This document shows positions 1-64,000 of a stretch of DNA of 64,000 bases, one piece after another. Location: NCBI GenBank assembly GCA_036778475.1, contig DAIPSP010000003.1, positions 777 to 64,776 on the forward strand, in the 5' to 3' direction. This DNA is from Rhizobiaceae bacterium (GTDB lineage Bacteria > Pseudomonadota > Alphaproteobacteria > Rhizobiales > Rhizobiaceae). The position numbers and the translations under genes were made by a program. The number at the start of each line of letters is the position of its first letter. Position 1 is the stretch's first letter. A model generated the notes under the pieces. The model made no database searches. It worked only from the letters and a program-made list of their open reading frames with translations, and had not been told where the DNA came from.

Positions 1-1
1 G

Positions 2-2430
<2,429 letters not shown>

Positions 2431-2431
2431 C

Positions 2432-3949
2432 TCAAATCGTCTGGTTGTAGACGCCGACGCCGGGGTTTTGCCGCAGCACCGCGTCCACCGCCTCGAACAT
2501 CGCCTTCTTGCGCGCCTCCGAGACCGGGCTTTCGACGACGACGACCAGTTCCGGCTTGTTCGACGAAGCGCGCACAAGACCCCAGGTGCCGTCGTCGGTG
2601 ACGACGCGCACGCCGTTGACCGTCACCAGGTCGACAATGGCGTGGCCCGCCAGTTTGTCGCCGGCGTCGCGCATCGCGGTGAATCGGGCGACAACCTTGT
2701 CGACGACGCCGTATTTGGTTTCGTCGGAACAATGCGGCGACATCGTCGGCGAGCCAAAAGTCAGGGGCAGGGCGCGGGTTAGGTCGGCCATCGATCTTGC
2801 AGGATTGCGGTCGAGCATCCTGCACACCGAAATCGCGGTGACGAGACCGTCGTCATAACCGCGCCCGTAGGGCGGGTTGAAAAAGAAGTGCCCGGACTTT
2901 TCAAAGCCGGCGAGCGCGCCCAGTTCCTTGACGCGGCGCTTGATGTAGGAATGACCGGTCTTCCAGTAGTCCGTCGACGCGCCCCGCGCCTGCAGCACCG
3001 GATCGGTCATGAACAGGCCGGTCGACTTGACGTCGACGACAAAGCGCGCACCGGGATGCTCGGCCGACATGTCGCGCGCCAGCATGACGCCGACCTTGTC
3101 GGCGAAAATCTCATTGCCTTCATTGTCGACGACGCCGCAGCGGTCGCCGTCGCCGTCGAAGCCCAGCCCGACATCCGCCCCCGTCTCCAGCACCTTGTCG
3201 CGGATGGCGTGCAGCATCTGCATGTCTTCGGGATTGGGATTGTAACGGGGGAAGGTATGGTCGAGTTCGACGTCGAGCGGGATCACCTCGCAGCCGATCC
3301 GCTCCAGCGCCTGAGGCGCGAACGCGCCCGCCGTGCCGTTGCCGCACGCCGCCACCACCTTCAGCTTGCGGGATATGCGCACGCCTTGCGTCAGGTCGTC
3401 GAGATAGCGGGTCCGCATGCCGTCGACCCGTTGATAGGAGCCGCCGCCGACAAGATCGAAATCTCCGCCGAGCACCGCGTTCCTCAACGTCGCCATCTCG
3501 TTGGGGCCAAAGGTCAACGGCCGCTCCATGCCCATCTTGACGCCGGTCCAGCCGTTTTCATTGTGCGAGGCGGTGACCATCGCCACCGACGGGCAGTCGA
3601 GCGCGAACTGGCCGAAATAGGCCATCGGCGACAGCGCCAGGCCGATGTCCCTGACGCGCGCGCCGGCCGCCATCAGGCCGGAGACGAGCGCCAGCTTGAT
3701 CGCCAGCGAATAGGAGCGGAAATCGTGGCCGACGACGATGTCGGGGCCGATGCCGGCGCGGCGGATGACCGTCGCCAGCCCCATGCCAAGGGCCTGGACG
3801 CCGAGCAGGTTGAGTTCCGGGGGTTTTTGCGACGCCGGATGGCCGAACCACCAGCGCGCGTCATATTCGCGGAAGCCGGTCGGCTTGACGAGCGCGCGGG
3901 TCTCGAATTCGAACGTGTTCGGCTGGATGTCTGCGACCGGTTTCAGCAC
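2432..3949 (-). CDS. phosphomannomutase/phosphoglucomutase (alpha-D-phosphohexomutase family)
   Basis: ORF 2432..4141. Motifs present: TGFREYDARW, active-site loop VTASHNENGWTG, metal loop GFDGDGDRCGVVD and GFEKSGHFFF. The ORF-track start at 4141 overlaps tRNA-Pro on the other strand. I prefer the GTG at 3949 (preceded by AGAGAGCGGGA, giving MLKPVADIQPNTFEFE...). The TTG at 4006 is an alternative. Confidence 0.85.
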   Translation of the reverse strand: MLKPVADIQPNTFEFETRALVKPTGFREYDARWWFGHPASQKPPELNLLGVQALGMGLATVIRRAGIGPDIVVGHDFRSYSLAIKLALVSGLMAAGARVRDIGLALSPMAYFGQFALDCPSVAMVTASHNENGWTGVKMGMERPLTFGPNEMATLRNAVLGGDFDLVGGGSYQRVDGMRTRYLDDLTQGVRISRKLKVVAACGNGTAGAFAPQALERIGCEVIPLDVELDHTFPRYNPNPEDMQMLHAIRDKVLETGADVGLGFDGDGDRCGVVDNEGNEIFADKVGVMLARDMSAEHPGARFVVDVKSTGLFMTDPVLQARGASTDYWKTGHSYIKRRVKELGALAGFEKSGHFFFNPPYGRGYDDGLVTAISVCRMLDRNPARSMADLTRALPLTFGSPTMSPHCSDETKYGVVDKVVARFTAMRDAGDKLAGHAIVDLVTVNGVRVVTDDGTWGLVRASSNKPELVVVVESPVSEARKKAMFEAVDAVLRQNPGVGVYNQTI

Positions 3950-4113
3950 GTAATCCCGCTCTCTTGCTGGTGTACCAACGTCCTGAATAACCGCATCGCC
4001 TTGCAATTGCGTATACGGGACGCGTTTTTGCGGTGCGGCAAGATTGTGCGTTCCCGGCGCGCCATTGTGCTTGCAGTCAAAGTCGGCGCTCGCTATAAGC
4101 CCGCGTCTGGTTA

Positions 4114-4190
4114 CGGAGTGTAGCGCAGCCTGGTAGCGCACATCGTTCGGGACGATGGGGTCGCAGGTTCAAATCCTGCCACTCCGACCA
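4114..4190 (+). tRNA. tRNA-Pro (anticodon CGG)
   Basis: Cloverleaf read by eye: acceptor CGGAGTG/CACTCCG, D stem GCGC/GCGC, anticodon stem CATCG/CGATG with loop TTCGGGA, T arm GCAGG-TTCAAAT-CCTGC, discriminator A and encoded CCA. Confidence 0.95.
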
Positions 4191-4263
4191 GTCAAAACGG
4201 CGGCGACAATCGCCGTTTCTCCCGATCAACAGGCGCGGCGTCGCCGCCTGGACGGAGACGTCA

Positions 4264-4416
4264 ATGACCAGAGTTTTCGCTTTGATCGCCGTGCTCGCTG
4301 TCGTCAGCGGTTGCGCCAGCGTGGATTATGGCGGCAGGCGCATCGACACCAAGCCGAGCGCCGCCGGCTGCGCCGTGCCGAATTCGCCCTGCGCGCATGG
4401 CGGCAAAGGTCTCTGA
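4264..4416 (+). CDS. small putative lipoprotein (50 aa)
   Basis: ATG at 4264 gives MTRVFALIAVLAVVSGCASVDYGGRRIDTKPSAAGCAVPNSPCAHGGKGL*. It has a hydrophobic signal followed by a lipobox-like VSG|C. Below the ORF-track size cut-off. No recognisable family. Confidence 0.4.
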   Translation: MTRVFALIAVLAVVSGCASVDYGGRRIDTKPSAAGCAVPNSPCAHGGKGL

Positions 4417-4437
4417 GCCGGCTGACCGGCCCGGATC

Positions 4438-6054
4438 TCACACTCGCAGATAGACGACGCTCAGCGGCTCCAGCGTCATGGCGCTGGCCGGCGCGGCGCG
4501 CCCGTCCGCCAGCATGGTTGCGCCCGCAAACCGCTTCGGGACGCGCCACTGCGTCGCCGCGCCGCCAAAATTGAAGACGCAGAGCAGTCTTTCGCTCTCC
4601 GTCTCGCGTTCAAACGCCAGCACCTCCGGCTCACTGCCGGGTAGAAACCGGATCGACCCGTCGACCAGCGCCGGATGGGCCTTTCGGAACGCAATCGCGG
4701 CCTTGTAGTGCGCCAGCACCGAATCGGCCCCCTGTTGCGCATCGGCGGCGCGCGCGAGATGTTCGCGCGGGATCGGCAGCCAGGGTTTGCCGGTCGAGAA
4801 GTCGGCATTGGGCTTTGCCTTCTCCCACACCATCGGCGTGCGGCAGCCGTCGCGGCCCTTGAACCCCGGCCACATGCGGATGCCGTAGGGATCGCGCAGG
4901 TCTTCAAACGCAATGTCCGCCTCGGTCAGCCCCAGTTCCTCGCCCTGATAGAGGCAGATCGAGCCGCGCAGCGCGCACAGAAGGTCGATGGCGAATTTCG
5001 CCACCTTGTCGACTTCGCCCTGGTTGCGGGAAAACCGCGTGGCGTGACGACGCACATCGTGGTTCGAGAACGCCCAGCACACCCAGCCGTCCTTCACCGC
5101 CTTCTCGAACGCCTCGACCGATCTGCGGATATGCGCCGGCGAAAAATCGTCGCCCAGCAGGTCGAAGGTGTAGCACATGTTGAGCTTGTCGCCGCCTGTG
5201 GTGTAGGCGGCCACGGTTTTGAGCGAACGTTCGCCGTCGCCGACCTCGCCGACCGTCGCCCTGTCGTCATAGCGGTCGAGCAAGGCGCGAAATTCTTTCA
5301 GGAAGCCGATATTCTCCGGCTGTGTCTTGTCGTGGATATGGTCCTGAAAACCGTAGGGATTGGTGTCGGGAATATCGTTGGTCTTGCCTTTGGGAAACGG
5401 CGGATTGTCACGCAGCCGGGCGTCGTGAAAATAGTAGTTCACCGTGTCGAGGCGGAACCCGTCGACGCCGCGGTCAAGCCAGAATTTCACTGCGTCCAGC
5501 ACCGCTTCGCGCACCGCCGGATTGTGAAAGTTGAGGTCCGGCTGCGAGGCGAGGAAATTGTGCATGTAATATTGCCGCCGCCCGGTATCCCATTCCCAGG
5601 CCGGTCCGCCAAAGATCGCCAGCCAGTTGTTGGGGGCGGTTCCGTCGGGTTTTGCATCCGCCCAGACATACCAGTCGGCCTTGTCATTTGTGCGGTCGGC
5701 GCGGCTTTCGACGAACCATTGGTGTTTGTCGGATGTGTGCGAAATCACCTGGTCGATGATGACTTTCAGGCCGCGCCGATGCGCTTCGGCGACAAAGCGG
5801 TCGAAGTCGGCCAGCGCGCCGAACAGCGGATCGACGGCGCGATAGTCGGACACGTCGTAGCCCATGTCGGCCATCGGCGACTTGAAGAAGGGCGACAGCC
5901 ACACCGCATCGACGCCAAGCGCCGCGATATGGTCAAGCCGTCCGGTCGCGCCGGCCAGATCGCCAACGCCGTCGCCGGTCGTGTCCTGAAACGAGCGCGG
6001 ATAGATCTGGTAGATCACAGCGCCCCGCCACCAGTCATGACCGGTTCTTGTCAT
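4438..6054 (-). CDS. GH13 alpha-glucosidase (oligo-1,6-glucosidase/AglA-like)
   Basis: N-terminus WWRGAVIYQIYPRSFQDTTGDGVGDL. GH13 regions present: DAVWLSPFF, GLKVIIDQVISHTS, GVDGFRLDTVNYY, EVGD, FSNHD. The start overlaps the glgX stop by 4 nt (ATGA). Confidence 0.9.
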   Translation of the reverse strand: MTRTGHDWWRGAVIYQIYPRSFQDTTGDGVGDLAGATGRLDHIAALGVDAVWLSPFFKSPMADMGYDVSDYRAVDPLFGALADFDRFVAEAHRRGLKVIIDQVISHTSDKHQWFVESRADRTNDKADWYVWADAKPDGTAPNNWLAIFGGPAWEWDTGRRQYYMHNFLASQPDLNFHNPAVREAVLDAVKFWLDRGVDGFRLDTVNYYFHDARLRDNPPFPKGKTNDIPDTNPYGFQDHIHDKTQPENIGFLKEFRALLDRYDDRATVGEVGDGERSLKTVAAYTTGGDKLNMCYTFDLLGDDFSPAHIRRSVEAFEKAVKDGWVCWAFSNHDVRRHATRFSRNQGEVDKVAKFAIDLLCALRGSICLYQGEELGLTEADIAFEDLRDPYGIRMWPGFKGRDGCRTPMVWEKAKPNADFSTGKPWLPIPREHLARAADAQQGADSVLAHYKAAIAFRKAHPALVDGSIRFLPGSEPEVLAFERETESERLLCVFNFGGAATQWRVPKRFAGATMLADGRAAPASAMTLEPLSVVYLRV

Positions 6055-8069
6055 CTGACCTGTGCTCCCTCAGGCGTTTCGGTCAGCATCGCGACCGAGC
6101 GTCCGCCTAGCCTGAACGCGCCGTTCGCGCCAGATGCGCCGGGCCCGGCTGCAAGCCGCCAGACCATGCCGTCGCGCGCTTCCGCCGCGACAACGCCGGC
6201 GCGGCGGTCGCCGTTGATCAGCACCGCGATGCGCGCCGCGGCGGGTTCGGCGACAACCATGACAAGACGGCGGTTGGCCCGCTCGTTCCAGCGCTCTTCG
6301 GTCATCGGCCGCCAGTCAAAACCGAGCCATTCGACCACCGGTGCGCCGGCGCCGCCCGGAGGCTGAAAGAATTCCAGGCCCTCAAGCCCCGATCCGGCGC
6401 GGATGCGCGCCAGTTGCGCCGTCCAGTCCTCCAGCGCCCGGTCGCGGCCGGCCCAGTCGAGCCAGGTCACGGCATTGTCCTGGCAATAGGCGTTGTTGTT
6501 GCCGCCTTGGGTGCGGCCGAATTCGTCGCCCGCCGTCAGCATGATCGCGCCGCGCGCGGCAAACAATGACGCCAGCATGGCGGCCACGTCGCGCCGGCGC
6601 GCAGCGGAGATCTTTTCGTCCGCCGTCGAACCTTCGACGCCATTGTTCCAGGACAGGTTTTCGCCGTGGCCGTCACGATTTTTCTCGCCATTGGCCTGGT
6701 TGTGCTTGTGCTTGAAGGCGGCGATGTCGGCGAGCGTCAGCCCGTCATGGGCGGCGATGTAGTTGATCGAACGCGTCGCGGTCGCGCCGTCGCGGCCAAA
6801 CACGTCCGACGACCCCGCCAGCCTGGTCGCCAGCACGCCGGTCATGCCGGCGTCGCCGCGCCAGAACCGCCGTGCATCGTCACGGAACCTGTCGTTCCAT
6901 TCGAGCCAGCGGCCGGAAAACTCGCCGAGCCGGTAGCCGTCGCGGCCGATATCCCAGGGTTCTGCGATCAGGATGCGGTCGGCTAGCACCGGGTCGGTCT
7001 CGATCGCCCGCAGGGTTTCGGCGCGCGTCGAAAATCCGTCGGCGTCGCGCCCGAGCACCGGCGCCAGATCGAAGCGGAAGCCGTCGACGCCCGCCTGCAG
7101 AACGAAATGGCGCAGCGATGCGAGGATCAGTTCCCTCACCCTTGGATGGTCGCAGGCGAGCGTGTTGCCGGTGCCGGTGTCGTTGACCAGTTTGCCGTCC
7201 GCCTCGCGGCGGTAGTAGGCGTTGGCGTCGAGCCCGCGCAGCGACAGGGTCGGCCCGTGGATGTCGCTCTCGCCGGTGTGGTTGAAGACGACGTCGAGCA
7301 GAACGCCGATGCCCGCCTGACGCAGCGCCGCCACGGTTCGACGCAATTCGCCGACGCCGCCCGGCGCCAGGCGCGGGTCGAGCGCCATGAACGTCACCGG
7401 GTTGTATCCCCAGGCGTTGGTCAGTCCGAGAGACCCGAGGTGCCGCTCGTCGATCCAGGCCGTCAACGGCATCAGTTCGACCGCCGAAACGCCGATCTTT
7501 TTCAGGTGAGCGATCACCGCCGGATGAGCGAGCGCGGCGACCGTGCCGCGCAGGCCTTCGGGAATATCGGGATGCAGCATGGTGAAGGCGCGGACGTTCA
7601 GTTCGTAGATCAGGCCGCCAGGCCGAAACAGCGGCGGCGACTGCCTCACCGGTTCGGGCAACGCGGCGACGAGCGCCTTGGGCATCATCGGCGCGGTATC
7701 GGTCCGCTGCCAGCGCGGCGCCGCCATCGTCGCGCGATAGCGATAGGGCCAGTCGATCGCCACCGCATAAGGGTCGACCAGCAGCTTGGACGGATCGAAC
7801 CAATAGCCATTTTTCGGATCGTAGCGGCCGTCGGCGCGATAGCCGTAGCGCGTACCGGGCCCCACGCCGTCGACGCTGAGACGAAAAATACCGTCGTCGC
7901 CGCGCTGCATCTGCTGGCGGTGGACCGCGTCGTCGGAAGCGGCAATCTTCGCCCGGTCGCCATCGAGAGGCCGGAACAGGCAAAGCTCGATCCGCTCTGC
8001 CGCGCCCGACCAGACCGCGAAATCGGTCCCGTTGTCGTCCGGCCGCGCCCCAAGCTCGTTCGATGTCAT
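6051..8069 (-). CDS. glgX: glycogen debranching enzyme GlgX
   Basis: ORF 6051..8258. The likely start is MTSNELGARPDDNGTDFAVWSGAAERIELCLF at 8069. Motifs present: ELMPL, WGYNP, VLLDVVFNHTGE, GVDGFRFDLA, IAEPWD, YIAAHDG. Confidence 0.9.
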   Translation of the reverse strand: MTSNELGARPDDNGTDFAVWSGAAERIELCLFRPLDGDRAKIAASDDAVHRQQMQRGDDGIFRLSVDGVGPGTRYGYRADGRYDPKNGYWFDPSKLLVDPYAVAIDWPYRYRATMAAPRWQRTDTAPMMPKALVAALPEPVRQSPPLFRPGGLIYELNVRAFTMLHPDIPEGLRGTVAALAHPAVIAHLKKIGVSAVELMPLTAWIDERHLGSLGLTNAWGYNPVTFMALDPRLAPGGVGELRRTVAALRQAGIGVLLDVVFNHTGESDIHGPTLSLRGLDANAYYRREADGKLVNDTGTGNTLACDHPRVRELILASLRHFVLQAGVDGFRFDLAPVLGRDADGFSTRAETLRAIETDPVLADRILIAEPWDIGRDGYRLGEFSGRWLEWNDRFRDDARRFWRGDAGMTGVLATRLAGSSDVFGRDGATATRSINYIAAHDGLTLADIAAFKHKHNQANGEKNRDGHGENLSWNNGVEGSTADEKISAARRRDVAAMLASLFAARGAIMLTAGDEFGRTQGGNNNAYCQDNAVTWLDWAGRDRALEDWTAQLARIRAGSGLEGLEFFQPPGGAGAPVVEWLGFDWRPMTEERWNERANRRLVMVVAEPAAARIAVLINGDRRAGVVAAEARDGMVWRLAAGPGASGANGAFRLGGRSVAMLTETPEGAQVR

Positions 8070-8246
8070 CTGCCTTCGCTGCCGAATCCATGTCGCCGGA
8101 TCGAAGCGACGCATCACACTATCAAGCCCCCGGCGCAGCGAGAACTGCTGTTTGCGACCCCTGCGCGTCGGCGTCGCCGCCCCAATGCCGGGACCGGCAA
8201 GGCCGCATCTCTGAAAAAACAAGATCGGCGGTTGACAACCTACCGG

Positions 8247-8278
8247 CTGGTTGGTCAATTACATACCAACTGGTTGGT
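8247..8278. promoter_or_regulatory. candidate TetR operator: CTGGTTGGT direct repeat (8247-8255, 8270-8278). The second copy is part of the near-palindrome ACCAAC-TG-GTTGGT (8265-8278). A TTGACA hexamer lies at 8232-8237.
   Basis: Read directly in the 215-bp glgX/TetR divergent intergenic region. The palindrome ends 7 nt before the TetR ATG. Confidence 0.3.
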
Positions 8279-8284
8279 ATTCAA

Positions 8285-8890
8285 ATGAACGATGTAGTAC
8301 ACCCATCCCGGCAGAAATTCATCGACGCAGCGACAGCGCTGGTGCGCGAACAGGGTTATGCCGGCACATCGGTTGACGACATCTGCGCACGCGCCGGGTT
8401 ACGCAAGGGCAGTTTCTTCCACCATTTCAAGAGCAAGGAAGAACTTCTTCTGGCGGCGATCGAGCATTGGAACGCATTCACGGGCGCGGTCTTCGCCAAT
8501 GCGCCGTATCGTTGCCTGCCCGATCCGCGCGACCGTCTGCTCGGCTACGTCGCGTTTCGCGCTGACATTCTCGACCGGCCGATCCCCGAATTCTCCTGCC
8601 TGCTTGGCACGCTGACGCAGGAGGTCTACGCCAGCCACCCCGCCTTGCTCGCCGCCAGCGGCGACGGCATGGCTGGCCATATCGACGAGTTGGTCGCCGA
8701 CATAACGCTCGCCAAGGCGCATTACGCCGCCGCCGCCGACTGGACGCCTCAAAGCCTCGGCTTCTTCATCCAGGCGGCGCTGCAAGGCTCGTTTGTCCAG
8801 GCCAAGGCGACCGGCGGCGCCGATGTGGCGCGCGCCAATCTCGACCACCTCAAGCGCTATATCGAAACCCTGCTTCCCAACGGCAAATAA
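8285..8890 (+). CDS. TetR/AcrR family transcriptional regulator
   Basis: MNDVVHPSRQKFIDAATALVREQGYAGTSVDDICARAGLRKGSFFHHFKSKEELL is a typical TetR N-terminal HTH. Start taken at the ATG at 8285 inside ORF 8063..8890. Confidence 0.85.
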   Translation: MNDVVHPSRQKFIDAATALVREQGYAGTSVDDICARAGLRKGSFFHHFKSKEELLLAAIEHWNAFTGAVFANAPYRCLPDPRDRLLGYVAFRADILDRPIPEFSCLLGTLTQEVYASHPALLAASGDGMAGHIDELVADITLAKAHYAAAADWTPQSLGFFIQAALQGSFVQAKATGGADVARANLDHLKRYIETLLPNGK

Positions 8891-8904
8891 TGAGGAGACA
8901 GACC

Positions 8905-9348
8905 ATGCCGTCCACCATCCGCCTCCACCGCGTGCTCAAGACCACGCCTGAAAAAGTCTATCGCGCCTTCACCGACGCCGACGCCTGGTGCCGCTTCCTG
9001 CCGCCGCACGGATTTCTCGGCGCCATCGACAGGTTCGAGCCGAAGGTAGGCGGCCGGTTCCATATGTCGTTCCGCAACTTCGCCACCAATCAGGCGCACT
9101 CGTTCGGCGGCGCATTCCTCGAAATGACGCCGAACAAAAAATTGTCCTACAGCGACGTGTTCGACGACGCCAACCTGCCCGGCGAGATGAAGACGACGAT
9201 CGAGCTGGCCGAGGTTCCCGGCGGCACGGACGTCAGGATCACCCAGGAGGGCGTACCCGACATGATCCCCGAATCGATGTGCTATCTCGGCTGGCAGGAC
9301 ACGCTGACCCAGCTGCGCGACCTGGTCGAGCCGGATATCCGGCAGTAA
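8905..9348 (+). CDS. SRPBCC-superfamily protein (AHSA1/START-like)
   Basis: ORF 8890..9348. GAGGAG precedes the ATG at 8905. STIRLHRVLKTTPEKVYRAFTDADAWCRFLPPHGF...GGRFHMSF...E is typical of the Aha1-like SRPBCC family often paired with small regulators. Confidence 0.8.
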   Translation: MPSTIRLHRVLKTTPEKVYRAFTDADAWCRFLPPHGFLGAIDRFEPKVGGRFHMSFRNFATNQAHSFGGAFLEMTPNKKLSYSDVFDDANLPGEMKTTIELAEVPGGTDVRITQEGVPDMIPESMCYLGWQDTLTQLRDLVEPDIRQ

Positions 9349-9378
9349 CGCGGGCGCGCCGAACCGGGCGGCCAAGGC

Positions 9379-13730
<4,352 letters not shown>

Positions 13731-15928
13731 TCCCATGCTCCTCCACCCGGCCCTTTGCGGCCTCGAACTCAAAATAGAGCGTCGCCAGCGGCGGCAGCGT
13801 AATGTTCGCCGCGATCGACTTGCCCTTGCCCGAGGCGACGACCGAACCGAGATTCCCCTTCCCGGTTCCGCCGTAGTCCCCGGCGTCCGTATTCAGAATT
13901 TCGCGCCAGCGCCCGGCTTTCGGCAAGGGCAATCTGTAGTCTTCGCGCGCAATCGGGGTGAAATTCGTCACCACCGCCACCGGACGCTGGCGCGGCGCAA
14001 TGCGCAGCCATGCAAACACCGAGCGGTCGCGGTCGTCGACGACAAGCCACTCGAAACCCTCCGGCTCGCAGTCGCGTGCATGCAGCGCCGGGCGGCCGCG
14101 GTAGAGACGGTTCAGGTCGCGCACCAGCGACTGCATGCCCTTGTGCGGCTTGTGTTGCAGCAAATCCCAGTCCAGTTCGCCGGCCTCGCTCCATTCGGCG
14201 CGCTGCGCGAATTCCTGCCCCATGAACAAGAGTTTCTTGCCGGGATAACCCCACATGAAACCGTAATAGGCGCGCAGCGTCGCGAATTTCTGCCAGTCGT
14301 CGCCGCCCATCTTGCCGACCAGCGCCGACTTTCCGTGCACCACCTCGTCATGCGACAGCGGCAGCACGAAATTCTCGCTGAACGCGTACATCAGCCCGAA
14401 GGTGATTTCCTCGTGATGATGGCGCCGGTGGATCGGATCGCGCTTCAGATAGGACAGGGTGTCGTGCATGAACCCCATGTTCCACTTGAAGCCGAAGCCG
14501 AGGCCGCCATCATGGACCGGGGCCGAAACCTTTGGCCACGAGGTCGATTCCTCGGCCATGGTCATGAAGCCGGGGGCCGCGGCATAGACCGCTGTGTTCA
14601 TGTCCTTCAGGAACTCGACCGCCTCGAGGTTCTCGCGCCCGCCCTTTTCGTTGGGCTCCCACTCGCCCGCCTTGCGGGCATAGTCGAGATAAAGCATCGA
14701 GGCGACCGCATCGACGCGTAAGCCGTCGAGATGAAACTGCTCGGCCCAGAACACCGCATTGTTGACCAGATAGGATTTCACCTCGCGCCGGCCGAAATTG
14801 TAGACCGCCGTGTTCCATTCGGGGTGCATGCCCTTGCGCGTGTCCGCATATTCGTAGAGCGCGGCGCCATCGAACCTGACCAGTCCGTGCGCGTCGACGG
14901 GGAAATGCGCCGGCACCCAATCGAGGATGACGCCGACGCCCGCCTGGTGGGCGCCATCGACGAAACGGGCAAAACCCTCACGGTCGCCAAAGCGCGAGGT
15001 CGGCGCATATAGCCCGGTTGTCTGGTAGCCCCACGACGGATCGTAAGGGTGTTCGGTGATCGGCAGGAACTCGATATGGGTGTAGCCCATGTCGACGACA
15101 TAGGGGATCAGCAGGTCGCCGAGTTCGTCCCAGGTGAGGAATTTCCCCTCGGCGTTGCGCCGCCACGAGCCGGCATGGACCTCATAGATCGAGATCGGCT
15201 GACGGCGCGGGTCGGCCTTCTTCCAGAAATCGCGATGCGCCTTGTCGGCCCATGCATGGGCAAGCGGGGCGACCGTCACCGAGGCCGTTTCGGGGCGAAG
15301 TTGCGCGTGAAACGCAAACGGATCTGCCTTCAGCGGCTGGCGCACGCCGGTCGGGCTGATAATCTCGAATTTGTAGGTCCGCCCTGCCCCGATTTCGGGA
15401 ACAAAAATCTCCCAGATGCCGCTGTCGGCGCGGCGGCGCATGACATGGCGGCGGCCGTCCCATTCGTTGAAGTCGCCGACGACCGAGACGCGCCTGGCGT
15501 TGGGCGCCCAGACGGCAAAATGAAAGCCGGTCGCGCCCTCGTGCTCGATCCGGTGCGCGCCGAGCTTGTCAAACAGGCGCAGATGCGAACCCTGCGCCAT
15601 GTAATAGTCGTCCATCGGTCCCAGCACCGGGCCGAAGGAATAGGGATCGGCGACCACCCATTCGCCGGACCCGGCGCCGGCGCGATAGCGCAGCGGCTGG
15701 CGCGCCTCCAGGTCGACCGGACCCTCGAAAAAGCCGGCCTCATGCATCTTCTGCAGTTTGCCGACCGGCTTTCCCGTCAGCGTCTCGGCCATCAGACTGT
15801 CGGCGCCGGGCACGAAGGCGCGGGCCACAAACCCCTTGCCGTCCGGGTGGACGCCAAGGATCGAGAACGGGTCGGCAAACGCGCCCCTGGCGATCTGATC
15901 GATGTCTCGCCGGGCGACCATGGCGCGC

Positions 15929-18397
15929 CTATGAGGTCGGGACGTTCCACACGTCGCGGGCATATTCGCGGATCGTGCGGTCGGACGAGAAAAAGGCCAT
16001 GCGGGCGGTGTTGTGGACGGCCTTGGCGTTCCATTCGGCCGGTGCGCGCCAGATCCGGTCGACGCGCCGCTGCGCGGCTGCATAGGCGTCGAAATCGGCG
16101 GCGACCATGAACCAGTCGGAATTGTAGACGCCGTCCACCAGGCCGCGGTAGCGGTCGGGTTCGTCGGGCGAAAAGGTGCCCGACGAGATCGCCGACAGCG
16201 CCTGCGACAGTTCGGGCGATGCTTCGATGACGGCGCGCGGATTGTAGCCGCCGGCGCGGCGGTCGGCGACGTCCTGGGCGGTCAGGCCGAAGATGACGAT
16301 ATTTTCGTCGCCGATGCGCTGCTTCATCTCGACATTGGCCCCGTCGAGCGTGCCGATGGTCAGCGCCCCGTTCAGCGCAAACTTCATGTTGCCGGTGCCC
16401 GACGCCTCCAGCCCAGCGGTCGATATCTGCTCCGATAGGTCGGCCGCCGGCATCATGATCTCGGCCATCGAGACATTGTAGTTCGGCATGAACACGACCT
16501 TGAGCAGGTCGCGCACCGACGGGTCGCCATTGATCACCTTCGCCACATCGTTGATCAGCTTGATGATCAGCTTGGCGGTCGCATAGCTCGGCGCGGCCTT
16601 GCCGCCGAAAAATTTCACCCGCGGCGTCCAGTCGCCATGTGGATTGCTCCTGATCTGGTCGTAGAGCGCCACCGCTTCGATGATGTTGAGCAGCTGGCGC
16701 TTGTATTCGTGGATGCGCTTGATCTGGATGTCGAACAGTGCCGACGGGTCGAGCCGGATGCCGATACGCGCCCTGGCCAGCGCCGCCAGCCGCTCCTTGT
16801 TGGCGCGTTTGACCGCCGCGAACTTTTCGCGGAACGCGTCGTCGTCGGCAAATTTGTCGAGGTCGGCGATACGGTCGATGTCGTCGAGAAAGGCGTCGCC
16901 GATGGTCTGGCCGATCAGCCCGGTCAGGCCGGGATTGGCCTGCATCAGCCAGCGTCGCGGCGTGATGCCGTTGGTCTTGTTGTTGATGCGGTCGGGGTAG
17001 AGCAGGTGCAGGTCGTGAAACACCGTCTGCTTCATCAACTCGGTGTGAAGCTCCGATACGCCGTTGACCTTGTGCGAGCCGGCAAACGCCAGATTGCCCA
17101 TGCGCACGCGGCGCTCGCCGTCTTCGCCGATCAGCGAGATCGCCCGAACATTGCCGTCGTTCAGGTCCGGGCGCGACCGCGCCTCGCTGAGAATCTTGGC
17201 GTTGATCGCATAGACGATCTGCATATGGCGCGGCAGGATGCGCTCGAACACCGTCACCGGCCAGCTTTCCAGCGCCTCGGGCAGCAGCGTGTGATTGGTG
17301 TAGCCGAAGGTGCGCCTGGCGATGTCCCAGGCGACGTCGAAGCCAAAACCGTGCACGTCCATCAACAGCCGCATCAGTTCCGGCACGGCGATCGCCGGAT
17401 GGGTGTCGTTGAGATGGATCGCCGCCTTGTCGGGCAGGTTCGTCAGGTCGGGATACTGCGTCAGGTGGCGGTCGAGAATGTCCCGCAGCGAGGCGGCGGT
17501 GAAGAAATATTCCTGCCGCAGCCGCAGTTCCTTGCCCTCGATATGCGAGTCCGCCGGATAGAGCACGCGCACCAGCGCATCGGCCATGTTGGCGTCGCGC
17601 AAGGCGCCGATATGGTCGCCGGCGTTGAACGCCGCCAACTCGATCGGGTCGACAGGCAGGGCCGACCACAGTCTGAGCGTATTGACCCTCTTGCCGCGCC
17701 AGCCGACAATCGGCGTGTCGTAGGCGACAGCGATGACGCTGTCGCTAGGCGTCCACACCTGACGCTGCACCTGGCCGCCCTCGTCCGTTTCCGACGTCAC
17801 CGCGCCGCCGAAACCGATCTCGATCGAGCGTTCGCGGCGTTCGAACTCCCACGGATTGCCGTGGTCGAGCCAGGTTTCCGGCAACTCCATCTGCCGGCCG
17901 TCGGAAATCTCCTGGCGGAACATGCCGTTGATGTAGCGGATGCCGTAGCCGTGCGCCGGCAGGTCTACGCTGGCCATCGATTCCATGAAACACGCCGCCA
18001 GCCGGCCAAGACCGCCATTGCCCAGCGCCGCGTCCGGCTCCAGCTCCTCGATCGCGTCGAGGTCGACGCCGAGCGTCGCCAGCGCCTTTTGCATGTCCTC
18101 CATCATGCCGATATTGGAGAAGGCATCGCGCATCAGCCGGCCGATCAGGAACTCCATCGACAGATAGTAGACGCGTTTCGACCTGGCCTCGTAGGCCGAC
18201 TTGGTCGAAGCGATCCAACTGTCGATCATGCGATCGCGCACCACCTGGATGGCGGCCGTCAGCCAGTCGTTGCGGGTCGCCACCGTCGGGTCCTTGCCGT
18301 CGCGATAGCGCAGCGCCTGGACGATCTCCTCGGCAAGCCGGTTGTCGTCGGCGCGGCGGCGGCCAAGGTTCGTCTTCTGGTCTTGCTTGGGAGCCAT
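15929..18397 (-). CDS. glgP: glycogen/maltodextrin phosphorylase
   Basis: ORF 15929..18454, likely start MAPKQDQKTNLG at 18397. Motifs present: VYYLSMEFLIGR, GNGGLGRLAACF, and the EASGTGNMKFALNGALTIGTLDGANVE pyridoxal-phosphate site. Confidence 0.95.
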   Translation of the reverse strand: MAPKQDQKTNLGRRRADDNRLAEEIVQALRYRDGKDPTVATRNDWLTAAIQVVRDRMIDSWIASTKSAYEARSKRVYYLSMEFLIGRLMRDAFSNIGMMEDMQKALATLGVDLDAIEELEPDAALGNGGLGRLAACFMESMASVDLPAHGYGIRYINGMFRQEISDGRQMELPETWLDHGNPWEFERRERSIEIGFGGAVTSETDEGGQVQRQVWTPSDSVIAVAYDTPIVGWRGKRVNTLRLWSALPVDPIELAAFNAGDHIGALRDANMADALVRVLYPADSHIEGKELRLRQEYFFTAASLRDILDRHLTQYPDLTNLPDKAAIHLNDTHPAIAVPELMRLLMDVHGFGFDVAWDIARRTFGYTNHTLLPEALESWPVTVFERILPRHMQIVYAINAKILSEARSRPDLNDGNVRAISLIGEDGERRVRMGNLAFAGSHKVNGVSELHTELMKQTVFHDLHLLYPDRINNKTNGITPRRWLMQANPGLTGLIGQTIGDAFLDDIDRIADLDKFADDDAFREKFAAVKRANKERLAALARARIGIRLDPSALFDIQIKRIHEYKRQLLNIIEAVALYDQIRSNPHGDWTPRVKFFGGKAAPSYATAKLIIKLINDVAKVINGDPSVRDLLKVVFMPNYNVSMAEIMMPAADLSEQISTAGLEASGTGNMKFALNGALTIGTLDGANVEMKQRIGDENIVIFGLTAQDVADRRAGGYNPRAVIEASPELSQALSAISSGTFSPDEPDRYRGLVDGVYNSDWFMVAADFDAYAAAQRRVDRIWRAPAEWNAKAVHNTARMAFFSSDRTIREYARDVWNVPTS

Positions 18398-18558
18398 GCG
18401 GATTTTCTTCGTGATTTCAGAGTGTAGTCTCGCGCAACCGCCTATGCCAAGCATGGCGGCGGACGAATCTCACATCCACGAAACTCCTTCCCGTCGCTGG
18501 TTTCAATCGGTTTGAACAGAGCGCGTTGTCGCAGTCTCGGCGCGTCGGCGCGGAGCGC

Positions 18559-19347
18559 TCAGGCCGCCAGCGAATCCTCCGGCGGCTTCTTGGCGCCGGT
18601 CATCAGCGCCACCGCATCCGACATCGACACCGTCTTGGGATCGACAACGCATAACCGCTTTCCAAGACGATGGATATGGATTCGGTCGGCGACCTCGAAG
18701 ACGTGCGGCATGTTGTGCGAGATCAGCACGATCGGCAGGCCGCGCCGCCTGACGTCCTGGATCAGTTCCAGCACGCGGCGCGATTCCTTGACGCCCAGCG
18801 CCGCCGTCGGTTCGTCCATGATCACCACCTTGGAGCCGAATGCGGCGGCGCGCGCCACCGCCACGCCCTGGCGCTGGCCGCCCGACAGGGTTTCGACCGC
18901 CTGGCCGATATTCTGGATGGTCATCAGGCCGAGTTCCGTCAGCTTTTCGCGGGCGCGCTTTTCCATCGCTGGCCGGTCGAGCATGCGCAGCCATTTGCCC
19001 ATGACGCCCGGCCGGCGCAGTTCGCGGCCGAGAAACATGTTGTCGGCGATCGACAGCGCCGGCGACAGCGCCAGGTTCTGGTAGACGGTCTCGATGCCGG
19101 CGTCGCGCGCCTCCATCGGCGAGGCGAACGAAACGACCTGCCCTTCGAGGCGGATTTCACCGCTGTCGGGCCTGAGCGCGCCGGAAATCGCCTTGATCAG
19201 CGAGGATTTGCCGGCGCCGTTGTCGCCGATCACAGCGAGCACCTCGCCGGGATAGAGATCGAAATCGGCCTGGTCGAGGGCGGTGACGCGGCCGTAGCGC
19301 TTGACGAGGCCGCGCGCCGACAAGAGGGGTTGAGCATTGGTCGACAT
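18559..19347 (-). CDS. frcA: sugar ABC transporter ATP-binding protein, single NBD (FrcA-like)
   Basis: MSTNAQPLLSARGLVKRYGRVTALDQADFDLYPGEVLAVIGDNGAGKSSL (Walker A), LSGGQRQ signature, VVIMDEPTAAL Walker B. The start shares one base (19347) with the permease stop (TGATG). The frc name rests on the one-NBD architecture plus the neighbouring genes. Confidence 0.85.
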   Translation of the reverse strand: MSTNAQPLLSARGLVKRYGRVTALDQADFDLYPGEVLAVIGDNGAGKSSLIKAISGALRPDSGEIRLEGQVVSFASPMEARDAGIETVYQNLALSPALSIADNMFLGRELRRPGVMGKWLRMLDRPAMEKRAREKLTELGLMTIQNIGQAVETLSGGQRQGVAVARAAAFGSKVVIMDEPTAALGVKESRRVLELIQDVRRRGLPIVLISHNMPHVFEVADRIHIHRLGKRLCVVDPKTVSMSDAVALMTGAKKPPEDSLAA

Positions 19348-20408
19348 CAGCCTGCAACCTTTCTGATCCACTGGTCGATAGCGACGGCGGCGATGATCAG
19401 CACGCCGATGAGAAGATAGGTCCATTGCGGGTCGGTGCCCCACAGGCGCAGGCCGAGCGAAAAGACGCCGACGATCAGCGCGCCGAACAGCATGCCCAGG
19501 ATCGAGCCGCGGCCGCCGAACAGCGAGATGCCGCCGATCACCACCGCGGTAATGGATTCGATATTGGCGAACTGTCCCGCCGTCGGCGACACCGATCCCA
19601 GACGCCCGATCAGCACCCAGCCGGCGAAGGCGCAGATCAGGCCCGACAGCACGTAGACCGTCGTCAGCATCCGCCTGACGCGGACGCCCGCCAGTTCGGC
19701 GGCGTCGGGATCGTCGCCGATGGCGTAGAGATGACGGCCCCAGGCCGTGTGGTTGAGCACATACCACAGCACCGCCACCAGCAGCACCATGCCGATGACG
19801 CCATAGGTGAACACCGCGCCGCCGACCTGGATGCTGTTGCCGAAGACCTGGAGGATCGGCGCGTTGGCCTCGATGTCCTGGCTTCTGATCGTCTCATTGG
19901 CAGAATAGAGGAAATTGGCGGCGAGAATGATCTGCCAGGTGCCGAGCGTGACGATGAAGGGCGGCAGCCGCCAATAGGCGACCAGCAGGCCGTTGACCCA
20001 GCCGCATAAGGCGCCGACGCCGAAACCGCAGACGATCGCCAGCGGCGCGGGCAAGCCATAGCGGAAGGTGAACTGGCCCATCACCACCGACGACAGAACC
20101 ATGATCGCGCCGACCGACAGATCGATGCCGGCGGTCAGCACCACCAGCGTCTGCGCCGCGCCGACAATGCCGACGATCGCCACCTGCTGCAGGATCAGCG
20201 TCATGGTGAAGGCGGAGAAGAAGCGCGGTCCGACCAGCAGCCCGAACGCCAGCAGCGACAGGATCAGCACGATCAGCGGGATCGCCGCCGGACTACCGTG
20301 CAGAAAGTGCTGAAAACGCTGCAATGCGGTCTTGTCGTGGCCCTCGAAGGCGGCGACCGCCGTCGACGACCCGGACAGAACCTTCTCGAATTCCTGCGGC
20401 TGGCTCAT
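19347..20408 (-). CDS. frcC: sugar ABC transporter permease (FrcC-like)
   Basis: ORF 19347..20486. GGGAGG precedes the ATG at 20408 (MSQPQEFEKVL...). Multi-TM protein of the ribose/fructose-type permease family. Confidence 0.85.
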   Translation of the reverse strand: MSQPQEFEKVLSGSSTAVAAFEGHDKTALQRFQHFLHGSPAAIPLIVLILSLLAFGLLVGPRFFSAFTMTLILQQVAIVGIVGAAQTLVVLTAGIDLSVGAIMVLSSVVMGQFTFRYGLPAPLAIVCGFGVGALCGWVNGLLVAYWRLPPFIVTLGTWQIILAANFLYSANETIRSQDIEANAPILQVFGNSIQVGGAVFTYGVIGMVLLVAVLWYVLNHTAWGRHLYAIGDDPDAAELAGVRVRRMLTTVYVLSGLICAFAGWVLIGRLGSVSPTAGQFANIESITAVVIGGISLFGGRGSILGMLFGALIVGVFSLGLRLWGTDPQWTYLLIGVLIIAAVAIDQWIRKVAG

Positions 20409-20635
20409 GCTACCTCCCTGCCGCCCGGTCAGGCGCGGCCAAATCGACGCCGGGCGCGCGGCGGATGCGCCGGCGCGTTCGGACATACGACAACATCATG
20501 TTACATCGAAACGGCCGGGAACAGGTCCATCGCCGATCCGGCGAGGGCGCCGCGCGTCGGCGGCGGCCTCGTTGTCCGGAGGTCCCGCCGCGTGATGCTC
20601 GGGCGGCGAGGTCTTGCTGCGTCGGCCGGGCTCCG

Positions 20636-20682
20636 GGCGCTTCTGCCCTTCGGCTACGGCCTTGGACGTTCGGCGAAGCGCC
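20636..20682 (-). other. stable stem-loop directly after the frcB stop inside the frcB-frcC spacer (11-bp stem with one bulge)
   Basis: GGCGCTTCGCC...GGC-A-GAAGCGCC on the transcribed strand. No U-tract follows, so it is not a classic intrinsic terminator. It sits in an unusually long 277-nt intra-operon gap. Confidence 0.3.
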
Positions 20683-20685
20683 GCC

Positions 20686-21717
20686 TCAGCCCCAGCACTT
20701 GTCGGTGCCGGCCTTGACGTCGATCGAGTCGACGCCGGCGGCAGGCTTGGCGGTGACCAGCGAGACGCCGGTGTCGAAGAAGCTCTTGCCTTCGGTCGGC
20801 TTGGGCTTGGTTCCGTCCTTGGCGAAGGCGGCGATCGCCTCCACGCCCAGCGCCGCCATCAGTAGCGGATATTGCTGCGACGTGGCGCCGATGACGCCGG
20901 CCTCGACGTTCTTGACGCCCGGGCAGCCGCCGTCGACCGAGACGATCAGCGCGTTCTTTTCCATGCCGACCGACTTTAGCGCCTCATAGGCGCCGGCCGC
21001 CGCCGGTTCGTTGATGGTGTAGACGACATTGACGCCGGGATCCTTCTGCAGAAGGTTTTCCATCGCCTTGCGGCCGCCTTCCTCATTGCCGTTGGTGATG
21101 TCATGACCGACGATGCGGGCGTCGTCCTCGTCGCCGATCTTGTTGGCGTCCTTCAGGTCGATGCCAAATCCCTTCATGAAACCCTGGTCGCGCAGCACGT
21201 CGACGGTCGGCTGCGACGGCGCCAGGTCGAGGAAGGCGATCCTGGCGTCCTTGGCCTTGTCGCCCAGCGTCGCGGCGGCCCATTTGCCGATCAGCTCGCC
21301 GGCAAGGAAATTGTCGGTGGCGAAGGTCGCGTCGGCGGCGTCGGCCGGATCGAGCGGGGTGTCGAGCGCGATCACCAGCAGGCCGGCGTCACGCGCCTTC
21401 TTCACCGACGGGACGATGCCGGCGGAATCGGACGGGGTGATCAGGATGCCCTTGGCGCCATCGGCGATGCAGGTCTCGATGGCGGCGACCTGGCTTTCGG
21501 AATCGCCGTCGATCTTGCCGGCATAGGTCTTGAGATTGACGCCCAGCTCGCCGGCCTTGGCGGTGGCGCCCTCCTTCATCTTGACGAAGAAGGGGTTGGT
21601 GTCGGTCTTGGTGATCAGGCAGGCGCCGACGCCATCGGCCGAAGCGGGCGCGGCATAGGCGGCGATGCCGGCGACAATCGCCGCGGCGGACGTCTTGAGA
21701 AGAAACTTTGCGGACAT
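20686..21717 (-). CDS. frcB: periplasmic sugar-binding protein of ABC transporter (FrcB-like)
   Basis: [27 protein letters not shown] signal peptide followed by a type-I periplasmic binding fold ([17 protein letters not shown]...). GGAGGAG precedes the ATG. Confidence 0.85.
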
Positions 21718-21820
21718 ATCTGCTCCTCCGGTGTGGCGTCGGCGGCTCGATGCGCCGATCGGAAACTTGGTTCGCCCGACCTTCCCGGGCAGGATCGAAA
21801 AAACACGACCCGGCCGGACT

Positions 21821-21856
21821 TGTCAATAGATAATTCATAGTGATTTATTATTGACA
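21821..21856. promoter_or_regulatory. divergent frcB / ROK-regulator control region: inverted repeat TGTCAATA-N20-TATTGACA, which places a TTGACA hexamer on each strand
   Basis: Read directly in the only AT-rich patch of the 198-bp divergent intergenic region (cttgtcaatagataattcatagtgatttattattgacagg). Confidence 0.35.
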
Positions 21857-21915
21857 GGAGTTGCGCCCGGCCCCATTGTCGCGGAAAGCATGCAGGGGGA
21901 CCGGGAGGATCGGAA

Positions 21916-23136
21916 TTGGATTCGCTTCCAACGAGTTCGGAGGCGCGCGACCCGCAGTGGCGCGGCGCCAACCAGAGCGGGATGCGCAACCTCAATGAGA
22001 GGCTGGTGCTGTCGCTGGTGCGCGAGCACGGGGCGCTGGCCAGGACCGACATCGCGCGCATGACCGGGCTGTCGGCGCAGACCGTCTCGGTGATCATGCG
22101 CGAGTTGGAGGCCGAGCAACTGCTGCTGCGCAACGCGCCGCTGCGCGGCAAGGTTGGCCAGCCGCTGGTGCCGATGTCGCTCAATCCCGACGGCGCGTTT
22201 TTCCTCGGCCTCAAGATCGGCCGTCGCAGCGCCGACCTGGTGCTGATCGATTTTCTCGGCCGCGTCCGCACGATGGTCAGCGTCACCTACACCTACCCGA
22301 CGCCCGACGGCACCCTCGCCTTCGTGCGCAACGGCATCGCCCGCCTCGAACAGGATCTGACCGCCGCCCAGCGCAAGCGGATCGCCGGCCTTGGCATCGC
22401 CATGCCGTTCGAGATATGGAACTGGGCCGACGCGGTCGGCGCGCCGCGCGAGGTGATGGACCAGTGGCGCAGCGCCGACATTCGCGGCGCCATCGCCGCC
22501 GAACTGCCCTACCCGGTCTATCTTGAGAATGACGCCACCGCCGCCTGCGGCGCCGAACTCGCCTTCGGCCAGACCCGCATCCGCAACTTCGTCTATCTCT
22601 ATGTCGGGGCCTTCATCGGCGGCGGCATCGTGCTGGACGGCTCGCTCTACGCCGGGCCTTCCGGCAATGCCGGCGCGCTCGGCTCGATGCCGGTGCCGGG
22701 CCCCAACGGCCGCATCGTGCAATTGATCGACGTGGCGTCGATCGCGGTGCTGGAGCGCAAGCTGCTGGCGGCCAACCGCGACGCCGGCATGTTGTGGACG
22801 TCGCCCGACGACTGGGGCGACCTGTCGCCCTTCCTCGAGCGATGGATCGACGACGCCGCGGCGGCGATCGCCCACGCGCTGGTCTCCTCCTCGGCCGTCA
22901 TCGACTTCGAGGCCGCCGTCATCGACGGCTGGCTGCCGACGCCGGTGCGCGCGGCGCTGGTCAGCGGAACAAGGGCGCGGCTCGAACGCTACGATGTCGA
23001 GGGGCTGACGCTGCCTGTCGTGCGCGAGGGCACGGTTGGCATCCACGCGCGCTCGCTCGGCGGCGCCAGCCTGCCGCTGTCGGAACGTTTCCTGTTGCGC
23101 CAGCCGGCCGCCGCGCGGATCGGGTCGCCGTCATGA
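21916..23136 (+). CDS. ROK family transcriptional regulator
   Basis: TTG start preceded by GGGAGGA. N-terminal wHTH (NERLVLSLVREHGALARTDIARMTGLSAQTVSVIMRELE) followed by a ROK sugar-kinase-like fold (LGLKIGRRSADLVLIDFLG..., ENDATAACGAE, GGGIVLDG). Confidence 0.85.
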   Translation: MDSLPTSSEARDPQWRGANQSGMRNLNERLVLSLVREHGALARTDIARMTGLSAQTVSVIMRELEAEQLLLRNAPLRGKVGQPLVPMSLNPDGAFFLGLKIGRRSADLVLIDFLGRVRTMVSVTYTYPTPDGTLAFVRNGIARLEQDLTAAQRKRIAGLGIAMPFEIWNWADAVGAPREVMDQWRSADIRGAIAAELPYPVYLENDATAACGAELAFGQTRIRNFVYLYVGAFIGGGIVLDGSLYAGPSGNAGALGSMPVPGPNGRIVQLIDVASIAVLERKLLAANRDAGMLWTSPDDWGDLSPFLERWIDDAAAAIAHALVSSSAVIDFEAAVIDGWLPTPVRAALVSGTRARLERYDVEGLTLPVVREGTVGIHARSLGGASLPLSERFLLRQPAAARIGSPS

Positions 23137-24053
23137 TCGTCTGCTGCGGCGAGGCGCTGATCGACATGCTGCCGCGTCAGTCGACGCTCGGCGAGGCCGC
23201 ATTCTCGCCCTTTCCCGGCGGCGCGGTGTTCAACACCGCGATCGCGCTTGGCCGGCTCGGCGCGCCGGTCGAGTTTCTCACCGGCCTGTCGAGCGACTTT
23301 TTCGGCGACATGCTGCGCCAGGCGCTGACGGCGAGCGGCGTGCTGACCTCCTATGCGCGGGTCTCCAACCGCCCGACCACGCTCGCTTTCGTGCGCCTGA
23401 CCGACGGCCAGGCGAGCTATCTGTTCTACGACGAGGGCACGGCCGGGCGGATGCTGGTCGCGGCCGACATGCCGCCGCTTGGCCCGGAGATCACGGCGAT
23501 GCTGTTCGGCGCCATCAGCCTGATCCCGGAACCCTGCGGCGGGGCCTACGAGGCGCTGCTCGCCCGCGAACACACAAGCCGGGTGATCATGCTCGACCCG
23601 AACATCCGGCCGGGTTTCATCCCCGACGCCGACAGCCACCGCGCGCGCATCCGGCGCATGGCGGCGATGAGCGACATCGTCAAATTCTCCGACGAGGATT
23701 TGTCCTGGTTCGACGCCGCCGGTTCGCTCGAAGCCCGCGCCCGGTCATGGCTCGACCACGGTGCCAGGCTTGTTCTGGTCACGCGTGGCCGCAAGGGGGC
23801 GCTTGCCGTGACGCGCGATCACACAATCGAGGTCGCCGCCCCGCGCGTAAGCATCGTCGACACCGTCGGCGCCGGCGACACGTTCAACGCTGGCGTGCTG
23901 GCGTCGCTGAGCCAACAGGGGCTTTTGTCCAAGGCTGGCATCGGCGCGATCGGCGCACCGGCGATCCGCGCGGCGCTCGAGCTTGGCGTGCGCGCCGCCG
24001 CGGTCACCGTGTCGCGCGCCGGCGCCAACCCGCCTTGGGCGCGGGAATTGTAG
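23133..24053 (+). CDS. PfkB-family carbohydrate kinase (fructokinase-like)
   Basis: MIVCCGEALIDMLP...PGGAVFNTAIALGRLG and C-terminal DTVGAGDTFNAG (PfkB signature 2). The start overlaps the ROK stop (ATGA). Confidence 0.8.
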   Translation: MIVCCGEALIDMLPRQSTLGEAAFSPFPGGAVFNTAIALGRLGAPVEFLTGLSSDFFGDMLRQALTASGVLTSYARVSNRPTTLAFVRLTDGQASYLFYDEGTAGRMLVAADMPPLGPEITAMLFGAISLIPEPCGGAYEALLAREHTSRVIMLDPNIRPGFIPDADSHRARIRRMAAMSDIVKFSDEDLSWFDAAGSLEARARSWLDHGARLVLVTRGRKGALAVTRDHTIEVAAPRVSIVDTVGAGDTFNAGVLASLSQQGLLSKAGIGAIGAPAIRAALELGVRAAAVTVSRAGANPPWAREL

Positions 24054-24465
24054 GACGCCGGGCGGCAATTCGCGCTTGCTCGATCAGCCGCAAGCGGTCG
24101 CCGACCGCCTGCCTTCAACCTTTTTGCGAGAACGCGTCGCCCCGGATCGAACTTCAGTGAGATCGGGAAAAAGTGGCGACGGGTGTGGGGTATTGGATAG
24201 GCCGCCGCACCCGCCCTACGTCATTCCAGGGCCGCGGAGCGGACCCGGAATCCAGCGCCGTGACGGTCGGGATCATCGCGCCCGCACCCGCCAACGCCGT
24301 CGAGCCAGTCCTGCACCGACCCCCCTCTGTCCGGCCGGCGTTCGTCACTCGAAAAGCCCATTTTGGGGTTTTTCGTTTGCTGCGCAAACCGCTCCTCACC
24401 CCCCACTCAAGGGAGGAGATCGGCTGTCATTGCCGGCTTTCCACGACGGACGCACGAGAGCGCCT

Positions 24466-25209
24466 TCAACCACGAACAAAATGCCCGCTTGGACCCAAGT
24501 GGATCCCACACTCGACCTTGTCGACGCCCTGCCAGCGGCCGCTTCGTTCGTCCTCGCCGGGTTTCACGGGCTTCGTGCAGGGGCCGCAGCCGATCGACCT
24601 GTAGCCGCGAGCGACAAGCGGGTGCTGAGGCAGGCCATTTGTGCTGATGTAGTTCCTAAGGCTTTCCGGGGTTTCACGGATCAGCGGGTTTATCTTGAGA
24701 TGCTTTCCATCGCGCTCAAGGTAAGGAATGCCCGCGCGGATGCCACCTTGATATCGCTTCCGACCGGTCAACCATCCGTCGAATTCCACCAACGCGTCCT
24801 GCAGTGCAAATGTCTTGCGTATGGTGCAGCACATGTTGGGATCGCGCGACCACAAATTCCCCTTCGGATCCTCGGCAAGCACCATCGCCGCATCGGGCTG
24901 GATCGCCCGAAAATTTCGGATGTCGAGGAATTCACAGACTTGGTCGACGTAGCGCAACGTTTCGGGAAAATGCTTGCCGGTATCGAGGAACAAGACATCA
25001 ATGTTCGGCGACAGCTGAAGCACCTTGTGGAGCAACACGATTGAATCCGCTCCAAAGGACGAAACGAGTGCGACGCGTCCCACTTGGTTGTCCGCCAGCA
25101 AAGAGCCGAGATCAAGATTGTCGTTGGTTATGTAGTCGTCGGCCAGCCGATCAATCAGCTGATCTTCACCGCCCGGTGGCCAAGACTGCCCGCCTCTGTC
25201 AATGTGCAT
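24466..25209 (-). CDS. cysH: assimilatory adenylylsulfate (APS)/PAPS reductase, Fe-S cluster-type CysH
   Basis: ORF 24466..25224 (GTG); the ATG at 25209 is preferred. PP-loop SSFGADSIVLLH, cysteine pairs NMCCTIRK and IGCGPCT (the CC...CxxC pattern of Fe-S APS reductases) and C-terminal catalytic ECGIH. Visibly lower GC than the backbone. Confidence 0.85.
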   Translation of the reverse strand: MHIDRGGQSWPPGGEDQLIDRLADDYITNDNLDLGSLLADNQVGRVALVSSFGADSIVLLHKVLQLSPNIDVLFLDTGKHFPETLRYVDQVCEFLDIRNFRAIQPDAAMVLAEDPKGNLWSRDPNMCCTIRKTFALQDALVEFDGWLTGRKRYQGGIRAGIPYLERDGKHLKINPLIRETPESLRNYISTNGLPQHPLVARGYRSIGCGPCTKPVKPGEDERSGRWQGVDKVECGIHLGPSGHFVRG

Positions 25210-25593
25210 TTGACTCTCTACCACCCCGAAACAATCCAGCTTCTCGACACTGAATGGATGTTTCTATCCACCAGATGCCGATGAGCGAAATTGGCTATTT
25301 TCAAAAAATCGCGTTCTCACAGCAAATCTTATGTGACACTGCGGGAAATATCTTACCCCCGCGATGCATACGCATCACATCACCTGTCCAATTCTTGAGA
25401 GAGGCGGAAAGTGGCGACAAAAAGGCGCATGATGTCAGACGTCAACTGTGAGCCGCGTTTGTCTGGATACTCCCAAGCCGGGAAGTGACCATCATCATCC
25501 GGATCAGACCGCTCAGTTGCCGCGCGCCCAAAGAGCAGATTGCCGATCTGATATGCCACCGACCTTGAACCTGATAGATCAATTGCCGCGTCT

Positions 25594-26400
25594 TCAAGAC
25601 CTACCCCGGGCGATGAACCAGGGATTGGCGAAATCCGAATCGTCGGCCTGGCTGCGCTTGCCATAGACAAAGGCGGTTCCGTCGATGCGCGTTGTCGAGC
25701 CGCCCGCGGCGCGCAGCACCGCGTCGCCGGCGGCGGTGTCCCATTCCATGGTGCGGCCAAAGCGCGGATAAAGATCGGCCCGGCCCGAGGCCAGCAGGCA
25801 GAATTTTAGCGACGACCCGACCGAGACGATCTCGGCGTCCTGATAGCGGCCGATGAATTCGTCGGTCTCGGGCGTGCGATGCGAGCGGCTGGCGACGATG
25901 CGGATGCGATCGGAATGGGCGGCGACGGCCATCGGCCGCCTGTCGCCGTCGATGCGGCCGGCGCTCACCACCGCCTCGCTGGCCGCGCCGGGGCGTCCCG
26001 CATAGAGCACGCCCTGCGCCGGCGCGTAGACGACGCCGACGGCCGGAACGCCGTTGCGCACCAGCGCGATGTTGACGGTGAAATCCGGCCGGCGTGAGAT
26101 GAACTCCTTGGTGCCGTCGAGCGGGTCCACCAGAAAGAACGTCTCGCCGAGCGCCGGCGGCACGCGGCCCGACGACACTTCTTCTTCCGCGACGCAGACA
26201 ATGTCGGGATAGGCAACGCGCAGTCCGGCCAGGATGACCTCTTCCGCCCGCCGGTCGGCTTCGGTCACCGGCGAATCGTCGGCCTTGCGGTCGACCGTTG
26301 CCCCCATCGCATAGACGGCCATGATCTCGGCCCCGGCGGCGAGCGCCAGATCCTCGAACAGCGCGAGCATGGCGGCGTCGGCGTTTCGCGCCTCAGACAT
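25594..26400 (-). CDS. cysQ: 3'(2'),5'-bisphosphate nucleotidase CysQ
   Basis: Inositol-monophosphatase-fold motifs: [34 protein letters not shown]. The start overlaps the cysNC stop by 8 nt. Confidence 0.85.
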
Positions 26401-28297
26401 AGCCGCGTTCCGCCAGCCAGGCCTCGAGATATTCGGTCATTTCCTCCGCCGACTTGCCGCTGGTCTCAAGGTGCACGTCGGCGTGTTCGGGCGTTTCATA
26501 AGGAGAATCGACGCCGGTAAAATTCTTGATCTCGCCCTTCAGCGCCCGCGTATACAGGCCCTTGGGGTCGCGCCTGGCGCATTCCTCGAACGGCGTGTCG
26601 ACAAACACCTCGACGAACTCGCCCTCGCCCATCAGCTCGCGCGCCATGCGGCGCTCGGCGCGGAACGGCGAGATGAACGAGACCAGCACAAGCAGGCCGG
26701 CGTCGGCCATCAGCCGCGCCACTTCGGCGACGCGGCGGATGTTTTCGACGCGATCCTCCTCGGTGAAGCCAAGGTCGCGGTTCAAGCCGTGGCGGACATT
26801 GTCGCCGTCGAGGATGTAGGTGTGGCGGCCTTCCGAATGCAGCCGCTTTTCCAGCAGGTTGGCGATGGTCGACTTGCCAGACCCCGACAGGCCGGTGAAC
26901 CACAGCACCGCCGGCTTTTGCCGCTTCAGCTCGGCCCTCGCCTTCCGATCGACGTCGAGCGCCTGCCAGTGGACATTGGTGGCGCGGCGCAGTGGATGCA
27001 GGATCATGCCGGCGCCGACGGTGGCGTTGGTGATCCGGTCGATCAGGATGAATGCGCCGGTAACGCGGTTGTCGGCATAATTGTCGAAGGCGATCGGATC
27101 GTGCGTCGAAACATTGACGACGCCGACCTCGTTCAGGTCGAGCGACTTCGCCGCTTCATGGCTGAACGTGTTAACGTCTACCCGGTGCTTGAGCTCGGTC
27201 ACCGTCGCGTTCGACTGGTCGGTTTCGGTGCGCAGCAGGTAGGGGCGCCCCGGCATCATCGCGTGCTCGCCGAACCAGACAATGTTGGCGGTGAACTGGT
27301 CGGCGACATGCGGCCGCGCCTCTGGCGACACCAGCATGTTGCCGCGCGACACCTCGACCTCGTCGTCGAGCAGGATCGTCACCGCCTGGCCCTCGCGGGC
27401 GCGCTCGAGGTCGCCGTCCTGGGTGACGATGCGCTTGACGCGGCTCACCTTGCCGGACTTGGCCACGACTACCGCATCGCCGGTCGTGACCGACCCGGCC
27501 GCGATCGTGCCGGCAAAGCCGCGGAAGTCGAGGTTCGGCCGGTTGACATATTGCACCGGGAAGCGGAACGGGCTGTCGACGGATTCCGAGGGCAGCGGCA
27601 CGGTCTCGAGGTGATCGAGCAGGGTCTTGCCGTCATACCAGTCCATCCGCCCGGACCGGGTGGTGACATTGTCGCCGTAGCGCGCCGACAGCGGGATCGG
27701 GATCAGAGTTTCAAAACCGAGATCCTTGGCGAACGAACGGTAGTCCTCAACGATCTGGTCGAACCGCTCCTGCGAGAACCCGACCAGGTCGATCTTGTTG
27801 ACCGCCAGCACAACGTTCCTGATGCCCAGCAGCGAGGCGATGAAGGAATGCCGGCGCGTCTGCCGCAGCACGCCTTGGCGCGCGTCGACCAGCACGATGG
27901 CGAGGTCCGCCGTCGACGCGCCGGTCGCCATGTTGCGGGTGTACTGCTCGTGGCCGGGCGTGTCGGCGACGATGAATTTCCGCTTCGACGTGGCGAAGAA
28001 GCGGTAGGCGACGTCGATGGTGATGCCCTGCTCGCGCTCGGCCTCGAGCCCGTCGACCAGCAGCGCGAAATCGATCTCGTCGCCGGTGGTGCCGTGCTTT
28101 TTCGAGTCCTTTTCGAGCGCGGCGAGTTGGTCCTCGAAGATCAGCTTGGTGTCGTAGAGCAGCCTGCCGATCAGCGTCGACTTGCCGTCGTCGACCGAGC
28201 CACAGGTGAGGAAGCGCAGCATGGTCTTGTCTTCCTGGGCTTTCAGGAAGCTGCGGACGGCCGTAACGGTTTCGGCATTGGGATCGGTGTGCTTCAT
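26393..28297 (-). CDS. cysNC: bifunctional sulfate adenylyltransferase subunit 1 / adenylylsulfate kinase (CysN-CysC, NodQ-type)
   Basis: GTPase domain ([33 protein letters not shown]) plus a C-terminal APS kinase ([23 protein letters not shown]...[11 protein letters not shown]). Confidence 0.95.
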
Positions 28298-29202
28298 CAG
28301 AAGTATCCTTCCCGCTTCTTCTTTTCCATCGAGCCGGCTTCGTCCTTGTCGATCGCCCTGCCCTGCCGTTCGGAGGTGCGCGCGATCAGCATTTCCTGGA
28401 CAATCGCCTCGAGCGATGCGGCTTCGGACTCGATGGCGCCGGTCAGTGGGTAGCAGCCGAGTGTGCGGAAGCGCACCATGCGCTCCTCGACCTTTTCGCC
28501 TGGCCGCAGTTCCATGCGGTCGTCATCCTTCAGGATCAGCATGCCGTCACGCTCGACCACCGGCCGCTTTTTGGCGAAGTAGAGCGGCACGATCGGAATG
28601 TTCTCCTGCAGGATGTACTGCCAGATATCGAGCTCGGTCCAGTTCGACAGCGGGAACACGCGGATCGATTCTCCGGGCGCGACGCGGGTATTGTAGATTT
28701 TCCACATTTCCGGCCGCTGGTTCTTCGGGTCCCAGCCGTGCTGGGCGTTGCGGAACGAGAAGATGCGCTCCTTGGCGCGGCTCTTCTCCTCGTCGCGGCG
28801 CGCCCCGCCGAAGGCGGCGTCAAAACCGTATTTGTCCAGCGCCTGGCGCAGGCCGACCGTCTTGGTGATGTGGGTGTGCACGTTCGACCCGTGCACGAAC
28901 GGGCCGATGTCCTGTTCGATCGCGTCGGGGTTGATGTGCACAAGCAGGTCGAAACCGAGATCCCTGGCCATCCGGTCGCGAAACGAGATCATCTCGTTGA
29001 ACTTCCAGCGGGTGTCGACATGCAGGAACGGGAACGGCGGCTTGGCCGGATAGAAGGCCTTCATCGCCAGCCGCAGCATCACCGACGAATCCTTGCCTAT
29101 TGAATAGAGCATCACCGGCTTGGAGAAGGTCGCAGCAACCTCGCGGAAAATGTGTATCGACTCGGCTTCGAGCCGTTGCAGGTGCGACATGCGCGCAGTC
29201 AT
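28297..29202 (-). CDS. cysD: sulfate adenylyltransferase subunit 2 (CysD/NodP-type)
   Basis: ORF 28297..29271; start taken at the ATG at 29202 ([48 protein letters not shown]-loop). The ATG at 29190 is an alternative. The stop shares one base with the cysNC start. Confidence 0.95.
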
Positions 29203-29270
29203 GGTAAGTCCACTGTGAAAGTTGTCGCGTCTTTGGAGACCAATTGCGGCGCGTTCTAGACCTTCGGACA

Positions 29271-29288
29271 TTGATCGACAACGATCAA
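29271..29288. promoter_or_regulatory. perfect 7-bp inverted repeat TTGATCG-ACAA-CGATCAA about 70 nt upstream of cysD
   Basis: Read directly. It lies at the point where the sequence turns AT-richer. Confidence 0.25.
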
Positions 29289-29702
29289 AAGCATCTAGGC
29301 GTCAGTCTTTTGGAGAATGAAATTTCGCCCGCTCTTCAAGGCAGACTGCATTTTTTGCGCAAGTAGTCGAAGATCATCCGGATCAGCATCAATTTGCGCA
29401 GCGCGGCGTCTCCTTCGACTGGAATACCCGCCGAAAACCAGGCTGCGGCGCTGCAAATTGCATCGATCCCGATCATCAGGCGACCCAGACGTGACGGGGC
29501 CGCAATAGACCGGACATAAGAAGCTGTGCTAGGCCCAAAAAACTGCACGCCGCTGCGGCCACCGTTCGCGCCGGTTGCGGAGACTGTGCGAGTTGACCAA
29601 ATGCCCAATAAACTAGGACGCGCAGTGGATGGCATTCCGGAACCGCCTCATCGGCCGCAATCGCCTAAGCCGGAGATATCCGCAGATCGCCAAGGCCAGG
29701 AC

Positions 29703-30242
29703 ATGTCTCGTCTTTATCGCAAATGGCTTGACCCAAGAACTCAAAATGCGCTGGGCGGCTTTTTCATTGGGCTGACCATGTTCGTCCTGATCGCATGGTT
29801 CCTGCAGCAGATAGGCTTCCTCTATGTCCATACCCAGTCCAGCGGCTTCCAGCAGCTAAAAATAGTCAATGATTCTATGGTGGAGGTTCGCCCGACAGTC
29901 AGAAAGGCGATCTCGCAACTCCGCGTCGCCGAAGCTGAACTGCTTGAGGCATTGTCGGCTGGAAATGCGCCTTGGCGAGCCCAAGCTACGAAGCGTTATG
30001 TCAACATCAGGGAGGCGTTCCCCGACCTGTTTGACAGGATCGCAAGTGAAATGCCTCGCAATTCAGCAATCTTGTTCAGACTTTCACCGGATCAGCGTGA
30101 CGGCTACAAGATTGTCATGCACAGTGAAATCTGTTCTGCAGTCGCGTTGGAAAACCCTAAACTTGTCGACCCGACCCTCGATTTCTACGGAACTTTCTGC
30201 AGATATTTCGGGTTTTGGAACCCAGCCGGGCAACACCTCTGA
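29703..30242 (+). CDS. hypothetical single-pass membrane protein
   Basis: In ORF 29526..30242. From the ATG at 29703: MSRLYRKWLDPRTQNALGGFFIGLTMFVLIAWFLQQIGFL (one TM) followed by a helical soluble domain. No family recognised and the start is uncertain (29601 also possible). Confidence 0.4.
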   Translation: MSRLYRKWLDPRTQNALGGFFIGLTMFVLIAWFLQQIGFLYVHTQSSGFQQLKIVNDSMVEVRPTVRKAISQLRVAEAELLEALSAGNAPWRAQATKRYVNIREAFPDLFDRIASEMPRNSAILFRLSPDQRDGYKIVMHSEICSAVALENPKLVDPTLDFYGTFCRYFGFWNPAGQHL

Positions 30243-30384
30243 GGCCGCTGTGCCGGGACTTTCGGCAAACCGCGAAACAAGCAATACACTCCTGGCATGG
30301 CGACACGCTGCACAGGAAGTTGCGGAAGAACGACATATGATGCGCGTGCGTTGTCATGCGCAGGACGAATAAGGACAATATCTT

Positions 30385-31269
30385 ATGGCGACCAGTGATC
30401 CCACTTCAGCATCGACTCAGCTTTATGTGCGGCTGATGGATCTGATTGCTCGTCTTCCCGAAGATACAGTGGCATCGCGGCAGCGGCTCTATTTGCAGGT
30501 GCGCAACCGGTTCGAAGGGCGACCGGAGTCGCAACGCAATCAACTGGAGGGCGTAATCGCGCGAATCGAGCGTGAGAAGACGGCCATGCCAAACGATACG
30601 TCTGTATCGAGCGGCAAAGACCATGAGCAAGCAACGACGAGCGCGACGGCGCCAACACCAGCCGCTGCGAAAAAGACCGCATTGCTGTTGCCCGCGCTTG
30701 CGGCGGTAGCTGCGATTGCAGCCGCGGGCGGGTACTTCCTCTTGAAAATGCCCGACACCAACTCGGACTTCTCTCGCGGCCTCGACGGATACACGTTCAA
30801 TGTCAACACTCTGGTCCAAGCCCCGGACACCGGCAAAGCCTTTGACGCGCGCACCATCGGGAACGATGGCTTGATTGAGGTTCGCGGGCCCTTGTCCATA
30901 TTCGGCATCAAGGCAATTCCGGTCGACCCTTCCAAGCGATATGTCGTGGCGGCGCGTGTGCGCGTAACGCAGGACGATCCCACAAGCGCGGGCGCCATGA
31001 CCCATATTGGCGTGGCGACTTTCGACAGGGAGGGAAATCTCCAGACCGACCCGCCCGGAGCTCATCGCTATGCTGCGGCCCCTGCCCGTGTCCTCACCGT
31101 CGCCGACGGTTGGATTGATCTGGTCGGCGAGATTTCCGGCACCGGCAACAGCAACCATCATCAATTCCGGGAGGGCACCGCGTCCGTCAGGCCAGTGGCC
31201 ATCCTCAATGCTGGCAGCCCCGGCGCGGTGACGGAAATCACGTCTCTTTCGTTCACGGAGGTGAAGTAG
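30385..31269 (+). CDS. hypothetical type-II membrane protein: cytoplasmic helical N-terminus, Ala/Thr-rich linker, one TM, extracytoplasmic beta-rich domain (paralogue of 39974..40675)
   Basis: TM ALLLPALAAVAAIAAAGGYFLL. The C-terminal ~150 aa share an ordered motif set with ORF 39974..40675 (PVD, YV..RV, D+EGN, PGxHRY, SGxGNxNxxQFR, TAxxRxV). AAGGA precedes the ATG. Confidence 0.6.
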   Translation: MATSDPTSASTQLYVRLMDLIARLPEDTVASRQRLYLQVRNRFEGRPESQRNQLEGVIARIEREKTAMPNDTSVSSGKDHEQATTSATAPTPAAAKKTALLLPALAAVAAIAAAGGYFLLKMPDTNSDFSRGLDGYTFNVNTLVQAPDTGKAFDARTIGNDGLIEVRGPLSIFGIKAIPVDPSKRYVVAARVRVTQDDPTSAGAMTHIGVATFDREGNLQTDPPGAHRYAAAPARVLTVADGWIDLVGEISGTGNSNHHQFREGTASVRPVAILNAGSPGAVTEITSLSFTEVK

Positions 31270-31439
31270 CGCCGGTATTCCTGCTGCTTCACTCCGACCG
31301 ATCTGTCGATCAGGCCACCGACCGGCCGGTGGAGCTCTTACGCCACAGCTTTGATCAGATCGGGTTTCCAGAAGAAACTTCGATACCCTTGGCGTCGAAC
31401 GGTCTGGCGAACCTATCCCGCGCTACTCGCGGCAGCGGG

Positions 31440-32780
31440 TCATCTCCATGGGAAGATTGAAGGAACACGGCCGATCAGTTGACCGGGGCGCAGCCGCATT
31501 CGCACGGGCGAAAGGAACGGCAAGCCGAGCAGAAATTCGGAACCGGGGGTCGCGTAAAGTTTGAGCGGCGTGTTGTAGTCCGCGTATTGAGATGGTTCTG
31601 CAAAGAGGGCAAAGACTGCATTTCTCCAGCCGTCGGCATCCGTCAAAATGACATCTTCAGTTGCCGGGGCTCCGTCGACAAACAGTTCCGCACTACCTGG
31701 AACATGAGCCAGGGCAATGCTGCCGCTGACGACTCTCAGGTGGCAGCCGAAGCTTGCAATCGGCAACAGCGCGGCCGATCGCATCGCAAACGGAGAATAA
31801 CGCGTCACGCCGGCTGAAACCAAAGGCGACACGATTCCGGATCCGGCCGTCACTTGGAGCAGGTGGAACTCGGGACCGAAACGCCGCGGCGTTCCGCTTG
31901 CCTTGATCCGGTTGATGAGGTCCGAGACGGTGGCGGGCAATGCCGCCGCCACGCCTCCGTTGGTCGAATTATTGTTGGTGAATTTGCCACCGGAAACAAA
32001 GACCGCGCCGTTGTAGGCCGTCATCCAGTTTGGCGCAACGTAGGCCGACGCCGCCAATCCGACCGGCTCCGGAGACCCTGCAAAACGGCCGCCGTCCTGC
32101 AGCAGATTGAACATGGGGCCCTCGGCGACAGAACTCGTCGGGAACGACAGCCCTCCGCCCGGAGCGACGCGCAGCGCTTCGGTCCAGGTGCTGCCATCGG
32201 TGCTGACTTTGATCTGGAGATCGTCGCTTCCGGTCAGACCGATTTCGGCGCGGGCGGAGAAACCGGTCTGCAGCACAACGCTCCCCGTATCGCCCGAACT
32301 TGCCTTGTTGATCGCAACGCGATGGCTGCCGCCCGCGTGGTTGAACAATGTGGCGGGCGCACTCACAGTCAGCCTATTGCTTGCATCGGCGCTCGCGTTT
32401 ATGCCGACAAGCTCAACGTCCTGGAATTCCTTGCGGGTTTCGAGCAAGTCAATCCATCCGGCGGCCGTCCAGACCATGTGCGTCTCAGTCGCGGCGCTCC
32501 AGGCGCGCCACCCAGGGCTGGGCGCATAATAGCTCCAGCCACCGTCTTCGAACGCGGCAATCTGGCCGTCCCTGCCGGACCAGGCGCCAGTGGCGCTTTC
32601 TGCAACGAGGTGGCGATCTCCCTTTACCGGGTCGGCTGGCGGCGCGGTCCTGTTGTGATCACGGACGGTCAGTTGAACAAGGGCATCGAGCATCCGCAGC
32701 GAATCATTGTGCGTCACGTGTTTTTGCGCTTGTGACGGAAGAAGATATGGCAGGTGAAGATTGGGGGTGAGTTCGGACAT
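31440..32780 (-). CDS. DUF2793-type protein (phage tail-fibre-like N-terminus) with a long Gly/Ser/Ala-rich beta C-terminal region
   Basis: ORF 31440..32885. AGGAG precedes the ATG at 32780. MSELTPNLHLPYLLPSQAQKHVTHNDSLRMLDALVQLTV...ATGAWSGRDGQIAAFEDGGWSYYAPSPGWRAW matches my memory of the DUF2793 N-terminal signature. This needs HMM confirmation. Confidence 0.7.
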   Translation of the reverse strand: MSELTPNLHLPYLLPSQAQKHVTHNDSLRMLDALVQLTVRDHNRTAPPADPVKGDRHLVAESATGAWSGRDGQIAAFEDGGWSYYAPSPGWRAWSAATETHMVWTAAGWIDLLETRKEFQDVELVGINASADASNRLTVSAPATLFNHAGGSHRVAINKASSGDTGSVVLQTGFSARAEIGLTGSDDLQIKVSTDGSTWTEALRVAPGGGLSFPTSSVAEGPMFNLLQDGGRFAGSPEPVGLAASAYVAPNWMTAYNGAVFVSGGKFTNNNSTNGGVAAALPATVSDLINRIKASGTPRRFGPEFHLLQVTAGSGIVSPLVSAGVTRYSPFAMRSAALLPIASFGCHLRVVSGSIALAHVPGSAELFVDGAPATEDVILTDADGWRNAVFALFAEPSQYADYNTPLKLYATPGSEFLLGLPFLSPVRMRLRPGQLIGRVPSIFPWR

Positions 32781-32917
32781 TCGCTGGCTCCTGTGCTGCG
32801 GAGTCCATCGTAACCCGCCCAGCGCATGGGTGGACAAAGCGCCGCATTTTGCTAAGTACCAGCGTCCGTTTCGGGACGGTTGCATGTCCCTGGGGTCAAC
32901 CCTGAATGGAGAACGAC

Positions 32918-33823
32918 ATGAATGCCAAGCGCCTCGTCGTCACTGGCGCGACTGGCTTTGTCGGTAAGAACCTGCTCGATGTCCTGCTCGCCAGAGGCTT
33001 TCATGTTCGCGCCCTGGTTCGAAACAACGCATCGATTCCCCAAGGCGCGGAAATTGCAACTGATTGGAGTGACAGCGGCTTGCGGCAGGCGATGAACGCT
33101 GCCGACGCCATCATCCACCTTGCCTCGCGTAACCACCGCTCCGGTGCTGAGATGTCGGACGACAGCGCATATCGCGAGGATATTCTGAACCTGTCCGAGC
33201 GGCTTGCCGAAGCCGCCGCCGCCTCAAATGTCGGCAAGTTCATCTATCTCAGTTCCATCAAGGCCCGGAGCGCCAACGACGACGCCGGAGGGCGCCCGAC
33301 ACCCTACGCGCGATACAAGCGGGAGGCTGAACTGGCCATTACCGCACGGCTGGAGGGATCGGGTTGCGACCTTGTGATCCTGCGCCCTCCCCTCGTCTAC
33401 GACCTTGATGCGAAGGGCAATTTCGGCACGCTCGTGAAGCTGTCCCGAAAGGGTATCCCTGTGCCCATCAGGGCTTCATCGGGAAAACGTGCGATGATCT
33501 CACGCGACAATCTCATCGATGTCATTGCCACCGTGGCTGCAGCAAACGAAAAGTCGTCAGGCGATCACATCTACGAGGTCTGCGATGGAAAGGCCTACAC
33601 TTTGGAGGACCAGATTCGGGCGATCGCCTCGAGGCTCGGGCGTCCGGCGCGTATCCTGCGGTTGCCCGACTCAATATTCGACGCCGCGATATCACGACTC
33701 GCAGGTCCAGACGCCCTCTCCGCCATTGTTGATCACCTCGAAGTATCCAACATCGACATAGAACGCGACTTCCGCTGGAAGCCTTCACATTCGTGGCTTG
33801 CGTCAAAATCTGGGCCAACCTGA
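32918..33823 (+). CDS. NAD-dependent epimerase/dehydratase family SDR (CapN/WbjF-like, candidate UDP-4-keto-6-deoxy-HexNAc reductase)
   Basis: ORF 32906..33823. GGAG lies 6 nt before the ATG at 32918. KRLVVTGATGFVGKNL Rossmann motif and YARYK (YxxxK). Sits immediately upstream of the WbuB-like GT and the initiating transferase, as in cap5LMN / wbjF-wbpL arrangements. Confidence 0.8.
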   Translation: MNAKRLVVTGATGFVGKNLLDVLLARGFHVRALVRNNASIPQGAEIATDWSDSGLRQAMNAADAIIHLASRNHRSGAEMSDDSAYREDILNLSERLAEAAAASNVGKFIYLSSIKARSANDDAGGRPTPYARYKREAELAITARLEGSGCDLVILRPPLVYDLDAKGNFGTLVKLSRKGIPVPIRASSGKRAMISRDNLIDVIATVAAANEKSSGDHIYEVCDGKAYTLEDQIRAIASRLGRPARILRLPDSIFDAAISRLAGPDALSAIVDHLEVSNIDIERDFRWKPSHSWLASKSGPT

Positions 33824-33827
33824 ACCG

Positions 33828-35093
33828 ATGCGCATCCTCTTCGTCAGTCAATATTTCTATCCTGAAAACTTCAGCAACAACAAGATCGTGTCCAAGCTGG
33901 TCGAGCGCGGACACGAAGTTGAAGTTATTACAGGGATCCCCAACTACCCTGCTGGAAAATTCTTCGACGGGTACGGTTTGTTCAAGCGACGCAAGGACAC
34001 TTACAATGGGGCCACTGTCCGCCGTGTGCCGATTTTGCCGAGAGGCCAGCGTTCACTATTTCTCCTGGCCAATTACGCCAGCTTTGTTCTCAGTGCGTCG
34101 CTTCGCTGCCTGTTTTTGCGCAGACGTGCATTCGACGTCGTATTTTCCAGCGCGCCATCGCCGGCCACTATCGCCGTCCCGGCAATCGTCGCGGCAAAAC
34201 GGATGGGGGTGCGTCACGCATTCCTGCTTCAAGATTTGTGGCCGCAAACACCGATCGCAATCCTGAAGCTGAAAAACCGGTCTGTCATCCGCCTGCTCAC
34301 GGCGGCGTGCAAACAGATCTATGAACGGGTCGACGTTATGGTCGTGCCATCGCGCGCGTTTATCCCCGAGATCGAAGCGATTGCTCCCGGGCTACGGTAT
34401 TTCTATTTTCCCAACAGCATCGAGGACTTTCACAGGCCTCAGGCGAAAAATCCGGCCCTTCGTGGCGAACTCGGACTGGGCGAAAGTGACTTCGTGATCG
34501 GATTCGCCGGGAACATGGGCGAAGCACAGAACATCGACGCGATCATCGACGCGGTGAAGATTGCGTCAGATCCGCGCATCAAGATACTCATGGTGGGCGA
34601 CGGAAGGCACCGGAAAGCGCTCGAAGCGCGCATTGCCACGCTCGGGCTGCAATCGCACTTCCGTTTTGTTGGGTCCGTGCCACCTGAGGATGTGCCGCGC
34701 TATCTCGGATCGGCTGATGCAACGATCCTGACACTAGCGTCTGACGCGGCATTTGTCGGCGTCATCCCGTTTCGCCTGCAAACCTATCTTGGCTGCGGAA
34801 AACCGATCCTGGGCCATGTCAGTGGCGAGAGCGCCAGCATTATCGCCGAGGCTCAATGCGGCCTGGTTTCCGATCCGTCTGACAATGCCGCTCTTGCCGC
34901 CAATCTGGTCAAGATGGCGTCACTCCGAGAGGACGAACTTGAGCAGTTTGGACTGGCCGCTCGTTCATACGCCGTGAACGAGTTCTCCGAAGCCAGGATT
35001 TTCGACGGGATCGAAAAGCTGCTTGCCGAGTTGGCAGCCAACGAGCTACCGCCTGAATCCACTTCTGTCGCTGGCGCACACCCCGGAAGATGA
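33828..35093 (+). CDS. GT4 glycosyltransferase, WbuB/CapL/WcaI-like (candidate L-FucNAc transferase)
   Basis: MRILFVSQYFYPENFSNNKIVSKLVERGHEVEVITGIPNYPAGKFFDGY is the characteristic WbuB/WcaI-type N-terminus. The ATG at 33828 follows the upstream stop by 4 nt. Confidence 0.85.
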   Translation: MRILFVSQYFYPENFSNNKIVSKLVERGHEVEVITGIPNYPAGKFFDGYGLFKRRKDTYNGATVRRVPILPRGQRSLFLLANYASFVLSASLRCLFLRRRAFDVVFSSAPSPATIAVPAIVAAKRMGVRHAFLLQDLWPQTPIAILKLKNRSVIRLLTAACKQIYERVDVMVVPSRAFIPEIEAIAPGLRYFYFPNSIEDFHRPQAKNPALRGELGLGESDFVIGFAGNMGEAQNIDAIIDAVKIASDPRIKILMVGDGRHRKALEARIATLGLQSHFRFVGSVPPEDVPRYLGSADATILTLASDAAFVGVIPFRLQTYLGCGKPILGHVSGESASIIAEAQCGLVSDPSDNAALAANLVKMASLREDELEQFGLAARSYAVNEFSEARIFDGIEKLLAELAANELPPESTSVAGAHPGR

Positions 35094-35099
35094 CGTGAT

Positions 35100-35657
35100 A
35101 TGAAACGCCTGCTTGATATGATAGCCGCCGCTGCCGGGCTGGTCGTTGCACTGCCGGTGATCGTCGTCTTCTCAGTTCTGATCAGGAAGCAGTCTGGCGC
35201 CTCCGGGATATTCGCCCAGGATCGGGTCGGGAAAAACGAGAGAGTGTTCCGATGCTACAAGCTCCGAACCATGCGCCAGGATACGCCAGATCTGCCGACG
35301 CATATGGCCGGGAGCGCAAGCGTCACGCCGATCGGAAAATTTCTGCGTCGATATAAGGTGGACGAGCTTCCGCAATTGTGGAACGTCGTGAAAGGCGAGA
35401 TGAGCCTTGTCGGGCCTCGGCCTTGCCTGCTCAATCAAACCGAGTTGCGAGAGGAACGACGCTCGCGCGGGGTTTTCGACGTGCGGCCAGGCATAACCGG
35501 GCTGGCCCAGATCGAGGGCATCGACATGTCCGAACCCGCGCGGCTGGCAGAAAAAGACGCCGAATACGTGCAACGACAGACACTTGCGTCAGATCTTGCG
35601 ATCATCGTTCGCACGATTATCGGCGGCGAAGGGCGTGGCGATCGGGTCAGGCCGTAG
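35100..35657 (+). CDS. small bacterial sugar transferase (PglC/CapM/WbaP-C-terminal type polyprenyl-phosphate sugar-1-phosphate transferase)
   Basis: One N-terminal re-entrant helix ([25 protein letters not shown]), YKLRTM and [22 protein letters not shown] motifs. Confidence 0.9.
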
Positions 35658-35800
35658 ATCAATTCGGCGACCACTTAAGCGCTCTGTCGGCCTGTCGCGG
35701 AAATGTGCGGCAACACAGAGACGGCTGTTTGGATCGAACGGTCTGCCCGGGAATACGACCTCAAGCATTCCCGTTGCCTGACCCTGTCAGCTGCGGCGGC

Positions 35801-37081
35801 TTACTTGACGTCGGCGTCATCCACCTGTTTGCGTTCGCCAGGCGGCCCTATGAGTTCGTTGCGCCAGGCAGTGAACAACTGATAGATCAGCAACCCCTTC
35901 CATACCGCAAAAACTGCAAGTGTCGTGCAGGCCGCCCCGACCGCTCCATATTTTGGAACGAGGACGAAATTGAGCGCGATGTTCACGAACGCCGCCGCGA
36001 TGGCAATGATCGAATAGACACGATGCTTGCCCTGCATCTGCGCGAAAAGAGCCAGCGGGCCTGTCGCCGTGTGAAAGAAATAAGCCATGGCGATGATGCG
36101 GATCGGCCAGAGCGCGTTGTTGGCCGCGTCGCCAAACACCAGCGTTGCGATTTGCGGGTAGATGATCAGCACAAGCGCCGGCACCAGCGCCAGGCCGCTC
36201 GCCATCAAACTGGCCTCCACCAACAGCTGGCGGCTCTTTGCGTGATCGCGCTCGATCCGGGCCGCCGAGAATCGTCCGCCATAGAGCGGCAGGATCAATG
36301 ACTGGCCGAGCATCAGCGTCGCGCCCAGCCTCACCCCCATGGCGTAGTGCGCCGTCTGTTCCGGCGTCGACAATGCCGACAACATGATGATGTCGCCACG
36401 GGAAATGATCACATTGCCAGCCTCCCCCGCGATCAGAGGCATCGTGTAGGCATTCCAGGCGCGGGTGACATAGCTTGGCCGGGCGGCCCGGACTTCATCC
36501 GGAACAGAGATCCACGCCCAGATCACCGAGAGGACACAGATCACCGCCGTTGCAATTGCATAGGCAAGGCATGCCTCCCAAAAGCCGCCTACAGTGAACA
36601 CCGCGAAAATAGCGATCGTTACGATCGGCAGGGCGACCTCATCTGGAAGGATTGAACTCAGCGGCATATGAAGTCCGCGAAACACCCCTTTCGACACCAT
36701 GATCACGGCCTGAAACGGCACTACGGCCAGACCTAGCCTGAATGCGGCAATCTGAGCCGGATCGCTGAATATCAATGGCGTCATCAGGTAGATCGGAATC
36801 GCCACCGCGACCGACAGAAGGATCGCCACCAGGTTCGCCTGGATCAGCGCTCCGCGAAATCTTTCCCAACGCTTGCGCAGGCCATACCGCGAGATCATCA
36901 AAACGATCCCGTGCATCCAGCCGCCGTTTGTCAGCGTGGCCAGGACCAGAAAACACGTCTGAAACAGAGCAAAATAGCCGTAGTCCTGCTCACCGATCTG
37001 GCGCACCAGAAGGCCATGCATGACAACGACGGCAAGCCCCCCGGCAACCTTGAATGCGGCCAGCCGGATGGCAGTTCGCAT
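35801..37081 (-). CDS. wzx: polysaccharide flippase (Wzx/MOP-superfamily-like)
   Basis: 426-aa protein that is hydrophobic throughout (about 12 predicted TM by eye), located in the glycan locus. Assigned by topology and context, not by a sharp motif. Confidence 0.7.
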   Translation of the reverse strand: MRTAIRLAAFKVAGGLAVVVMHGLLVRQIGEQDYGYFALFQTCFLVLATLTNGGWMHGIVLMISRYGLRKRWERFRGALIQANLVAILLSVAVAIPIYLMTPLIFSDPAQIAAFRLGLAVVPFQAVIMVSKGVFRGLHMPLSSILPDEVALPIVTIAIFAVFTVGGFWEACLAYAIATAVICVLSVIWAWISVPDEVRAARPSYVTRAWNAYTMPLIAGEAGNVIISRGDIIMLSALSTPEQTAHYAMGVRLGATLMLGQSLILPLYGGRFSAARIERDHAKSRQLLVEASLMASGLALVPALVLIIYPQIATLVFGDAANNALWPIRIIAMAYFFHTATGPLALFAQMQGKHRVYSIIAIAAAFVNIALNFVLVPKYGAVGAACTTLAVFAVWKGLLIYQLFTAWRNELIGPPGERKQVDDADVK

Positions 37082-37280
37082 CTCAAATCCTCTCGTCTAG
37101 GTTGGGCCAGCGATTGCACGCCGGCAAATCGACCGGCCCGCGGATGGTCAAGACGACCTGGGAAGGGCCGCCTTCTATCCGAAGCCATCGGATGCGTCGA
37201 CCCCGATGCAGCTTCCGCGGCCCGCCAGAATCTTCTTTTTCAGATTGTCATGCCGATCCGTCAAACGCTAATAACGCTTG

Positions 37281-38438
37281 ATGTATGACAGACACCTATC
37301 CCGAAGAAGCTTACTGGCGGGGGCGCTGGCGGTTCCGTTCCTGCGCGGCGCTGCGGTCGCTGGCGAGAACCTCGGCGCCATCATTGTCGGGTGCGGCAAT
37401 CGCGGCGCGCAACTCGCAACGATGATGGCGGCGATGAGCGAGCCGCCGGCGCCGGTTGCGTTCATCGACACGGTCGTCGGGAAAGCGGCAGCCTTGCGTG
37501 ACAGGATTTCGCCTTCCGCACCGGTCTATGCAAGCCTCGATGCGGCGTTTGACGCGGGCGTCTCCGCCCAGACGGCGATTGTCGCTACCTGGAACAGCGA
37601 ACATTTGCCTGTCATCGAGCCACTCCTTGCCAAGGGCTACCATGTCTTCTGCGAAAAGCCGATGACGGAGAGCCTCAGCGAAGCCAGGCGCATGGTCGAA
37701 CTGGACCGAAAGTATGGCGGAAGAATCCATATCGGGCTCGAGTTTCGCTACGCCCCGCTCTATCGACGAGTGAAAGAGATCATCGACAGCGGGCGGATAG
37801 GCGACGTGAAGTACATGGCGGCGGCCGAGTTGCGCGGCGACTGGTTCCGCTATTTTCCGGACGACGATGCGCGTGAGAACCAGACGAACTGGCGGTATTT
37901 TGAGAAAACGTGTGGCAACTCGATCCTCGAAAAACTGTGCCACGACTTCGACATCCTGACCTATGTCGGCGGCAAGACCCCGTCACGGGTCATCGCAAGC
38001 GGGGGCAAGGCAGTCTATACCAACCGGGAAACGGACGATCACGCGTCGATCATCCTGGAATACTCCGACGGAGCGGTAATGGATTGCTCGTTTTCGCTGT
38101 TTTCATCCGCCCCGCGCGACGAAACGATCATCATGGGAAGCCGCGGAACTCTGGCGTTCCGCCGTGTCGGGCAGGAGATTTCGGTCTGGAACAGCCTCAA
38201 ACCCAAAGGCAAGCCGGACGAGTTGATCTCGCTTGCCGTGAGCAAGCGCGACGTCGACAATCATTCCGGAACGATGGAAAGCCTGGTCGCGTTCTTTTCC
38301 GGTGTGCGTGACAGGGGGGCGATTTACCCCTCGCCCGAACAGGCCTGGATGACGACGGCCATCTGCTGCGCCGCGCATCATTCGGCTCGCAACCAGTCTG
38401 CACCGGTTGATCTCAGAGTTGAGCCCTATGTGATCTAA
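37281..38438 (+). CDS. Gfo/Idh/MocA family oxidoreductase with an N-terminal twin-arginine (Tat) signal
   Basis: MYDRHLSRRSLLAGALAVPFLRGAAVAGE (S-R-R-x-L-L, h-region, AVA|G) followed immediately by Rossmann GAIIVGCGNRGAQ and the family EKP motif (VFCEKPMTES). ORF-track start is TTG 37278; the ATG at 37281 is preferred. Confidence 0.8.
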   Translation: MYDRHLSRRSLLAGALAVPFLRGAAVAGENLGAIIVGCGNRGAQLATMMAAMSEPPAPVAFIDTVVGKAAALRDRISPSAPVYASLDAAFDAGVSAQTAIVATWNSEHLPVIEPLLAKGYHVFCEKPMTESLSEARRMVELDRKYGGRIHIGLEFRYAPLYRRVKEIIDSGRIGDVKYMAAAELRGDWFRYFPDDDARENQTNWRYFEKTCGNSILEKLCHDFDILTYVGGKTPSRVIASGGKAVYTNRETDDHASIILEYSDGAVMDCSFSLFSSAPRDETIIMGSRGTLAFRRVGQEISVWNSLKPKGKPDELISLAVSKRDVDNHSGTMESLVAFFSGVRDRGAIYPSPEQAWMTTAICCAAHHSARNQSAPVDLRVEPYVI

Positions 38439-38942
38439 TTTCGACCAGTATCTGTGATCTCCCCAACGCCAAACGCCCTTGATGGAGCGTTCGAGCCATG
38501 CCGGAGCCGAATGCCGATGTCCGGCCGGCCCCACTGAGCGGAGTCTGGATTGCGAACCCGTCTGATACTGGCGACACCGGCTCCGCTTGGACTCGTGGCA
38601 TCCCTGCAAGCACTCGGCAGTCCGACATATATGCGGCAGCCTGTGACACTGCCATGGCGTATCTCTGATCGAGAACACGGAGTCGGTCGCAGTCCTACGG
38701 CAATCTGCGCGCAATTCTGCGGCAATGTGCGTGCGCCATCCCGCGAGATTTCCGCAAACTGTGCAATCCGCACCAACTGGCGCACGATCAGAGGAAGCAA
38801 TTCGTGAATCACAACCTCCTTCTCAATGGTAGTGAATCAATTCAAAATTGGGCCCGGCACGTCCTGATTTCAGGCCGGGAAACGTGTATCTATTGTCGAT
38901 GCAACGCTGGCTCCCAAGCCTGACAGTTTCCGAGAGAAATCG

Positions 38943-39965
38943 TTGGCAGACCAAGTGACAGAAATCGTGATCGAAAGGAAGAATAAGAGTCGGCTTGAAA
39001 AGCCGCATAGTTTTGTCCTAGGCGCCCTTTTCAAGATATTCGTCGCAATAGGAACGTGGTATTTTTCTGTTGCCCTTCTGGAAGCATATGAATTCGGAGA
39101 TCAAGCTATATATCGCCGACTCTATGACCAACTTATCGGCGTAAAGATAGAAGATATCGGATACTATCAAGAATCCATTACAACAAGCGCCGACCCTGCA
39201 TTCGGCCTACTGATGTGGCTTGGTTCAAATTTTACTACATTAAGTCATACATATTTTATTTCTATATTTAACGTTCTTTTTGTTGTTTTGATAGTTGAAT
39301 ACCTAATAAGAAACCGAGCAACGCTTTCAATATCCCTCTTCTTGACCAACTATTACCTAATCGTGCTTTTGACCGGGGCGGAACGGTTGAAATTCGCGTA
39401 TATGGCAGCGATCGCCGCCGCTCTGACGGCAGGACGAATTCGATCGCTGATTTATCTGGCGATTTCTACCGCCTTCCACATCCAGATGCTCATCCTATAC
39501 GGCGCGTTTGCAACCGGGTGGCTGACAGCAGGAATGGGGGGCCTGGCGCGCAATGCGGAAGGCCAAGCAATTCGTAGATACTGGTTCGTATTCCTCTTGG
39601 CTGCAGCAGGAGCTGCTGCGATCATTTTCCGCTATGGTTCGCTAGTGGCATTCAAGATAAGCGCCTACTATGCAAATCTCGATCCCGCAGAAACCTTTGA
39701 TCTTGTTCTTGTACTAATTGTCGGTTTGGTGGCTCTAAGGTCCAAGGCGCGCTTTTTCGTCGAGATCGTTTTTTTGATGGCCGTCGCTATGGTGGTGGGA
39801 GACGAGCGGGTCTCGATGATCGGAATCACACTTCTGGCCTACAATGCCATCGAGCAGCGGAGGACGATGCATCCAGCCATAATTCTGATTCTTGGTTATT
39901 TCTCCTACAAATCAATAGCGTTTGTTCAACGCATATTTGATGTCGGAACTGGTTTTGGGACATAG
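38943..39965 (+). CDS. wzy: EpsG/Wzy-like polysaccharide polymerase (integral membrane)
   Basis: 340 aa with about 10 TM segments. Markedly AT-rich codon usage, as is typical of wzy genes. The first loop EAYEFGDQAIYRRLYDQL resembles the EpsG family. Start (TTG 38943) uncertain. Confidence 0.55.
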   Translation: MADQVTEIVIERKNKSRLEKPHSFVLGALFKIFVAIGTWYFSVALLEAYEFGDQAIYRRLYDQLIGVKIEDIGYYQESITTSADPAFGLLMWLGSNFTTLSHTYFISIFNVLFVVLIVEYLIRNRATLSISLFLTNYYLIVLLTGAERLKFAYMAAIAAALTAGRIRSLIYLAISTAFHIQMLILYGAFATGWLTAGMGGLARNAEGQAIRRYWFVFLLAAAGAAAIIFRYGSLVAFKISAYYANLDPAETFDLVLVLIVGLVALRSKARFFVEIVFLMAVAMVVGDERVSMIGITLLAYNAIEQRRTMHPAIILILGYFSYKSIAFVQRIFDVGTGFGT

Positions 39966-39973
39966 GAAAACTG

Positions 39974-40675
39974 TTGGCGAAAATTTGGCGTTATGCGGCA
40001 TTTTCGGCGCTGGCATCGGCGATGCTTGTGACAATCGGAGTTGGGGCACGCTACCAATACTCTGAAACAGTCGTTTGCGAGCCTGAAGGGACAGGGACGG
40101 CTCTGCAGATTTTTGCAGCCTTTGCCGGTTTCTATGTGACCAAAGACTGCGTTTTTGCAGAAATGAATGAAGGTGAAGCGCCATTCAAGCTCTTCGAAAA
40201 TGAATCCGGCACACCCATTGGCAAGTTTGAAAGCCGCATCAGTGTAAATCGGCAACATATCAGGGTATTTGGGCCGGGGCAGATTTTTACGGATTTGATG
40301 CCGGTGGACCTCGACGCCGACTATGTCATGGAAATTCGCGTCTCGGCCCCCAGGGTTAGCCCAACCATTGGAGAGGACCCAATCGGACCAGGATCGACCA
40401 AGTTCTTGGCCGGAATAGTGACGATTGATAAGGACGGAAATGTATTGACGTCGTCGCCAGGTCGACATCGCTACGGCTTGGGACTTCAGACTCTGGTCGC
40501 AAGCAACGGCCAGTGGCGGCTTTTTCGGTCAACGTTCTCAGGCGTTGGCAACGACAATTCTCAACAGTTCAGACCAGCAACCGCCTTCATTCGCGGTGTG
40601 ATTTTCGCCAATTTTGAGAGCGCGGAAAGTGCAATAATGGATATTGATTACATACGCATCTGGAAAAAGAGATAG
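39974..40675 (+). CDS. hypothetical signal-anchored protein, paralogue of the C-terminal domain of 30385..31269
   Basis: TTG start 9 nt after the wzy stop (AGGAAAA upstream). N-terminal anchor AAFSALASAMLVTIGVG. C-terminal motifs: PVDLDADYVMEIRV...DKDGN...PGRHRYG...SGVGNDNSQQFRPATAFIRGV. Confidence 0.6.
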   Translation: MAKIWRYAAFSALASAMLVTIGVGARYQYSETVVCEPEGTGTALQIFAAFAGFYVTKDCVFAEMNEGEAPFKLFENESGTPIGKFESRISVNRQHIRVFGPGQIFTDLMPVDLDADYVMEIRVSAPRVSPTIGEDPIGPGSTKFLAGIVTIDKDGNVLTSSPGRHRYGLGLQTLVASNGQWRLFRSTFSGVGNDNSQQFRPATAFIRGVIFANFESAESAIMDIDYIRIWKKR

Positions 40676-40811
40676 TGCCCGCCGGGAATTGAAGGCTCCG
40701 CATCGATGGCCATCCTTCTGCGAGGATCAACCATCTCCGCCGCGATCATGCTGTACTCATTTGCGATTGCGTTCGGGCATATCTTGCTTCTTTTGCGTGG
40801 AAAACGCGATG

Positions 40812-41774
40812 CTATGCGGACAGGAACCACCGCAAGGTCGCGTCCAGTCCGGCCTTGAGCGGCGTTCGCGCCTGCCAGCCCAACATTTTGCGGGCCTTCG
40901 ATGTGTCCGAGAAATTTCGCATCACATCTCCCGCCCTGCGTTCAGAATTGACGATTTCCGGCGCCTGCAAACCGGCAGAAATAAATGCTTGCGTCAGCGC
41001 CAGCGCCAGTTCGTTGACGGTCGTTTCCTTAGCTGTAGCGATCTGAAAAATCTCACCCGCGACACCATCCCGGGTGGCCGCGGCAAGCACCGCGTCGACC
41101 AAATCATCGATAAAAATGAAATCGCGTGTCTGCCCTCCGTCTCCGTAGATTTCCCATCTCTCACCTGTCATGGCCGCCTTGATGAACTTGGCGACCACGC
41201 TGGCCTTGTGCGTCGACAGCGGCCCGTAGACATTGCCGAAGCGCAGCGCGACGGTTTCCACACCAAAGCAGCGCCAATACGCGGAGCAATATCCTTCGCC
41301 GGCAAGCTTGGATGCGCCATAGGGCGACGCGGGCCTGGGCGCCATTTCCTCGTGGATCGGCGGTGGATTGTCACCGACCGGCGCACCCGAAGATGCAAAT
41401 ACGAAGCGCTTGACGCCCGCGTGACGGGCTGCTTCGAGGGCATTCAACGTGCCCATGACGTTGACACGGCAATCCATGTGCGGATCGGCTACGGACGGCG
41501 CGACACCGGTATTGGCCGCAAGATGCACAATGCAGTCGGCGCCGGTCGCGCCTTGCGCCAACCGATCCGCGTCGAGAATGTCACCCATGATGACAGCTAC
41601 GCGCCCGACGGCTTCGTGAGAAACGCCTGATGCGTACAAGGCCGAGAACAGGTCAACATCAGAACTGGTTGAGAAATTGTCGAAGACAACGATTTCGTTG
41701 TCGGGGTCTTTCAACAGCCGAATGCAAAGGTTGCGGCCAATGAACCCGCAGCCGCCCGTTACCAGATATTTCAC
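40812..41774 (-). CDS. NAD-dependent epimerase/dehydratase (extended SDR, UDP-hexose 4-epimerase-like)
   Basis: MKYLVTGGCGFIGRNL, SSGAPVG, SPYGASKLAGE (YxxxK). The start overlaps the upstream GT4 stop (ATGA). Confidence 0.85.
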   Translation of the reverse strand: MKYLVTGGCGFIGRNLCIRLLKDPDNEIVVFDNFSTSSDVDLFSALYASGVSHEAVGRVAVIMGDILDADRLAQGATGADCIVHLAANTGVAPSVADPHMDCRVNVMGTLNALEAARHAGVKRFVFASSGAPVGDNPPPIHEEMAPRPASPYGASKLAGEGYCSAYWRCFGVETVALRFGNVYGPLSTHKASVVAKFIKAAMTGERWEIYGDGGQTRDFIFIDDLVDAVLAAATRDGVAGEIFQIATAKETTVNELALALTQAFISAGLQAPEIVNSERRAGDVMRNFSDTSKARKMLGWQARTPLKAGLDATLRWFLSA

Positions 41775-42949
41775 GATACTTCCTTGCCCCTATGCTTGCC
41801 TGCCAAGCCGCGATATAATGTTTCGTGCTTTTGGGCGATACTGGACGTATCGAATATCTCGACAGCGACAGATCGACCGTTGCGCGACATTCGGCCGTGC
41901 AGTTCATCGTCGGTCAGAATCCTGATCGACGCCTCGGCCATCGCATCCGGGTCCTGACGCGGGACGACAGCACCGCATTCCTGATCCGGGCGCTGAAGCA
42001 TTTCGCGTACTCCGCCGACTTGGTACGCTACCACCGGGACCCCGCAGGACATGGCTTCCAAGACGGCGATCGGACAGGCCTCGGACGCAGAGGTCAGGAG
42101 CAGGAGATCAAACTCCCGGATCAGCGCCGCCGGCTCGGCAACAAAGCCACGAATATCCAGTTTGTCGCGCATCCCGAGATCGTCGGCCAGTTTCATCACA
42201 CCGTCGTAGTAATCCTTGTGATTGTCGAGATAACTGCCGATGATCACGCCCTGGACCGGCGCCGCAAGTCTGTCCGAAATATCTTTCAGCACTCGCACGA
42301 ATTGATCGTGTCCCTTGCCATGATTCCAGTTTGCGACAATTCCCACCTTGATCGTCGATCCTTGCTCACTCCCTGTATCCGGCGTGAATTTTGATGTATC
42401 GACGGGCGCAAACAGGACCTCGAACTGATCATCGGCCAAGCCGTGATGGCGCCCGACAGCAGAAGCGGCGGCGACCATCAAATCAGCGATGCGATATGCA
42501 ATTCCCCCCATGATACGCGCCAGGCGCGGTGGCAGACCCGTGTCGTTCAAGTGCCACATCACCGGAATTCCCGCCCACTTCGCCGCCAGCGCCGGTGCGA
42601 CCAGATAGATTCCGTTTACATGGACAACATCAGGTTTGCGTTGGGCAAACAGTCGGCCGAAGCGGCGAACATCGCCGGGAAATGAGGCAAACCAGTTCGT
42701 CAGTTCGCCGAGCTTTCTTGGATTCGGAATCTTCGCCTGCTGCAATTGTTCAGTTGCAACGCCACCGTCGGCAAATTGCTGGACTGCATTGCCGCCGGTG
42801 GCCGGCACAACCGCCGTGGTCTCGACCGCCTCCCGCTGCAGAAGCTGGCCGACAGTGAGCACTCGCCTTTGCGGTCCCCCAAAGCGTGCGTCATGCAGAC
42901 AATTCAGAACCGTGATTGGAGATTTTTCGTCGATCGCCATGCGCACCAA
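41771..42949 (-). CDS. GT4-family glycosyltransferase (GT-B)
   Basis: C-terminal EACPIAVLEAMSCGVPVVAYQVGGVREML is the GT4 E-x7-E region. The N-terminal half has the GT4 acceptor-domain pattern. Start at 42949 or at the ATG at 42940. Confidence 0.8.
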   Translation of the reverse strand: MVRMAIDEKSPITVLNCLHDARFGGPQRRVLTVGQLLQREAVETTAVVPATGGNAVQQFADGGVATEQLQQAKIPNPRKLGELTNWFASFPGDVRRFGRLFAQRKPDVVHVNGIYLVAPALAAKWAGIPVMWHLNDTGLPPRLARIMGGIAYRIADLMVAAASAVGRHHGLADDQFEVLFAPVDTSKFTPDTGSEQGSTIKVGIVANWNHGKGHDQFVRVLKDISDRLAAPVQGVIIGSYLDNHKDYYDGVMKLADDLGMRDKLDIRGFVAEPAALIREFDLLLLTSASEACPIAVLEAMSCGVPVVAYQVGGVREMLQRPDQECGAVVPRQDPDAMAEASIRILTDDELHGRMSRNGRSVAVEIFDTSSIAQKHETLYRGLAGKHRGKEVS

Positions 42950-43364
42950 CCAATACGTCTGGCCTTGATTGTCAGGACGTCACATCCCGGTCAACCCGGC
43001 AACTGCGGATAAACATGCGACCTGCAGTCGAGGTTGCGTGGCTCGTTGGAAATATCTGCGAATTTATCACATTCGAGAGAACTCGACGAGCGCGCCGGCG
43101 GGGCAATACGCTGCGCGTCCCAGCCCTGCCGGAGGGCCTATCTTCCACAAGGCGTCGGCCAACAAGGCACACGACAAAAGGAAGCCCGGATGCAGAGATT
43201 GTCGACACAACGGAGGGCAATTCGAAAACGATCAACTGCCTGTTTGACGGCTTGTCACCTGCGGCGCCGACGTCCTTGTTGTCCGGTTGCTTGTTTGTTG
43301 ACTAGTGCAGCGCTATTCACCATAGACATGCCAATTCAAATCAAACTCGGTATTGGCGCCTAGG

Positions 43365-44468
43365 ATGAGTATCTTTTCCGGACAATCAGTTCTTGTGACC
43401 GGCTCCTGCGGGACCGTCGGCAGTGAACTGGTGCGACAGTTGCTTGCGATGCCTGACGGCCCGAAAGAGGTCATTGGCCTCGACAACAATGAAAGCGAAC
43501 TGTTTTTCCAGGACCAACGGTATCTGTCGGATGGCCGCGCCCACTTCTTTCTGTGCGATCTTCGCGACCATGAGTCGCTCAACCGGCTCACGCGCGGCAT
43601 TGACGTCATATTTCATGCCGCAGCGCTCAAGCACGTCATCATGTGCGAGCGATCGCCGATGGACGCCGTCAATACGAATATCCTGGGCGTCCAAAATATT
43701 GTCTCCGCGGCCGAAGCAAACGGGGTCAAGAGAGTTATCTTCACGTCGTCAGACAAGGCGGTTAACCCGACTAATGTGATGGGCACATCGAAGCTGATGG
43801 GCGAACGCCTCATTACGGCCGCCAACTCGCGGTTACGCGATTCCCGCACCGTTTTTGCATCGACCCGCTTCGGCAATGTTCTCGGCTCGTCGGGATCGGT
43901 CCTGCCAATCTTCCGGCGCCAGATCGAAGCCGGTGGGCCGGTCACCCTCACCGACAGGAACATGACCCGCTTTGTCATGAGCGTCGAGCAATCGGTCGAA
44001 CTGGTGCTTTCGACAGCTGGCCTCGCGCGCGGCGGCGAAGTTTTCATCACAAAGATGGAGATACTCCGGATCGCCGATCTGGCGGAGGCCATGGTCGAAA
44101 TGCTGGCGGCTGACTATGGCCACCGGCCCGAAGACATCAAGATCGTCGAGATCGGCCCGAAGCCCGGTGAAAAACTCTATGAGGAACTGATGAGTGACGA
44201 AGAGTGCCGCCGCACTGTCGAGCTCGACCGGTTCTTCGTTGTCAAACCCGCGTTCTCGGGGGTTTTCTCCCAGATCGACTACAGTTATGGAGACATGGCT
44301 GAGAAGCCGGTCGACGCGCCATACGTATCGTCGACACGGCCGGCGATGAACAAGGAAGAAATCAAACACTTCCTCAAGACCGTCGCCGCCTTTGATTTGG
44401 ATGCAAAGCGTCCACCCTCCCCCGCGTCTCGCTACTGGCCTGGCGACAAAGAAGAGTACAAGAAATGA
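43365..44468 (+). CDS. short soluble CapD/PseB-like polysaccharide biosynthesis SDR (nucleotide-sugar 4,6-dehydratase/epimerase-like)
   Basis: SVLVTGSCGTVGSELVRQL, IFHAAALKHV, TSSDKAVNPTNVMGTSKLMGE, RFGNVLGSSGSVLPIF, MTRFVMS. The alternative TTG start is at 43353. Confidence 0.8.
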   Translation: MSIFSGQSVLVTGSCGTVGSELVRQLLAMPDGPKEVIGLDNNESELFFQDQRYLSDGRAHFFLCDLRDHESLNRLTRGIDVIFHAAALKHVIMCERSPMDAVNTNILGVQNIVSAAEANGVKRVIFTSSDKAVNPTNVMGTSKLMGERLITAANSRLRDSRTVFASTRFGNVLGSSGSVLPIFRRQIEAGGPVTLTDRNMTRFVMSVEQSVELVLSTAGLARGGEVFITKMEILRIADLAEAMVEMLAADYGHRPEDIKIVEIGPKPGEKLYEELMSDEECRRTVELDRFFVVKPAFSGVFSQIDYSYGDMAEKPVDAPYVSSTRPAMNKEEIKHFLKTVAAFDLDAKRPPSPASRYWPGDKEEYKK

Positions 44469-45613
44469 AGATATTGGTGCTTGGTGGCGACGGCTACCTC
44501 GGCTGGCCGACGGCCATGGATCTTGCTGACCGCGGTCATGAAGTCGCGGTCGTCGATAACTATTTGCGGCGTGACCTGGCCCGCAACGAAGACGTTTCGC
44601 CCCTTTTCACGCTCCCAAATCTGGTTGAGCGTTGCAGGATCTGGAACGAGATTTCCCCTCAGCAGATCACGCCTTTTGTCGGCGATCTGCGCGATTGGAC
44701 GTTTGTCCAGCAGGTGTTTACGTCGTTCACGCCCGACGCGGTCATTCACTATGCTGAGCAGCCGTCCGCCCCTTATTCGATGTTGCGCCGGCAGGCAGCG
44801 TCGCTAACCTTGTCCAACAACCTCGAGGTGACGGCCAATGTCATCTTCGCGGTGCGCGAATTTGCGCCCGACGCGCATATCGTGAAACTCGGCACGATGG
44901 GCGAGTATGGCACACCGAACATCGACATCGAAGAAGGCTGGTTGAACGTCGAACACAAGGGCCGTTCAGACAAGTTCCTGTTCCCCCGGCAAGCCGGGAG
45001 CCTCTACCACACCACCAAGATCATGGACACTGACCTGCTCTGGTTCTACACGCGCATGTGGGGGCTTGCGGTGACCGATCTCATGCAGGGGCCTGTCTAC
45101 GGTATCTACACTGATCAGTCGGAACGCGATGAACGTTTGCTGCCGCATTTCGCCTACGACGAGTTGTTCGGAACGGTGCTCAACCGCTTCACCGTGCAGG
45201 CCGTCGCCGGCTATCCGCTGACAGTCTATGGCAAGGGCGGGCAAACTCGCGGCTATCTGAACATTCGAGATACGCTGCAATGCGTGCGCCTGTCGCTCGA
45301 GAACCCCTCGAAGAAGGGCGAACTGCGGATTTTCAACCAGTTCGTCGAGACATTCTCCGTCAACGACCTGGCCGAACGCGTTCAGGCTGCAGGCAAGGAA
45401 ATGGGGCTTTCGGTTGAGATCAAGTCGATTGCAAACCCGCGGATCGAGCGCGAGGAGCACTACTACAATCCTGCTCATACCGGCCTCATTGACCTTGGCC
45501 TCAAGCCCCATCCGCTGACAACCGAAGTCCTGACCCAGATCATGGAGAAAATCACGCGCCACAAGGACGCGATTGATGTTCACAAGATTTTCCGTGGGAC
45601 AAAGTGGGCCTGA
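44465..45613 (+). CDS. sqdB: UDP-sulfoquinovose synthase (SQD1/SqdB/Agl3 family)
   Basis: Near-continuous agreement with my recollection of plant SQD1: ILVLGGDGYLGWPTA, VDNYLRR, HYAEQPSAPYSM, IVKLGTMGEYGTPNIDIEEGW, RQAGSLYHTTK (Tyr-His-x-x-Lys), TDLMQGPVYG, YDELFGTVLNRFTVQAVAGYPLTVYGKGGQTRGYLNIRDTLQCV, FNQFVETFSVNDLA, NPRIEREEHYYN. The ATG overlaps the upstream stop (ATGA). Confidence 0.9.
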   Translation: MKILVLGGDGYLGWPTAMDLADRGHEVAVVDNYLRRDLARNEDVSPLFTLPNLVERCRIWNEISPQQITPFVGDLRDWTFVQQVFTSFTPDAVIHYAEQPSAPYSMLRRQAASLTLSNNLEVTANVIFAVREFAPDAHIVKLGTMGEYGTPNIDIEEGWLNVEHKGRSDKFLFPRQAGSLYHTTKIMDTDLLWFYTRMWGLAVTDLMQGPVYGIYTDQSERDERLLPHFAYDELFGTVLNRFTVQAVAGYPLTVYGKGGQTRGYLNIRDTLQCVRLSLENPSKKGELRIFNQFVETFSVNDLAERVQAAGKEMGLSVEIKSIANPRIEREEHYYNPAHTGLIDLGLKPHPLTTEVLTQIMEKITRHKDAIDVHKIFRGTKWA

Positions 45614-45821
45614 TCGGCCCGGCTCCCGCCTTGTCGGCCCGCTGCAATGCCGGGCAGCGTCAGCCGCCGACAGATAGAGATTTTCACATCCGAGATTGAA
45701 TCAGGCCCTGAAAATCTCTTGAAACCGGGTAACCTCATAGTGGCGAAATGCATCTTCAGGTAGCTGAATTCCGCCGAAGCTTTCTTTTTTCGACCTGGCC
45801 TCTATGCGATATTGACGTGGC

Positions 45822-46976
45822 TTACGCCCTGTCAGGGGCGTTGTTAAGCTCGACCCCTTGCCAGCGGTTCGAGAGCTTTGCGGTGCCGAGGATCAGCCTG
45901 ACCACGCGCTGCGACGTATTCTCGATCTGATAGTCCTGCGGAATTGGCGGAAACCTGCCAGCCCTGAAATCGCTCACCGCCAGGTTGACCGAGTCAATGA
46001 TCGTCTGTTGGTCAAGCCCGGTCAGGATGATCGAACCTGTGTCCATCGCCTCGGGCCGTTCCAGCGCGTTGCGGATCGTCACCGCTGGGAACCCGAGCAT
46101 CGACGATTCCTCGCTGATGGTCCCGGAGTCGGAAATTGCGCAAAGGGCTTCCATCTGCAGCTTGTTGTAGTCGTGGAAGCCGAAAGGCTTGAGGAAACGC
46201 AGATTGTCGCTCGCGGAAATGCCGAACGCCTCCATCCGCTTGCGCGTGCGCGGGTGGGTCGAGACGACGACCGGCGCCGACAGGATCTGCGACAGCGCCT
46301 CGAGCGCGTCGATGATCGACGTCAGCGCGGCGCGGTTGTCGACATTTTCCTCGCGATGGAAGGACGCGATCAGGAATTTTTTCGGCTCCAGTCCAAGCCG
46401 TGCGAGAATGTCGCTCTTGTCGATCCTACCGCGATAGGCATTCAGAACTTCGTGCATCGGCGACCCGGTCACATAGATGCGACGGTGCGGAAGCCCTTCC
46501 GCCAGCAGATGCCGACGGGCATGTTCGGTGTAGCACAGGTTGAAGTCAGACACGTGGTCAACCAGTCGCCGGTTCAATTCCTCGGGCACGTTGAAGTCGA
46601 AGCAGCGATTGCCCGCCTCCATGTGATAGACGGGAACCTTGTTCTTGCGCGCGGCAACGGCTGCGACGCATGAATTGGTGTCTCCCAGCAAAAGGACCGC
46701 GTCGGGCTTTTCCTGCCGTATCGCCCTGTCGCTGGCGATGATGACGTTTCCGATCGTCTCCGAGGCGGTTTCGCCGGCGGCCTCGAGGAAATGATCAGGC
46801 TTTCGCAGGTCCAGATCGTTGAAGAAAATGCCATTAAGTTCGTAGTCGTAATTCTGGCCGGTATGAACGATCACCTGGTCGACGACGTCGTCCAGCGCGT
46901 GAATTACCTTGGACAGACGGATCCATTCCGGTCGCGTCCCGGCGATGGTCATTACTTTCAGTCTGGCCTTTGGCAT
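45822..46976 (-). CDS. fnlC: UDP-N-acetylglucosamine 2-epimerase, non-hydrolysing (FnlC/CapG/WbjD-like)
   Basis: KVMTIAGTRPEWIRLSKVI, LLLGDTNS, HMEAGNRCFD, PEELNRRLVDHVSD, DSGTISEES. Confidence 0.9.
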   Translation of the reverse strand: MPKARLKVMTIAGTRPEWIRLSKVIHALDDVVDQVIVHTGQNYDYELNGIFFNDLDLRKPDHFLEAAGETASETIGNVIIASDRAIRQEKPDAVLLLGDTNSCVAAVAARKNKVPVYHMEAGNRCFDFNVPEELNRRLVDHVSDFNLCYTEHARRHLLAEGLPHRRIYVTGSPMHEVLNAYRGRIDKSDILARLGLEPKKFLIASFHREENVDNRAALTSIIDALEALSQILSAPVVVSTHPRTRKRMEAFGISASDNLRFLKPFGFHDYNKLQMEALCAISDSGTISEESSMLGFPAVTIRNALERPEAMDTGSIILTGLDQQTIIDSVNLAVSDFRAGRFPPIPQDYQIENTSQRVVRLILGTAKLSNRWQGVELNNAPDRA

Positions 46977-46988
46977 ATCCGGTCCTGC

Positions 46989-48149
46989 TCAGTTTGCCGC
47001 GCGCGGCGCCGCGGAGCGTAACATTGACGGTTTCAGAACCGGGTCGGCATAGGTGTCCGGCGCGGATGGGTCGAAAAGATCGTGGGTCCAGAACAGGGTC
47101 AGCAATGGCTTGCTGCCGGTATTCTCGATCGAATGCGTGTGCAGGGTCGGCATATCGACTGCAGCGGGCTCGTCACCATTGACCTTGTATTCCCAGACGC
47201 CTGCGCCAAGAACCTTGCGAATGCGGATCACTGCCTCGCCGGACACCACCAGGAAACGCTCGACCTTCGCCAGATGGAAGTGGTCGCCTCGCGTCACCCC
47301 GGGTTCGGTCCAGGACATGAAGGTCTGGCCGCCTCCCCCGCCCTTGACGGCTTCGAACAAAACGCCGCGGGCGTCCCTGTTGAGCTTGAGCGGGCGCGGG
47401 AAACCGTCCGGATAAAGGGCGGCGCGATAGGAATTGAACAAGGTCAGGTCGAAATCGTCGCTCAGGTCGGGAAATATACCAGCCAGATACGAGCCGTGGA
47501 ACATCCTGAGCCTGTCCAGCAAATCCTGCACCGCAGTCGGCCTTGCTTCAGGTTCGATCGTGCCGGATTGTCTCGCAATGGCCGCGTCGATGGCGATTTG
47601 GGCAGCGCGCCCCGCATGCAGCAGTTTGACCTGTGCGCCGGGATTGACCGTCGGTTCCTCGCCGACGATCAACTGCTGGCACAGGGTCGCCGTCACATTG
47701 TTGTAGAACGAACGCGCGCACTCCCCGAAAATATGCGGCAAGATCAGATCGGAAAATCCGCCCTTGTTGGCCTCGAGCAAGCTGGCCGCGTTGCGCTTGG
47801 ATCGACCGTAAGGCGTGTCGCCGCGCGAATGGGTCGAATTAGCATAGACGATGTGGGCGTTGGCGCCGGAAACTTCGACCGCCGCCGCAAGTTTGCGGGA
47901 AATGGCTGGATTTGCATCTTCCATTTCCTCGTCGGGGCGCCGGTTGACCCCGGCGAAATGCAGCACCGCATCACAACCGCGCAGGGCTTGCGCCAGTTGC
48001 GACACATCGTCGAATTCGCGCCGTCCTAGCAGGACCATTTCATACGGTACCGACTGGCCGCGAAAGCGCGCAGCGCAATTCGCAGCATGGAGGCGGGCGG
48101 CGGCGTGCCAGCCCAGCAGTCCATCTGCGCCCGTTACGGCAATCTTCAT
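46989..48149 (-). CDS. fnlB: CapF/FnlB/WbjC-like bifunctional reductase/epimerase (N-terminal SDR plus C-terminal cupin)
   Basis: MKIAVTGADGLLGWH, then the C-terminal cupin RGVLFEAVKGGGGGQTFMSWTEPGVTRGDHFHLAKVERFLVVSGEAVIRIR...HSIENTG...FDPSAPDTY. Confidence 0.85.
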   Translation of the reverse strand: MKIAVTGADGLLGWHAAARLHAANCAARFRGQSVPYEMVLLGRREFDDVSQLAQALRGCDAVLHFAGVNRRPDEEMEDANPAISRKLAAAVEVSGANAHIVYANSTHSRGDTPYGRSKRNAASLLEANKGGFSDLILPHIFGECARSFYNNVTATLCQQLIVGEEPTVNPGAQVKLLHAGRAAQIAIDAAIARQSGTIEPEARPTAVQDLLDRLRMFHGSYLAGIFPDLSDDFDLTLFNSYRAALYPDGFPRPLKLNRDARGVLFEAVKGGGGGQTFMSWTEPGVTRGDHFHLAKVERFLVVSGEAVIRIRKVLGAGVWEYKVNGDEPAAVDMPTLHTHSIENTGSKPLLTLFWTHDLFDPSAPDTYADPVLKPSMLRSAAPRAAN

Positions 48150-48181
48150 CTGCGATCAAACTCCACTGGAAGCCCCGAAAG

Positions 48182-49231
48182 CTATGCCGCAGACGGGTTC
48201 CAGGATTGCAGTTCCGCGGCGACTTCCGGCAATGAAAGCAGCAATTCCTTCACCTCGGCAACCGTCATGCGCCTGGTGTTGTGCGAATGATAATCCGCCA
48301 GTTCGCTTGCCTGTTCGTGCCCTTCGCTGAAATAGGCTCCGTAGTTGAGATCGCGATTGTCCATCGTAATGCGATAATATTCGCCAAGGTCCTCGCTTGA
48401 CGCGAGTTCCTGAGCCGTCGCCAGCGTTTCGTACAGCTTTTCACCATGACGCCAGCCAATGACATCGACAGGATGATCCTGACGGCCGAACAACTCCTTC
48501 AGCGCGGTCACCAGATCGGCAATCGTCGACGCAGGCGCCTTCTTGATGAAAAGGTCGCCCTGACGCGCATTTGAAAATGCGAAATCGACCAGGCTGACCG
48601 AGTCGCGCAGCGGCATCAGGAAGCGGGTCATCTGCGGCGCGGTCACGGTGACCGGCTTGCCGGATTTGATCTGCCGGATAAACAGCGGGATCACCGAGCC
48701 GCGAGAATACATGACGTTGCCATAGCGGACGCTGGAAATTGTCGTCTTCGCCTTGGGGCCGATCTCCCGGGCGGCGGCCTGGGCGACCTTTTCCATCATC
48801 GCCTTGGAGATTCCCATGGCGTTGATCGGGAACACGGCCTTGTCAGTCGACAGGCAGACAAGGCTGCGCACCTGCGTCGAGATCGCGGTCCTAACGACAT
48901 TTTCAGAACCGAGCACATTGGTGCGCACCGCCTCGATCGGGAAAAATTCGCAGGACGGGACCTGTTTCAGCGCCGCGGCGTGAAAAACCGCATCGGCGCC
49001 GCGCATCGCGCGCTCGACGCTCTCCCGGTCCCGGATGTCGCCGACAAAAAACCGGACACGGCTGTCGCGAATGTCATTGCGCAGCGCATCCTGCTTTTCC
49101 TCGTCGCGGCTAAGCACTCTTATTTCAGCGCAATCCGATTGCAGCAGGTTCCGCAGCATTGTCTTGCCAAAAGAACCGGTTCCGCCGGTTATCAGCACAG
49201 TATCAGTCGTCACGGATTTGTCCTTCCGCAA
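48182..49231 (-). CDS. fnlA: UDP-N-acetylglucosamine 4,6-dehydratase/5-epimerase (FnlA/CapE/WbjB-like)
   Basis: VLITGGTGSFGKTML, FHAAALKQVPSCEFFPIEAVRTNVLGSENV, CLSTDKAVFPINAMGISKAMMEKV, VRYGNVMYSRGSVIPLF, MTRFLM, GWRHGEKLYE, NSHNT. Very close to the CapE pattern. Confidence 0.9.
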   Translation of the reverse strand: MRKDKSVTTDTVLITGGTGSFGKTMLRNLLQSDCAEIRVLSRDEEKQDALRNDIRDSRVRFFVGDIRDRESVERAMRGADAVFHAAALKQVPSCEFFPIEAVRTNVLGSENVVRTAISTQVRSLVCLSTDKAVFPINAMGISKAMMEKVAQAAAREIGPKAKTTISSVRYGNVMYSRGSVIPLFIRQIKSGKPVTVTAPQMTRFLMPLRDSVSLVDFAFSNARQGDLFIKKAPASTIADLVTALKELFGRQDHPVDVIGWRHGEKLYETLATAQELASSEDLGEYYRITMDNRDLNYGAYFSEGHEQASELADYHSHNTRRMTVAEVKELLLSLPEVAAELQSWNPSAA

Positions 49232-49276
49232 GCAATCGCCACTTGAGATATTTGAGTTTTGCGGGCAGCGTCCAGG

Positions 49277-50740
49277 TCAACCGGCGGTTGCGCGCCGATT
49301 TCTCACCACTGGTTCGACAAGCGCGTACACGATCGCGGACAAAAAGCCAATCAAACCGAAAATCGCCAGCACCAGCAATGCTCCTAACGGACCAATTGAT
49401 CCTACAGTTTCCGGCGTCGTCAGTTCCGAATAGAGCACCCCGGCCCTGTCGAGCGAACGGTCGCGAGCGAGCACAAGCAGATCCTGATAGCTCTTGGTCA
49501 ACGTAGCAAGTTCCGTCACGGCCTGTTCACGCAGCCCCGCCGGCGCCACGACGCCCTGATCTGGAGCGACCCAGGCAAGCGTCTGCCGCAAACCGGAAAT
49601 CCGCTCGACCAGTTCCTGTCGGTCGTTCAGCAGCTTTTGCACGTAACCGGCAAAGGAGGCGCGCTCGGCAAGCCCGACGATCTGCCCAAGCGATGTCTCA
49701 CTGATCTCGATACGATCGCCAGTCAACGGAGGGGATCCATTGGTGCCTGAACTCGTCGTGCCGTCAGGGCTTTTCTGAAGCCGCGCGATATCATCGATCG
49801 AACGATCCAGGCCGGAGACGCGGCGCTCGAAATCTGCAATCTGGAGTTCGAGATCACGCATGTATGCGCGTGACATGGCGTCGTTTCCGGTAACGCCATT
49901 CACAAACAGAAGATTGAAATAGACGGTCCGGAACCGGCTCAACTGTTCGTTCAGATCCTCCGCGGAAATGCCGCCCGAGGTGACCAGAGAAGCCAACCGG
50001 TTGTCCGTGCCGATGATTTCCAATCCTCGCTTGATCGTGTTCAGCCGCGTACTGGCGACGAGCAGACTGGAGGTCGTATCCAGATTTTCTTCCGACAAGG
50101 TTATTCCGGCGGACGTCAACTTGGTGTCGGTCAGGATGCGGTATTGCTTGGTGTAAATCTCTTTCCAGACCTGCGGGACCGCGACAGCGATGGCCGCGCC
50201 AACATTCTGGCCGACGCCCAGGCCTCGATAATCAACATCGATGCGCAGGCCGCGTCGCGTCGTGTTCGCTAGCTCCGCCTGATATGCCTGGTTCAAGGCG
50301 TCGATGTCGGCCTGCGTCAGATTTCTCGCCGAAAGCCTGTCTCGATATTTCTGCGACACGCCGGCCGAAGCCGGATTGTCGTAACCGATGGCGATGTTCT
50401 CCCGAAGGTCGTTGCTCTTCAGCCTGAAGTCCTCACCCAATTTCTGTATGATGGCCGAACCAACAAGATCCTCGGGAGAGAAACGCGTCCCGTTCGGATA
50501 TGACCCGTCCGAGATGCTTTGCAGTGACACGTAGTAGACAATCGAACCGCCGCCGCGCCAATACATCGTCGCAACGACCGCCGTCCCGATCATTAGAGCA
50601 AGCGCCGTCGCCGCTACTATGACGCCACGCTTGCGCCAGAGCCTGCGAACAACCGCTCCAACGGAAATCTCCTGACCTTCAAGATCGTCAATCTGCTCGG
50701 CGCCCAACGATTCTCCGCCTCTGTCTTGTTTCGTCATCAT
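49277..50740 (-). CDS. polysaccharide co-polymerase / chain-length determinant (Wzz/PCP-like)
   Basis: ORF 49277..50848, start MMTKQDRGG at 50740. N-terminal TM (VIVAATALALMIGTAVVATMYW), a large coiled-coil-rich periplasmic region and a C-terminal TM (LGALLVLAIFGLIGFLSAIVYALV). This is PCP topology. No kinase domain. Confidence 0.7.
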   Translation of the reverse strand: MMTKQDRGGESLGAEQIDDLEGQEISVGAVVRRLWRKRGVIVAATALALMIGTAVVATMYWRGGGSIVYYVSLQSISDGSYPNGTRFSPEDLVGSAIIQKLGEDFRLKSNDLRENIAIGYDNPASAGVSQKYRDRLSARNLTQADIDALNQAYQAELANTTRRGLRIDVDYRGLGVGQNVGAAIAVAVPQVWKEIYTKQYRILTDTKLTSAGITLSEENLDTTSSLLVASTRLNTIKRGLEIIGTDNRLASLVTSGGISAEDLNEQLSRFRTVYFNLLFVNGVTGNDAMSRAYMRDLELQIADFERRVSGLDRSIDDIARLQKSPDGTTSSGTNGSPPLTGDRIEISETSLGQIVGLAERASFAGYVQKLLNDRQELVERISGLRQTLAWVAPDQGVVAPAGLREQAVTELATLTKSYQDLLVLARDRSLDRAGVLYSELTTPETVGSIGPLGALLVLAIFGLIGFLSAIVYALVEPVVRNRRATAG

Positions 50741-50871
50741 GCAGTTGACCCGATTCGATCTGTATTCGCCAAGCCGTTGCAACGGATTTGAGGCGGATTG
50801 ACGGCTGGATCTGAAGCATTGCGTCGTAGCGCGGCCGCCATTTAGCAAACATAGATACGCCTGTCATAGCT

Positions 50872-52209
50872 TTACTGTGACAGCGTCCCGATTTTGCCGG
50901 TGGCAGCTCTACGCTCGAATTCGACATGTCGATGGCCCCCTTCATCCTGTTCACTCGGATCTGGACCCGTGAGCCTCGCAAGCGCATTCAATGCAACCAC
51001 CACCATGCAAAAATAAGATACTTTGATATCGTGATAAAAACCGATCGCGGTCGCAGAGAATAGCGCGGTGAAGAGGGCGAACGAAATGCCCATGGTTTTC
51101 CAAGGCGCCGGCGCGCGCCACGTAACAATGACCGGCGCGACCAAAACCATCAAAAAGGCCAGCAGTCCAATGACGCCTGACGACACAAGTTCGGTCAAAT
51201 AGGCGTTATGCAGGTGCGTAAAGCGCAGGTAGGCATCGTCTGCCGACTGCTCATTGGCGACCGCCATCATGTTCTGGCGTCCATATCCGAACAGGGGGGA
51301 TTTCATGGCCGCCTGCCACCCGACCTGCGCCATGTGCTTGCGCATCTCCAGGCTCTGGTCGCCGTCGTCGCTGTGCGAGTCGCTGTAAATCATGTCGACC
51401 AGGGCGGCCGAGCGTTGCGCCAATCCCGCGAAAATCGGCGTGTCATCGACCGTCTCGTAGACGATCGCAATGGAGCAGAACGCGAGATATGTCACGATCA
51501 CCCATTGACGCCAGTTCAATCGGCCAAGGCGCGGCAGCAAAGTCAGGAAAACCAATCCGGCGGTCAATACAAAGTAGACGATAGCGGCGCGGCCGCCGGC
51601 CATAGCCAGGCTGATCGCACTACCAGCCAGTCCCGCGGCATAGACCGGCCAGAACCTGCTTTTGCCGAGCACCAGCAAGACGAAGCAGAACAGGCCGGTG
51701 GAAGCTGACAGATAGGCCAGGATCTGCGGATTGCCGACAAAGGCTTCGGCTCGGGCTGACGTTCTCGCGCCCAGAAGCGCGGCTGCGCCGACAAGGACGC
51801 CGCCCAGGCCGATGCCAAGAGGAATCCAGTCGCGCCAATAGGGTCTGGCTGAAAATCGCAAGACCGGCAAAAGCGGCAGCATGACGATGAAGCCGACATT
51901 GCCCTCCATTTCCCAAAGGCCGGCGGACCGGTTGTCGTGCACTTGCGTAGACAGGAGCGACAGGCCGAAATATGCGACAAAAATGCTCGCAACGGCAATC
52001 TCGGTTCCGGTCAGCTTTCCAAGACGCCGCCAATCGAACGCCAGAAACACCAATGCGACGATCGCCATTCCGATCGAAACGACAGTCAACGCCGAACCAA
52101 ATGTCGGCATCAGGCAAAGCGTCGCGCTCGTGAAGATGGCCCACCGCCAGGACACGCTGGCGTCAGAACGATGTATTTTCGTCCAGAAGAAGCGGGAAAG
52201 GATATGCAT
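50872..52209 (-). CDS. O-antigen ligase family protein (Wzy_C/WaaL-type)
   Basis: About 11 TM segments. A periplasmic loop carries SLAMAGGRAAIVYF and the ...GYGRQN...FTHLHNAYLTELVSSGVIGLLAF pattern (H-x-H-N-x-Y-L) typical of the O-antigen ligase/Wzy_C domain. Confidence 0.75.
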   Translation of the reverse strand: MHILSRFFWTKIHRSDASVSWRWAIFTSATLCLMPTFGSALTVVSIGMAIVALVFLAFDWRRLGKLTGTEIAVASIFVAYFGLSLLSTQVHDNRSAGLWEMEGNVGFIVMLPLLPVLRFSARPYWRDWIPLGIGLGGVLVGAAALLGARTSARAEAFVGNPQILAYLSASTGLFCFVLLVLGKSRFWPVYAAGLAGSAISLAMAGGRAAIVYFVLTAGLVFLTLLPRLGRLNWRQWVIVTYLAFCSIAIVYETVDDTPIFAGLAQRSAALVDMIYSDSHSDDGDQSLEMRKHMAQVGWQAAMKSPLFGYGRQNMMAVANEQSADDAYLRFTHLHNAYLTELVSSGVIGLLAFLMVLVAPVIVTWRAPAPWKTMGISFALFTALFSATAIGFYHDIKVSYFCMVVVALNALARLTGPDPSEQDEGGHRHVEFERRAATGKIGTLSQ

Positions 52210-52458
52210 AAGGGCAAATGACCGGTAAAGTTGCAGCTTGTTCGGTCCCGCCCCTCATCGAACCCGACACGCTCCGTCCTACCCGATCCGGCTTGCCGGT
52301 CAAAGTATCTTCCGATATTAATCTTACGATCTGGGTCCTCTTGGAAAAATATATTGTATGCAATGGGAGTTCTGGCGCTCCCGGACTCCGGAAACTGAGA
52401 TGCCGTCGAGAATCGAGTTTCGGCTCCATTGTCACGAGTAGCCGGGTGGTTGGTCACA

Positions 52459-54429
52459 ATGAATAAGCGCGTCGTGTCCCTCAAGCGTCTCGTCGGCGGA
52501 GTCCACGATCTGGCGGTGGCCGTCGGCGTGTTTCTCCTCACCTACATTCTCGTTCTCGATGTACCGCGCACTCTCGCCATTCCCGATTTGGGTCTGAGAG
52601 TCGGTTTTTTTGCCCTCGCGGCCACGGTCATCTTTGCGGCATTTCGCTTGAACAGCGGCGCTTGGCGCTACGCGTCGCTGTATGACCTGACCGCCATCGT
52701 CAAGGCGAGCGTCACGCTTGTCTGCGTCTACGCTGCTGCAAGTTTCCTGCTGAATCGCGGGATGTCGATGCCCCGGTCCGTCCCACCGATCATGGCGGTG
52801 TTCCTGATATTTTTCCTGAGCGCGCCGCGCATGGCGTTCCGCATTTTTCGCGACGGGCAACTCGGCCCTATTTACAAGCGGCGGCGCAAGGCGAGCGTCA
52901 AGGACCGGTCGGTCCTCCTCTACGGCCTGACCAACCAGGCGGAAACCTTCCTGCGCGCATTGCAGCGCACGCCCGAGTCGCGCGTTCGCGTCGCGGCTAT
53001 TCTCGACGATCAAGACGCCAACCAGAAGCTCCGCGTGCACGGCGCAAAGGTCATCGGCAAATTGTCCGACCTGAAGGCGATTACGGAACGGCGCAGTCAA
53101 GCCGGGCTTCCGATCGACGAACTTGTCGTCGCTCATGAAGGGCTTGCACCCGAACGCCTGTCGCAGATCGTCGAAGCCGCGACCGAAGCCGGCATCGCCG
53201 TGAGCGCGCTCCCGAGCATGACCGAACTGCATGAATTCGCCGGTGAGCAGGCGCTTGAACCGAAGCCGATCAAGCTTGCCGACCTGCTTGGCCGGCCCGA
53301 AATCCAGATCGATGCGCTCGAGGTCTCGCGTCTGATCAGCGGCAAGAAAGTGCTGATCACCGGCGCCGGCGGCTCGATCGGGTCGGAGCTTGTCCGCCAG
53401 GTTTGCGGTTTTGCGCCGCGGCTTTTGTATCTCACCGATATTTCGGAGCATTTTCTCTATACGATCGACATGGAAGTGCGCGAGGCATTTCCGGACCTTC
53501 ACGTTGAATCGCATGTCGCCGACGTGCGCGACGCCGTGCGCATTTCGACCCTGTTCGAGCGCTGCCGGCCCGACATCGTGTTTCACGCCGCTGCGCTGAA
53601 GCAAGTGCCAATGGTCGAGAGCAATGCGGTCGAGGCGATCAAGACGAATGTGCTGGGCACCCAGAACGCTGCCGACGCGGCGCTGGCGAACAAGGCGCGC
53701 GCCTTTGTCATGATCTCGACGGACAAGGCGGTCAATCCGACCAACATCATGGGAGCGACGAAGCGTGCGGCGGAAGCCTATTGCCAGATGCTCGACCTGA
53801 AATCCGAGCACACGCGTTTCAAGACGGTTCGTTTCGGCAATGTCATCGGCTCCAACGGGTCGGTCGTGCCAAGATTCAAGGAGCAGATCGCGCGCGGCGG
53901 ACCGGTAACGGTCACCCATCCGGAGATTGTTCGATTTTTCATGACCATTCCGGAAGCGGTTCGTCTGGTCCTCCAGGCCTCCGGCCACGGTCTGCGCGGC
54001 GGGTCCGAACGGGGCCGCATCCTGGTGCTCGACATGGGCCAGCCGGTCAAGATCGCCGACCTCGCCAGCAAGATGATCCAGCTTGCGGGCTTCCGCCCCG
54101 GCATCGACATCAAGATCGAATATACCGGCCTGCGGCCGGGCGAGAAGCTGTACGAGGAATTGTTCGACGAATCGGAAATCGTTTCGCCGCCGACGAACCA
54201 CGGTTATTCGATCGCGACGCCGCGCGTAACGAACGACAAGCTGCTGCAAAAGACAATCGCGGAACTGAAGGCGGCGGCACTCGCCTATGACGAGGAGACG
54301 GCGATCAAGCTGCTGCTGCACATCGTGCCGGAATATTCAGGCACGCTCCGGGAGACTGTCGCCGGCGACAAGGCGCATCCCGGGGCGGATGTCACGACGT
54401 TCAAGCGGCCGTTGGGCGACAAGAACTGA
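52459..54429 (+). CDS. membrane-anchored polysaccharide biosynthesis protein CapD/WbpM/PglF-type (UDP-GlcNAc 4,6-dehydratase)
   Basis: ORF 52429..54429, ATG at 52459. Four N-terminal TM segments, then KVLITGAGGSIGSELVRQV, VFHAAALKQVPMVE, STDKAVNPTNIMGATKRAAE, RFGNVIGSNGSVVPRF. Confidence 0.9.
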   Translation: MNKRVVSLKRLVGGVHDLAVAVGVFLLTYILVLDVPRTLAIPDLGLRVGFFALAATVIFAAFRLNSGAWRYASLYDLTAIVKASVTLVCVYAAASFLLNRGMSMPRSVPPIMAVFLIFFLSAPRMAFRIFRDGQLGPIYKRRRKASVKDRSVLLYGLTNQAETFLRALQRTPESRVRVAAILDDQDANQKLRVHGAKVIGKLSDLKAITERRSQAGLPIDELVVAHEGLAPERLSQIVEAATEAGIAVSALPSMTELHEFAGEQALEPKPIKLADLLGRPEIQIDALEVSRLISGKKVLITGAGGSIGSELVRQVCGFAPRLLYLTDISEHFLYTIDMEVREAFPDLHVESHVADVRDAVRISTLFERCRPDIVFHAAALKQVPMVESNAVEAIKTNVLGTQNAADAALANKARAFVMISTDKAVNPTNIMGATKRAAEAYCQMLDLKSEHTRFKTVRFGNVIGSNGSVVPRFKEQIARGGPVTVTHPEIVRFFMTIPEAVRLVLQASGHGLRGGSERGRILVLDMGQPVKIADLASKMIQLAGFRPGIDIKIEYTGLRPGEKLYEELFDESEIVSPPTNHGYSIATPRVTNDKLLQKTIAELKAAALAYDEETAIKLLLHIVPEYSGTLRETVAGDKAHPGADVTTFKRPLGDKN

Positions 54430-54444
54430 CGGCCGGCAGCCTTG

Positions 54445-55131
54445 TCAGTCGTCTGACCACTCAGCCAGAGCCGCGATCACGCCCTGCAGGTCGGCAAGCC
54501 GGCGGATCACGGTTTCGGCGCCCGCTTCAGTCAGTGCGTCGGCATGACCGGGCCATGAATGGGCCGCGCCGGTAAAGCCGATCACGCGCATGCCCGCGGC
54601 GCGCGCACCGTTCACGCCATGCACCGAATCCTCGATGACGAAGGTTTTCGGCGGCTCGGCCTGCATCGCTTTCGCCGCGTGCAGATAGATGTCGGGCGTT
54701 GGCTTGGGACGAACGTTCGGCGTGTCGATCGCTGAAAAAATATCGCCGCCAAACAGCGGCAGGATGCCGGTCTTGGTCAGCATGATCTCGAGCCTGGCCT
54801 TGCTCGAGTTCGAGCACACGCACCGTTTGTAGGGCGTCAGCGCCACCGCCTCGCGGGCGCCGTCGATCGCCTTAACCTCGCGCGCCAGCCGCTTGTCGAG
54901 CATCCTCTGCTCATCGTCGATCAGCGACGCCTGCAGCGGGATCGACGCCTCCTTCTCGATCTCCAGCAGGATATTGCGGAAGGTCAAGCCCGCATAGCGT
55001 TCGGACAATTCCTCCGGCTCGATCGGAAATCCGGCCTTGGTGATCAGTTCGGCGTCGACACGGGCGGCGATTATCTCCGAATCAACGAGCACACCGTCGC
55101 AATCGAAAATGACAAGGTCTGGGGCTGGCAT
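54445..55131 (-). CDS. HAD-superfamily hydrolase (subfamily IA, phosphatase/beta-PGM-like)
   Basis: ORF 54445..55239. The start MPAPDLVIFDCDGVLVDSE (DxDG motif I) is at 55131. Motifs CSNS and EDSVHGVNGARAAG are also present. Confidence 0.8.
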   Translation of the reverse strand: MPAPDLVIFDCDGVLVDSEIIAARVDAELITKAGFPIEPEELSERYAGLTFRNILLEIEKEASIPLQASLIDDEQRMLDKRLAREVKAIDGAREAVALTPYKRCVCSNSSKARLEIMLTKTGILPLFGGDIFSAIDTPNVRPKPTPDIYLHAAKAMQAEPPKTFVIEDSVHGVNGARAAGMRVIGFTGAAHSWPGHADALTEAGAETVIRRLADLQGVIAALAEWSDD

Positions 55132-55231
55132 CGGCGGCTCTCGATCTGATTGGGAACGGGCGCAGCCGATAACCGATCGGCGGCCCGAGCGCAAACCGGA
55201 CCGGCGCTTCATTAAATGTTTACGCGATCGG

Positions 55232-55239
55232 GTAACCAT
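55232..55239. promoter_or_regulatory. possible CtrA half-site GTAACCAT (one mismatch to TTAACCAT) 39 nt upstream of ccrM, with TTAA at 55212-55215
   Basis: Read directly. Very short motif, so chance occurrence is plausible. Confidence 0.2.
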
Positions 55240-55241
55240 AA

Positions 55242-56411
<1,170 letters not shown>

Positions 56412-56452
56412 AGCGCATTGCCGCTGGGGTAGTTTGATGACAAACTACCCCG

Positions 56453-57013
56453 ATGAAACGTCTTGCCTGCGCAATCCTGCTGTTCGGCTCGTTGGCGACC
56501 CAGGCGCGAGCCCAGGCCGACGACGCCCTGTTCAGGGCGATGTCGATGATGGCGACGGGCAGCGGCATGGCCGAGGCGCTGCCGCCAACGATCCAGGACG
56601 GCAACTATTTCGACATCCTGGCCTTCGGAGTCGGCGCTTCCGGCAATGTGCTGTCGCCCGGGCCGGGCGGCTGTTCGATCATCCAGACCTCGGTGACGCA
56701 GGATCGCGGCAAGTTCGCGCAGGTCGCGGTACAGACATTCGACTTCGCCCGGATCACCGGCGTGCGTTATCTGGGGCCAGACGACGATTTCGCCACCGCG
56801 CCGTCGCGCCTGTCGGACGACCCCAAGGCGGACACGATCTCGCTCGACGGAACATCGTGGCAATGCCAGCGCGTCGTTCACATCGATCCGGCGAAACCCC
56901 AGTTTGCGCAGTTCTGCGAAAATGGCTGGACGATTCCGCTGATCGGCGATGACGACCGGCGCGCGGCGCGCGAGGCGATCGAACTCATCCGCAGCCGCTG
57001 CGCTCCGCAATAG
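56453..57013 (+). CDS. secreted hypothetical protein
   Basis: MKRLACAILLFGSLATQARA|QADD signal peptide. Four Cys residues. No family recognised. Confidence 0.6.
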   Translation: MKRLACAILLFGSLATQARAQADDALFRAMSMMATGSGMAEALPPTIQDGNYFDILAFGVGASGNVLSPGPGGCSIIQTSVTQDRGKFAQVAVQTFDFARITGVRYLGPDDDFATAPSRLSDDPKADTISLDGTSWQCQRVVHIDPAKPQFAQFCENGWTIPLIGDDDRRAAREAIELIRSRCAPQ

Positions 57014-57023
57014 GCCGTCGAGC

Positions 57024-57632
57024 CTAAGCGATCCCGCGCGCGGCGAGATCAGCCTTGAGGCTTGCGGCCCCCTTGAACAGCACCGCCTGCCAGCCGGCGG
57101 CGATGGCGCCCGCGACATTGACGGGCGCATCGTCGATGAACAGGGTCGCCGCCGGATCGAGCCCGAACGTTGCGGCGTGACGGTCGTAGATCGCCCTGTC
57201 GGGCTTGATCAGCCCGACTTCGGCGGAAACCGTCACCCCGCGCGGCCGGTCGAGGAAATCCCAGCGACGGCGCGCCTCGGCGAATGTGTCGCCGGCAAAA
57301 TTGGTCAGCATCGTCACGTCGCGCCCCTGCCCGATCAGGTCGAGCATGATCGCGACGGTATCGTCGTAGGAATGCGGCACCATTTCATGCCAAGTCCGGC
57401 GAAAAGCGCGGATATTGGCCTCTTCATCCGGAAATCGGGCGATCAGCAGGTCTTCCGCCTCCCGCCAGCTACGCCCCCGATCCTGCTCGATATTCCAATC
57501 GTGGGTGCAGACATTGTCGAAGAACCAGCGGCGGCGCGTATCGTCCGGAATCAGCCGGCGATAGGGAATGTTGGGATCGTAGTGGAGCAGCACCTTGCCG
57601 ATGTCGAAGACGATGTGACGGATCTGGGTCAT
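57024..57632 (-). CDS. HAD-superfamily hydrolase
   Basis: Within ORF 57024..58097. MTQIRHIVFDIGKVLL (motif I variant DxG), TNF, FIDDAPVNVAGA. The ATG at 57632 overlaps the mutY stop (ATGA). Confidence 0.75.
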   Translation of the reverse strand: MTQIRHIVFDIGKVLLHYDPNIPYRRLIPDDTRRRWFFDNVCTHDWNIEQDRGRSWREAEDLLIARFPDEEANIRAFRRTWHEMVPHSYDDTVAIMLDLIGQGRDVTMLTNFAGDTFAEARRRWDFLDRPRGVTVSAEVGLIKPDRAIYDRHAATFGLDPAATLFIDDAPVNVAGAIAAGWQAVLFKGAASLKADLAARGIA

Positions 57633-58822
57633 TTCTTGCTTTTCGCAGGTTTCGCCTGCCGTTTCGAGCCGCCCGGCAGCGCCGCCTCGATCGCCTTGCG
57701 CATCAGGTTCGGCAGCGCCTCGCCGGCAAGGTCCTTCGACCACCAGTTGCCCGGCGGCGGCGGCGCGTCGACATAGCCGCGATAGACTGTCAGCTCCAGT
57801 TCGAAATGGGTGAAGACGTGGCTGACCGCGCCAACCGGCTTCCAGAGCGCGCGAAACGGCGCGGCGTCCGCGCCGGTGGCGCCGTCGACGCGCGAGGTCC
57901 ATCCGGTCGTCGGCACCTCGCTCATGCCCCCGAGCAGGCCCTTTTCCGGCCGCTTGCGCAACAGCACCGCGCCATCGCGGCGAAGCGCAACGAACGCGGC
58001 GCCCTTGCGGCGCGGCTTGTCCGCCCTGGGCGGCTTGACGGGAAATCGCTCCGGATCGCCGGCCTTGAGCGCCGCGCAGCCGGCGCGCAACGGACACAAC
58101 ACGCAGGCCGGCCGGCGCGGGGTGCAGATCGTCGCGCCCAGATCCATCATCGCCTGGGCAAAGTCGCCCGGCCTCGACGGGTCGATCCGTTCCGCAACGA
58201 ACCGCCTGATGTCGGGCTTGGCCTCGGGCAACGGCATCGCAATGGCGGCGACCCGGGTCACCACCCGCTCAACATTGCCGTCGACGACGGGCGCGGCCTC
58301 GCCGAACGCGATCGAGGCGATCGCCGCCGCCGTGTAGGGCCCGACGCCGGGCAGTTTCCGCAATTCGGCTTCGGTGGAAGGAAAGACGCCTCCGTGGCTC
58401 TCGACCACCGCTTCGGCGCATTTTTTCAGATTGCGCGCCCGCGAATAGTAGCCGAGCCCCGCCCAGGCCTTCATCACGTCGTCGGCGTCGGCGCGGGCCA
58501 GCGAACCGACATCGGGCCATTTGTCGAGGAACGCGGCGAAATAGGGTTTGACCGCCTGAACCGTCGTCTGCTGCAGCATGATCTCGGACAGCCAGACGCG
58601 ATAAGGATCGGGCCGGGCGCCTGCCCTCAACTGCGCCGGCGCCAGCCGCCACGGCAGCTCGCGGTGGTGGCGGTCGTACCAGTCGAGCAGCGCGGCGGCA
58701 AAATCCAGCGCGTCGCCTCGATTGGCATGTTGCGATGTCGCTCGATTGTCGGGCAAGGCTGGATTCGTCCGCGTCTTTGACAGGTCATAGCGCGCCGGGT
58801 GGAACTTGCAATCCCGCCGCAA
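57629..58822 (-). CDS. mutY: A/G-specific adenine DNA glycosylase MutY
   Basis: LLDWYDRHHRELPWR, PYRVWLSEIMLQQTTVQAV, GLGYYSRARNL, Fe-S loop CTPRRPACVLCPLRAGC and a C-terminal NUDIX-like domain. The start (TTG 58822) is uncertain; 58756 (TTG) is possible. Confidence 0.9.
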   Translation of the reverse strand: MRRDCKFHPARYDLSKTRTNPALPDNRATSQHANRGDALDFAAALLDWYDRHHRELPWRLAPAQLRAGARPDPYRVWLSEIMLQQTTVQAVKPYFAAFLDKWPDVGSLARADADDVMKAWAGLGYYSRARNLKKCAEAVVESHGGVFPSTEAELRKLPGVGPYTAAAIASIAFGEAAPVVDGNVERVVTRVAAIAMPLPEAKPDIRRFVAERIDPSRPGDFAQAMMDLGATICTPRRPACVLCPLRAGCAALKAGDPERFPVKPPRADKPRRKGAAFVALRRDGAVLLRKRPEKGLLGGMSEVPTTGWTSRVDGATGADAAPFRALWKPVGAVSHVFTHFELELTVYRGYVDAPPPPGNWWSKDLAGEALPNLMRKAIEAALPGGSKRQAKPAKSKK

Positions 58823-58936
58823 AGGCGCGGCGCGGAGCGCCGCTCGAACGTATCATTTGGAAATAATGGCTGATTTGCCAGTGTGCGGAGCAGCGGTTAT
58901 CACGGCGCGGACCAAATCACTTGCGAGCTTTTCCTG

Positions 58937-60058
58937 ATGAATCTGCCGTTTATCGACCTTGCCGCCCAGCAGGCGCGCATTCGCGACTCGATCGATTCCG
59001 CCATCGCGGCGGTGCTCGACGAGGGCCAGTATGTCTCCGGCCGGCAGGTTGTCGAACTCGAAAAGCAGCTGGCGGCGTTTTGCGGCGCAAAGCACTGCCT
59101 GACATGCGCCAACGGCACCGATGCGATCCAGCTGGCGCTGATGGCGCTGGGCGTCGGCCAGGGCGATGCGGTGTTCGTGCCCTCCTTCACCTTTGCCGCG
59201 ACCGCCGAAGTCGCACCGCTGGTGGGCGCGACCCCGGTGTTCGTCGATGTCCTGCCCGACACGTTCAACATGGACCCGCAGAGCCTGAAGCGCGCCATCG
59301 CCCATGCGGTTGATCTCGGTCTGCGGCCCGCCTGCGTCATCCCGGTCGACCTGTTCGGCCTGCCGGCGGATTTCGACGAACTGTCGGCGATCGCCCGCGA
59401 CGCCGGGCTCAAAATCATCGACGACAGCGCCCAGGGATTTGGCGGCACCTACAAGGGCCAGATGACCGGTGTGCTGGCCGACATCACCACGACCTCCTTC
59501 TTTCCGGCAAAACCGCTCGGCTGCTATGGCGACGGCGGCGCGATCTTCACCGACAATGACGACTACGCGGCTCTGCTCAATTCGTATCGCGTCCACGGCC
59601 AGGGCGTGCACAAATACATCAACGAGCGGATCGGCCTGAACAGCCGTCTCGATACGATCCAGGCCGCCATCCTGCTGGAAAAGCTGAAGCTCTACCCCGG
59701 CGAGATCGAGGCGCGCCAGCGCATCGCGACGCGCTATTCCAATGCGCTCGGCAACAAGTTCGAAACACCCTACATGCCCGACGGACTGACCAGCATCTGG
59801 GCGCAATACACGCTGAAGACCCGGGACAAGGGGGAGCGTGACGCGCTGCAGGAGCGCGCCAGGAAGGCCGGCGTGCCGACCGTCGTCTATTATCCGATCC
59901 CGCTACACCGCCAGACCGCCTACAAGGACTTTCCCGCCGATCCCGCCGGACTGCCGGTCAGCGACGACCTGTCGAACCGGGTGGTGAGCCTGCCGATGCA
60001 CCCCTATCTGTCCGCCGCCGACCAGGACCGCATCTGCGACGCGATTAGCGGCGGCTGA
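58937..60058 (+). CDS. DegT/DnrJ/EryC1/StrS family PLP-dependent sugar aminotransferase
   Basis: MNLPFIDLAAQQARIRDSIDSAI, CANGTDAIQLAL, VPSFTFAATAEV, IDDSAQGFG, TTSFFPAKPLGCYGDGGA (PLP lysine), SRLDTIQAAIL. Confidence 0.9.
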   Translation: MNLPFIDLAAQQARIRDSIDSAIAAVLDEGQYVSGRQVVELEKQLAAFCGAKHCLTCANGTDAIQLALMALGVGQGDAVFVPSFTFAATAEVAPLVGATPVFVDVLPDTFNMDPQSLKRAIAHAVDLGLRPACVIPVDLFGLPADFDELSAIARDAGLKIIDDSAQGFGGTYKGQMTGVLADITTTSFFPAKPLGCYGDGGAIFTDNDDYAALLNSYRVHGQGVHKYINERIGLNSRLDTIQAAILLEKLKLYPGEIEARQRIATRYSNALGNKFETPYMPDGLTSIWAQYTLKTRDKGERDALQERARKAGVPTVVYYPIPLHRQTAYKDFPADPAGLPVSDDLSNRVVSLPMHPYLSAADQDRICDAISGG

Positions 60059-60108
60059 TTGTTGCCAGCGCGGCCGCCCTTCTCTATATGGGCGGCTCTC
60101 CGGCGCGT

Positions 60109-60183
60109 TGGGGCGTCGCCAAGCGGTAAGGCATCGGTTTTTGGTACCGACATTCCCAGGTTCGAATCCTGGCGCCCCAGCCA
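60109..60183 (+). tRNA. tRNA-Gln (anticodon UUG)
   Basis: Acceptor TGGGGCG/CGCCCCA (U1-A72), anticodon stem TCGGT/ACCGA with loop TTTTGGT, T arm CCAGG-TTCGAAT-CCTGG, discriminator G and encoded CCA. Closely parallels E. coli tRNA-Gln. Confidence 0.95.
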
Positions 60184-60321
60184 CATTCTCCCGGTCCGCA
60201 ACACTCAAGATACCGGTCGCAAGTTCGGTCCTGGCGCCGGCTCGCCTGACCGGCCAAAACCCGCTGCCGATGTCCGGGCAGATCGCTTTGTAACAGCATT
60301 ACTCTTGCCGGCGGCGGCAGT

Positions 60322-60831
60322 TTGCAGGCAAGCAGGGCCGGTTTCAATTTTGGCGAAAGCGATGCGGTGCAACGGCTGGAACTTGCAATACCTCCACTTG
60401 GCCTGACGGTCGCGCTGACCCTGGTCATTGGCGCGGTCGCGCGGCTTCTGCCCGGATTTTCGCTGCCGCTGCCGGCCGGCCTGTCCAGGATCGGCCCCGC
60501 CCTCGCCGTCCTCGGCATTGCCGTGTGCCTCGCCGGCGTCGTCGCGTTCAGGATGTCTGGAACCACGGTCGACCCCGTCCATCCGGACAGCGCAAGCCGG
60601 ATCGTCGACAGCGGAATCTATCGCGTCAGCCGCAACCCGATGTATCTGGGGTTCCTGCTTTTCCTCCTCGGCGCGGCGCTATGGAGCGCCAACTGGATCG
60701 CGCTGACCGTCGCCTTGGCTTTCGTTCCCTACATGAACCGGTTCCAGATCGCGCCCGAAGAGCGCATATTGTCGGAGAAGTTCGGCGCCCCCTACCGGAC
60801 CTACCTGACACGGGTGAGGCGATGGATCTGA
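60322..60831 (+). CDS. isoprenylcysteine carboxyl methyltransferase (ICMT)/phospholipid-methyltransferase-family membrane protein
   Basis: Multi-TM protein with C-terminal GIYRVSRNPMYLGFLLFLLG...EERILSEKFGAPYRTY, the ICMT/PEMT-family signature. TTG start uncertain (the GTG near 60366 is possible). Confidence 0.7.
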   Translation: MQASRAGFNFGESDAVQRLELAIPPLGLTVALTLVIGAVARLLPGFSLPLPAGLSRIGPALAVLGIAVCLAGVVAFRMSGTTVDPVHPDSASRIVDSGIYRVSRNPMYLGFLLFLLGAALWSANWIALTVALAFVPYMNRFQIAPEERILSEKFGAPYRTYLTRVRRWI

Positions 60832-60838
60832 CGTCAGC

Positions 60839-61357
60839 ATGAACCCCCGGCCGCCAAGATACGCCAGCCCGGTCGGCGATCTGGTCACCGCGCTGATCGA
60901 CCCCGTGCTCAGGCGCAAGGCCGGGCTGTCGACGGCGCTGATCCAGTCCTGGGACGAGATCGTCGGCGCGCGGCTGAGCACACGCTGCCGGCCGGAACGA
61001 ATCGCCTGGCCGCGCCGGACGGGCGACGACGACCCGTTCGAGCCGGCAACGCTGATCATCGCCTGCGAGGGGTCGGCGGCGCTGCACCTGCAACACGAGA
61101 CCGGCGAGGTCATCGGCCGGATCAACAGCTTTCTCGGCTTCGCCGCCATCGGCCATATCCGCATCGTGCAGAAGCCGATGGTGAGCCTGTCGCCGCCGCG
61201 GCGCGAGCCGCCGAAACCGACGCAGGCGCAAAAGGACCGCGTCGCTGGCATCGTCCAGGCCGTCGACGACGGCGACCTGCGGGCGTCGCTCGAGCGTCTC
61301 GGCGGATCGATCGCAGCCAAACGGGCGGCCCGAAACGGTCCCGGCCAGCCGAAATAG
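60839..61357 (+). CDS. DUF721 (DciA-like) protein
   Basis: PVGDLVTALIDPVLRRKAGLSTALIQSWDEIVGARLSTRCRPERI...LIIACEGSAALHLQHETGEVIGRINSFLG matches the DUF721 pattern. The position near mutY/smc is typical for Alphaproteobacteria. Confidence 0.7.
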   Translation: MNPRPPRYASPVGDLVTALIDPVLRRKAGLSTALIQSWDEIVGARLSTRCRPERIAWPRRTGDDDPFEPATLIIACEGSAALHLQHETGEVIGRINSFLGFAAIGHIRIVQKPMVSLSPPRREPPKPTQAQKDRVAGIVQAVDDGDLRASLERLGGSIAAKRAARNGPGQPK

Positions 61358-61525
61358 CATGTTCGTGAACGGACCGGCGAAGAAACGATTAGGCGGCCGG
61401 CAAATATTGCCATAATTGGACGCATAACGCTCAGCAACGCGCCATCGCGCGACTGTTCCAGCCCGCGCGCAAGCGCGACCCGATAGTGCCCGCGCAACTG
61501 CGCGACCCGATAGAGAAGGTGCCTT

Positions 61526-62257
61526 ATGATCAAGTCCATGCGTCGCCGAGACGTCGTCCTGTCGATGGGAGCGGTTTCTGCCGCCGCCTTGCTCGCCGCG
61601 TGCAGCCAGGAGGAGAAAAAGCCGGCCGCCGACGCCACGCCGGCGGCGCCTGCGACCCCCGCCACCGAGGCCGCTCCGGCGAAGCCGGCGGTTGCAGCGC
61701 CCGCGGCGCAGGGCAAGGTGGACGTCGCCAAGTTGATGGCCCCGGGCACCCTGCCCGACCAGGTGATGGGAAAGGCCGACGCCCCGGTGACGATCGTCGA
61801 ATACGCCTCGCTGACCTGTTCGCACTGCCGCGACTTCCACGAGGCGTCGCTGCCGGAGATCAAGGCCAAATATATCGACACCGGCAAGGCCCGGCTGATC
61901 TTGCGCGAGTTCCCGTTCGATCCGCGTGCGGAAGCCGGTTTCATGCTCGCGCGCTGCTCGAAAGACCGCTATTTTCCGATGACCGACGTGCTGTTCAAGC
62001 AGCAGGATAGCTGGGCGCGGGCCGACGATGCGCAGGCTGCGCTGCTGCAGATCTCGAAATTGGCCGGTTTTACACAGGAGAGCTTCACCGCATGCTTGAC
62101 GGACCAGAAACTTCTGGACGACATCAGGGCGGTGCGGGAACGAGGAAACAAGGAATTCGGCGTCGACGCCACGCCGACCTTCTTCATTAACGGCAACAAA
62201 TATGCAGGCGCCCTGTCGGCCGCTGAAATGTCGGCCATCATTGACGGCATGCTCTGA
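61526..62257 (+). CDS. DsbA-family thiol:disulfide oxidoreductase, probable lipoprotein
   Basis: Signal with lipobox LLAAC, a Pro/Ala-rich linker, thioredoxin-fold active site SLTCSHCRDF and C-terminal GVDATPTFFINGNKY. Confidence 0.8.
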   Translation: MIKSMRRRDVVLSMGAVSAAALLAACSQEEKKPAADATPAAPATPATEAAPAKPAVAAPAAQGKVDVAKLMAPGTLPDQVMGKADAPVTIVEYASLTCSHCRDFHEASLPEIKAKYIDTGKARLILREFPFDPRAEAGFMLARCSKDRYFPMTDVLFKQQDSWARADDAQAALLQISKLAGFTQESFTACLTDQKLLDDIRAVRERGNKEFGVDATPTFFINGNKYAGALSAAEMSAIIDGML

Positions 62258-62317
62258 CGCCCAAGCGGGCGTCGGTTTTGCCGCGCCTGCCGCAAGCCGA
62301 AGCGGGGAGACCGCCTG

Positions 62318-64000
62318 ATGCGCTTTTCCCGCCTGCGTCTGCTCGGCTTCAAATCCTTTGTCGAACCGTCCGAGTTCGTCATCGAAAGCGGCCTGACCGG
62401 CGTCGTCGGCCCCAACGGCTGCGGCAAGTCCAACCTTGTCGAGGCGCTTCGCTGGGTGATGGGCGAGAGCTCGTACAAGAACATGCGCGCGTCCGGCATG
62501 GACGACGTGATCTTTTCCGGCTCCGCCACCCGGCCGTCTCGCAACACGGCGGAAGTGACGCTGTTCCTCGACAATTCCGACCGCAGCGCGCCGGCGGCCT
62601 ACAATGACGCCGACGAATTGCAGGTGTCGCGCCGCATCGAGCGCGAGGCCGGCTCCAACTACCGCATCAATGGCAAGGAAGCCCGCGCCAAGGACGTGCA
62701 ACTGCTGTTCGCCGACCAGTCGACCGGCGCGCGCTCGCCGTCGATGGTGGGACAGGGCCGCATCGGCGAGCTGATCCAGTCAAAACCGCAGGCGCGCCGG
62801 GCGCTGCTGGAAGAAGCCGCCGGCATTTCCGGCCTGCATTCGCGCCGCCACGAGGCGGAGCTGAGGCTGCGCGCCGCCGAACAGAATCTCGAGCGGCTGG
62901 AAGACGTGGTCGGCGAACTGGAAAGCCAGATCGAGAGCCTGAAACGCCAGGCCCGCCAGGCGTCGCGCTTCAAGGCGCTGTCGGCCGACATCCGCCAGGC
63001 CGAGGCGATGCTGCTGCACCTGCGCTGGACGCTGGCCAAGGCCCAGGAGGCGGAAGCGCAGTCGGCGCTGTCGGCGGCGACCGTGCTGGTCGCCGAACGC
63101 GCCGCCGCCCAGATCGAGGCGGCGAAGAGCCAGGCGGTCGGCGCCCACCATCTGCCGGCGCTGCGCGAGGCCGAGGCCAAGGCGGCGGCCGCGCTGCAAA
63201 GGCTGACCATCGCGCGCGGACAGGTGGAGGAAGAGGCGGCGCGGCTGAGGGCGCGCCATTTCGAACTGGAAAAGCGTATCGCCCATCTCGACGCCGACAT
63301 CGCCCGCGAGGAGCAGATGGTGCGCGACAATGCCGAGACGCTGAAACGCCTGGCCGACGAGGAGACGACGCTGCAGGGCGAAGACGAGGGATCGGCCGAG
63401 CGCGAACTTTCGGCCCGCGCATCTCACGAGGAAGCGGCCAACCGGCTTGCCCTGTCGGAAGGGGCGCTGTCGACACTGACCTCCGAACGGGCCGAGGCGG
63501 CGGCGCAGCGCACCCAGGCCGAACGCAATCTGCGCGACGGCGAGGAGCGCCGCCTGCGGCTGCAGCAGCAGATCGCCCAGGCCGACCGCGACCTCGCCGA
63601 GATCAACGCGAGACTGGCCGGCTTGCCAGACCCGGCGCAGAAGCGGCTGCTGGTGGACGCCGCGGCCGAACAGGTCGCCGAGGGCGAAAAGGCGACGCTT
63701 GCGGCCGAACGCGCCGGCGAGGCCGCGCGCGCCCGCGAAACCGCCAGCCGTCCCGCGCTCCAGGCGGCGCGCGCCGAATTGCAGCGCATCGAGACCGAGG
63801 CGCGGACGCTGGCGAAAATGCTCAACGCCCAGTCGGGCGGGCTGTTTCCCGCCGTGGTCGACCAGATCCGCGTCGACAAGGGCTACGAGACGGCGCTTGG
63901 CGCGGCGCTCGGCGACGATCTCGACGCCGCGCTCGACCGCGCCGCGCCGGTGCACTGGGCCGACACCGGCGCCCATGACGGCGACCCGGCGCTGCCCGGG
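62318..64000 (+). CDS. smc: chromosome segregation protein SMC, N-terminal part (runs off the window)
   Basis: GGGGAGA precedes the ATG at 62318. MRFSRLRLLGFKSFVEPSEFVIESGLTGVVGPNGCGKSNLVEALRWVMGE (Walker A head) is followed by a long Ala/Glu/Arg-rich coiled coil. Open through base 64000, so absent from the ORF track. Confidence 0.95.
   Translation, partial: MRFSRLRLLGFKSFVEPSEFVIESGLTGVVGPNGCGKSNLVEALRWVMGESSYKNMRASGMDDVIFSGSATRPSRNTAEVTLFLDNSDRSAPAAYNDADELQVSRRIEREAGSNYRINGKEARAKDVQLLFADQSTGARSPSMVGQGRIGELIQSKPQARRALLEEAAGISGLHSRRHEAELRLRAAEQNLERLEDVVGELESQIESLKRQARQASRFKALSADIRQAEAMLLHLRWTLAKAQEAEAQSALSAATVLVAERAAAQIEAAKSQAVGAHHLPALREAEAKAAAALQRLTIARGQVEEEAARLRARHFELEKRIAHLDADIAREEQMVRDNAETLKRLADEETTLQGEDEGSAERELSARASHEEAANRLALSEGALSTLTSERAEAAAQRTQAERNLRDGEERRLRLQQQIAQADRDLAEINARLAGLPDPAQKRLLVDAAAEQVAEGEKATLAAERAGEAARARETASRPALQAARAELQRIETEARTLAKMLNAQSGGLFPAVVDQIRVDKGYETALGAALGDDLDAALDRAAPVHWADTGAHDGDPALPG

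Follow-up and report, generated by a model that had tools for sequence, protein, structure and literature searches.

The genome of a member of the Rhizobiaceae places genes for sulfate activation directly beside a surface-glycan locus, which raises the question of whether these genes supply activated sulfur to the glycan or serve the general metabolism of the cell. The stretch of DNA analysed here is 64 kb long and is referred to as the window. A first-pass annotation proposed that the whole block, consisting of an APS reductase gene (cysH), cysD, cysNC and cysQ, forms a private supply of sulfite and PAPS for the neighbouring glycan genes. For cysD-cysNC-cysQ this proposal is not supported, as they are the sole set found in the 90%-complete genome and are syntenic among the relatives compared; a narrower form of it, confined to cysH, has support.

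The four minus-strand genes lie where they had been placed, and their products score above cut-off against NCBIfam or Pfam models (Table 1). CysD reaches 537 bits against NF009214 (cut-off 413), with the alignment starting at residue 23 of an open frame that runs on to 29271; the ATG at 29202 is the likely start. The fused CysNC protein scores 1072 bits against the NCBIfam model NF004035 (cut-off 715), and the Pfam APS_kinase domain (PF01583) covers residues 462-610. Its GTPase and kinase motifs are intact, with P-loops at residues 33 and 469 and the LDGD, FISPF and KGLY motifs. CysQ matches TIGR01331 at 298.5 bits (cut-off 228.8). The cysD stop and the cysNC start have 1 nt in common and cysNC overlaps cysQ by 8 nt, in keeping with the overlapping operon described earlier. 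The cysH gene of the block, here named cysH1, likely starts at the ATG at 25209, giving the 247-aa form found in the public record. Its product scores 237.8 bits against NF002537 (cut-off 154), contains a full-length PAPS_reduct domain (PF01507, 132 bits), and carries both the CC...CGPC cluster cysteines and the C-terminal ECGIH that had been recognized at first reading. For this protein and its paralogue CysH2 (described below), TIGR02055 gives 178 bits, below the cut-off of 235.

Table 1. Features of the sulfate-activation and surface-glycan region, in coordinates of the window.
Feature	Coordinates	Strand	Basis
Lineage-specific 1.5-kb insert carrying cysH1	24073..25599		blastn boundaries, low GC
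cysH1, accessory Fe-S type APS reductase	24466..25224	-	NF002537, motifs
AT-richer cysQ-cysH1 spacer, part of insert	25225..25593		369 nt, GC
cysQ, 3'(2'),5'-bisphosphate nucleotidase (PAP phosphatase)	25594..26400	-	TIGR01331
cysNC, CysN GTPase fused to APS kinase	26393..28297	-	NF004035, PF01583
cysD, small subunit of sulfate adenylyltransferase	28297..29202	-	NF009214, 537 bits
Variable surface-glycan island, cysD to conserved gene 54445-55239	29272..54429		GC 58-59%
Extended-SDR epimerase, 320 aa, third frequent cassette member	40812..41774	-	Epimerase family, 189 bits
PseB/FnlA-like sugar-nucleotide dehydratase, cassette partner	43353..44468	+	Polysacc_synt_2, 317 bits
SQD1/SqdB-like sugar-nucleotide synthase, glycan type, predicted sulfite-dependent	44465..45613	+	1qrr, signature

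On comparative sequence grounds, cysD-cysNC-cysQ is the one sulfate-activation operon of the organism, a vertically inherited housekeeping set and not a private glycan copy. The assembly is 90% complete, which bounds all copy-number counts, and within it neither a Sat-type ATP sulfurylase nor a second cysD, cysN, APS kinase or CysQ turned up; there is one CysD-type PAPS_reduct match and one TIGR01331 match above cut-off. The cysNC gene is likewise single-copy in all ten congeners, at 84-91% identity. In the three same-genus genomes compared (G008, G003, and G010) the operon is syntenic and 72-95% identical, with values of 86-95% for cysD and 72-80% for cysQ in the same gene order. Both flanks of cysQ-cysNC-cysD are kept in these genomes, and the glycan genes that follow cysD differ. 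The GC3 of the three genes (0.82-0.88) is core-genome-like. One set in the genome, synteny in three congeners, and a single-copy cysNC in ten thus argue for a shared housekeeping function. A search for a second, housekeeping cysHDN set elsewhere in the genome, as the first-pass annotation had advised, turns up only its cysH component, in the form of cysH2 in a cysI operon.

The adjacent cysH1 has a different history. As judged from its homology boundaries and composition, it is an intact, laterally acquired, lineage-specific second APS reductase gene just downstream of cysQ. Nucleotide homology (blastn) to the same three congeners stops at 24046-24072 and restarts at 25600-25616, and in G003 the two flanks of the insert are only 29 bp apart. 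The GC content of cysH1 is 57% and its GC3 is 0.68. The AT-richer gap of about 370 nt reported between cysQ and cysH measures 369 nt and has 50.7% GC vs. 65.3% for the genome; DNA homology to this spacer is absent in the relatives. Scanning for promoter and terminator consensus sequences in the spacer yielded nothing convincing and no better than shuffled sequences, and Rfam gave no match between 23500 and 33000. An independent wastewater metagenome supplies one contig of 4520 nt that spans 22500-26666 with zero differences, and two other metagenome runs contain a 1390-nt piece across 24370-25759. These identical bridging contigs indicate that the cysH region is no assembly artefact. When plasmids were searched with the 1.5-kb insert, the only matches were to cysH genes in canonical cysI operons on Rhodobacterales and Sphingomonas replicons (65-75% identity over 9-22% of the query), and thus a donor for the insert is not indicated.

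By phylogeny and gene order, it is cysH2, not cysH1, that is the vertical housekeeping reductase gene. Contigs C95 and C159, which share an overlap of 55 nt, together give a cysG-DUF2849-cysI-cysH2-DUF934 operon, an architecture also annotated in public records and exactly that of the canonical alphaproteobacterial operon. CysH2 has the motifs CC, CFPC, and ECGIH. CysH1 shares the fold family and motifs of the CysH proteins encoded in such operons, but its gene is solitary, with neither cysI nor DUF934 alongside, and the protein is only 48% identical to CysH2. Each of the ten congeners encodes one CysH, 46-48% identical to CysH1, and none has a cysH1 counterpart. A tree built from tblastn-aligned segments places CysH1 in a different clade, supported at 97%, whereas CysH2 groups with the cysI-linked CysH proteins of the genus and family. 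The nearest relatives of CysH1, at 60% identity, are from Mesorhizobium camelthorni, Aquamicrobium, and Nitratireductor. The CysH1 clade also takes in sole-copy CysH proteins, for example that of genus g132, and CysH1 thus bears no sequence mark of a special function.

The island on the other side of the operon encodes Wzx, Wzy_C, GT4, sugar transferase, FnlABC-like, and WbpM-like proteins, along with five ORFs that lack any family match. In relatives, different glycan genes occupy the same cysD-adjacent site. The SQD1/SqdB-type gene that had been noted some 15 kb away is present and is the only one in the genome; its distance is 15.3 kb to the start of cysD and 19.2 kb to cysH. SQD1 of plants, SqdB of bacteria, and Agl3 of Sulfolobus are UDP-sulfoquinovose synthases that use UDP-glucose and sulfite (PMC8987622). 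The island protein aligns over its full length (residues 2-381) with the Arabidopsis SQD1 structure 1qrr at 432 bits and keeps the [ST]MG...Yx3K signature as TMG and YHTTK. Its score against NF041015 is 450 bits, below the equivalog cut-off of 575, and it is 40-45% identical to the canonical sqdB products of the family. Unlike those enzymes, it is encoded in a Wzx/Wzy locus, where its gene is coupled with those for a PseB-like dehydratase and an epimerase. The PseB/FnlA-like and SQD1-like genes share 4 nt.

This cassette recurs elsewhere. Eighty loci from across phyla, with SQD homologues 61-76% identical to the island protein, were surveyed for genes within 10 kb. A PseB/FnlA-like homologue adjoins the SQD-like gene in most of these loci, and homologues of the epimerase (about 44-61% identity) lie near it, often directly downstream, in roughly half. 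One or more of cysH, cysD, cysN, cysC, or cysQ was found within 10 kb of the cassette in 13 of the 80, often adjacent and on the same strand, compared with none of 20 control loci containing canonical sqdB. In one genome of the same family (G219) a cysH lies about 1 kb downstream of the SQD gene on the same strand, and a second cysH is also present; in another (G216) cysQ-cysD-cysNC is 4 kb from the SQD gene. No such linkage was found in two of four other family genomes with a glycan-type SQD. An extra cysH sits beside the cassette in Histidinibacterium and in a Litorilinea MAG. That unrelated bacteria repeatedly show this cysH/SQD pairing hints at a sulfite supply dedicated to sulfonated surface glycans. 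Within the genus, the glycan-type SQD is absent from all ten congeners, so that cysH1 and the glycan-type SQD co-occur in the present genome alone. Eight of the ten congeners have only the canonical sqdB (42-44% identity to the glycan type) together with one cysH, and therefore sulfoquinovose synthesis does not depend on an extra reductase.

The reading that we favor, with a probability of roughly 0.6, is that a shared, vertically inherited cysD-cysNC-cysQ operon has been joined by a laterally gained cysH1 that feeds sulfite to the SQD1-like enzyme of the island. The products of cysD-cysNC would generate APS, a branch point. Along one branch APS would be reduced to sulfite, the housekeeping route running through CysH2 and then CysI. 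Along the other, the fused kinase would phosphorylate APS to PAPS for sulfotransferases, and CysQ would dispose of the by-product PAP. In this genus the operon appears to keep a constant place at the edge of a surface-glycan island whose gene content varies. In this arrangement cysH1 may provide an APS-to-sulfite step independent of the cysI-cysH2 operon, its sulfite passing to the SQD1-like enzyme and the resulting sulfonated sugar entering the surface glycan. We infer the enzyme specificities, any co-regulation, and the flow of sulfite from CysH1 to the SQD1-like enzyme.

The position of cysH1, 19 kb from the SQD-like gene, beyond the cys operon and outside the island, speaks against the sulfite-feeding link.

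The strongest rival explanation, though a less likely one, is that cysH1 encodes an assimilatory APS reductase that is either redundant or under different regulation, such as a back-up increasing the sulfite flux to cysteine, and that its proximity to the island is coincidental. The ordinary motifs of CysH1, the sole-copy housekeeping CysH proteins in its clade (genus g132), and the insertion of its gene beside the cys operon rather than within the island are all compatible with such a role, as is the ability of congeners with canonical sqdB to manage on one cysH. What a back-up function leaves unexplained is that this is the one genome of the genus with either cysH1 or the glycan-type SQD, and that in unrelated lineages an extra or adjacent cysH accompanies the same cassette and not canonical sqdB.

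Far less probable is the original idea that the entire cysH-cysD-cysNC-cysQ block is a private paralogous set resembling NodPQ, with a housekeeping set elsewhere; for all four genes together, this is close to refuted. The rhizobial NodP/NodQ system does offer a parallel, in that it combines a CysD-like protein with a CysN-APS kinase fusion and embodies the idea of sulfur activation for a sulfated surface or signal glycan. The NodQ of Sinorhizobium/Ensifer symbiosis plasmids is 69% identical to CysNC, and Mesorhizobium plasmid copies are 78-79% identical. A fused kinase accompanied by cysQ and adjoining the island would also fit a private set. However, NodPQ are extra plasmid copies beside a housekeeping cysDN, whereas the genes in the window are sole, chromosomal, core, and syntenic. 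The NodPQ-style configuration had been read as a sign of dedication to sulfuryl donors; this does not hold, since the fused CysN/CysC is the usual chromosomal form across the family, and the layout is therefore no mark of a dedicated copy. The lack of a sat and of any second cysD, cysN, cysC, or cysQ in the 90%-complete assembly, the single-copy state in all congeners (84-91%) with synteny in the three compared, and the core-like GC3 all contradict it as well. Just as improbable is a recent, neutral and decaying insertion without a role, which would suit a small, isolated, low-GC insert with no promoter recognised in the gap, but not an intact frame with all catalytic and cluster motifs and an identical sequence in metagenome contigs of separate studies.

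The favored reading, of a housekeeping operon with an added cysH1, can also be compared with the sulfate-activating complex of Mycobacterium tuberculosis, which comprises CysD-CysNC, the APS reductase CysH, CysQ, and sulfotransferases (PMC4373884, PMC3141025). In both, a single cysD-cysNC set includes a fused APS kinase, APS stands at the branch between reduction by an Fe-S CysH and PAPS formation for sulfotransferases, and CysQ clears PAP. Unlike M. tuberculosis, the bacterium studied here has two APS reductases, and its SQD1-like enzyme may act as a third sink. No sulfotransferase of families PF00685, PF03567, or PF13469 was found in the 64-kb window, although one of an unrecognised type could be encoded among the five island ORFs that match no family. 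Sulfotransferases are encoded in the cysD-adjacent island of three or four congeners (G010 and G001, 95 bits; G002, 48 bits), and because they belong to the same island a PAPS link from operon to island is plausible at the genus level. The conserved junction of sulfate activation with a variable, often sulfotransferase-bearing island suggests that these wastewater Mesorhizobium-like bacteria commonly bear surface polysaccharides decorated with sulfur.

A broader and more tentative proposal is that the site beside cysD-cysNC-cysQ may be a "sulfo-glycan" hot spot, into which species insert either PAPS-dependent sulfotransferases or a sulfite-dependent SQD1-type cassette; in this species cysH1 would then complete a self-contained pathway leading from sulfate, by way of APS and sulfite, to a sulfonated surface sugar, and a "sulfite branch" of this kind would have been recruited independently in several phyla. 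If true, this branch would be the counterpart of the NodPQ "PAPS branch". A literature search found no description of a sulfite supply reserved for such glycans, and in the papers searched sqdB, cysH, and sulfite did not appear together. Taken singly, the four enzymes are textbook examples, and the activation operon has a routine housekeeping role. The locus is of interest as a clear-cut natural example in which a genome has acquired an accessory APS reductase along with a predicted sulfite-dependent sugar enzyme, and the pair cysH1 and cysH2 offers an easy genetic handle on it.

Sulfate activation genes lie at the left edge of the variable surface-glycan island and resolve into two components, a core cysD-cysNC-cysQ operon shared across the genus and an accessory APS reductase gene, cysH1, that would be linked to the SQD1-like cassette within the island. 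This composite reading is given a probability of about 0.6. The ORF list and profile searches of the window identify the four genes (see table) and, with a motif check, bear out the first-pass description of the genes, their overlaps, the AT-richer gap and the CysH motifs. The frames of cysD and cysNC share one base, those of cysNC and cysQ overlap by eight bases, and a gap of 369 nt (50.7% GC) separates cysQ from cysH1. For cysD, an ATG at 29202 and the NF009214 alignment both agree with the end coordinate of the first-pass annotation. The APS kinase domain of cysNC retains an 18-residue stretch (letters not shown) and KGLY, and CysH1 contains CC, CGPC and ECGIH.

Features of the window, with strand and profile evidence
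Feature	Coordinates	Strand	Profile evidence and size
Putative glgA-pgm fusion ORF	9379-12510		1043 aa
ROK-family regulator gene	21916-23136
Metagenome variant site	22959-23105
cysH1	24466-25224	-	NF002537, 237.8 bits (cut-off 154)
cysQ	25594-26400	-	TIGR01331, 298.5 bits (cut-off 228.8)
cysNC	26393-28297	-	NF004035, 1072 bits; 634 aa; APS_kinase at residues 462-610
cysD	28297-29271 (open frame)	-	NF009214, 537 bits
Glycan island	29272-54429
Low-GC patch	38943-40675
Epimerase gene	40812-41774	-
PseB-like dehydratase gene	43353-44468	+
SQD1-like gene	44465-45613	+	NF041015, 450 bits (under the 575 cut-off)
Conserved gene right of island	54445-55239

Six-frame searches of the entire G000 assembly, to which the window belongs as contig C3 (3.22 Mb, 176 contigs, 90% completeness), found one CysN/CysC, one APS kinase, one CysQ above cut-off and no Sat-type ATP sulfurylase. 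Three PAPS_reduct genes are present, namely cysD, cysH1 and a second cysH (cysH2) on contig C95. The end of C95 and the start of C159 overlap exactly over 55 nt, and the joined contigs carry an intact operon in the order cysG, DUF2849, cysI (NIR_SIR), cysH2 and DUF934. This layout, annotated in the same order in public Rhodobacterales replicons, is that of the canonical alphaproteobacterial assimilatory operon; the sulfite reductase gene straddles the contig break. CysH2 has four cysteines and ECGIH, like CysH1. G000 thus combines a single activation system with a pair of APS-type reductases; the searches found a second copy of cysH and none of the activation genes. Among ten same-genus genomes cysNC is single-copy in all (84-91% identity), and matches at 85-86% carry the NCBI label Mesorhizobium sp. 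MAGs. When window proteins were mapped onto 60 kb around cysNC in three of these congeners (G008, G003 and G010), the same left-flank genes led directly into cysQ-cysNC-cysD (72-95% identity), with no cysH between them in that interval. To the right of cysD the glycan gene set differs from that of the window, and in G008 the core picks up again at a homologue of the conserved gene beyond the island. The conserved operon and flank beside differing glycan genes place the operon in the core, where it forms the constant border of an island that varies; GC3 of its genes is 0.82-0.88. The operon is sole-copy, core and of the fused form standard in the family, and the proposal that it constitutes a private sulfite/PAPS supply for the glycan locus fails.

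CysH1 and CysH2 are both of the Fe-S type. Reductases of this type are known to act on APS itself, and conservation of the kinase and of CysQ therefore implies that PAPS serves other purposes. Sulfotransferase-family genes are numerous in the genus, and several lie inside the cysD-adjacent island. In G010 and G001 this is a Sulfotransfer_2 gene that scores 95 bits and is flanked by GT2 and WsaF-like glycosyltransferases, at 7.6 kb from cysD; in G002 it is a Sulfotransfer_3 gene that scores 48 bits, at a distance of 5.3 kb, and G009 gives a weak match. Adjacency of operon and island may well be functional at the genus level, and does not turn the operon into a private one. G000 has only two Sulfotransfer_2 genes, both weak and on contigs other than that of the window; family searches of the window found no sulfotransferase, and five island ORFs match no family. 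The sulfotransferase and an adjoining 599-aa ORF in G010 (L184 8415-11165) and G001 (L185 4064-6746) have GC3 of 0.53-0.55, against 0.79-0.89 for their neighbours, and resemble a foreign sub-cassette within the island. Among known systems, the nearest is the CysDNC/CysH/CysQ branch point of M. tuberculosis (PMC4373884, PMC3141025). The NodPQ comparison holds for architecture, with window cysNC 69% identical to plasmid NodQ, but the defining paralogy of NodPQ is not shared.

The second component is cysH1. Nucleotide homology to relatives ends at 24046-24072 and returns at 25600-25616, and in G003 the two flanks lie 29 bp apart, so cysH1 is carried on an insert of 1.5 kb. The gene has a GC of 57% (spacer 51%, genome 65.3%) and a GC3 of 0.68, against 0.82-0.88 in the operon genes. 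Independent metagenomes confirm the insert as genuine: a wastewater one yields a 4520-nt contig that spans 22500-26666 with zero differences, and in two more runs, which belong to other studies, a 1390-nt piece crosses the cysH1-cysQ junction. In each of four metagenome runs, contigs also show a variant at a site that falls within the ROK-family regulator gene or overlaps it, where the same 24 bases stand in place of 145; with an anchor of only 20 bases on the shorter side, the variant may derive from a relative. A single CysH occurs in each of the ten congeners, at 46-48% identity to CysH1; by position and tree these are CysH2 orthologues. A maximum-likelihood tree places CysH2 among the CysHs that are linked to cysI in the genus and family. 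CysH1 branches apart, in a clade (SH-aLRT 97%) shared with its best database relatives, with several Rhodobacterales and with the CysH of genus g132, the only copy there; this marks CysH1 as a xenologue. The best relatives (Mesorhizobium camelthorni, Aquamicrobium and Nitratireductor MAGs, and Rhodovulum) reach only 54-60% identity.

The candidate consumer of sulfite, the SQD1-like product, matches Arabidopsis SQD1 over its whole length (432 bits) and retains the TMG...YxxxK signature of UDP-sulfoquinovose synthases, enzymes that use UDP-glucose and sulfite (review, PMC8987622). It is distinct from the usual sqdB of the family: of 400 sampled family genomes about 167 have an sqdB 40-45% identical to it, and only 4 a gene 62-68% identical. 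Eight of ten congeners have the canonical type only, none has the window type, and G000 has the window type only. The canonical sqdB carried by the other eight congeners is missing from all three small genomes of the genus, G000, G008 and G005; this lineage may produce no sulfoquinovosyl lipid. A search of species-representative genomes gave 80 such loci in many phyla (SQD identity 61-76%), with glycan-type surroundings; a PseB-like homologue adjoins the SQD gene in most, and an epimerase homologue is nearby, often directly downstream, in about half. At 13 of the 80, cysH, cysD, cysN, cysC or cysQ lies within 10 kb, mostly on the same strand and several times adjacent, where chance would give about 1 (a rough estimate that assumes 1-2 cys loci per 3-7 Mb genome and ignores relatedness). 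In a Verrucomicrobiota MAG, 18 nt separate cysH from the PseB-like gene downstream of it, in Histidinibacterium aquaticum cysH follows the SQD gene after 72 nt, and in a Rickettsiales MAG cysD-cysNC lies 94 nt upstream; further cases occur in Saprospiraceae, Chloroflexota, Cyclobacteriaceae, Desulfobacterota and Gilvimarinus. A second cysH is present elsewhere in the Histidinibacterium and Litorilinea MAG genomes, and in two other MAGs the linked cysH is the sole one. Within the family, G219 has a cysH on the same strand about 1 kb downstream of the SQD gene and another cysH besides, in G216 cysQ-cysD-cysNC lies 4 kb from the SQD gene, and no linkage was found in G217 or G012. None of 20 canonical sqdB loci, a phylogenetically narrow control from the window's family, has cys genes within 10 kb. 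In the tree the CysHs linked to SQD genes are polyphyletic; supported branches separate at least three origins, which favours repeated recruitment over a single mobile unit.

The private-supply proposal is narrowed to cysH1, which survives as a putative accessory APS reductase gained only in a species that also gained the predicted sulfite-dependent cassette, a pattern that recurs elsewhere. A specific flow of sulfite from CysH1 to the SQD enzyme is a tentative proposition, at slightly under even odds. Counted against it are the 19 kb between cysH1 and the cassette, on the opposite side of the operon, the sufficiency of one cysH in congeners with canonical sqdB, and the want of cys linkage in half of the family's other cassette carriers. 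Alternatively, cysH1 could be simply redundant, with an assimilatory role; its product resembles an ordinary APS reductase, and this explanation is considered less likely.

Other features of the window merit brief mention. Two ORFs in the lowest-GC patch (46.7% at 39-40 kb) match no family in Pfam or NCBIfam. The 1043-aa ORF is matched over all 1043 residues (90% identity) in one G008 frame, so the fusion is no assembly error peculiar to G000; the match covers only about 550 residues in G003 and G010. The stretch 24100-29300 occurs near-identically in wastewater, activated-sludge and bioreactor metagenomes of many separate studies, which indicates the habitat of the organism.

Follow-up and report, generated by a model that had tools for sequence, protein, structure and literature searches.

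Reviews up to 2026 present sulfoquinovose (SQ) as made by phototrophs, for the lipid SQDG, and by a few archaea, for N-glycans; sulfofucose has no known biosynthetic route. The UDP-SQ for SQDG is made by SQD1 in Arabidopsis and by SqdB in cyanobacteria, Rhodobacter and Sinorhizobium, both members of the extended SDR family. Agl3 of Sulfolobus acidocaldarius is the UDP-SQ synthase for an N-glycan, a precedent for directing a sulfosugar into glycan rather than lipid (PMC4388408). Mutants of Agl3 have identified the loop residues Met146, Glu148 and Tyr149 as important, and replacing the arginine of its EQ-R-SAP motif with alanine leaves the enzyme inactive (PMC4388408). In B. thuringiensis, two SDRs act in succession, with Pen passing UDP-6-deoxy-GlcNAc-5,6-ene to a second enzyme, Pal, which re-oxidizes C4 (PMC8987622). 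Dehydratases of this kind are divided by motif into the 5,6-dehydratases Pen and TunA (Yx3K) and the 4,6-dehydratases PglF, CapE and FnlA (Mx3K) (PMC8987622).

Here we analyzed a 64,000-nucleotide stretch of DNA from a Rhizobiaceae bacterium (GCA_036778475.1 DAIPSP010000003.1:777-64776), referred to as the window. An earlier reading of it (the original prediction) had described two overlapping SDR genes within a surface-glycan locus, both of which were found at the positions given:

43365..44468, + strand, partner SDR, a soluble Polysacc_synt_2 (PseB/FnlA/Pen-like) nucleotide-sugar dehydratase (PF02719)
44465..45613, + strand, SQD1-like extended SDR of the ‘P101 type’ (382 aa; full-length SQD1 match)

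The partner's ATG at 43365, and the ATGA at 44465-44468 in which its stop overlaps the start of the SQD1-like gene, can be read directly from the sequence. The claimed block-for-block match to SQD1 holds, as the 382-aa protein aligns without gaps over residues 2-381 with 1QRR and 1I24. Its identity to Arabidopsis SQD1 in a phmmer search of the PDB is 49% (E 2e-128, ungapped), a match far beyond chance. We take the fold as settled from the sequence match to 1QRR, an AlphaFold2 single-sequence model (mean pLDDT 36) being too poor for use. The N-terminal GxxGxxG is GGDGYLG at residues 7-13, and the motifs GTMGEYGTPNIDIEEG and YHTTK, on which the original prediction had relied, are present in the translation. 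In SQD1 numbering, T145, M146, E148, Y149, Y182, H183, K186 and Q209 are all retained, including the GTMGEYG loop with Met146, Glu148 and Tyr149. The residues T145, Y182, H183 and K186 (T144, Y181, H182 and K185 by the window protein's own numbering) are kept in all sampled members of its clade. This catalytic set is common to SQD1 and SqdB, and Agl3 has the same catalytic residues.

Calling the enzyme ‘bona fide SQD1/SqdB-type’ nevertheless proved too strong: active-site alignment leaves the catalytic set intact, but phylogeny puts the protein in neither characterized clade and Arg101 is lost. In an NJ tree of 104 sequences, from which Agl3 is absent, the window clade lies apart from both the SQD1/actinobacterial clade and the alphaproteobacterial SqdB clade. 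Identity to the SqdB proteins of S. meliloti and Marinovum, which represent the canonical type from the sqdB-sqdD-sqdC operon, is 40%. The Arg101 position of the EQ-R-SAP motif is occupied by Pro throughout the clade (78 of 78 members), the window enzyme reading EQ-P-SAP, and every member also carries L34Y, F97Y and Y160W, which gives the clade the signature Y34, Y97, P101 and W160. Arginine is found at this position in SQD1, S. meliloti SqdB, Marinovum SqdB and four other relatives. The position lies five residues past a conserved His and aligns with K84 of E. coli GalE and G102 of WbpP (SEQRES count), an equivalence from which we infer that it is a substrate-pocket residue. Proline at this site would fit a substrate other than plain UDP-Glc, and because the arginine is essential in Agl3, the sulfite chemistry may have been lost or changed. 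The protein scores 450 bits against a cutoff of 575 with the NCBIfam equivalog for UDP-SQ synthase (NF041015), a threshold that says little here, since a paralogue in the alphaproteobacterial SqdB clade scores 330 and the S. meliloti SqdB record is annotated generically. Across the whole family, 64 of 90 full-length representatives (sequence clusters) are P-type, and since sister P-type clades occur in non-glycan contexts, this type does not denote one function. Haloarchaeal P-type homologues with two adjacent SDRs were considered as a parallel and set aside, as those SDRs are not orthologues of the partner.

The upstream gene, described earlier as a PseB/CapD-like SDR, is confirmed as a Polysacc_synt_2 protein of 367 aa (PF02719, 317 bits). 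Its catalytic motif, TSSDK...VMGTSK, is of the [ST]DK..Mx3K class, and both TSSDK and Mx3K (VMGTSK) are invariant among 68 orthologues. Family and motif class are those of PglF, WbpM, CapE and FnlA, 4,6-dehydratases acting on UDP-GlcNAc (TDK..Mx3K). The partner is neither a PseB nor an FnlA equivalog, since it scores below both NCBIfam cutoffs (258 bits against 408 for PseB, 224 against 730 for FnlA), and the locus already has FnlA-like and WbpM-like genes. Among solved structures the partner is closest to Pen (6BWC, E 2e-73), and by analogy the Pen/Pal relay could serve as a model for the pair. The two systems differ in that all 68 orthologues have Mx3K rather than the Yx3K of Pen/TunA-type 5,6-dehydratases, the second enzyme is SQD1-like rather than Pal-like, and the acceptor step proposed for the cassette would be sulfite addition instead of hydride reduction. 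An ene-releasing role for the partner is therefore a guess, as Mx3K is the motif of true 4,6-dehydratases.

The coupling of the two SDRs is real, and whichever of the two genes is taken as the starting point, the pairing proves to be conserved between phyla. The partner lies directly upstream of the SQD1-like gene on the same strand in 64 of 80 species-level genomes, a set covering Desulfobacterota, Alphaproteobacteria, Chloroflexi, Bacteroidota, Actinomycetota, Planctomycetota and Verrucomicrobiota, and the intergenic gap is -4 to +40 nt in most loci. In the reverse search of metagenomes, 11 loci with a partner orthologue of at least 52% identity could be assessed, and in 9 of them an SQD1-like gene lies directly downstream; one of the two exceptions has another P-type SQD1-like gene, and the other has APS-kinase and PAPS-reductase-like genes. 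For metagenome paralogues at 46% identity or less, an SQD1-like gene was downstream in 0 of 31 loci. Linkage to SQD1-like genes is confined to the partner clade, and identity drops from 52% to 46% between this clade and its closest paralogues. No partner gene is present in the canonical sqdBDC operons of S. meliloti or Marinovum. Mirror-tree distances of the two proteins are moderately correlated (r = 0.41), a value that we do not use as supporting evidence. Recurrent neighbors of the cassette are DegT, GT4, GT2 polyprenyl-phosphate transferases, Wzx, UGD, NeuB and sulfotransferases, and its carriers include sulfate reducers, anammox bacteria, Chloroflexi and Bacteroidota, several of the hosts being in culture. 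Desulfatibacillum alkenivorans DSM 16219, Rubrobacter marinus and Histidinibacterium aquaticum are among the species with the pair.

Two genes next to the pair were overlooked in the original prediction:

40812..41774, - strand, third cassette member, a WbpP/WbgU/GalE-type SDR (PDB matches)
41771..42949, - strand, GT4 glycosyltransferase (Pfam Glycos_transf_1, Glyco_trans_4)

These two genes overlap in the same orientation and are divergent from the pair; the public gene call starts the GT4 at 42940. PDB matches of the third SDR are to WbpP, WbgU and GalE enzymes (7YS8, 1SB8 [WbpP, 2.5e-48] and 3RU9; E 1e-46 to 1e-50). It carries SSG...YGASK, an S...Yx3K triad, and lacks the dehydratase D/E pair, and it resembles WbpP, WbgU, TviC and UDP-GlcA 4-epimerases, although every NCBIfam equivalog score is under its cutoff. 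Of 77 loci, 30 (about 40%) have an orthologue (44-63% identity), which in 22 cases is at position +1. We predict a C4-epimerase or reductase that acts on the cassette product, and activity on a C6-sulfonate would be analogous to that of C6-carboxylate epimerases. The GT4 has only generic (exopolysaccharide) GT4 matches in NCBIfam, and homologues with 30-34% identity adjoin the cassette in loci L001, L008, L018 and L044; it is a candidate transferase for the cassette sugar.

The surrounding island contains the following genes:

32906-33823, + strand, SDR (profile matches)
33798-35093, + strand, WcaI-like GT4 (profile matches)
35100-35657, + strand, small polyprenyl-phosphate sugar-phosphate transferase (profile matches)
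35801..37081, - strand, Wzx-type flippase (PF01943; weak WZX_like match; eight predicted TM segments)
37278..38438, + strand, GFO/IDH/MocA-type oxidoreductase (Pfam N- and C-terminal domains; NCBIfam sub-threshold)
38943..39965, + strand, multi-TM membrane protein (six predicted TM segments)
45822-46976, - strand, FnlC-like 2-epimerase (wecB 231 bits, above cutoff)
46989-48149, - strand, FnlB/WbcJ-like reductase (WbcJ 181 bits, below equivalog cutoff)
48182-49231, - strand, FnlA-like dehydratase (FnlA 456 bits, below equivalog cutoff)
49277..50848, - strand, protein of Wzz-like (polysaccharide co-polymerase) topology (TM at residues 74-96 and 480-516)
50872..52209, - strand, Wzy_C-domain membrane protein, O-antigen ligase or polymerase (PF04932, 8.6e-17; nine predicted TM)
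52429..54429, + strand, long membrane-anchored WbpM/PglF/CapD-type UDP-GlcNAc 4,6-dehydratase (Polysacc_synt_2 in the C-terminal half; four N-terminal TM)

As had been proposed, the pair lies in a surface-glycan locus that lacks SqdD, and the flippase (35801-37081) and FucNAc genes (45822-49231) are in place, the latter forming, by their family matches, a separate UDP-L-FucNAc-type pathway. Other assignments stand in part. The supposed chain-length regulator at 49277-50848 has a fitting topology, in which the TM segments enclose ~380 hydrophilic residues, but no family match in Pfam or NCBIfam. A Wzy_C protein was found for the ligase and polymerase, but the domain is common to both and does not distinguish the roles. 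The membrane protein at 38943-39965, which has no Pfam or NCBIfam match and whose gene is replaced by another in a strain variant, is possibly a Wzy-like polymerase. Altogether the window contains two GT4s, one initiating transferase and three nucleotide-sugar pathways. With the SqdD (GT8) proteins of S. meliloti and Marinovum as tblastn queries at E<=1e-3, we found no SqdD homologue in the window or the 80 loci, in agreement with the original prediction for the window, and the SqdC search of window and loci returned generic SDR similarity only. In comparison with sqdB systems, the cassette has a near-obligate Polysacc_synt_2 partner in place of SqdD or a specific SqdC, and a context of glycan assembly rather than lipid synthesis.

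An APS reductase and PAPS machinery had also been reported nearby, and genes for both are present:

24466..25224, - strand, CysH, sulfite-producing APS/PAPS reductase (NF002537, 238 bits against a cutoff of 154)
25594-26400, - strand, cysQ, PAP phosphatase (Pfam Inositol_P)
26393-28297, - strand, cysNC, sulfate activation (Pfam APS_kinase and GTP_EFTU)
28297-29271, - strand, cysD, sulfate activation (Pfam PAPS_reduct; NF009214, 537 bits against a cutoff of 413)

The gene at 28297-29271 is ruled out as the APS reductase by its CysD score; cysH was located by tblastn. The window CysNC is 85-91% identical to Mesorhizobium proteins, and the cluster lies mostly in the high-GC flank of the window. 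These are probably core, vertically inherited assimilation genes, and their adjacency is for that reason weak evidence on its own. In other genomes, 7 of 77 loci (~9%), drawn from four phyla, have a co-directional cysH within the gene string of the cassette, where we estimate that chance would place it within four genes in ~0.2% of loci, and cysD/cysNC lie beside the cassette in further loci. Sulfotransferases occur in 8 loci and could explain some of the PAPS genes near cassettes. For a minority of the other genomes, gene order supports a link of sulfite supply to the cassette.

Our best explanation, which we judge somewhat likelier to be right than wrong, is that the pair is a previously uncharacterized, mobile cassette widely distributed among many bacterial phyla, and forms the core of a module whose product is a C6-sulfonated sugar activated with UDP, possibly a HexNAc, that goes into a Wzx/Wzy surface glycan and not into SQDG. 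The SQD1-like protein is the predicted C6-sulfonating enzyme. The sulfate-to-sulfite genes that flank the glycan island in the window (CysDN, CysC and CysH) would feed sulfite to the module. The partner would oxidize C4 of a UDP-hexose and eliminate the 6-OH to give a 5,6-ene or 4-keto-5,6-ene, with UDP-GlcNAc as the likeliest substrate because every characterized Polysacc_synt_2 member uses it. The SQD1-like enzyme would add sulfite to C6 of the enone and reduce C4 through its T145/Y182/H183/K186 machinery, yielding UDP-6-sulfo-QuiNAc, or UDP-sulfoquinovose if UDP-Glc is the substrate. C4 epimerization by the WbpP-like SDR (40812-41774) could then produce a sulfofucose-type configuration, and the adjacent GT4 (41771-42949) could move the sugar into a repeat unit that would also contain an L-FucNAc-type sugar (FnlABC-like) and a WbpM-derived 6-deoxy-HexNAc. 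The completed unit would be flipped by Wzx and polymerized. The fully specified form of this proposal, in which an ene or enone is handed over to the Pro101-type SQD1 homologue and the product is UDP-N-acetyl-6-sulfoquinovosamine (2-acetamido-2,6-dideoxy-6-sulfo-glucose) together with its C4 epimer made by the third SDR, is tentative and somewhat unlikely to be correct in full.

This explanation is favored by the ungapped full-length SQD1 homology with intact catalytic residues, the conserved pairing together with its metagenome reverse test, and the frequency of cysH in the gene string relative to chance. The absence of SqdD from the window and the 80 loci, the absence of the partner from sqdBDC operons, the recurrent glycan-gene neighbors, R101P at a substrate-pocket position, and the transferases and nucleotide-sugar pathways of the window argue in the same direction. 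It is weakened by the loss of Arg101, the Mx3K of the partner, the small share of loci with adjacent cysH, the housekeeping-like cys cluster, the moderate mirror-tree correlation and the non-glycan sister P-type clades. In addition, E148, Y149 and H183 are kept, and the SQD1-like enzyme has no sequence sign of having lost its own dehydratase step.

In an unlikely but substantial alternative, the SQD1-like protein is a self-sufficient synthase that makes UDP-SQ from UDP-Glc and sulfite. The partner SDRs would then either tailor UDP-SQ, for instance through C5/C3 or C4 epimerization into further 6-sulfo-hexoses (sulfofucose, for one), or produce a second, unrelated 6-deoxy-HexNAc as the constant companion of SQ in the glycan. 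The 49% identity to SQD1 and the retention of all proposed oxidation and dehydration residues agree with this, as does the fact that SQD1, alphaproteobacterial SqdB and Agl3, all taken as UDP-SQ synthases, are as distant from each other as the window clade is from them, and a WbpP/TviC-like epimerase could work on a C6-anionic sugar. Yet Agl3, an archaeal enzyme, acts alone on UDP-Glc and needs its EQ-R-SAP arginine, whereas the window enzyme has an invariant proline at this pocket residue and comes with a near-obligate, translationally coupled UDP-GlcNAc-type dehydratase that is hard to explain if the synthase is self-sufficient. On chemical grounds, oxidation of UDP-SQ at C4 by a Polysacc_synt_2 enzyme would also tend to re-eliminate sulfite.

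Less likely still is a P101 clade that has given up sulfite, the pair making an ordinary or unusual deoxy, keto or ene sugar as dehydratase, epimerase or reductase while nearby sulfur genes serve O-sulfotransferases or general assimilation. Agl3 without sulfite does release UDP-Glc-5,6-ene (PMC4388408), and the loss of Arg101, the prevalence of P-type representatives, some in unrelated contexts, and the 8 loci with sulfotransferases would all be accommodated. Against it stands the strict conservation of His183, the SQD1-specific neighbor of the catalytic Tyr. O-sulfation uses PAPS and not sulfite, and CysH turns PAPS or APS into sulfite, but it is cysH that lies inside the cassette gene string in 7 loci. 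Synthesis of SQDG at the locus by the adjoining GT4 (41771-42949), acting as do the GT4 enzymes cyanobacterial SqdX, whose gene is known to adjoin sqdB, and plant SQD2 (PMC13436972), is very improbable when weighed by gene context, since this GT4 does not recur with the cassette from locus to locus and matches only generic exopolysaccharide families, the pair is embedded in a Wzx/Wzy/PGT island, and a Polysacc_synt_2 partner would be superfluous.

In the literature that we searched, coverage of which is incomplete, there is no description of such a module or of a bacterial polysaccharide with a C-sulfonated sugar, in line with the original prediction that such a surface polymer is undescribed, and nothing relevant on ‘sulfoquinovosamine’ or on sqdB in glycan loci or outside phototrophs. 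The signature Y34, Y97, P101 and W160 with an Mx3K partner tells cassette genes from true sqdB, which matters for metagenomic surveys that use ‘sqdB’ counts as a sulfolipid marker, and the presence of the cassette in several cultured hosts makes the question directly testable. If the pair does make a C6-sulfonated sugar for surface glycans, non-phototrophic bacteria would display C-sulfonated sugars on their surfaces, and new sulfosugars, for example a sulfonated HexNAc, may exist. Should the HexNAc reading be true, the sugar would belong to a class never described before, and the same logic would supply the missing route to sulfofucose-type sugars. Such surface glycans would then be an overlooked, widespread source of organosulfonate for sulfoglycolytic and sulfonate-respiring microbes.

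The gene pair lies in a lower-GC island (52-60% GC over ~28 to 54 kb, against ~65% in the flanks) that is a Wzx/Wzy-type glycan locus. The features in and beside it are as follows.

24466-25224: cysH (238 bits, cutoff 154), just outside the island
32906-35657: an SDR, a WcaI-like GT4 and a small polyprenyl-phosphate sugar-phosphate transferase
35801-37081: Wzx
inside the island: GFO/MocA oxidoreductase
38943-39965: multi-TM protein with no family match
40812-41774, opposite strand to the pair and divergent from it: WbpP-like SDR
41771-42949, overlapping the WbpP-like SDR and divergent from the pair: GT4
43365-44468, + strand: partner SDR, 367 aa, a soluble Polysacc_synt_2 enzyme (PF02719, 317 bits)
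44465-45613, + strand: SQD1-like protein ('window protein'), 382 aa, a full-length match to SQD1
45822-49231: FnlC-, FnlB- and FnlA-like genes
49277-50848: protein with chain-length-regulator topology and no family match
50872-52209: Wzy_C-domain protein
52429-54429: long WbpM/PglF-type dehydratase

The glycan-gene surroundings described in the original prediction thus include a Wzx flippase, FucNAc-type (Fnl-like) genes and a Wzy_C protein, with the chain-length regulator recognized by topology alone. A DUF2793 protein (31440-32885, - strand) marks one edge of the island and an N6_N4 DNA methyltransferase with a RAMA domain (55278-56411, + strand; public gene calls) the other, which together with the GC drop fits horizontal acquisition. 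In a strain variant from another metagenome (L082; JGI 3300028901), one 411-aa ORF of unassigned family (L082:5159-6394) takes the place of the two ORFs at 38943-40675 (340-aa multi-TM and 233-aa), while the flanks are apparently conserved otherwise; this looks like a swap in a putative polymerase or modification region.

Both predicted ORFs of the pair are present, with the partner starting at the ATG at 43365 by direct reading of the DNA, and their proposed ATGA start/stop overlap is seen at 44465-44468. The partner scores below the equivalog cutoffs for PseB (258 bits, cutoff 408) and FnlA (224 bits, cutoff 730), and among solved structures it is closest overall to Pen (6BWC, E 2e-73). The motif T-S-S-D-K...V-M-G-T-S-K is common to all 68 partner orthologues. 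The pattern [ST]DK..Mx3K defines the class of PglF, WbpM, CapE and FnlA, and Yx3K that of PseB, Pen and TunA (PMC8987622); the partner carries the Mx3K motif, unlike PseB, Pen and TunA.

With each species represented by a single genome, 80 loci encoded homologues of the window protein (61-76% identity), in Desulfobacterota, Alphaproteobacteria, Gammaproteobacteria, Chloroflexi, Bacteroidota (Saprospiraceae, Cyclobacteriaceae), Actinomycetota (Rubrobacter), Planctomycetota (Brocadiia), Verrucomicrobiota and Acidobacteriota. Cultured carriers of the cassette include Desulfatibacillum alkenivorans DSM 16219 (L010), Rubrobacter marinus SCSIO 52915 (L051), Histidinibacterium aquaticum (L029), Gilvimarinus agarilyticus JEA5 (L080) and Desulfonema magnum. 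Of the 80 loci, 64 have a partner orthologue (46-65% identity) immediately upstream on the same strand, with spacing that clusters at -4 to +40 nt, and most of the other 16 have one nearby. In the reverse test, the search began from the partner SDR in metagenome contigs, and loci with enough flanking DNA were counted. The partner homologues split sharply into those with at least 52% and those with at most 46% identity. An SQD1-like gene is directly downstream in 9 of the 11 assessable loci of the first group, and beside none of the paralogues in 31 assessable loci of the second. The two remaining loci of the first group have a different P-type (Pro at SQD1 position 101) SQD1-like gene 1.4 kb upstream, and an APS kinase and PAPS-reductase-like gene directly downstream, respectively. 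The Polysacc_synt_2 partner is absent from the canonical sqdBDC loci examined. The coupling to the upstream SDR, as originally proposed, is conserved and genuine.

A third member is often found with the pair: of 77 loci, 30 have an orthologue of the 40812-41774 SDR (44-63% identity), and in 22 it occupies position +1. Its product matches UDP-GlcNAc 4-epimerases WbpP/WbgU, GalE enzymes and UDP-uronate epimerases (E 1e-39 to 1e-50), and has S...Yx3K without the dehydratase acid/base pair. In the closest loci (L001, L008, L018, L044) a GT4 (30-34% identity) adjoins this orthologue too. The recurrent neighbors of the cassette are glycan genes, including DegT aminotransferases (16 loci), GT4 (13), GT2 polyprenyl-phosphate glycosyltransferases of the ArnC/AglJ type (12), Wzx (11), UDP-Glc dehydrogenase (8), sulfotransferases (8) and NeuB (7).

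The window protein aligns to Arabidopsis SQD1 (PDB 1QRR, 1I24) over residues 2-381 with zero gaps and 49% identity (E 2e-128). Counting residues along this alignment, which reproduced the literature numbering, T144, Y181, H182 and K185 correspond to SQD1 T145, Y182, H183 and K186, so that the catalytic Thr and the His beside the catalytic Tyr are both kept as predicted; the GTMGEYG loop (M146, E148, Y149) and Q209 are also present. An alignment of 78 window-clade members with SQD1, two SqdBs and four further relatives shows just seven positions that differ systematically between the clade and the characterized enzymes. The position of SQD1 Arg101 is Pro in all 78 clade members, while Arg is kept in SQD1, both SqdBs and three of the four other relatives. 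It lies five residues beyond the His conserved in strand beta-4, and by our own count corresponds to E. coli GalE K84. Counted in the 1SB8 sequence, it is WbpP G102, which is listed among sugar-nucleotide-interacting residues (PelX preprint). The sole invariant active-site difference of the clade therefore sits in the substrate/cofactor pocket. In Agl3, the archaeal UDP-sulfoquinovose (UDP-SQ) synthase, the Ala mutant of the EQ-R-SAP arginine, identified via the Table 1 primers, is inactive (PMC4388408).

Across the whole SQD1-like family, 90 full-length representatives drawn from 50%-identity clusters have Pro (64) or Arg (20) at position 101 in most cases. A neighbor-joining tree places most Arg-type sequences, including all reference enzymes, in an alphaproteobacterial SqdB clade and an SQD1/actinobacterial clade, with the window clade separate from both. 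The UDP-SQ synthase NCBIfam score (450, cutoff 575) is uninformative, since a SqdB-clade paralogue scores even lower (330). Tree and residue comparison thus place the window protein, judged by sequence, within the SQD1 superfamily with its catalytic machinery intact and outside every characterized UDP-SQ synthase clade. The original assignment as a bona fide SQD1/SqdB stands for the full-length family match and the catalytic set; at Arg101 and in clade placement the protein falls outside UDP-SQ synthase membership. An ordinary UDP-SQ synthase with a product tailored by other SDRs is less likely, the catalytic residues speaking for it and the Pro and the nearly constant upstream partner against it.

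A second alternative, quite improbable, is that the window clade has given up sulfite, for which the lost arginine could be cited; the placement of cysH argues against it. The predicted APS reductase and PAPS machinery are indeed next door, as cysH and as cysQ, cysNC and cysD, also just outside the island. The CysNC is 85-91% identical to proteins of Mesorhizobium and other Phyllobacteriaceae, which makes the organism, found in wastewater metagenomes, a member of the Hyphomicrobiales; the cluster is probably the host's ordinary assimilation cluster. Elsewhere, cysH (235-261 bits, cutoff 154) is co-directional with the cassette in the same gene string at seven loci in four phyla, typically in the order cysH, SDR, partner, SQD1-like, epimerase. 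These loci belong to Verrucomicrobiota, Saprospiraceae/Saprospirales, Anaerolineae/Litorilinea and Histidinibacterium aquaticum, a cultured Rhodobacterales species; cysD/cysNC were found in further cassette loci. This adjacency (9%) compares with ~0.2% expected by chance within four genes, by our estimate assuming one cysH among several thousand genes. CysH produces sulfite, the SQD1 co-substrate, while O-sulfotransferases use PAPS instead; the linkage is the strongest indirect evidence that the window clade still does sulfite chemistry.

Reference sqdB-sqdD-sqdC operons, which make the membrane lipid SQDG, were retrieved from S. meliloti and Marinovum algicola, and the window protein is 40% identical to their SqdB. 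The absence of sqdD that was noted for the window holds, and extends to the 80 related loci; similarity to SqdC there is at the generic SDR level only. The cassette lacks the SQDG partner genes. SQDG synthesis with the neighboring GT4 acting as SqdX is, judged by gene context, highly unlikely.

We favor a relay in which the partner SDR would activate a UDP-hexose by oxidizing C4 and carrying out a 5,6-elimination. UDP-GlcNAc, being what all characterized Polysacc_synt_2 enzymes act on, would be the most likely substrate. The SQD1-like enzyme may take the 4-keto-5,6-ene, or re-oxidize the freed 5,6-ene in the way that Pal treats the product of Pen, and would then add sulfite to C6 and reduce C4. 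The WbpP-like SDR might epimerize C4, and the adjacent GT4 transfer the sugar. In this reading the cassette resembles SQD1/Agl3 combined with Pen/Pal relay logic. The window holds three nucleotide-sugar routes (the cassette, an FnlABC-like set and a WbpM-like dehydratase with SDRs) and its transferases also number three, with two GT4s and an initiating phosphotransferase; this fits a trisaccharide repeat. The relay has weak points: the partner's Mx3K is the motif of true 4,6-dehydratases, the SQD1-like enzyme may still perform its own dehydratase step, and the arginine replaced in the clade is essential in Agl3. In addition, cysH is beside the cassette in only a minority of loci, and sister P-type clades turn up in unrelated surroundings (L090, L093).

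These and other relatives vary in context. In L090 (554-6367) a P-type gene (P0137, 45% identical) lies between aspartate-semialdehyde-dehydrogenase-like and histidinol-dehydrogenase-like plus HisG-like genes, a non-glycan context that makes the Pro101 type functionally heterogeneous. In L093 (547-5598), a phage-like contig rich in tiny ORFs and encoding an ERF recombinase, genes for another SDR, a radical-SAM/SPASM protein and a cytidylyltransferase come after a P-type gene (P0146, 52% identical). A haloarchaeal gene on a Haladaptatus pallidirubidus plasmid (L089:6001-9202) also has Pro at 101 and is followed by two more SDR genes, not orthologous to the bacterial partner. A deltaproteobacterial MAG (L056) has two SQD1-like genes ~2.4 kb apart: a 402-aa Arg101-type copy of the alphaproteobacterial SqdB clade and a Pro101-type copy (6350-7558 and 10001-11143; 37% and 63% identical to the window protein, by type). 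With both types present and no Polysacc_synt_2 partner within 10 kb, there are hints that the R-type enzyme might stand in for the partner. On an Agrobacterium tumefaciens pAt plasmid (L088:535-8335), an Arg-type gene (35% identical) lies among four glycosyltransferases and methyltransferases beside an AHL synthase, another non-SQDG context. In S. meliloti Ak57 (L085; CP090106.1 3045309-3056463), the replicon labeled 'plasmid pSymB' is evidently the chromosome (3.7 Mb, tolQR, ruvAB, sqdBD), and its unannotated sqdC reads in two frames, suggesting a frameshift or pseudogene. Many family representatives, among them P0126, P0132, P0145, P0151, P0161-P0163 and P0218, are 680-1100 aa long and match the window protein in two or three separate stretches, with the query's C-terminal half often aligning at ~residues 450-730; they are unusually long SQD1-like proteins or ones interrupted by, or fused to, extra sequence.

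The literature searched held no description of this gene pair, no mention of 'sulfoquinovosamine' and no C-sulfonated sugar in a bacterial polysaccharide, in line with the original view that such a glycan is undescribed. SQ is still treated as a phototroph lipid headgroup (2026 review), and sulfofucose has no known biosynthetic pathway (2025 study). What makes the cassette highly interesting is its wide distribution, its clear sequence signature and the fact that cultured hosts allow it to be tested.
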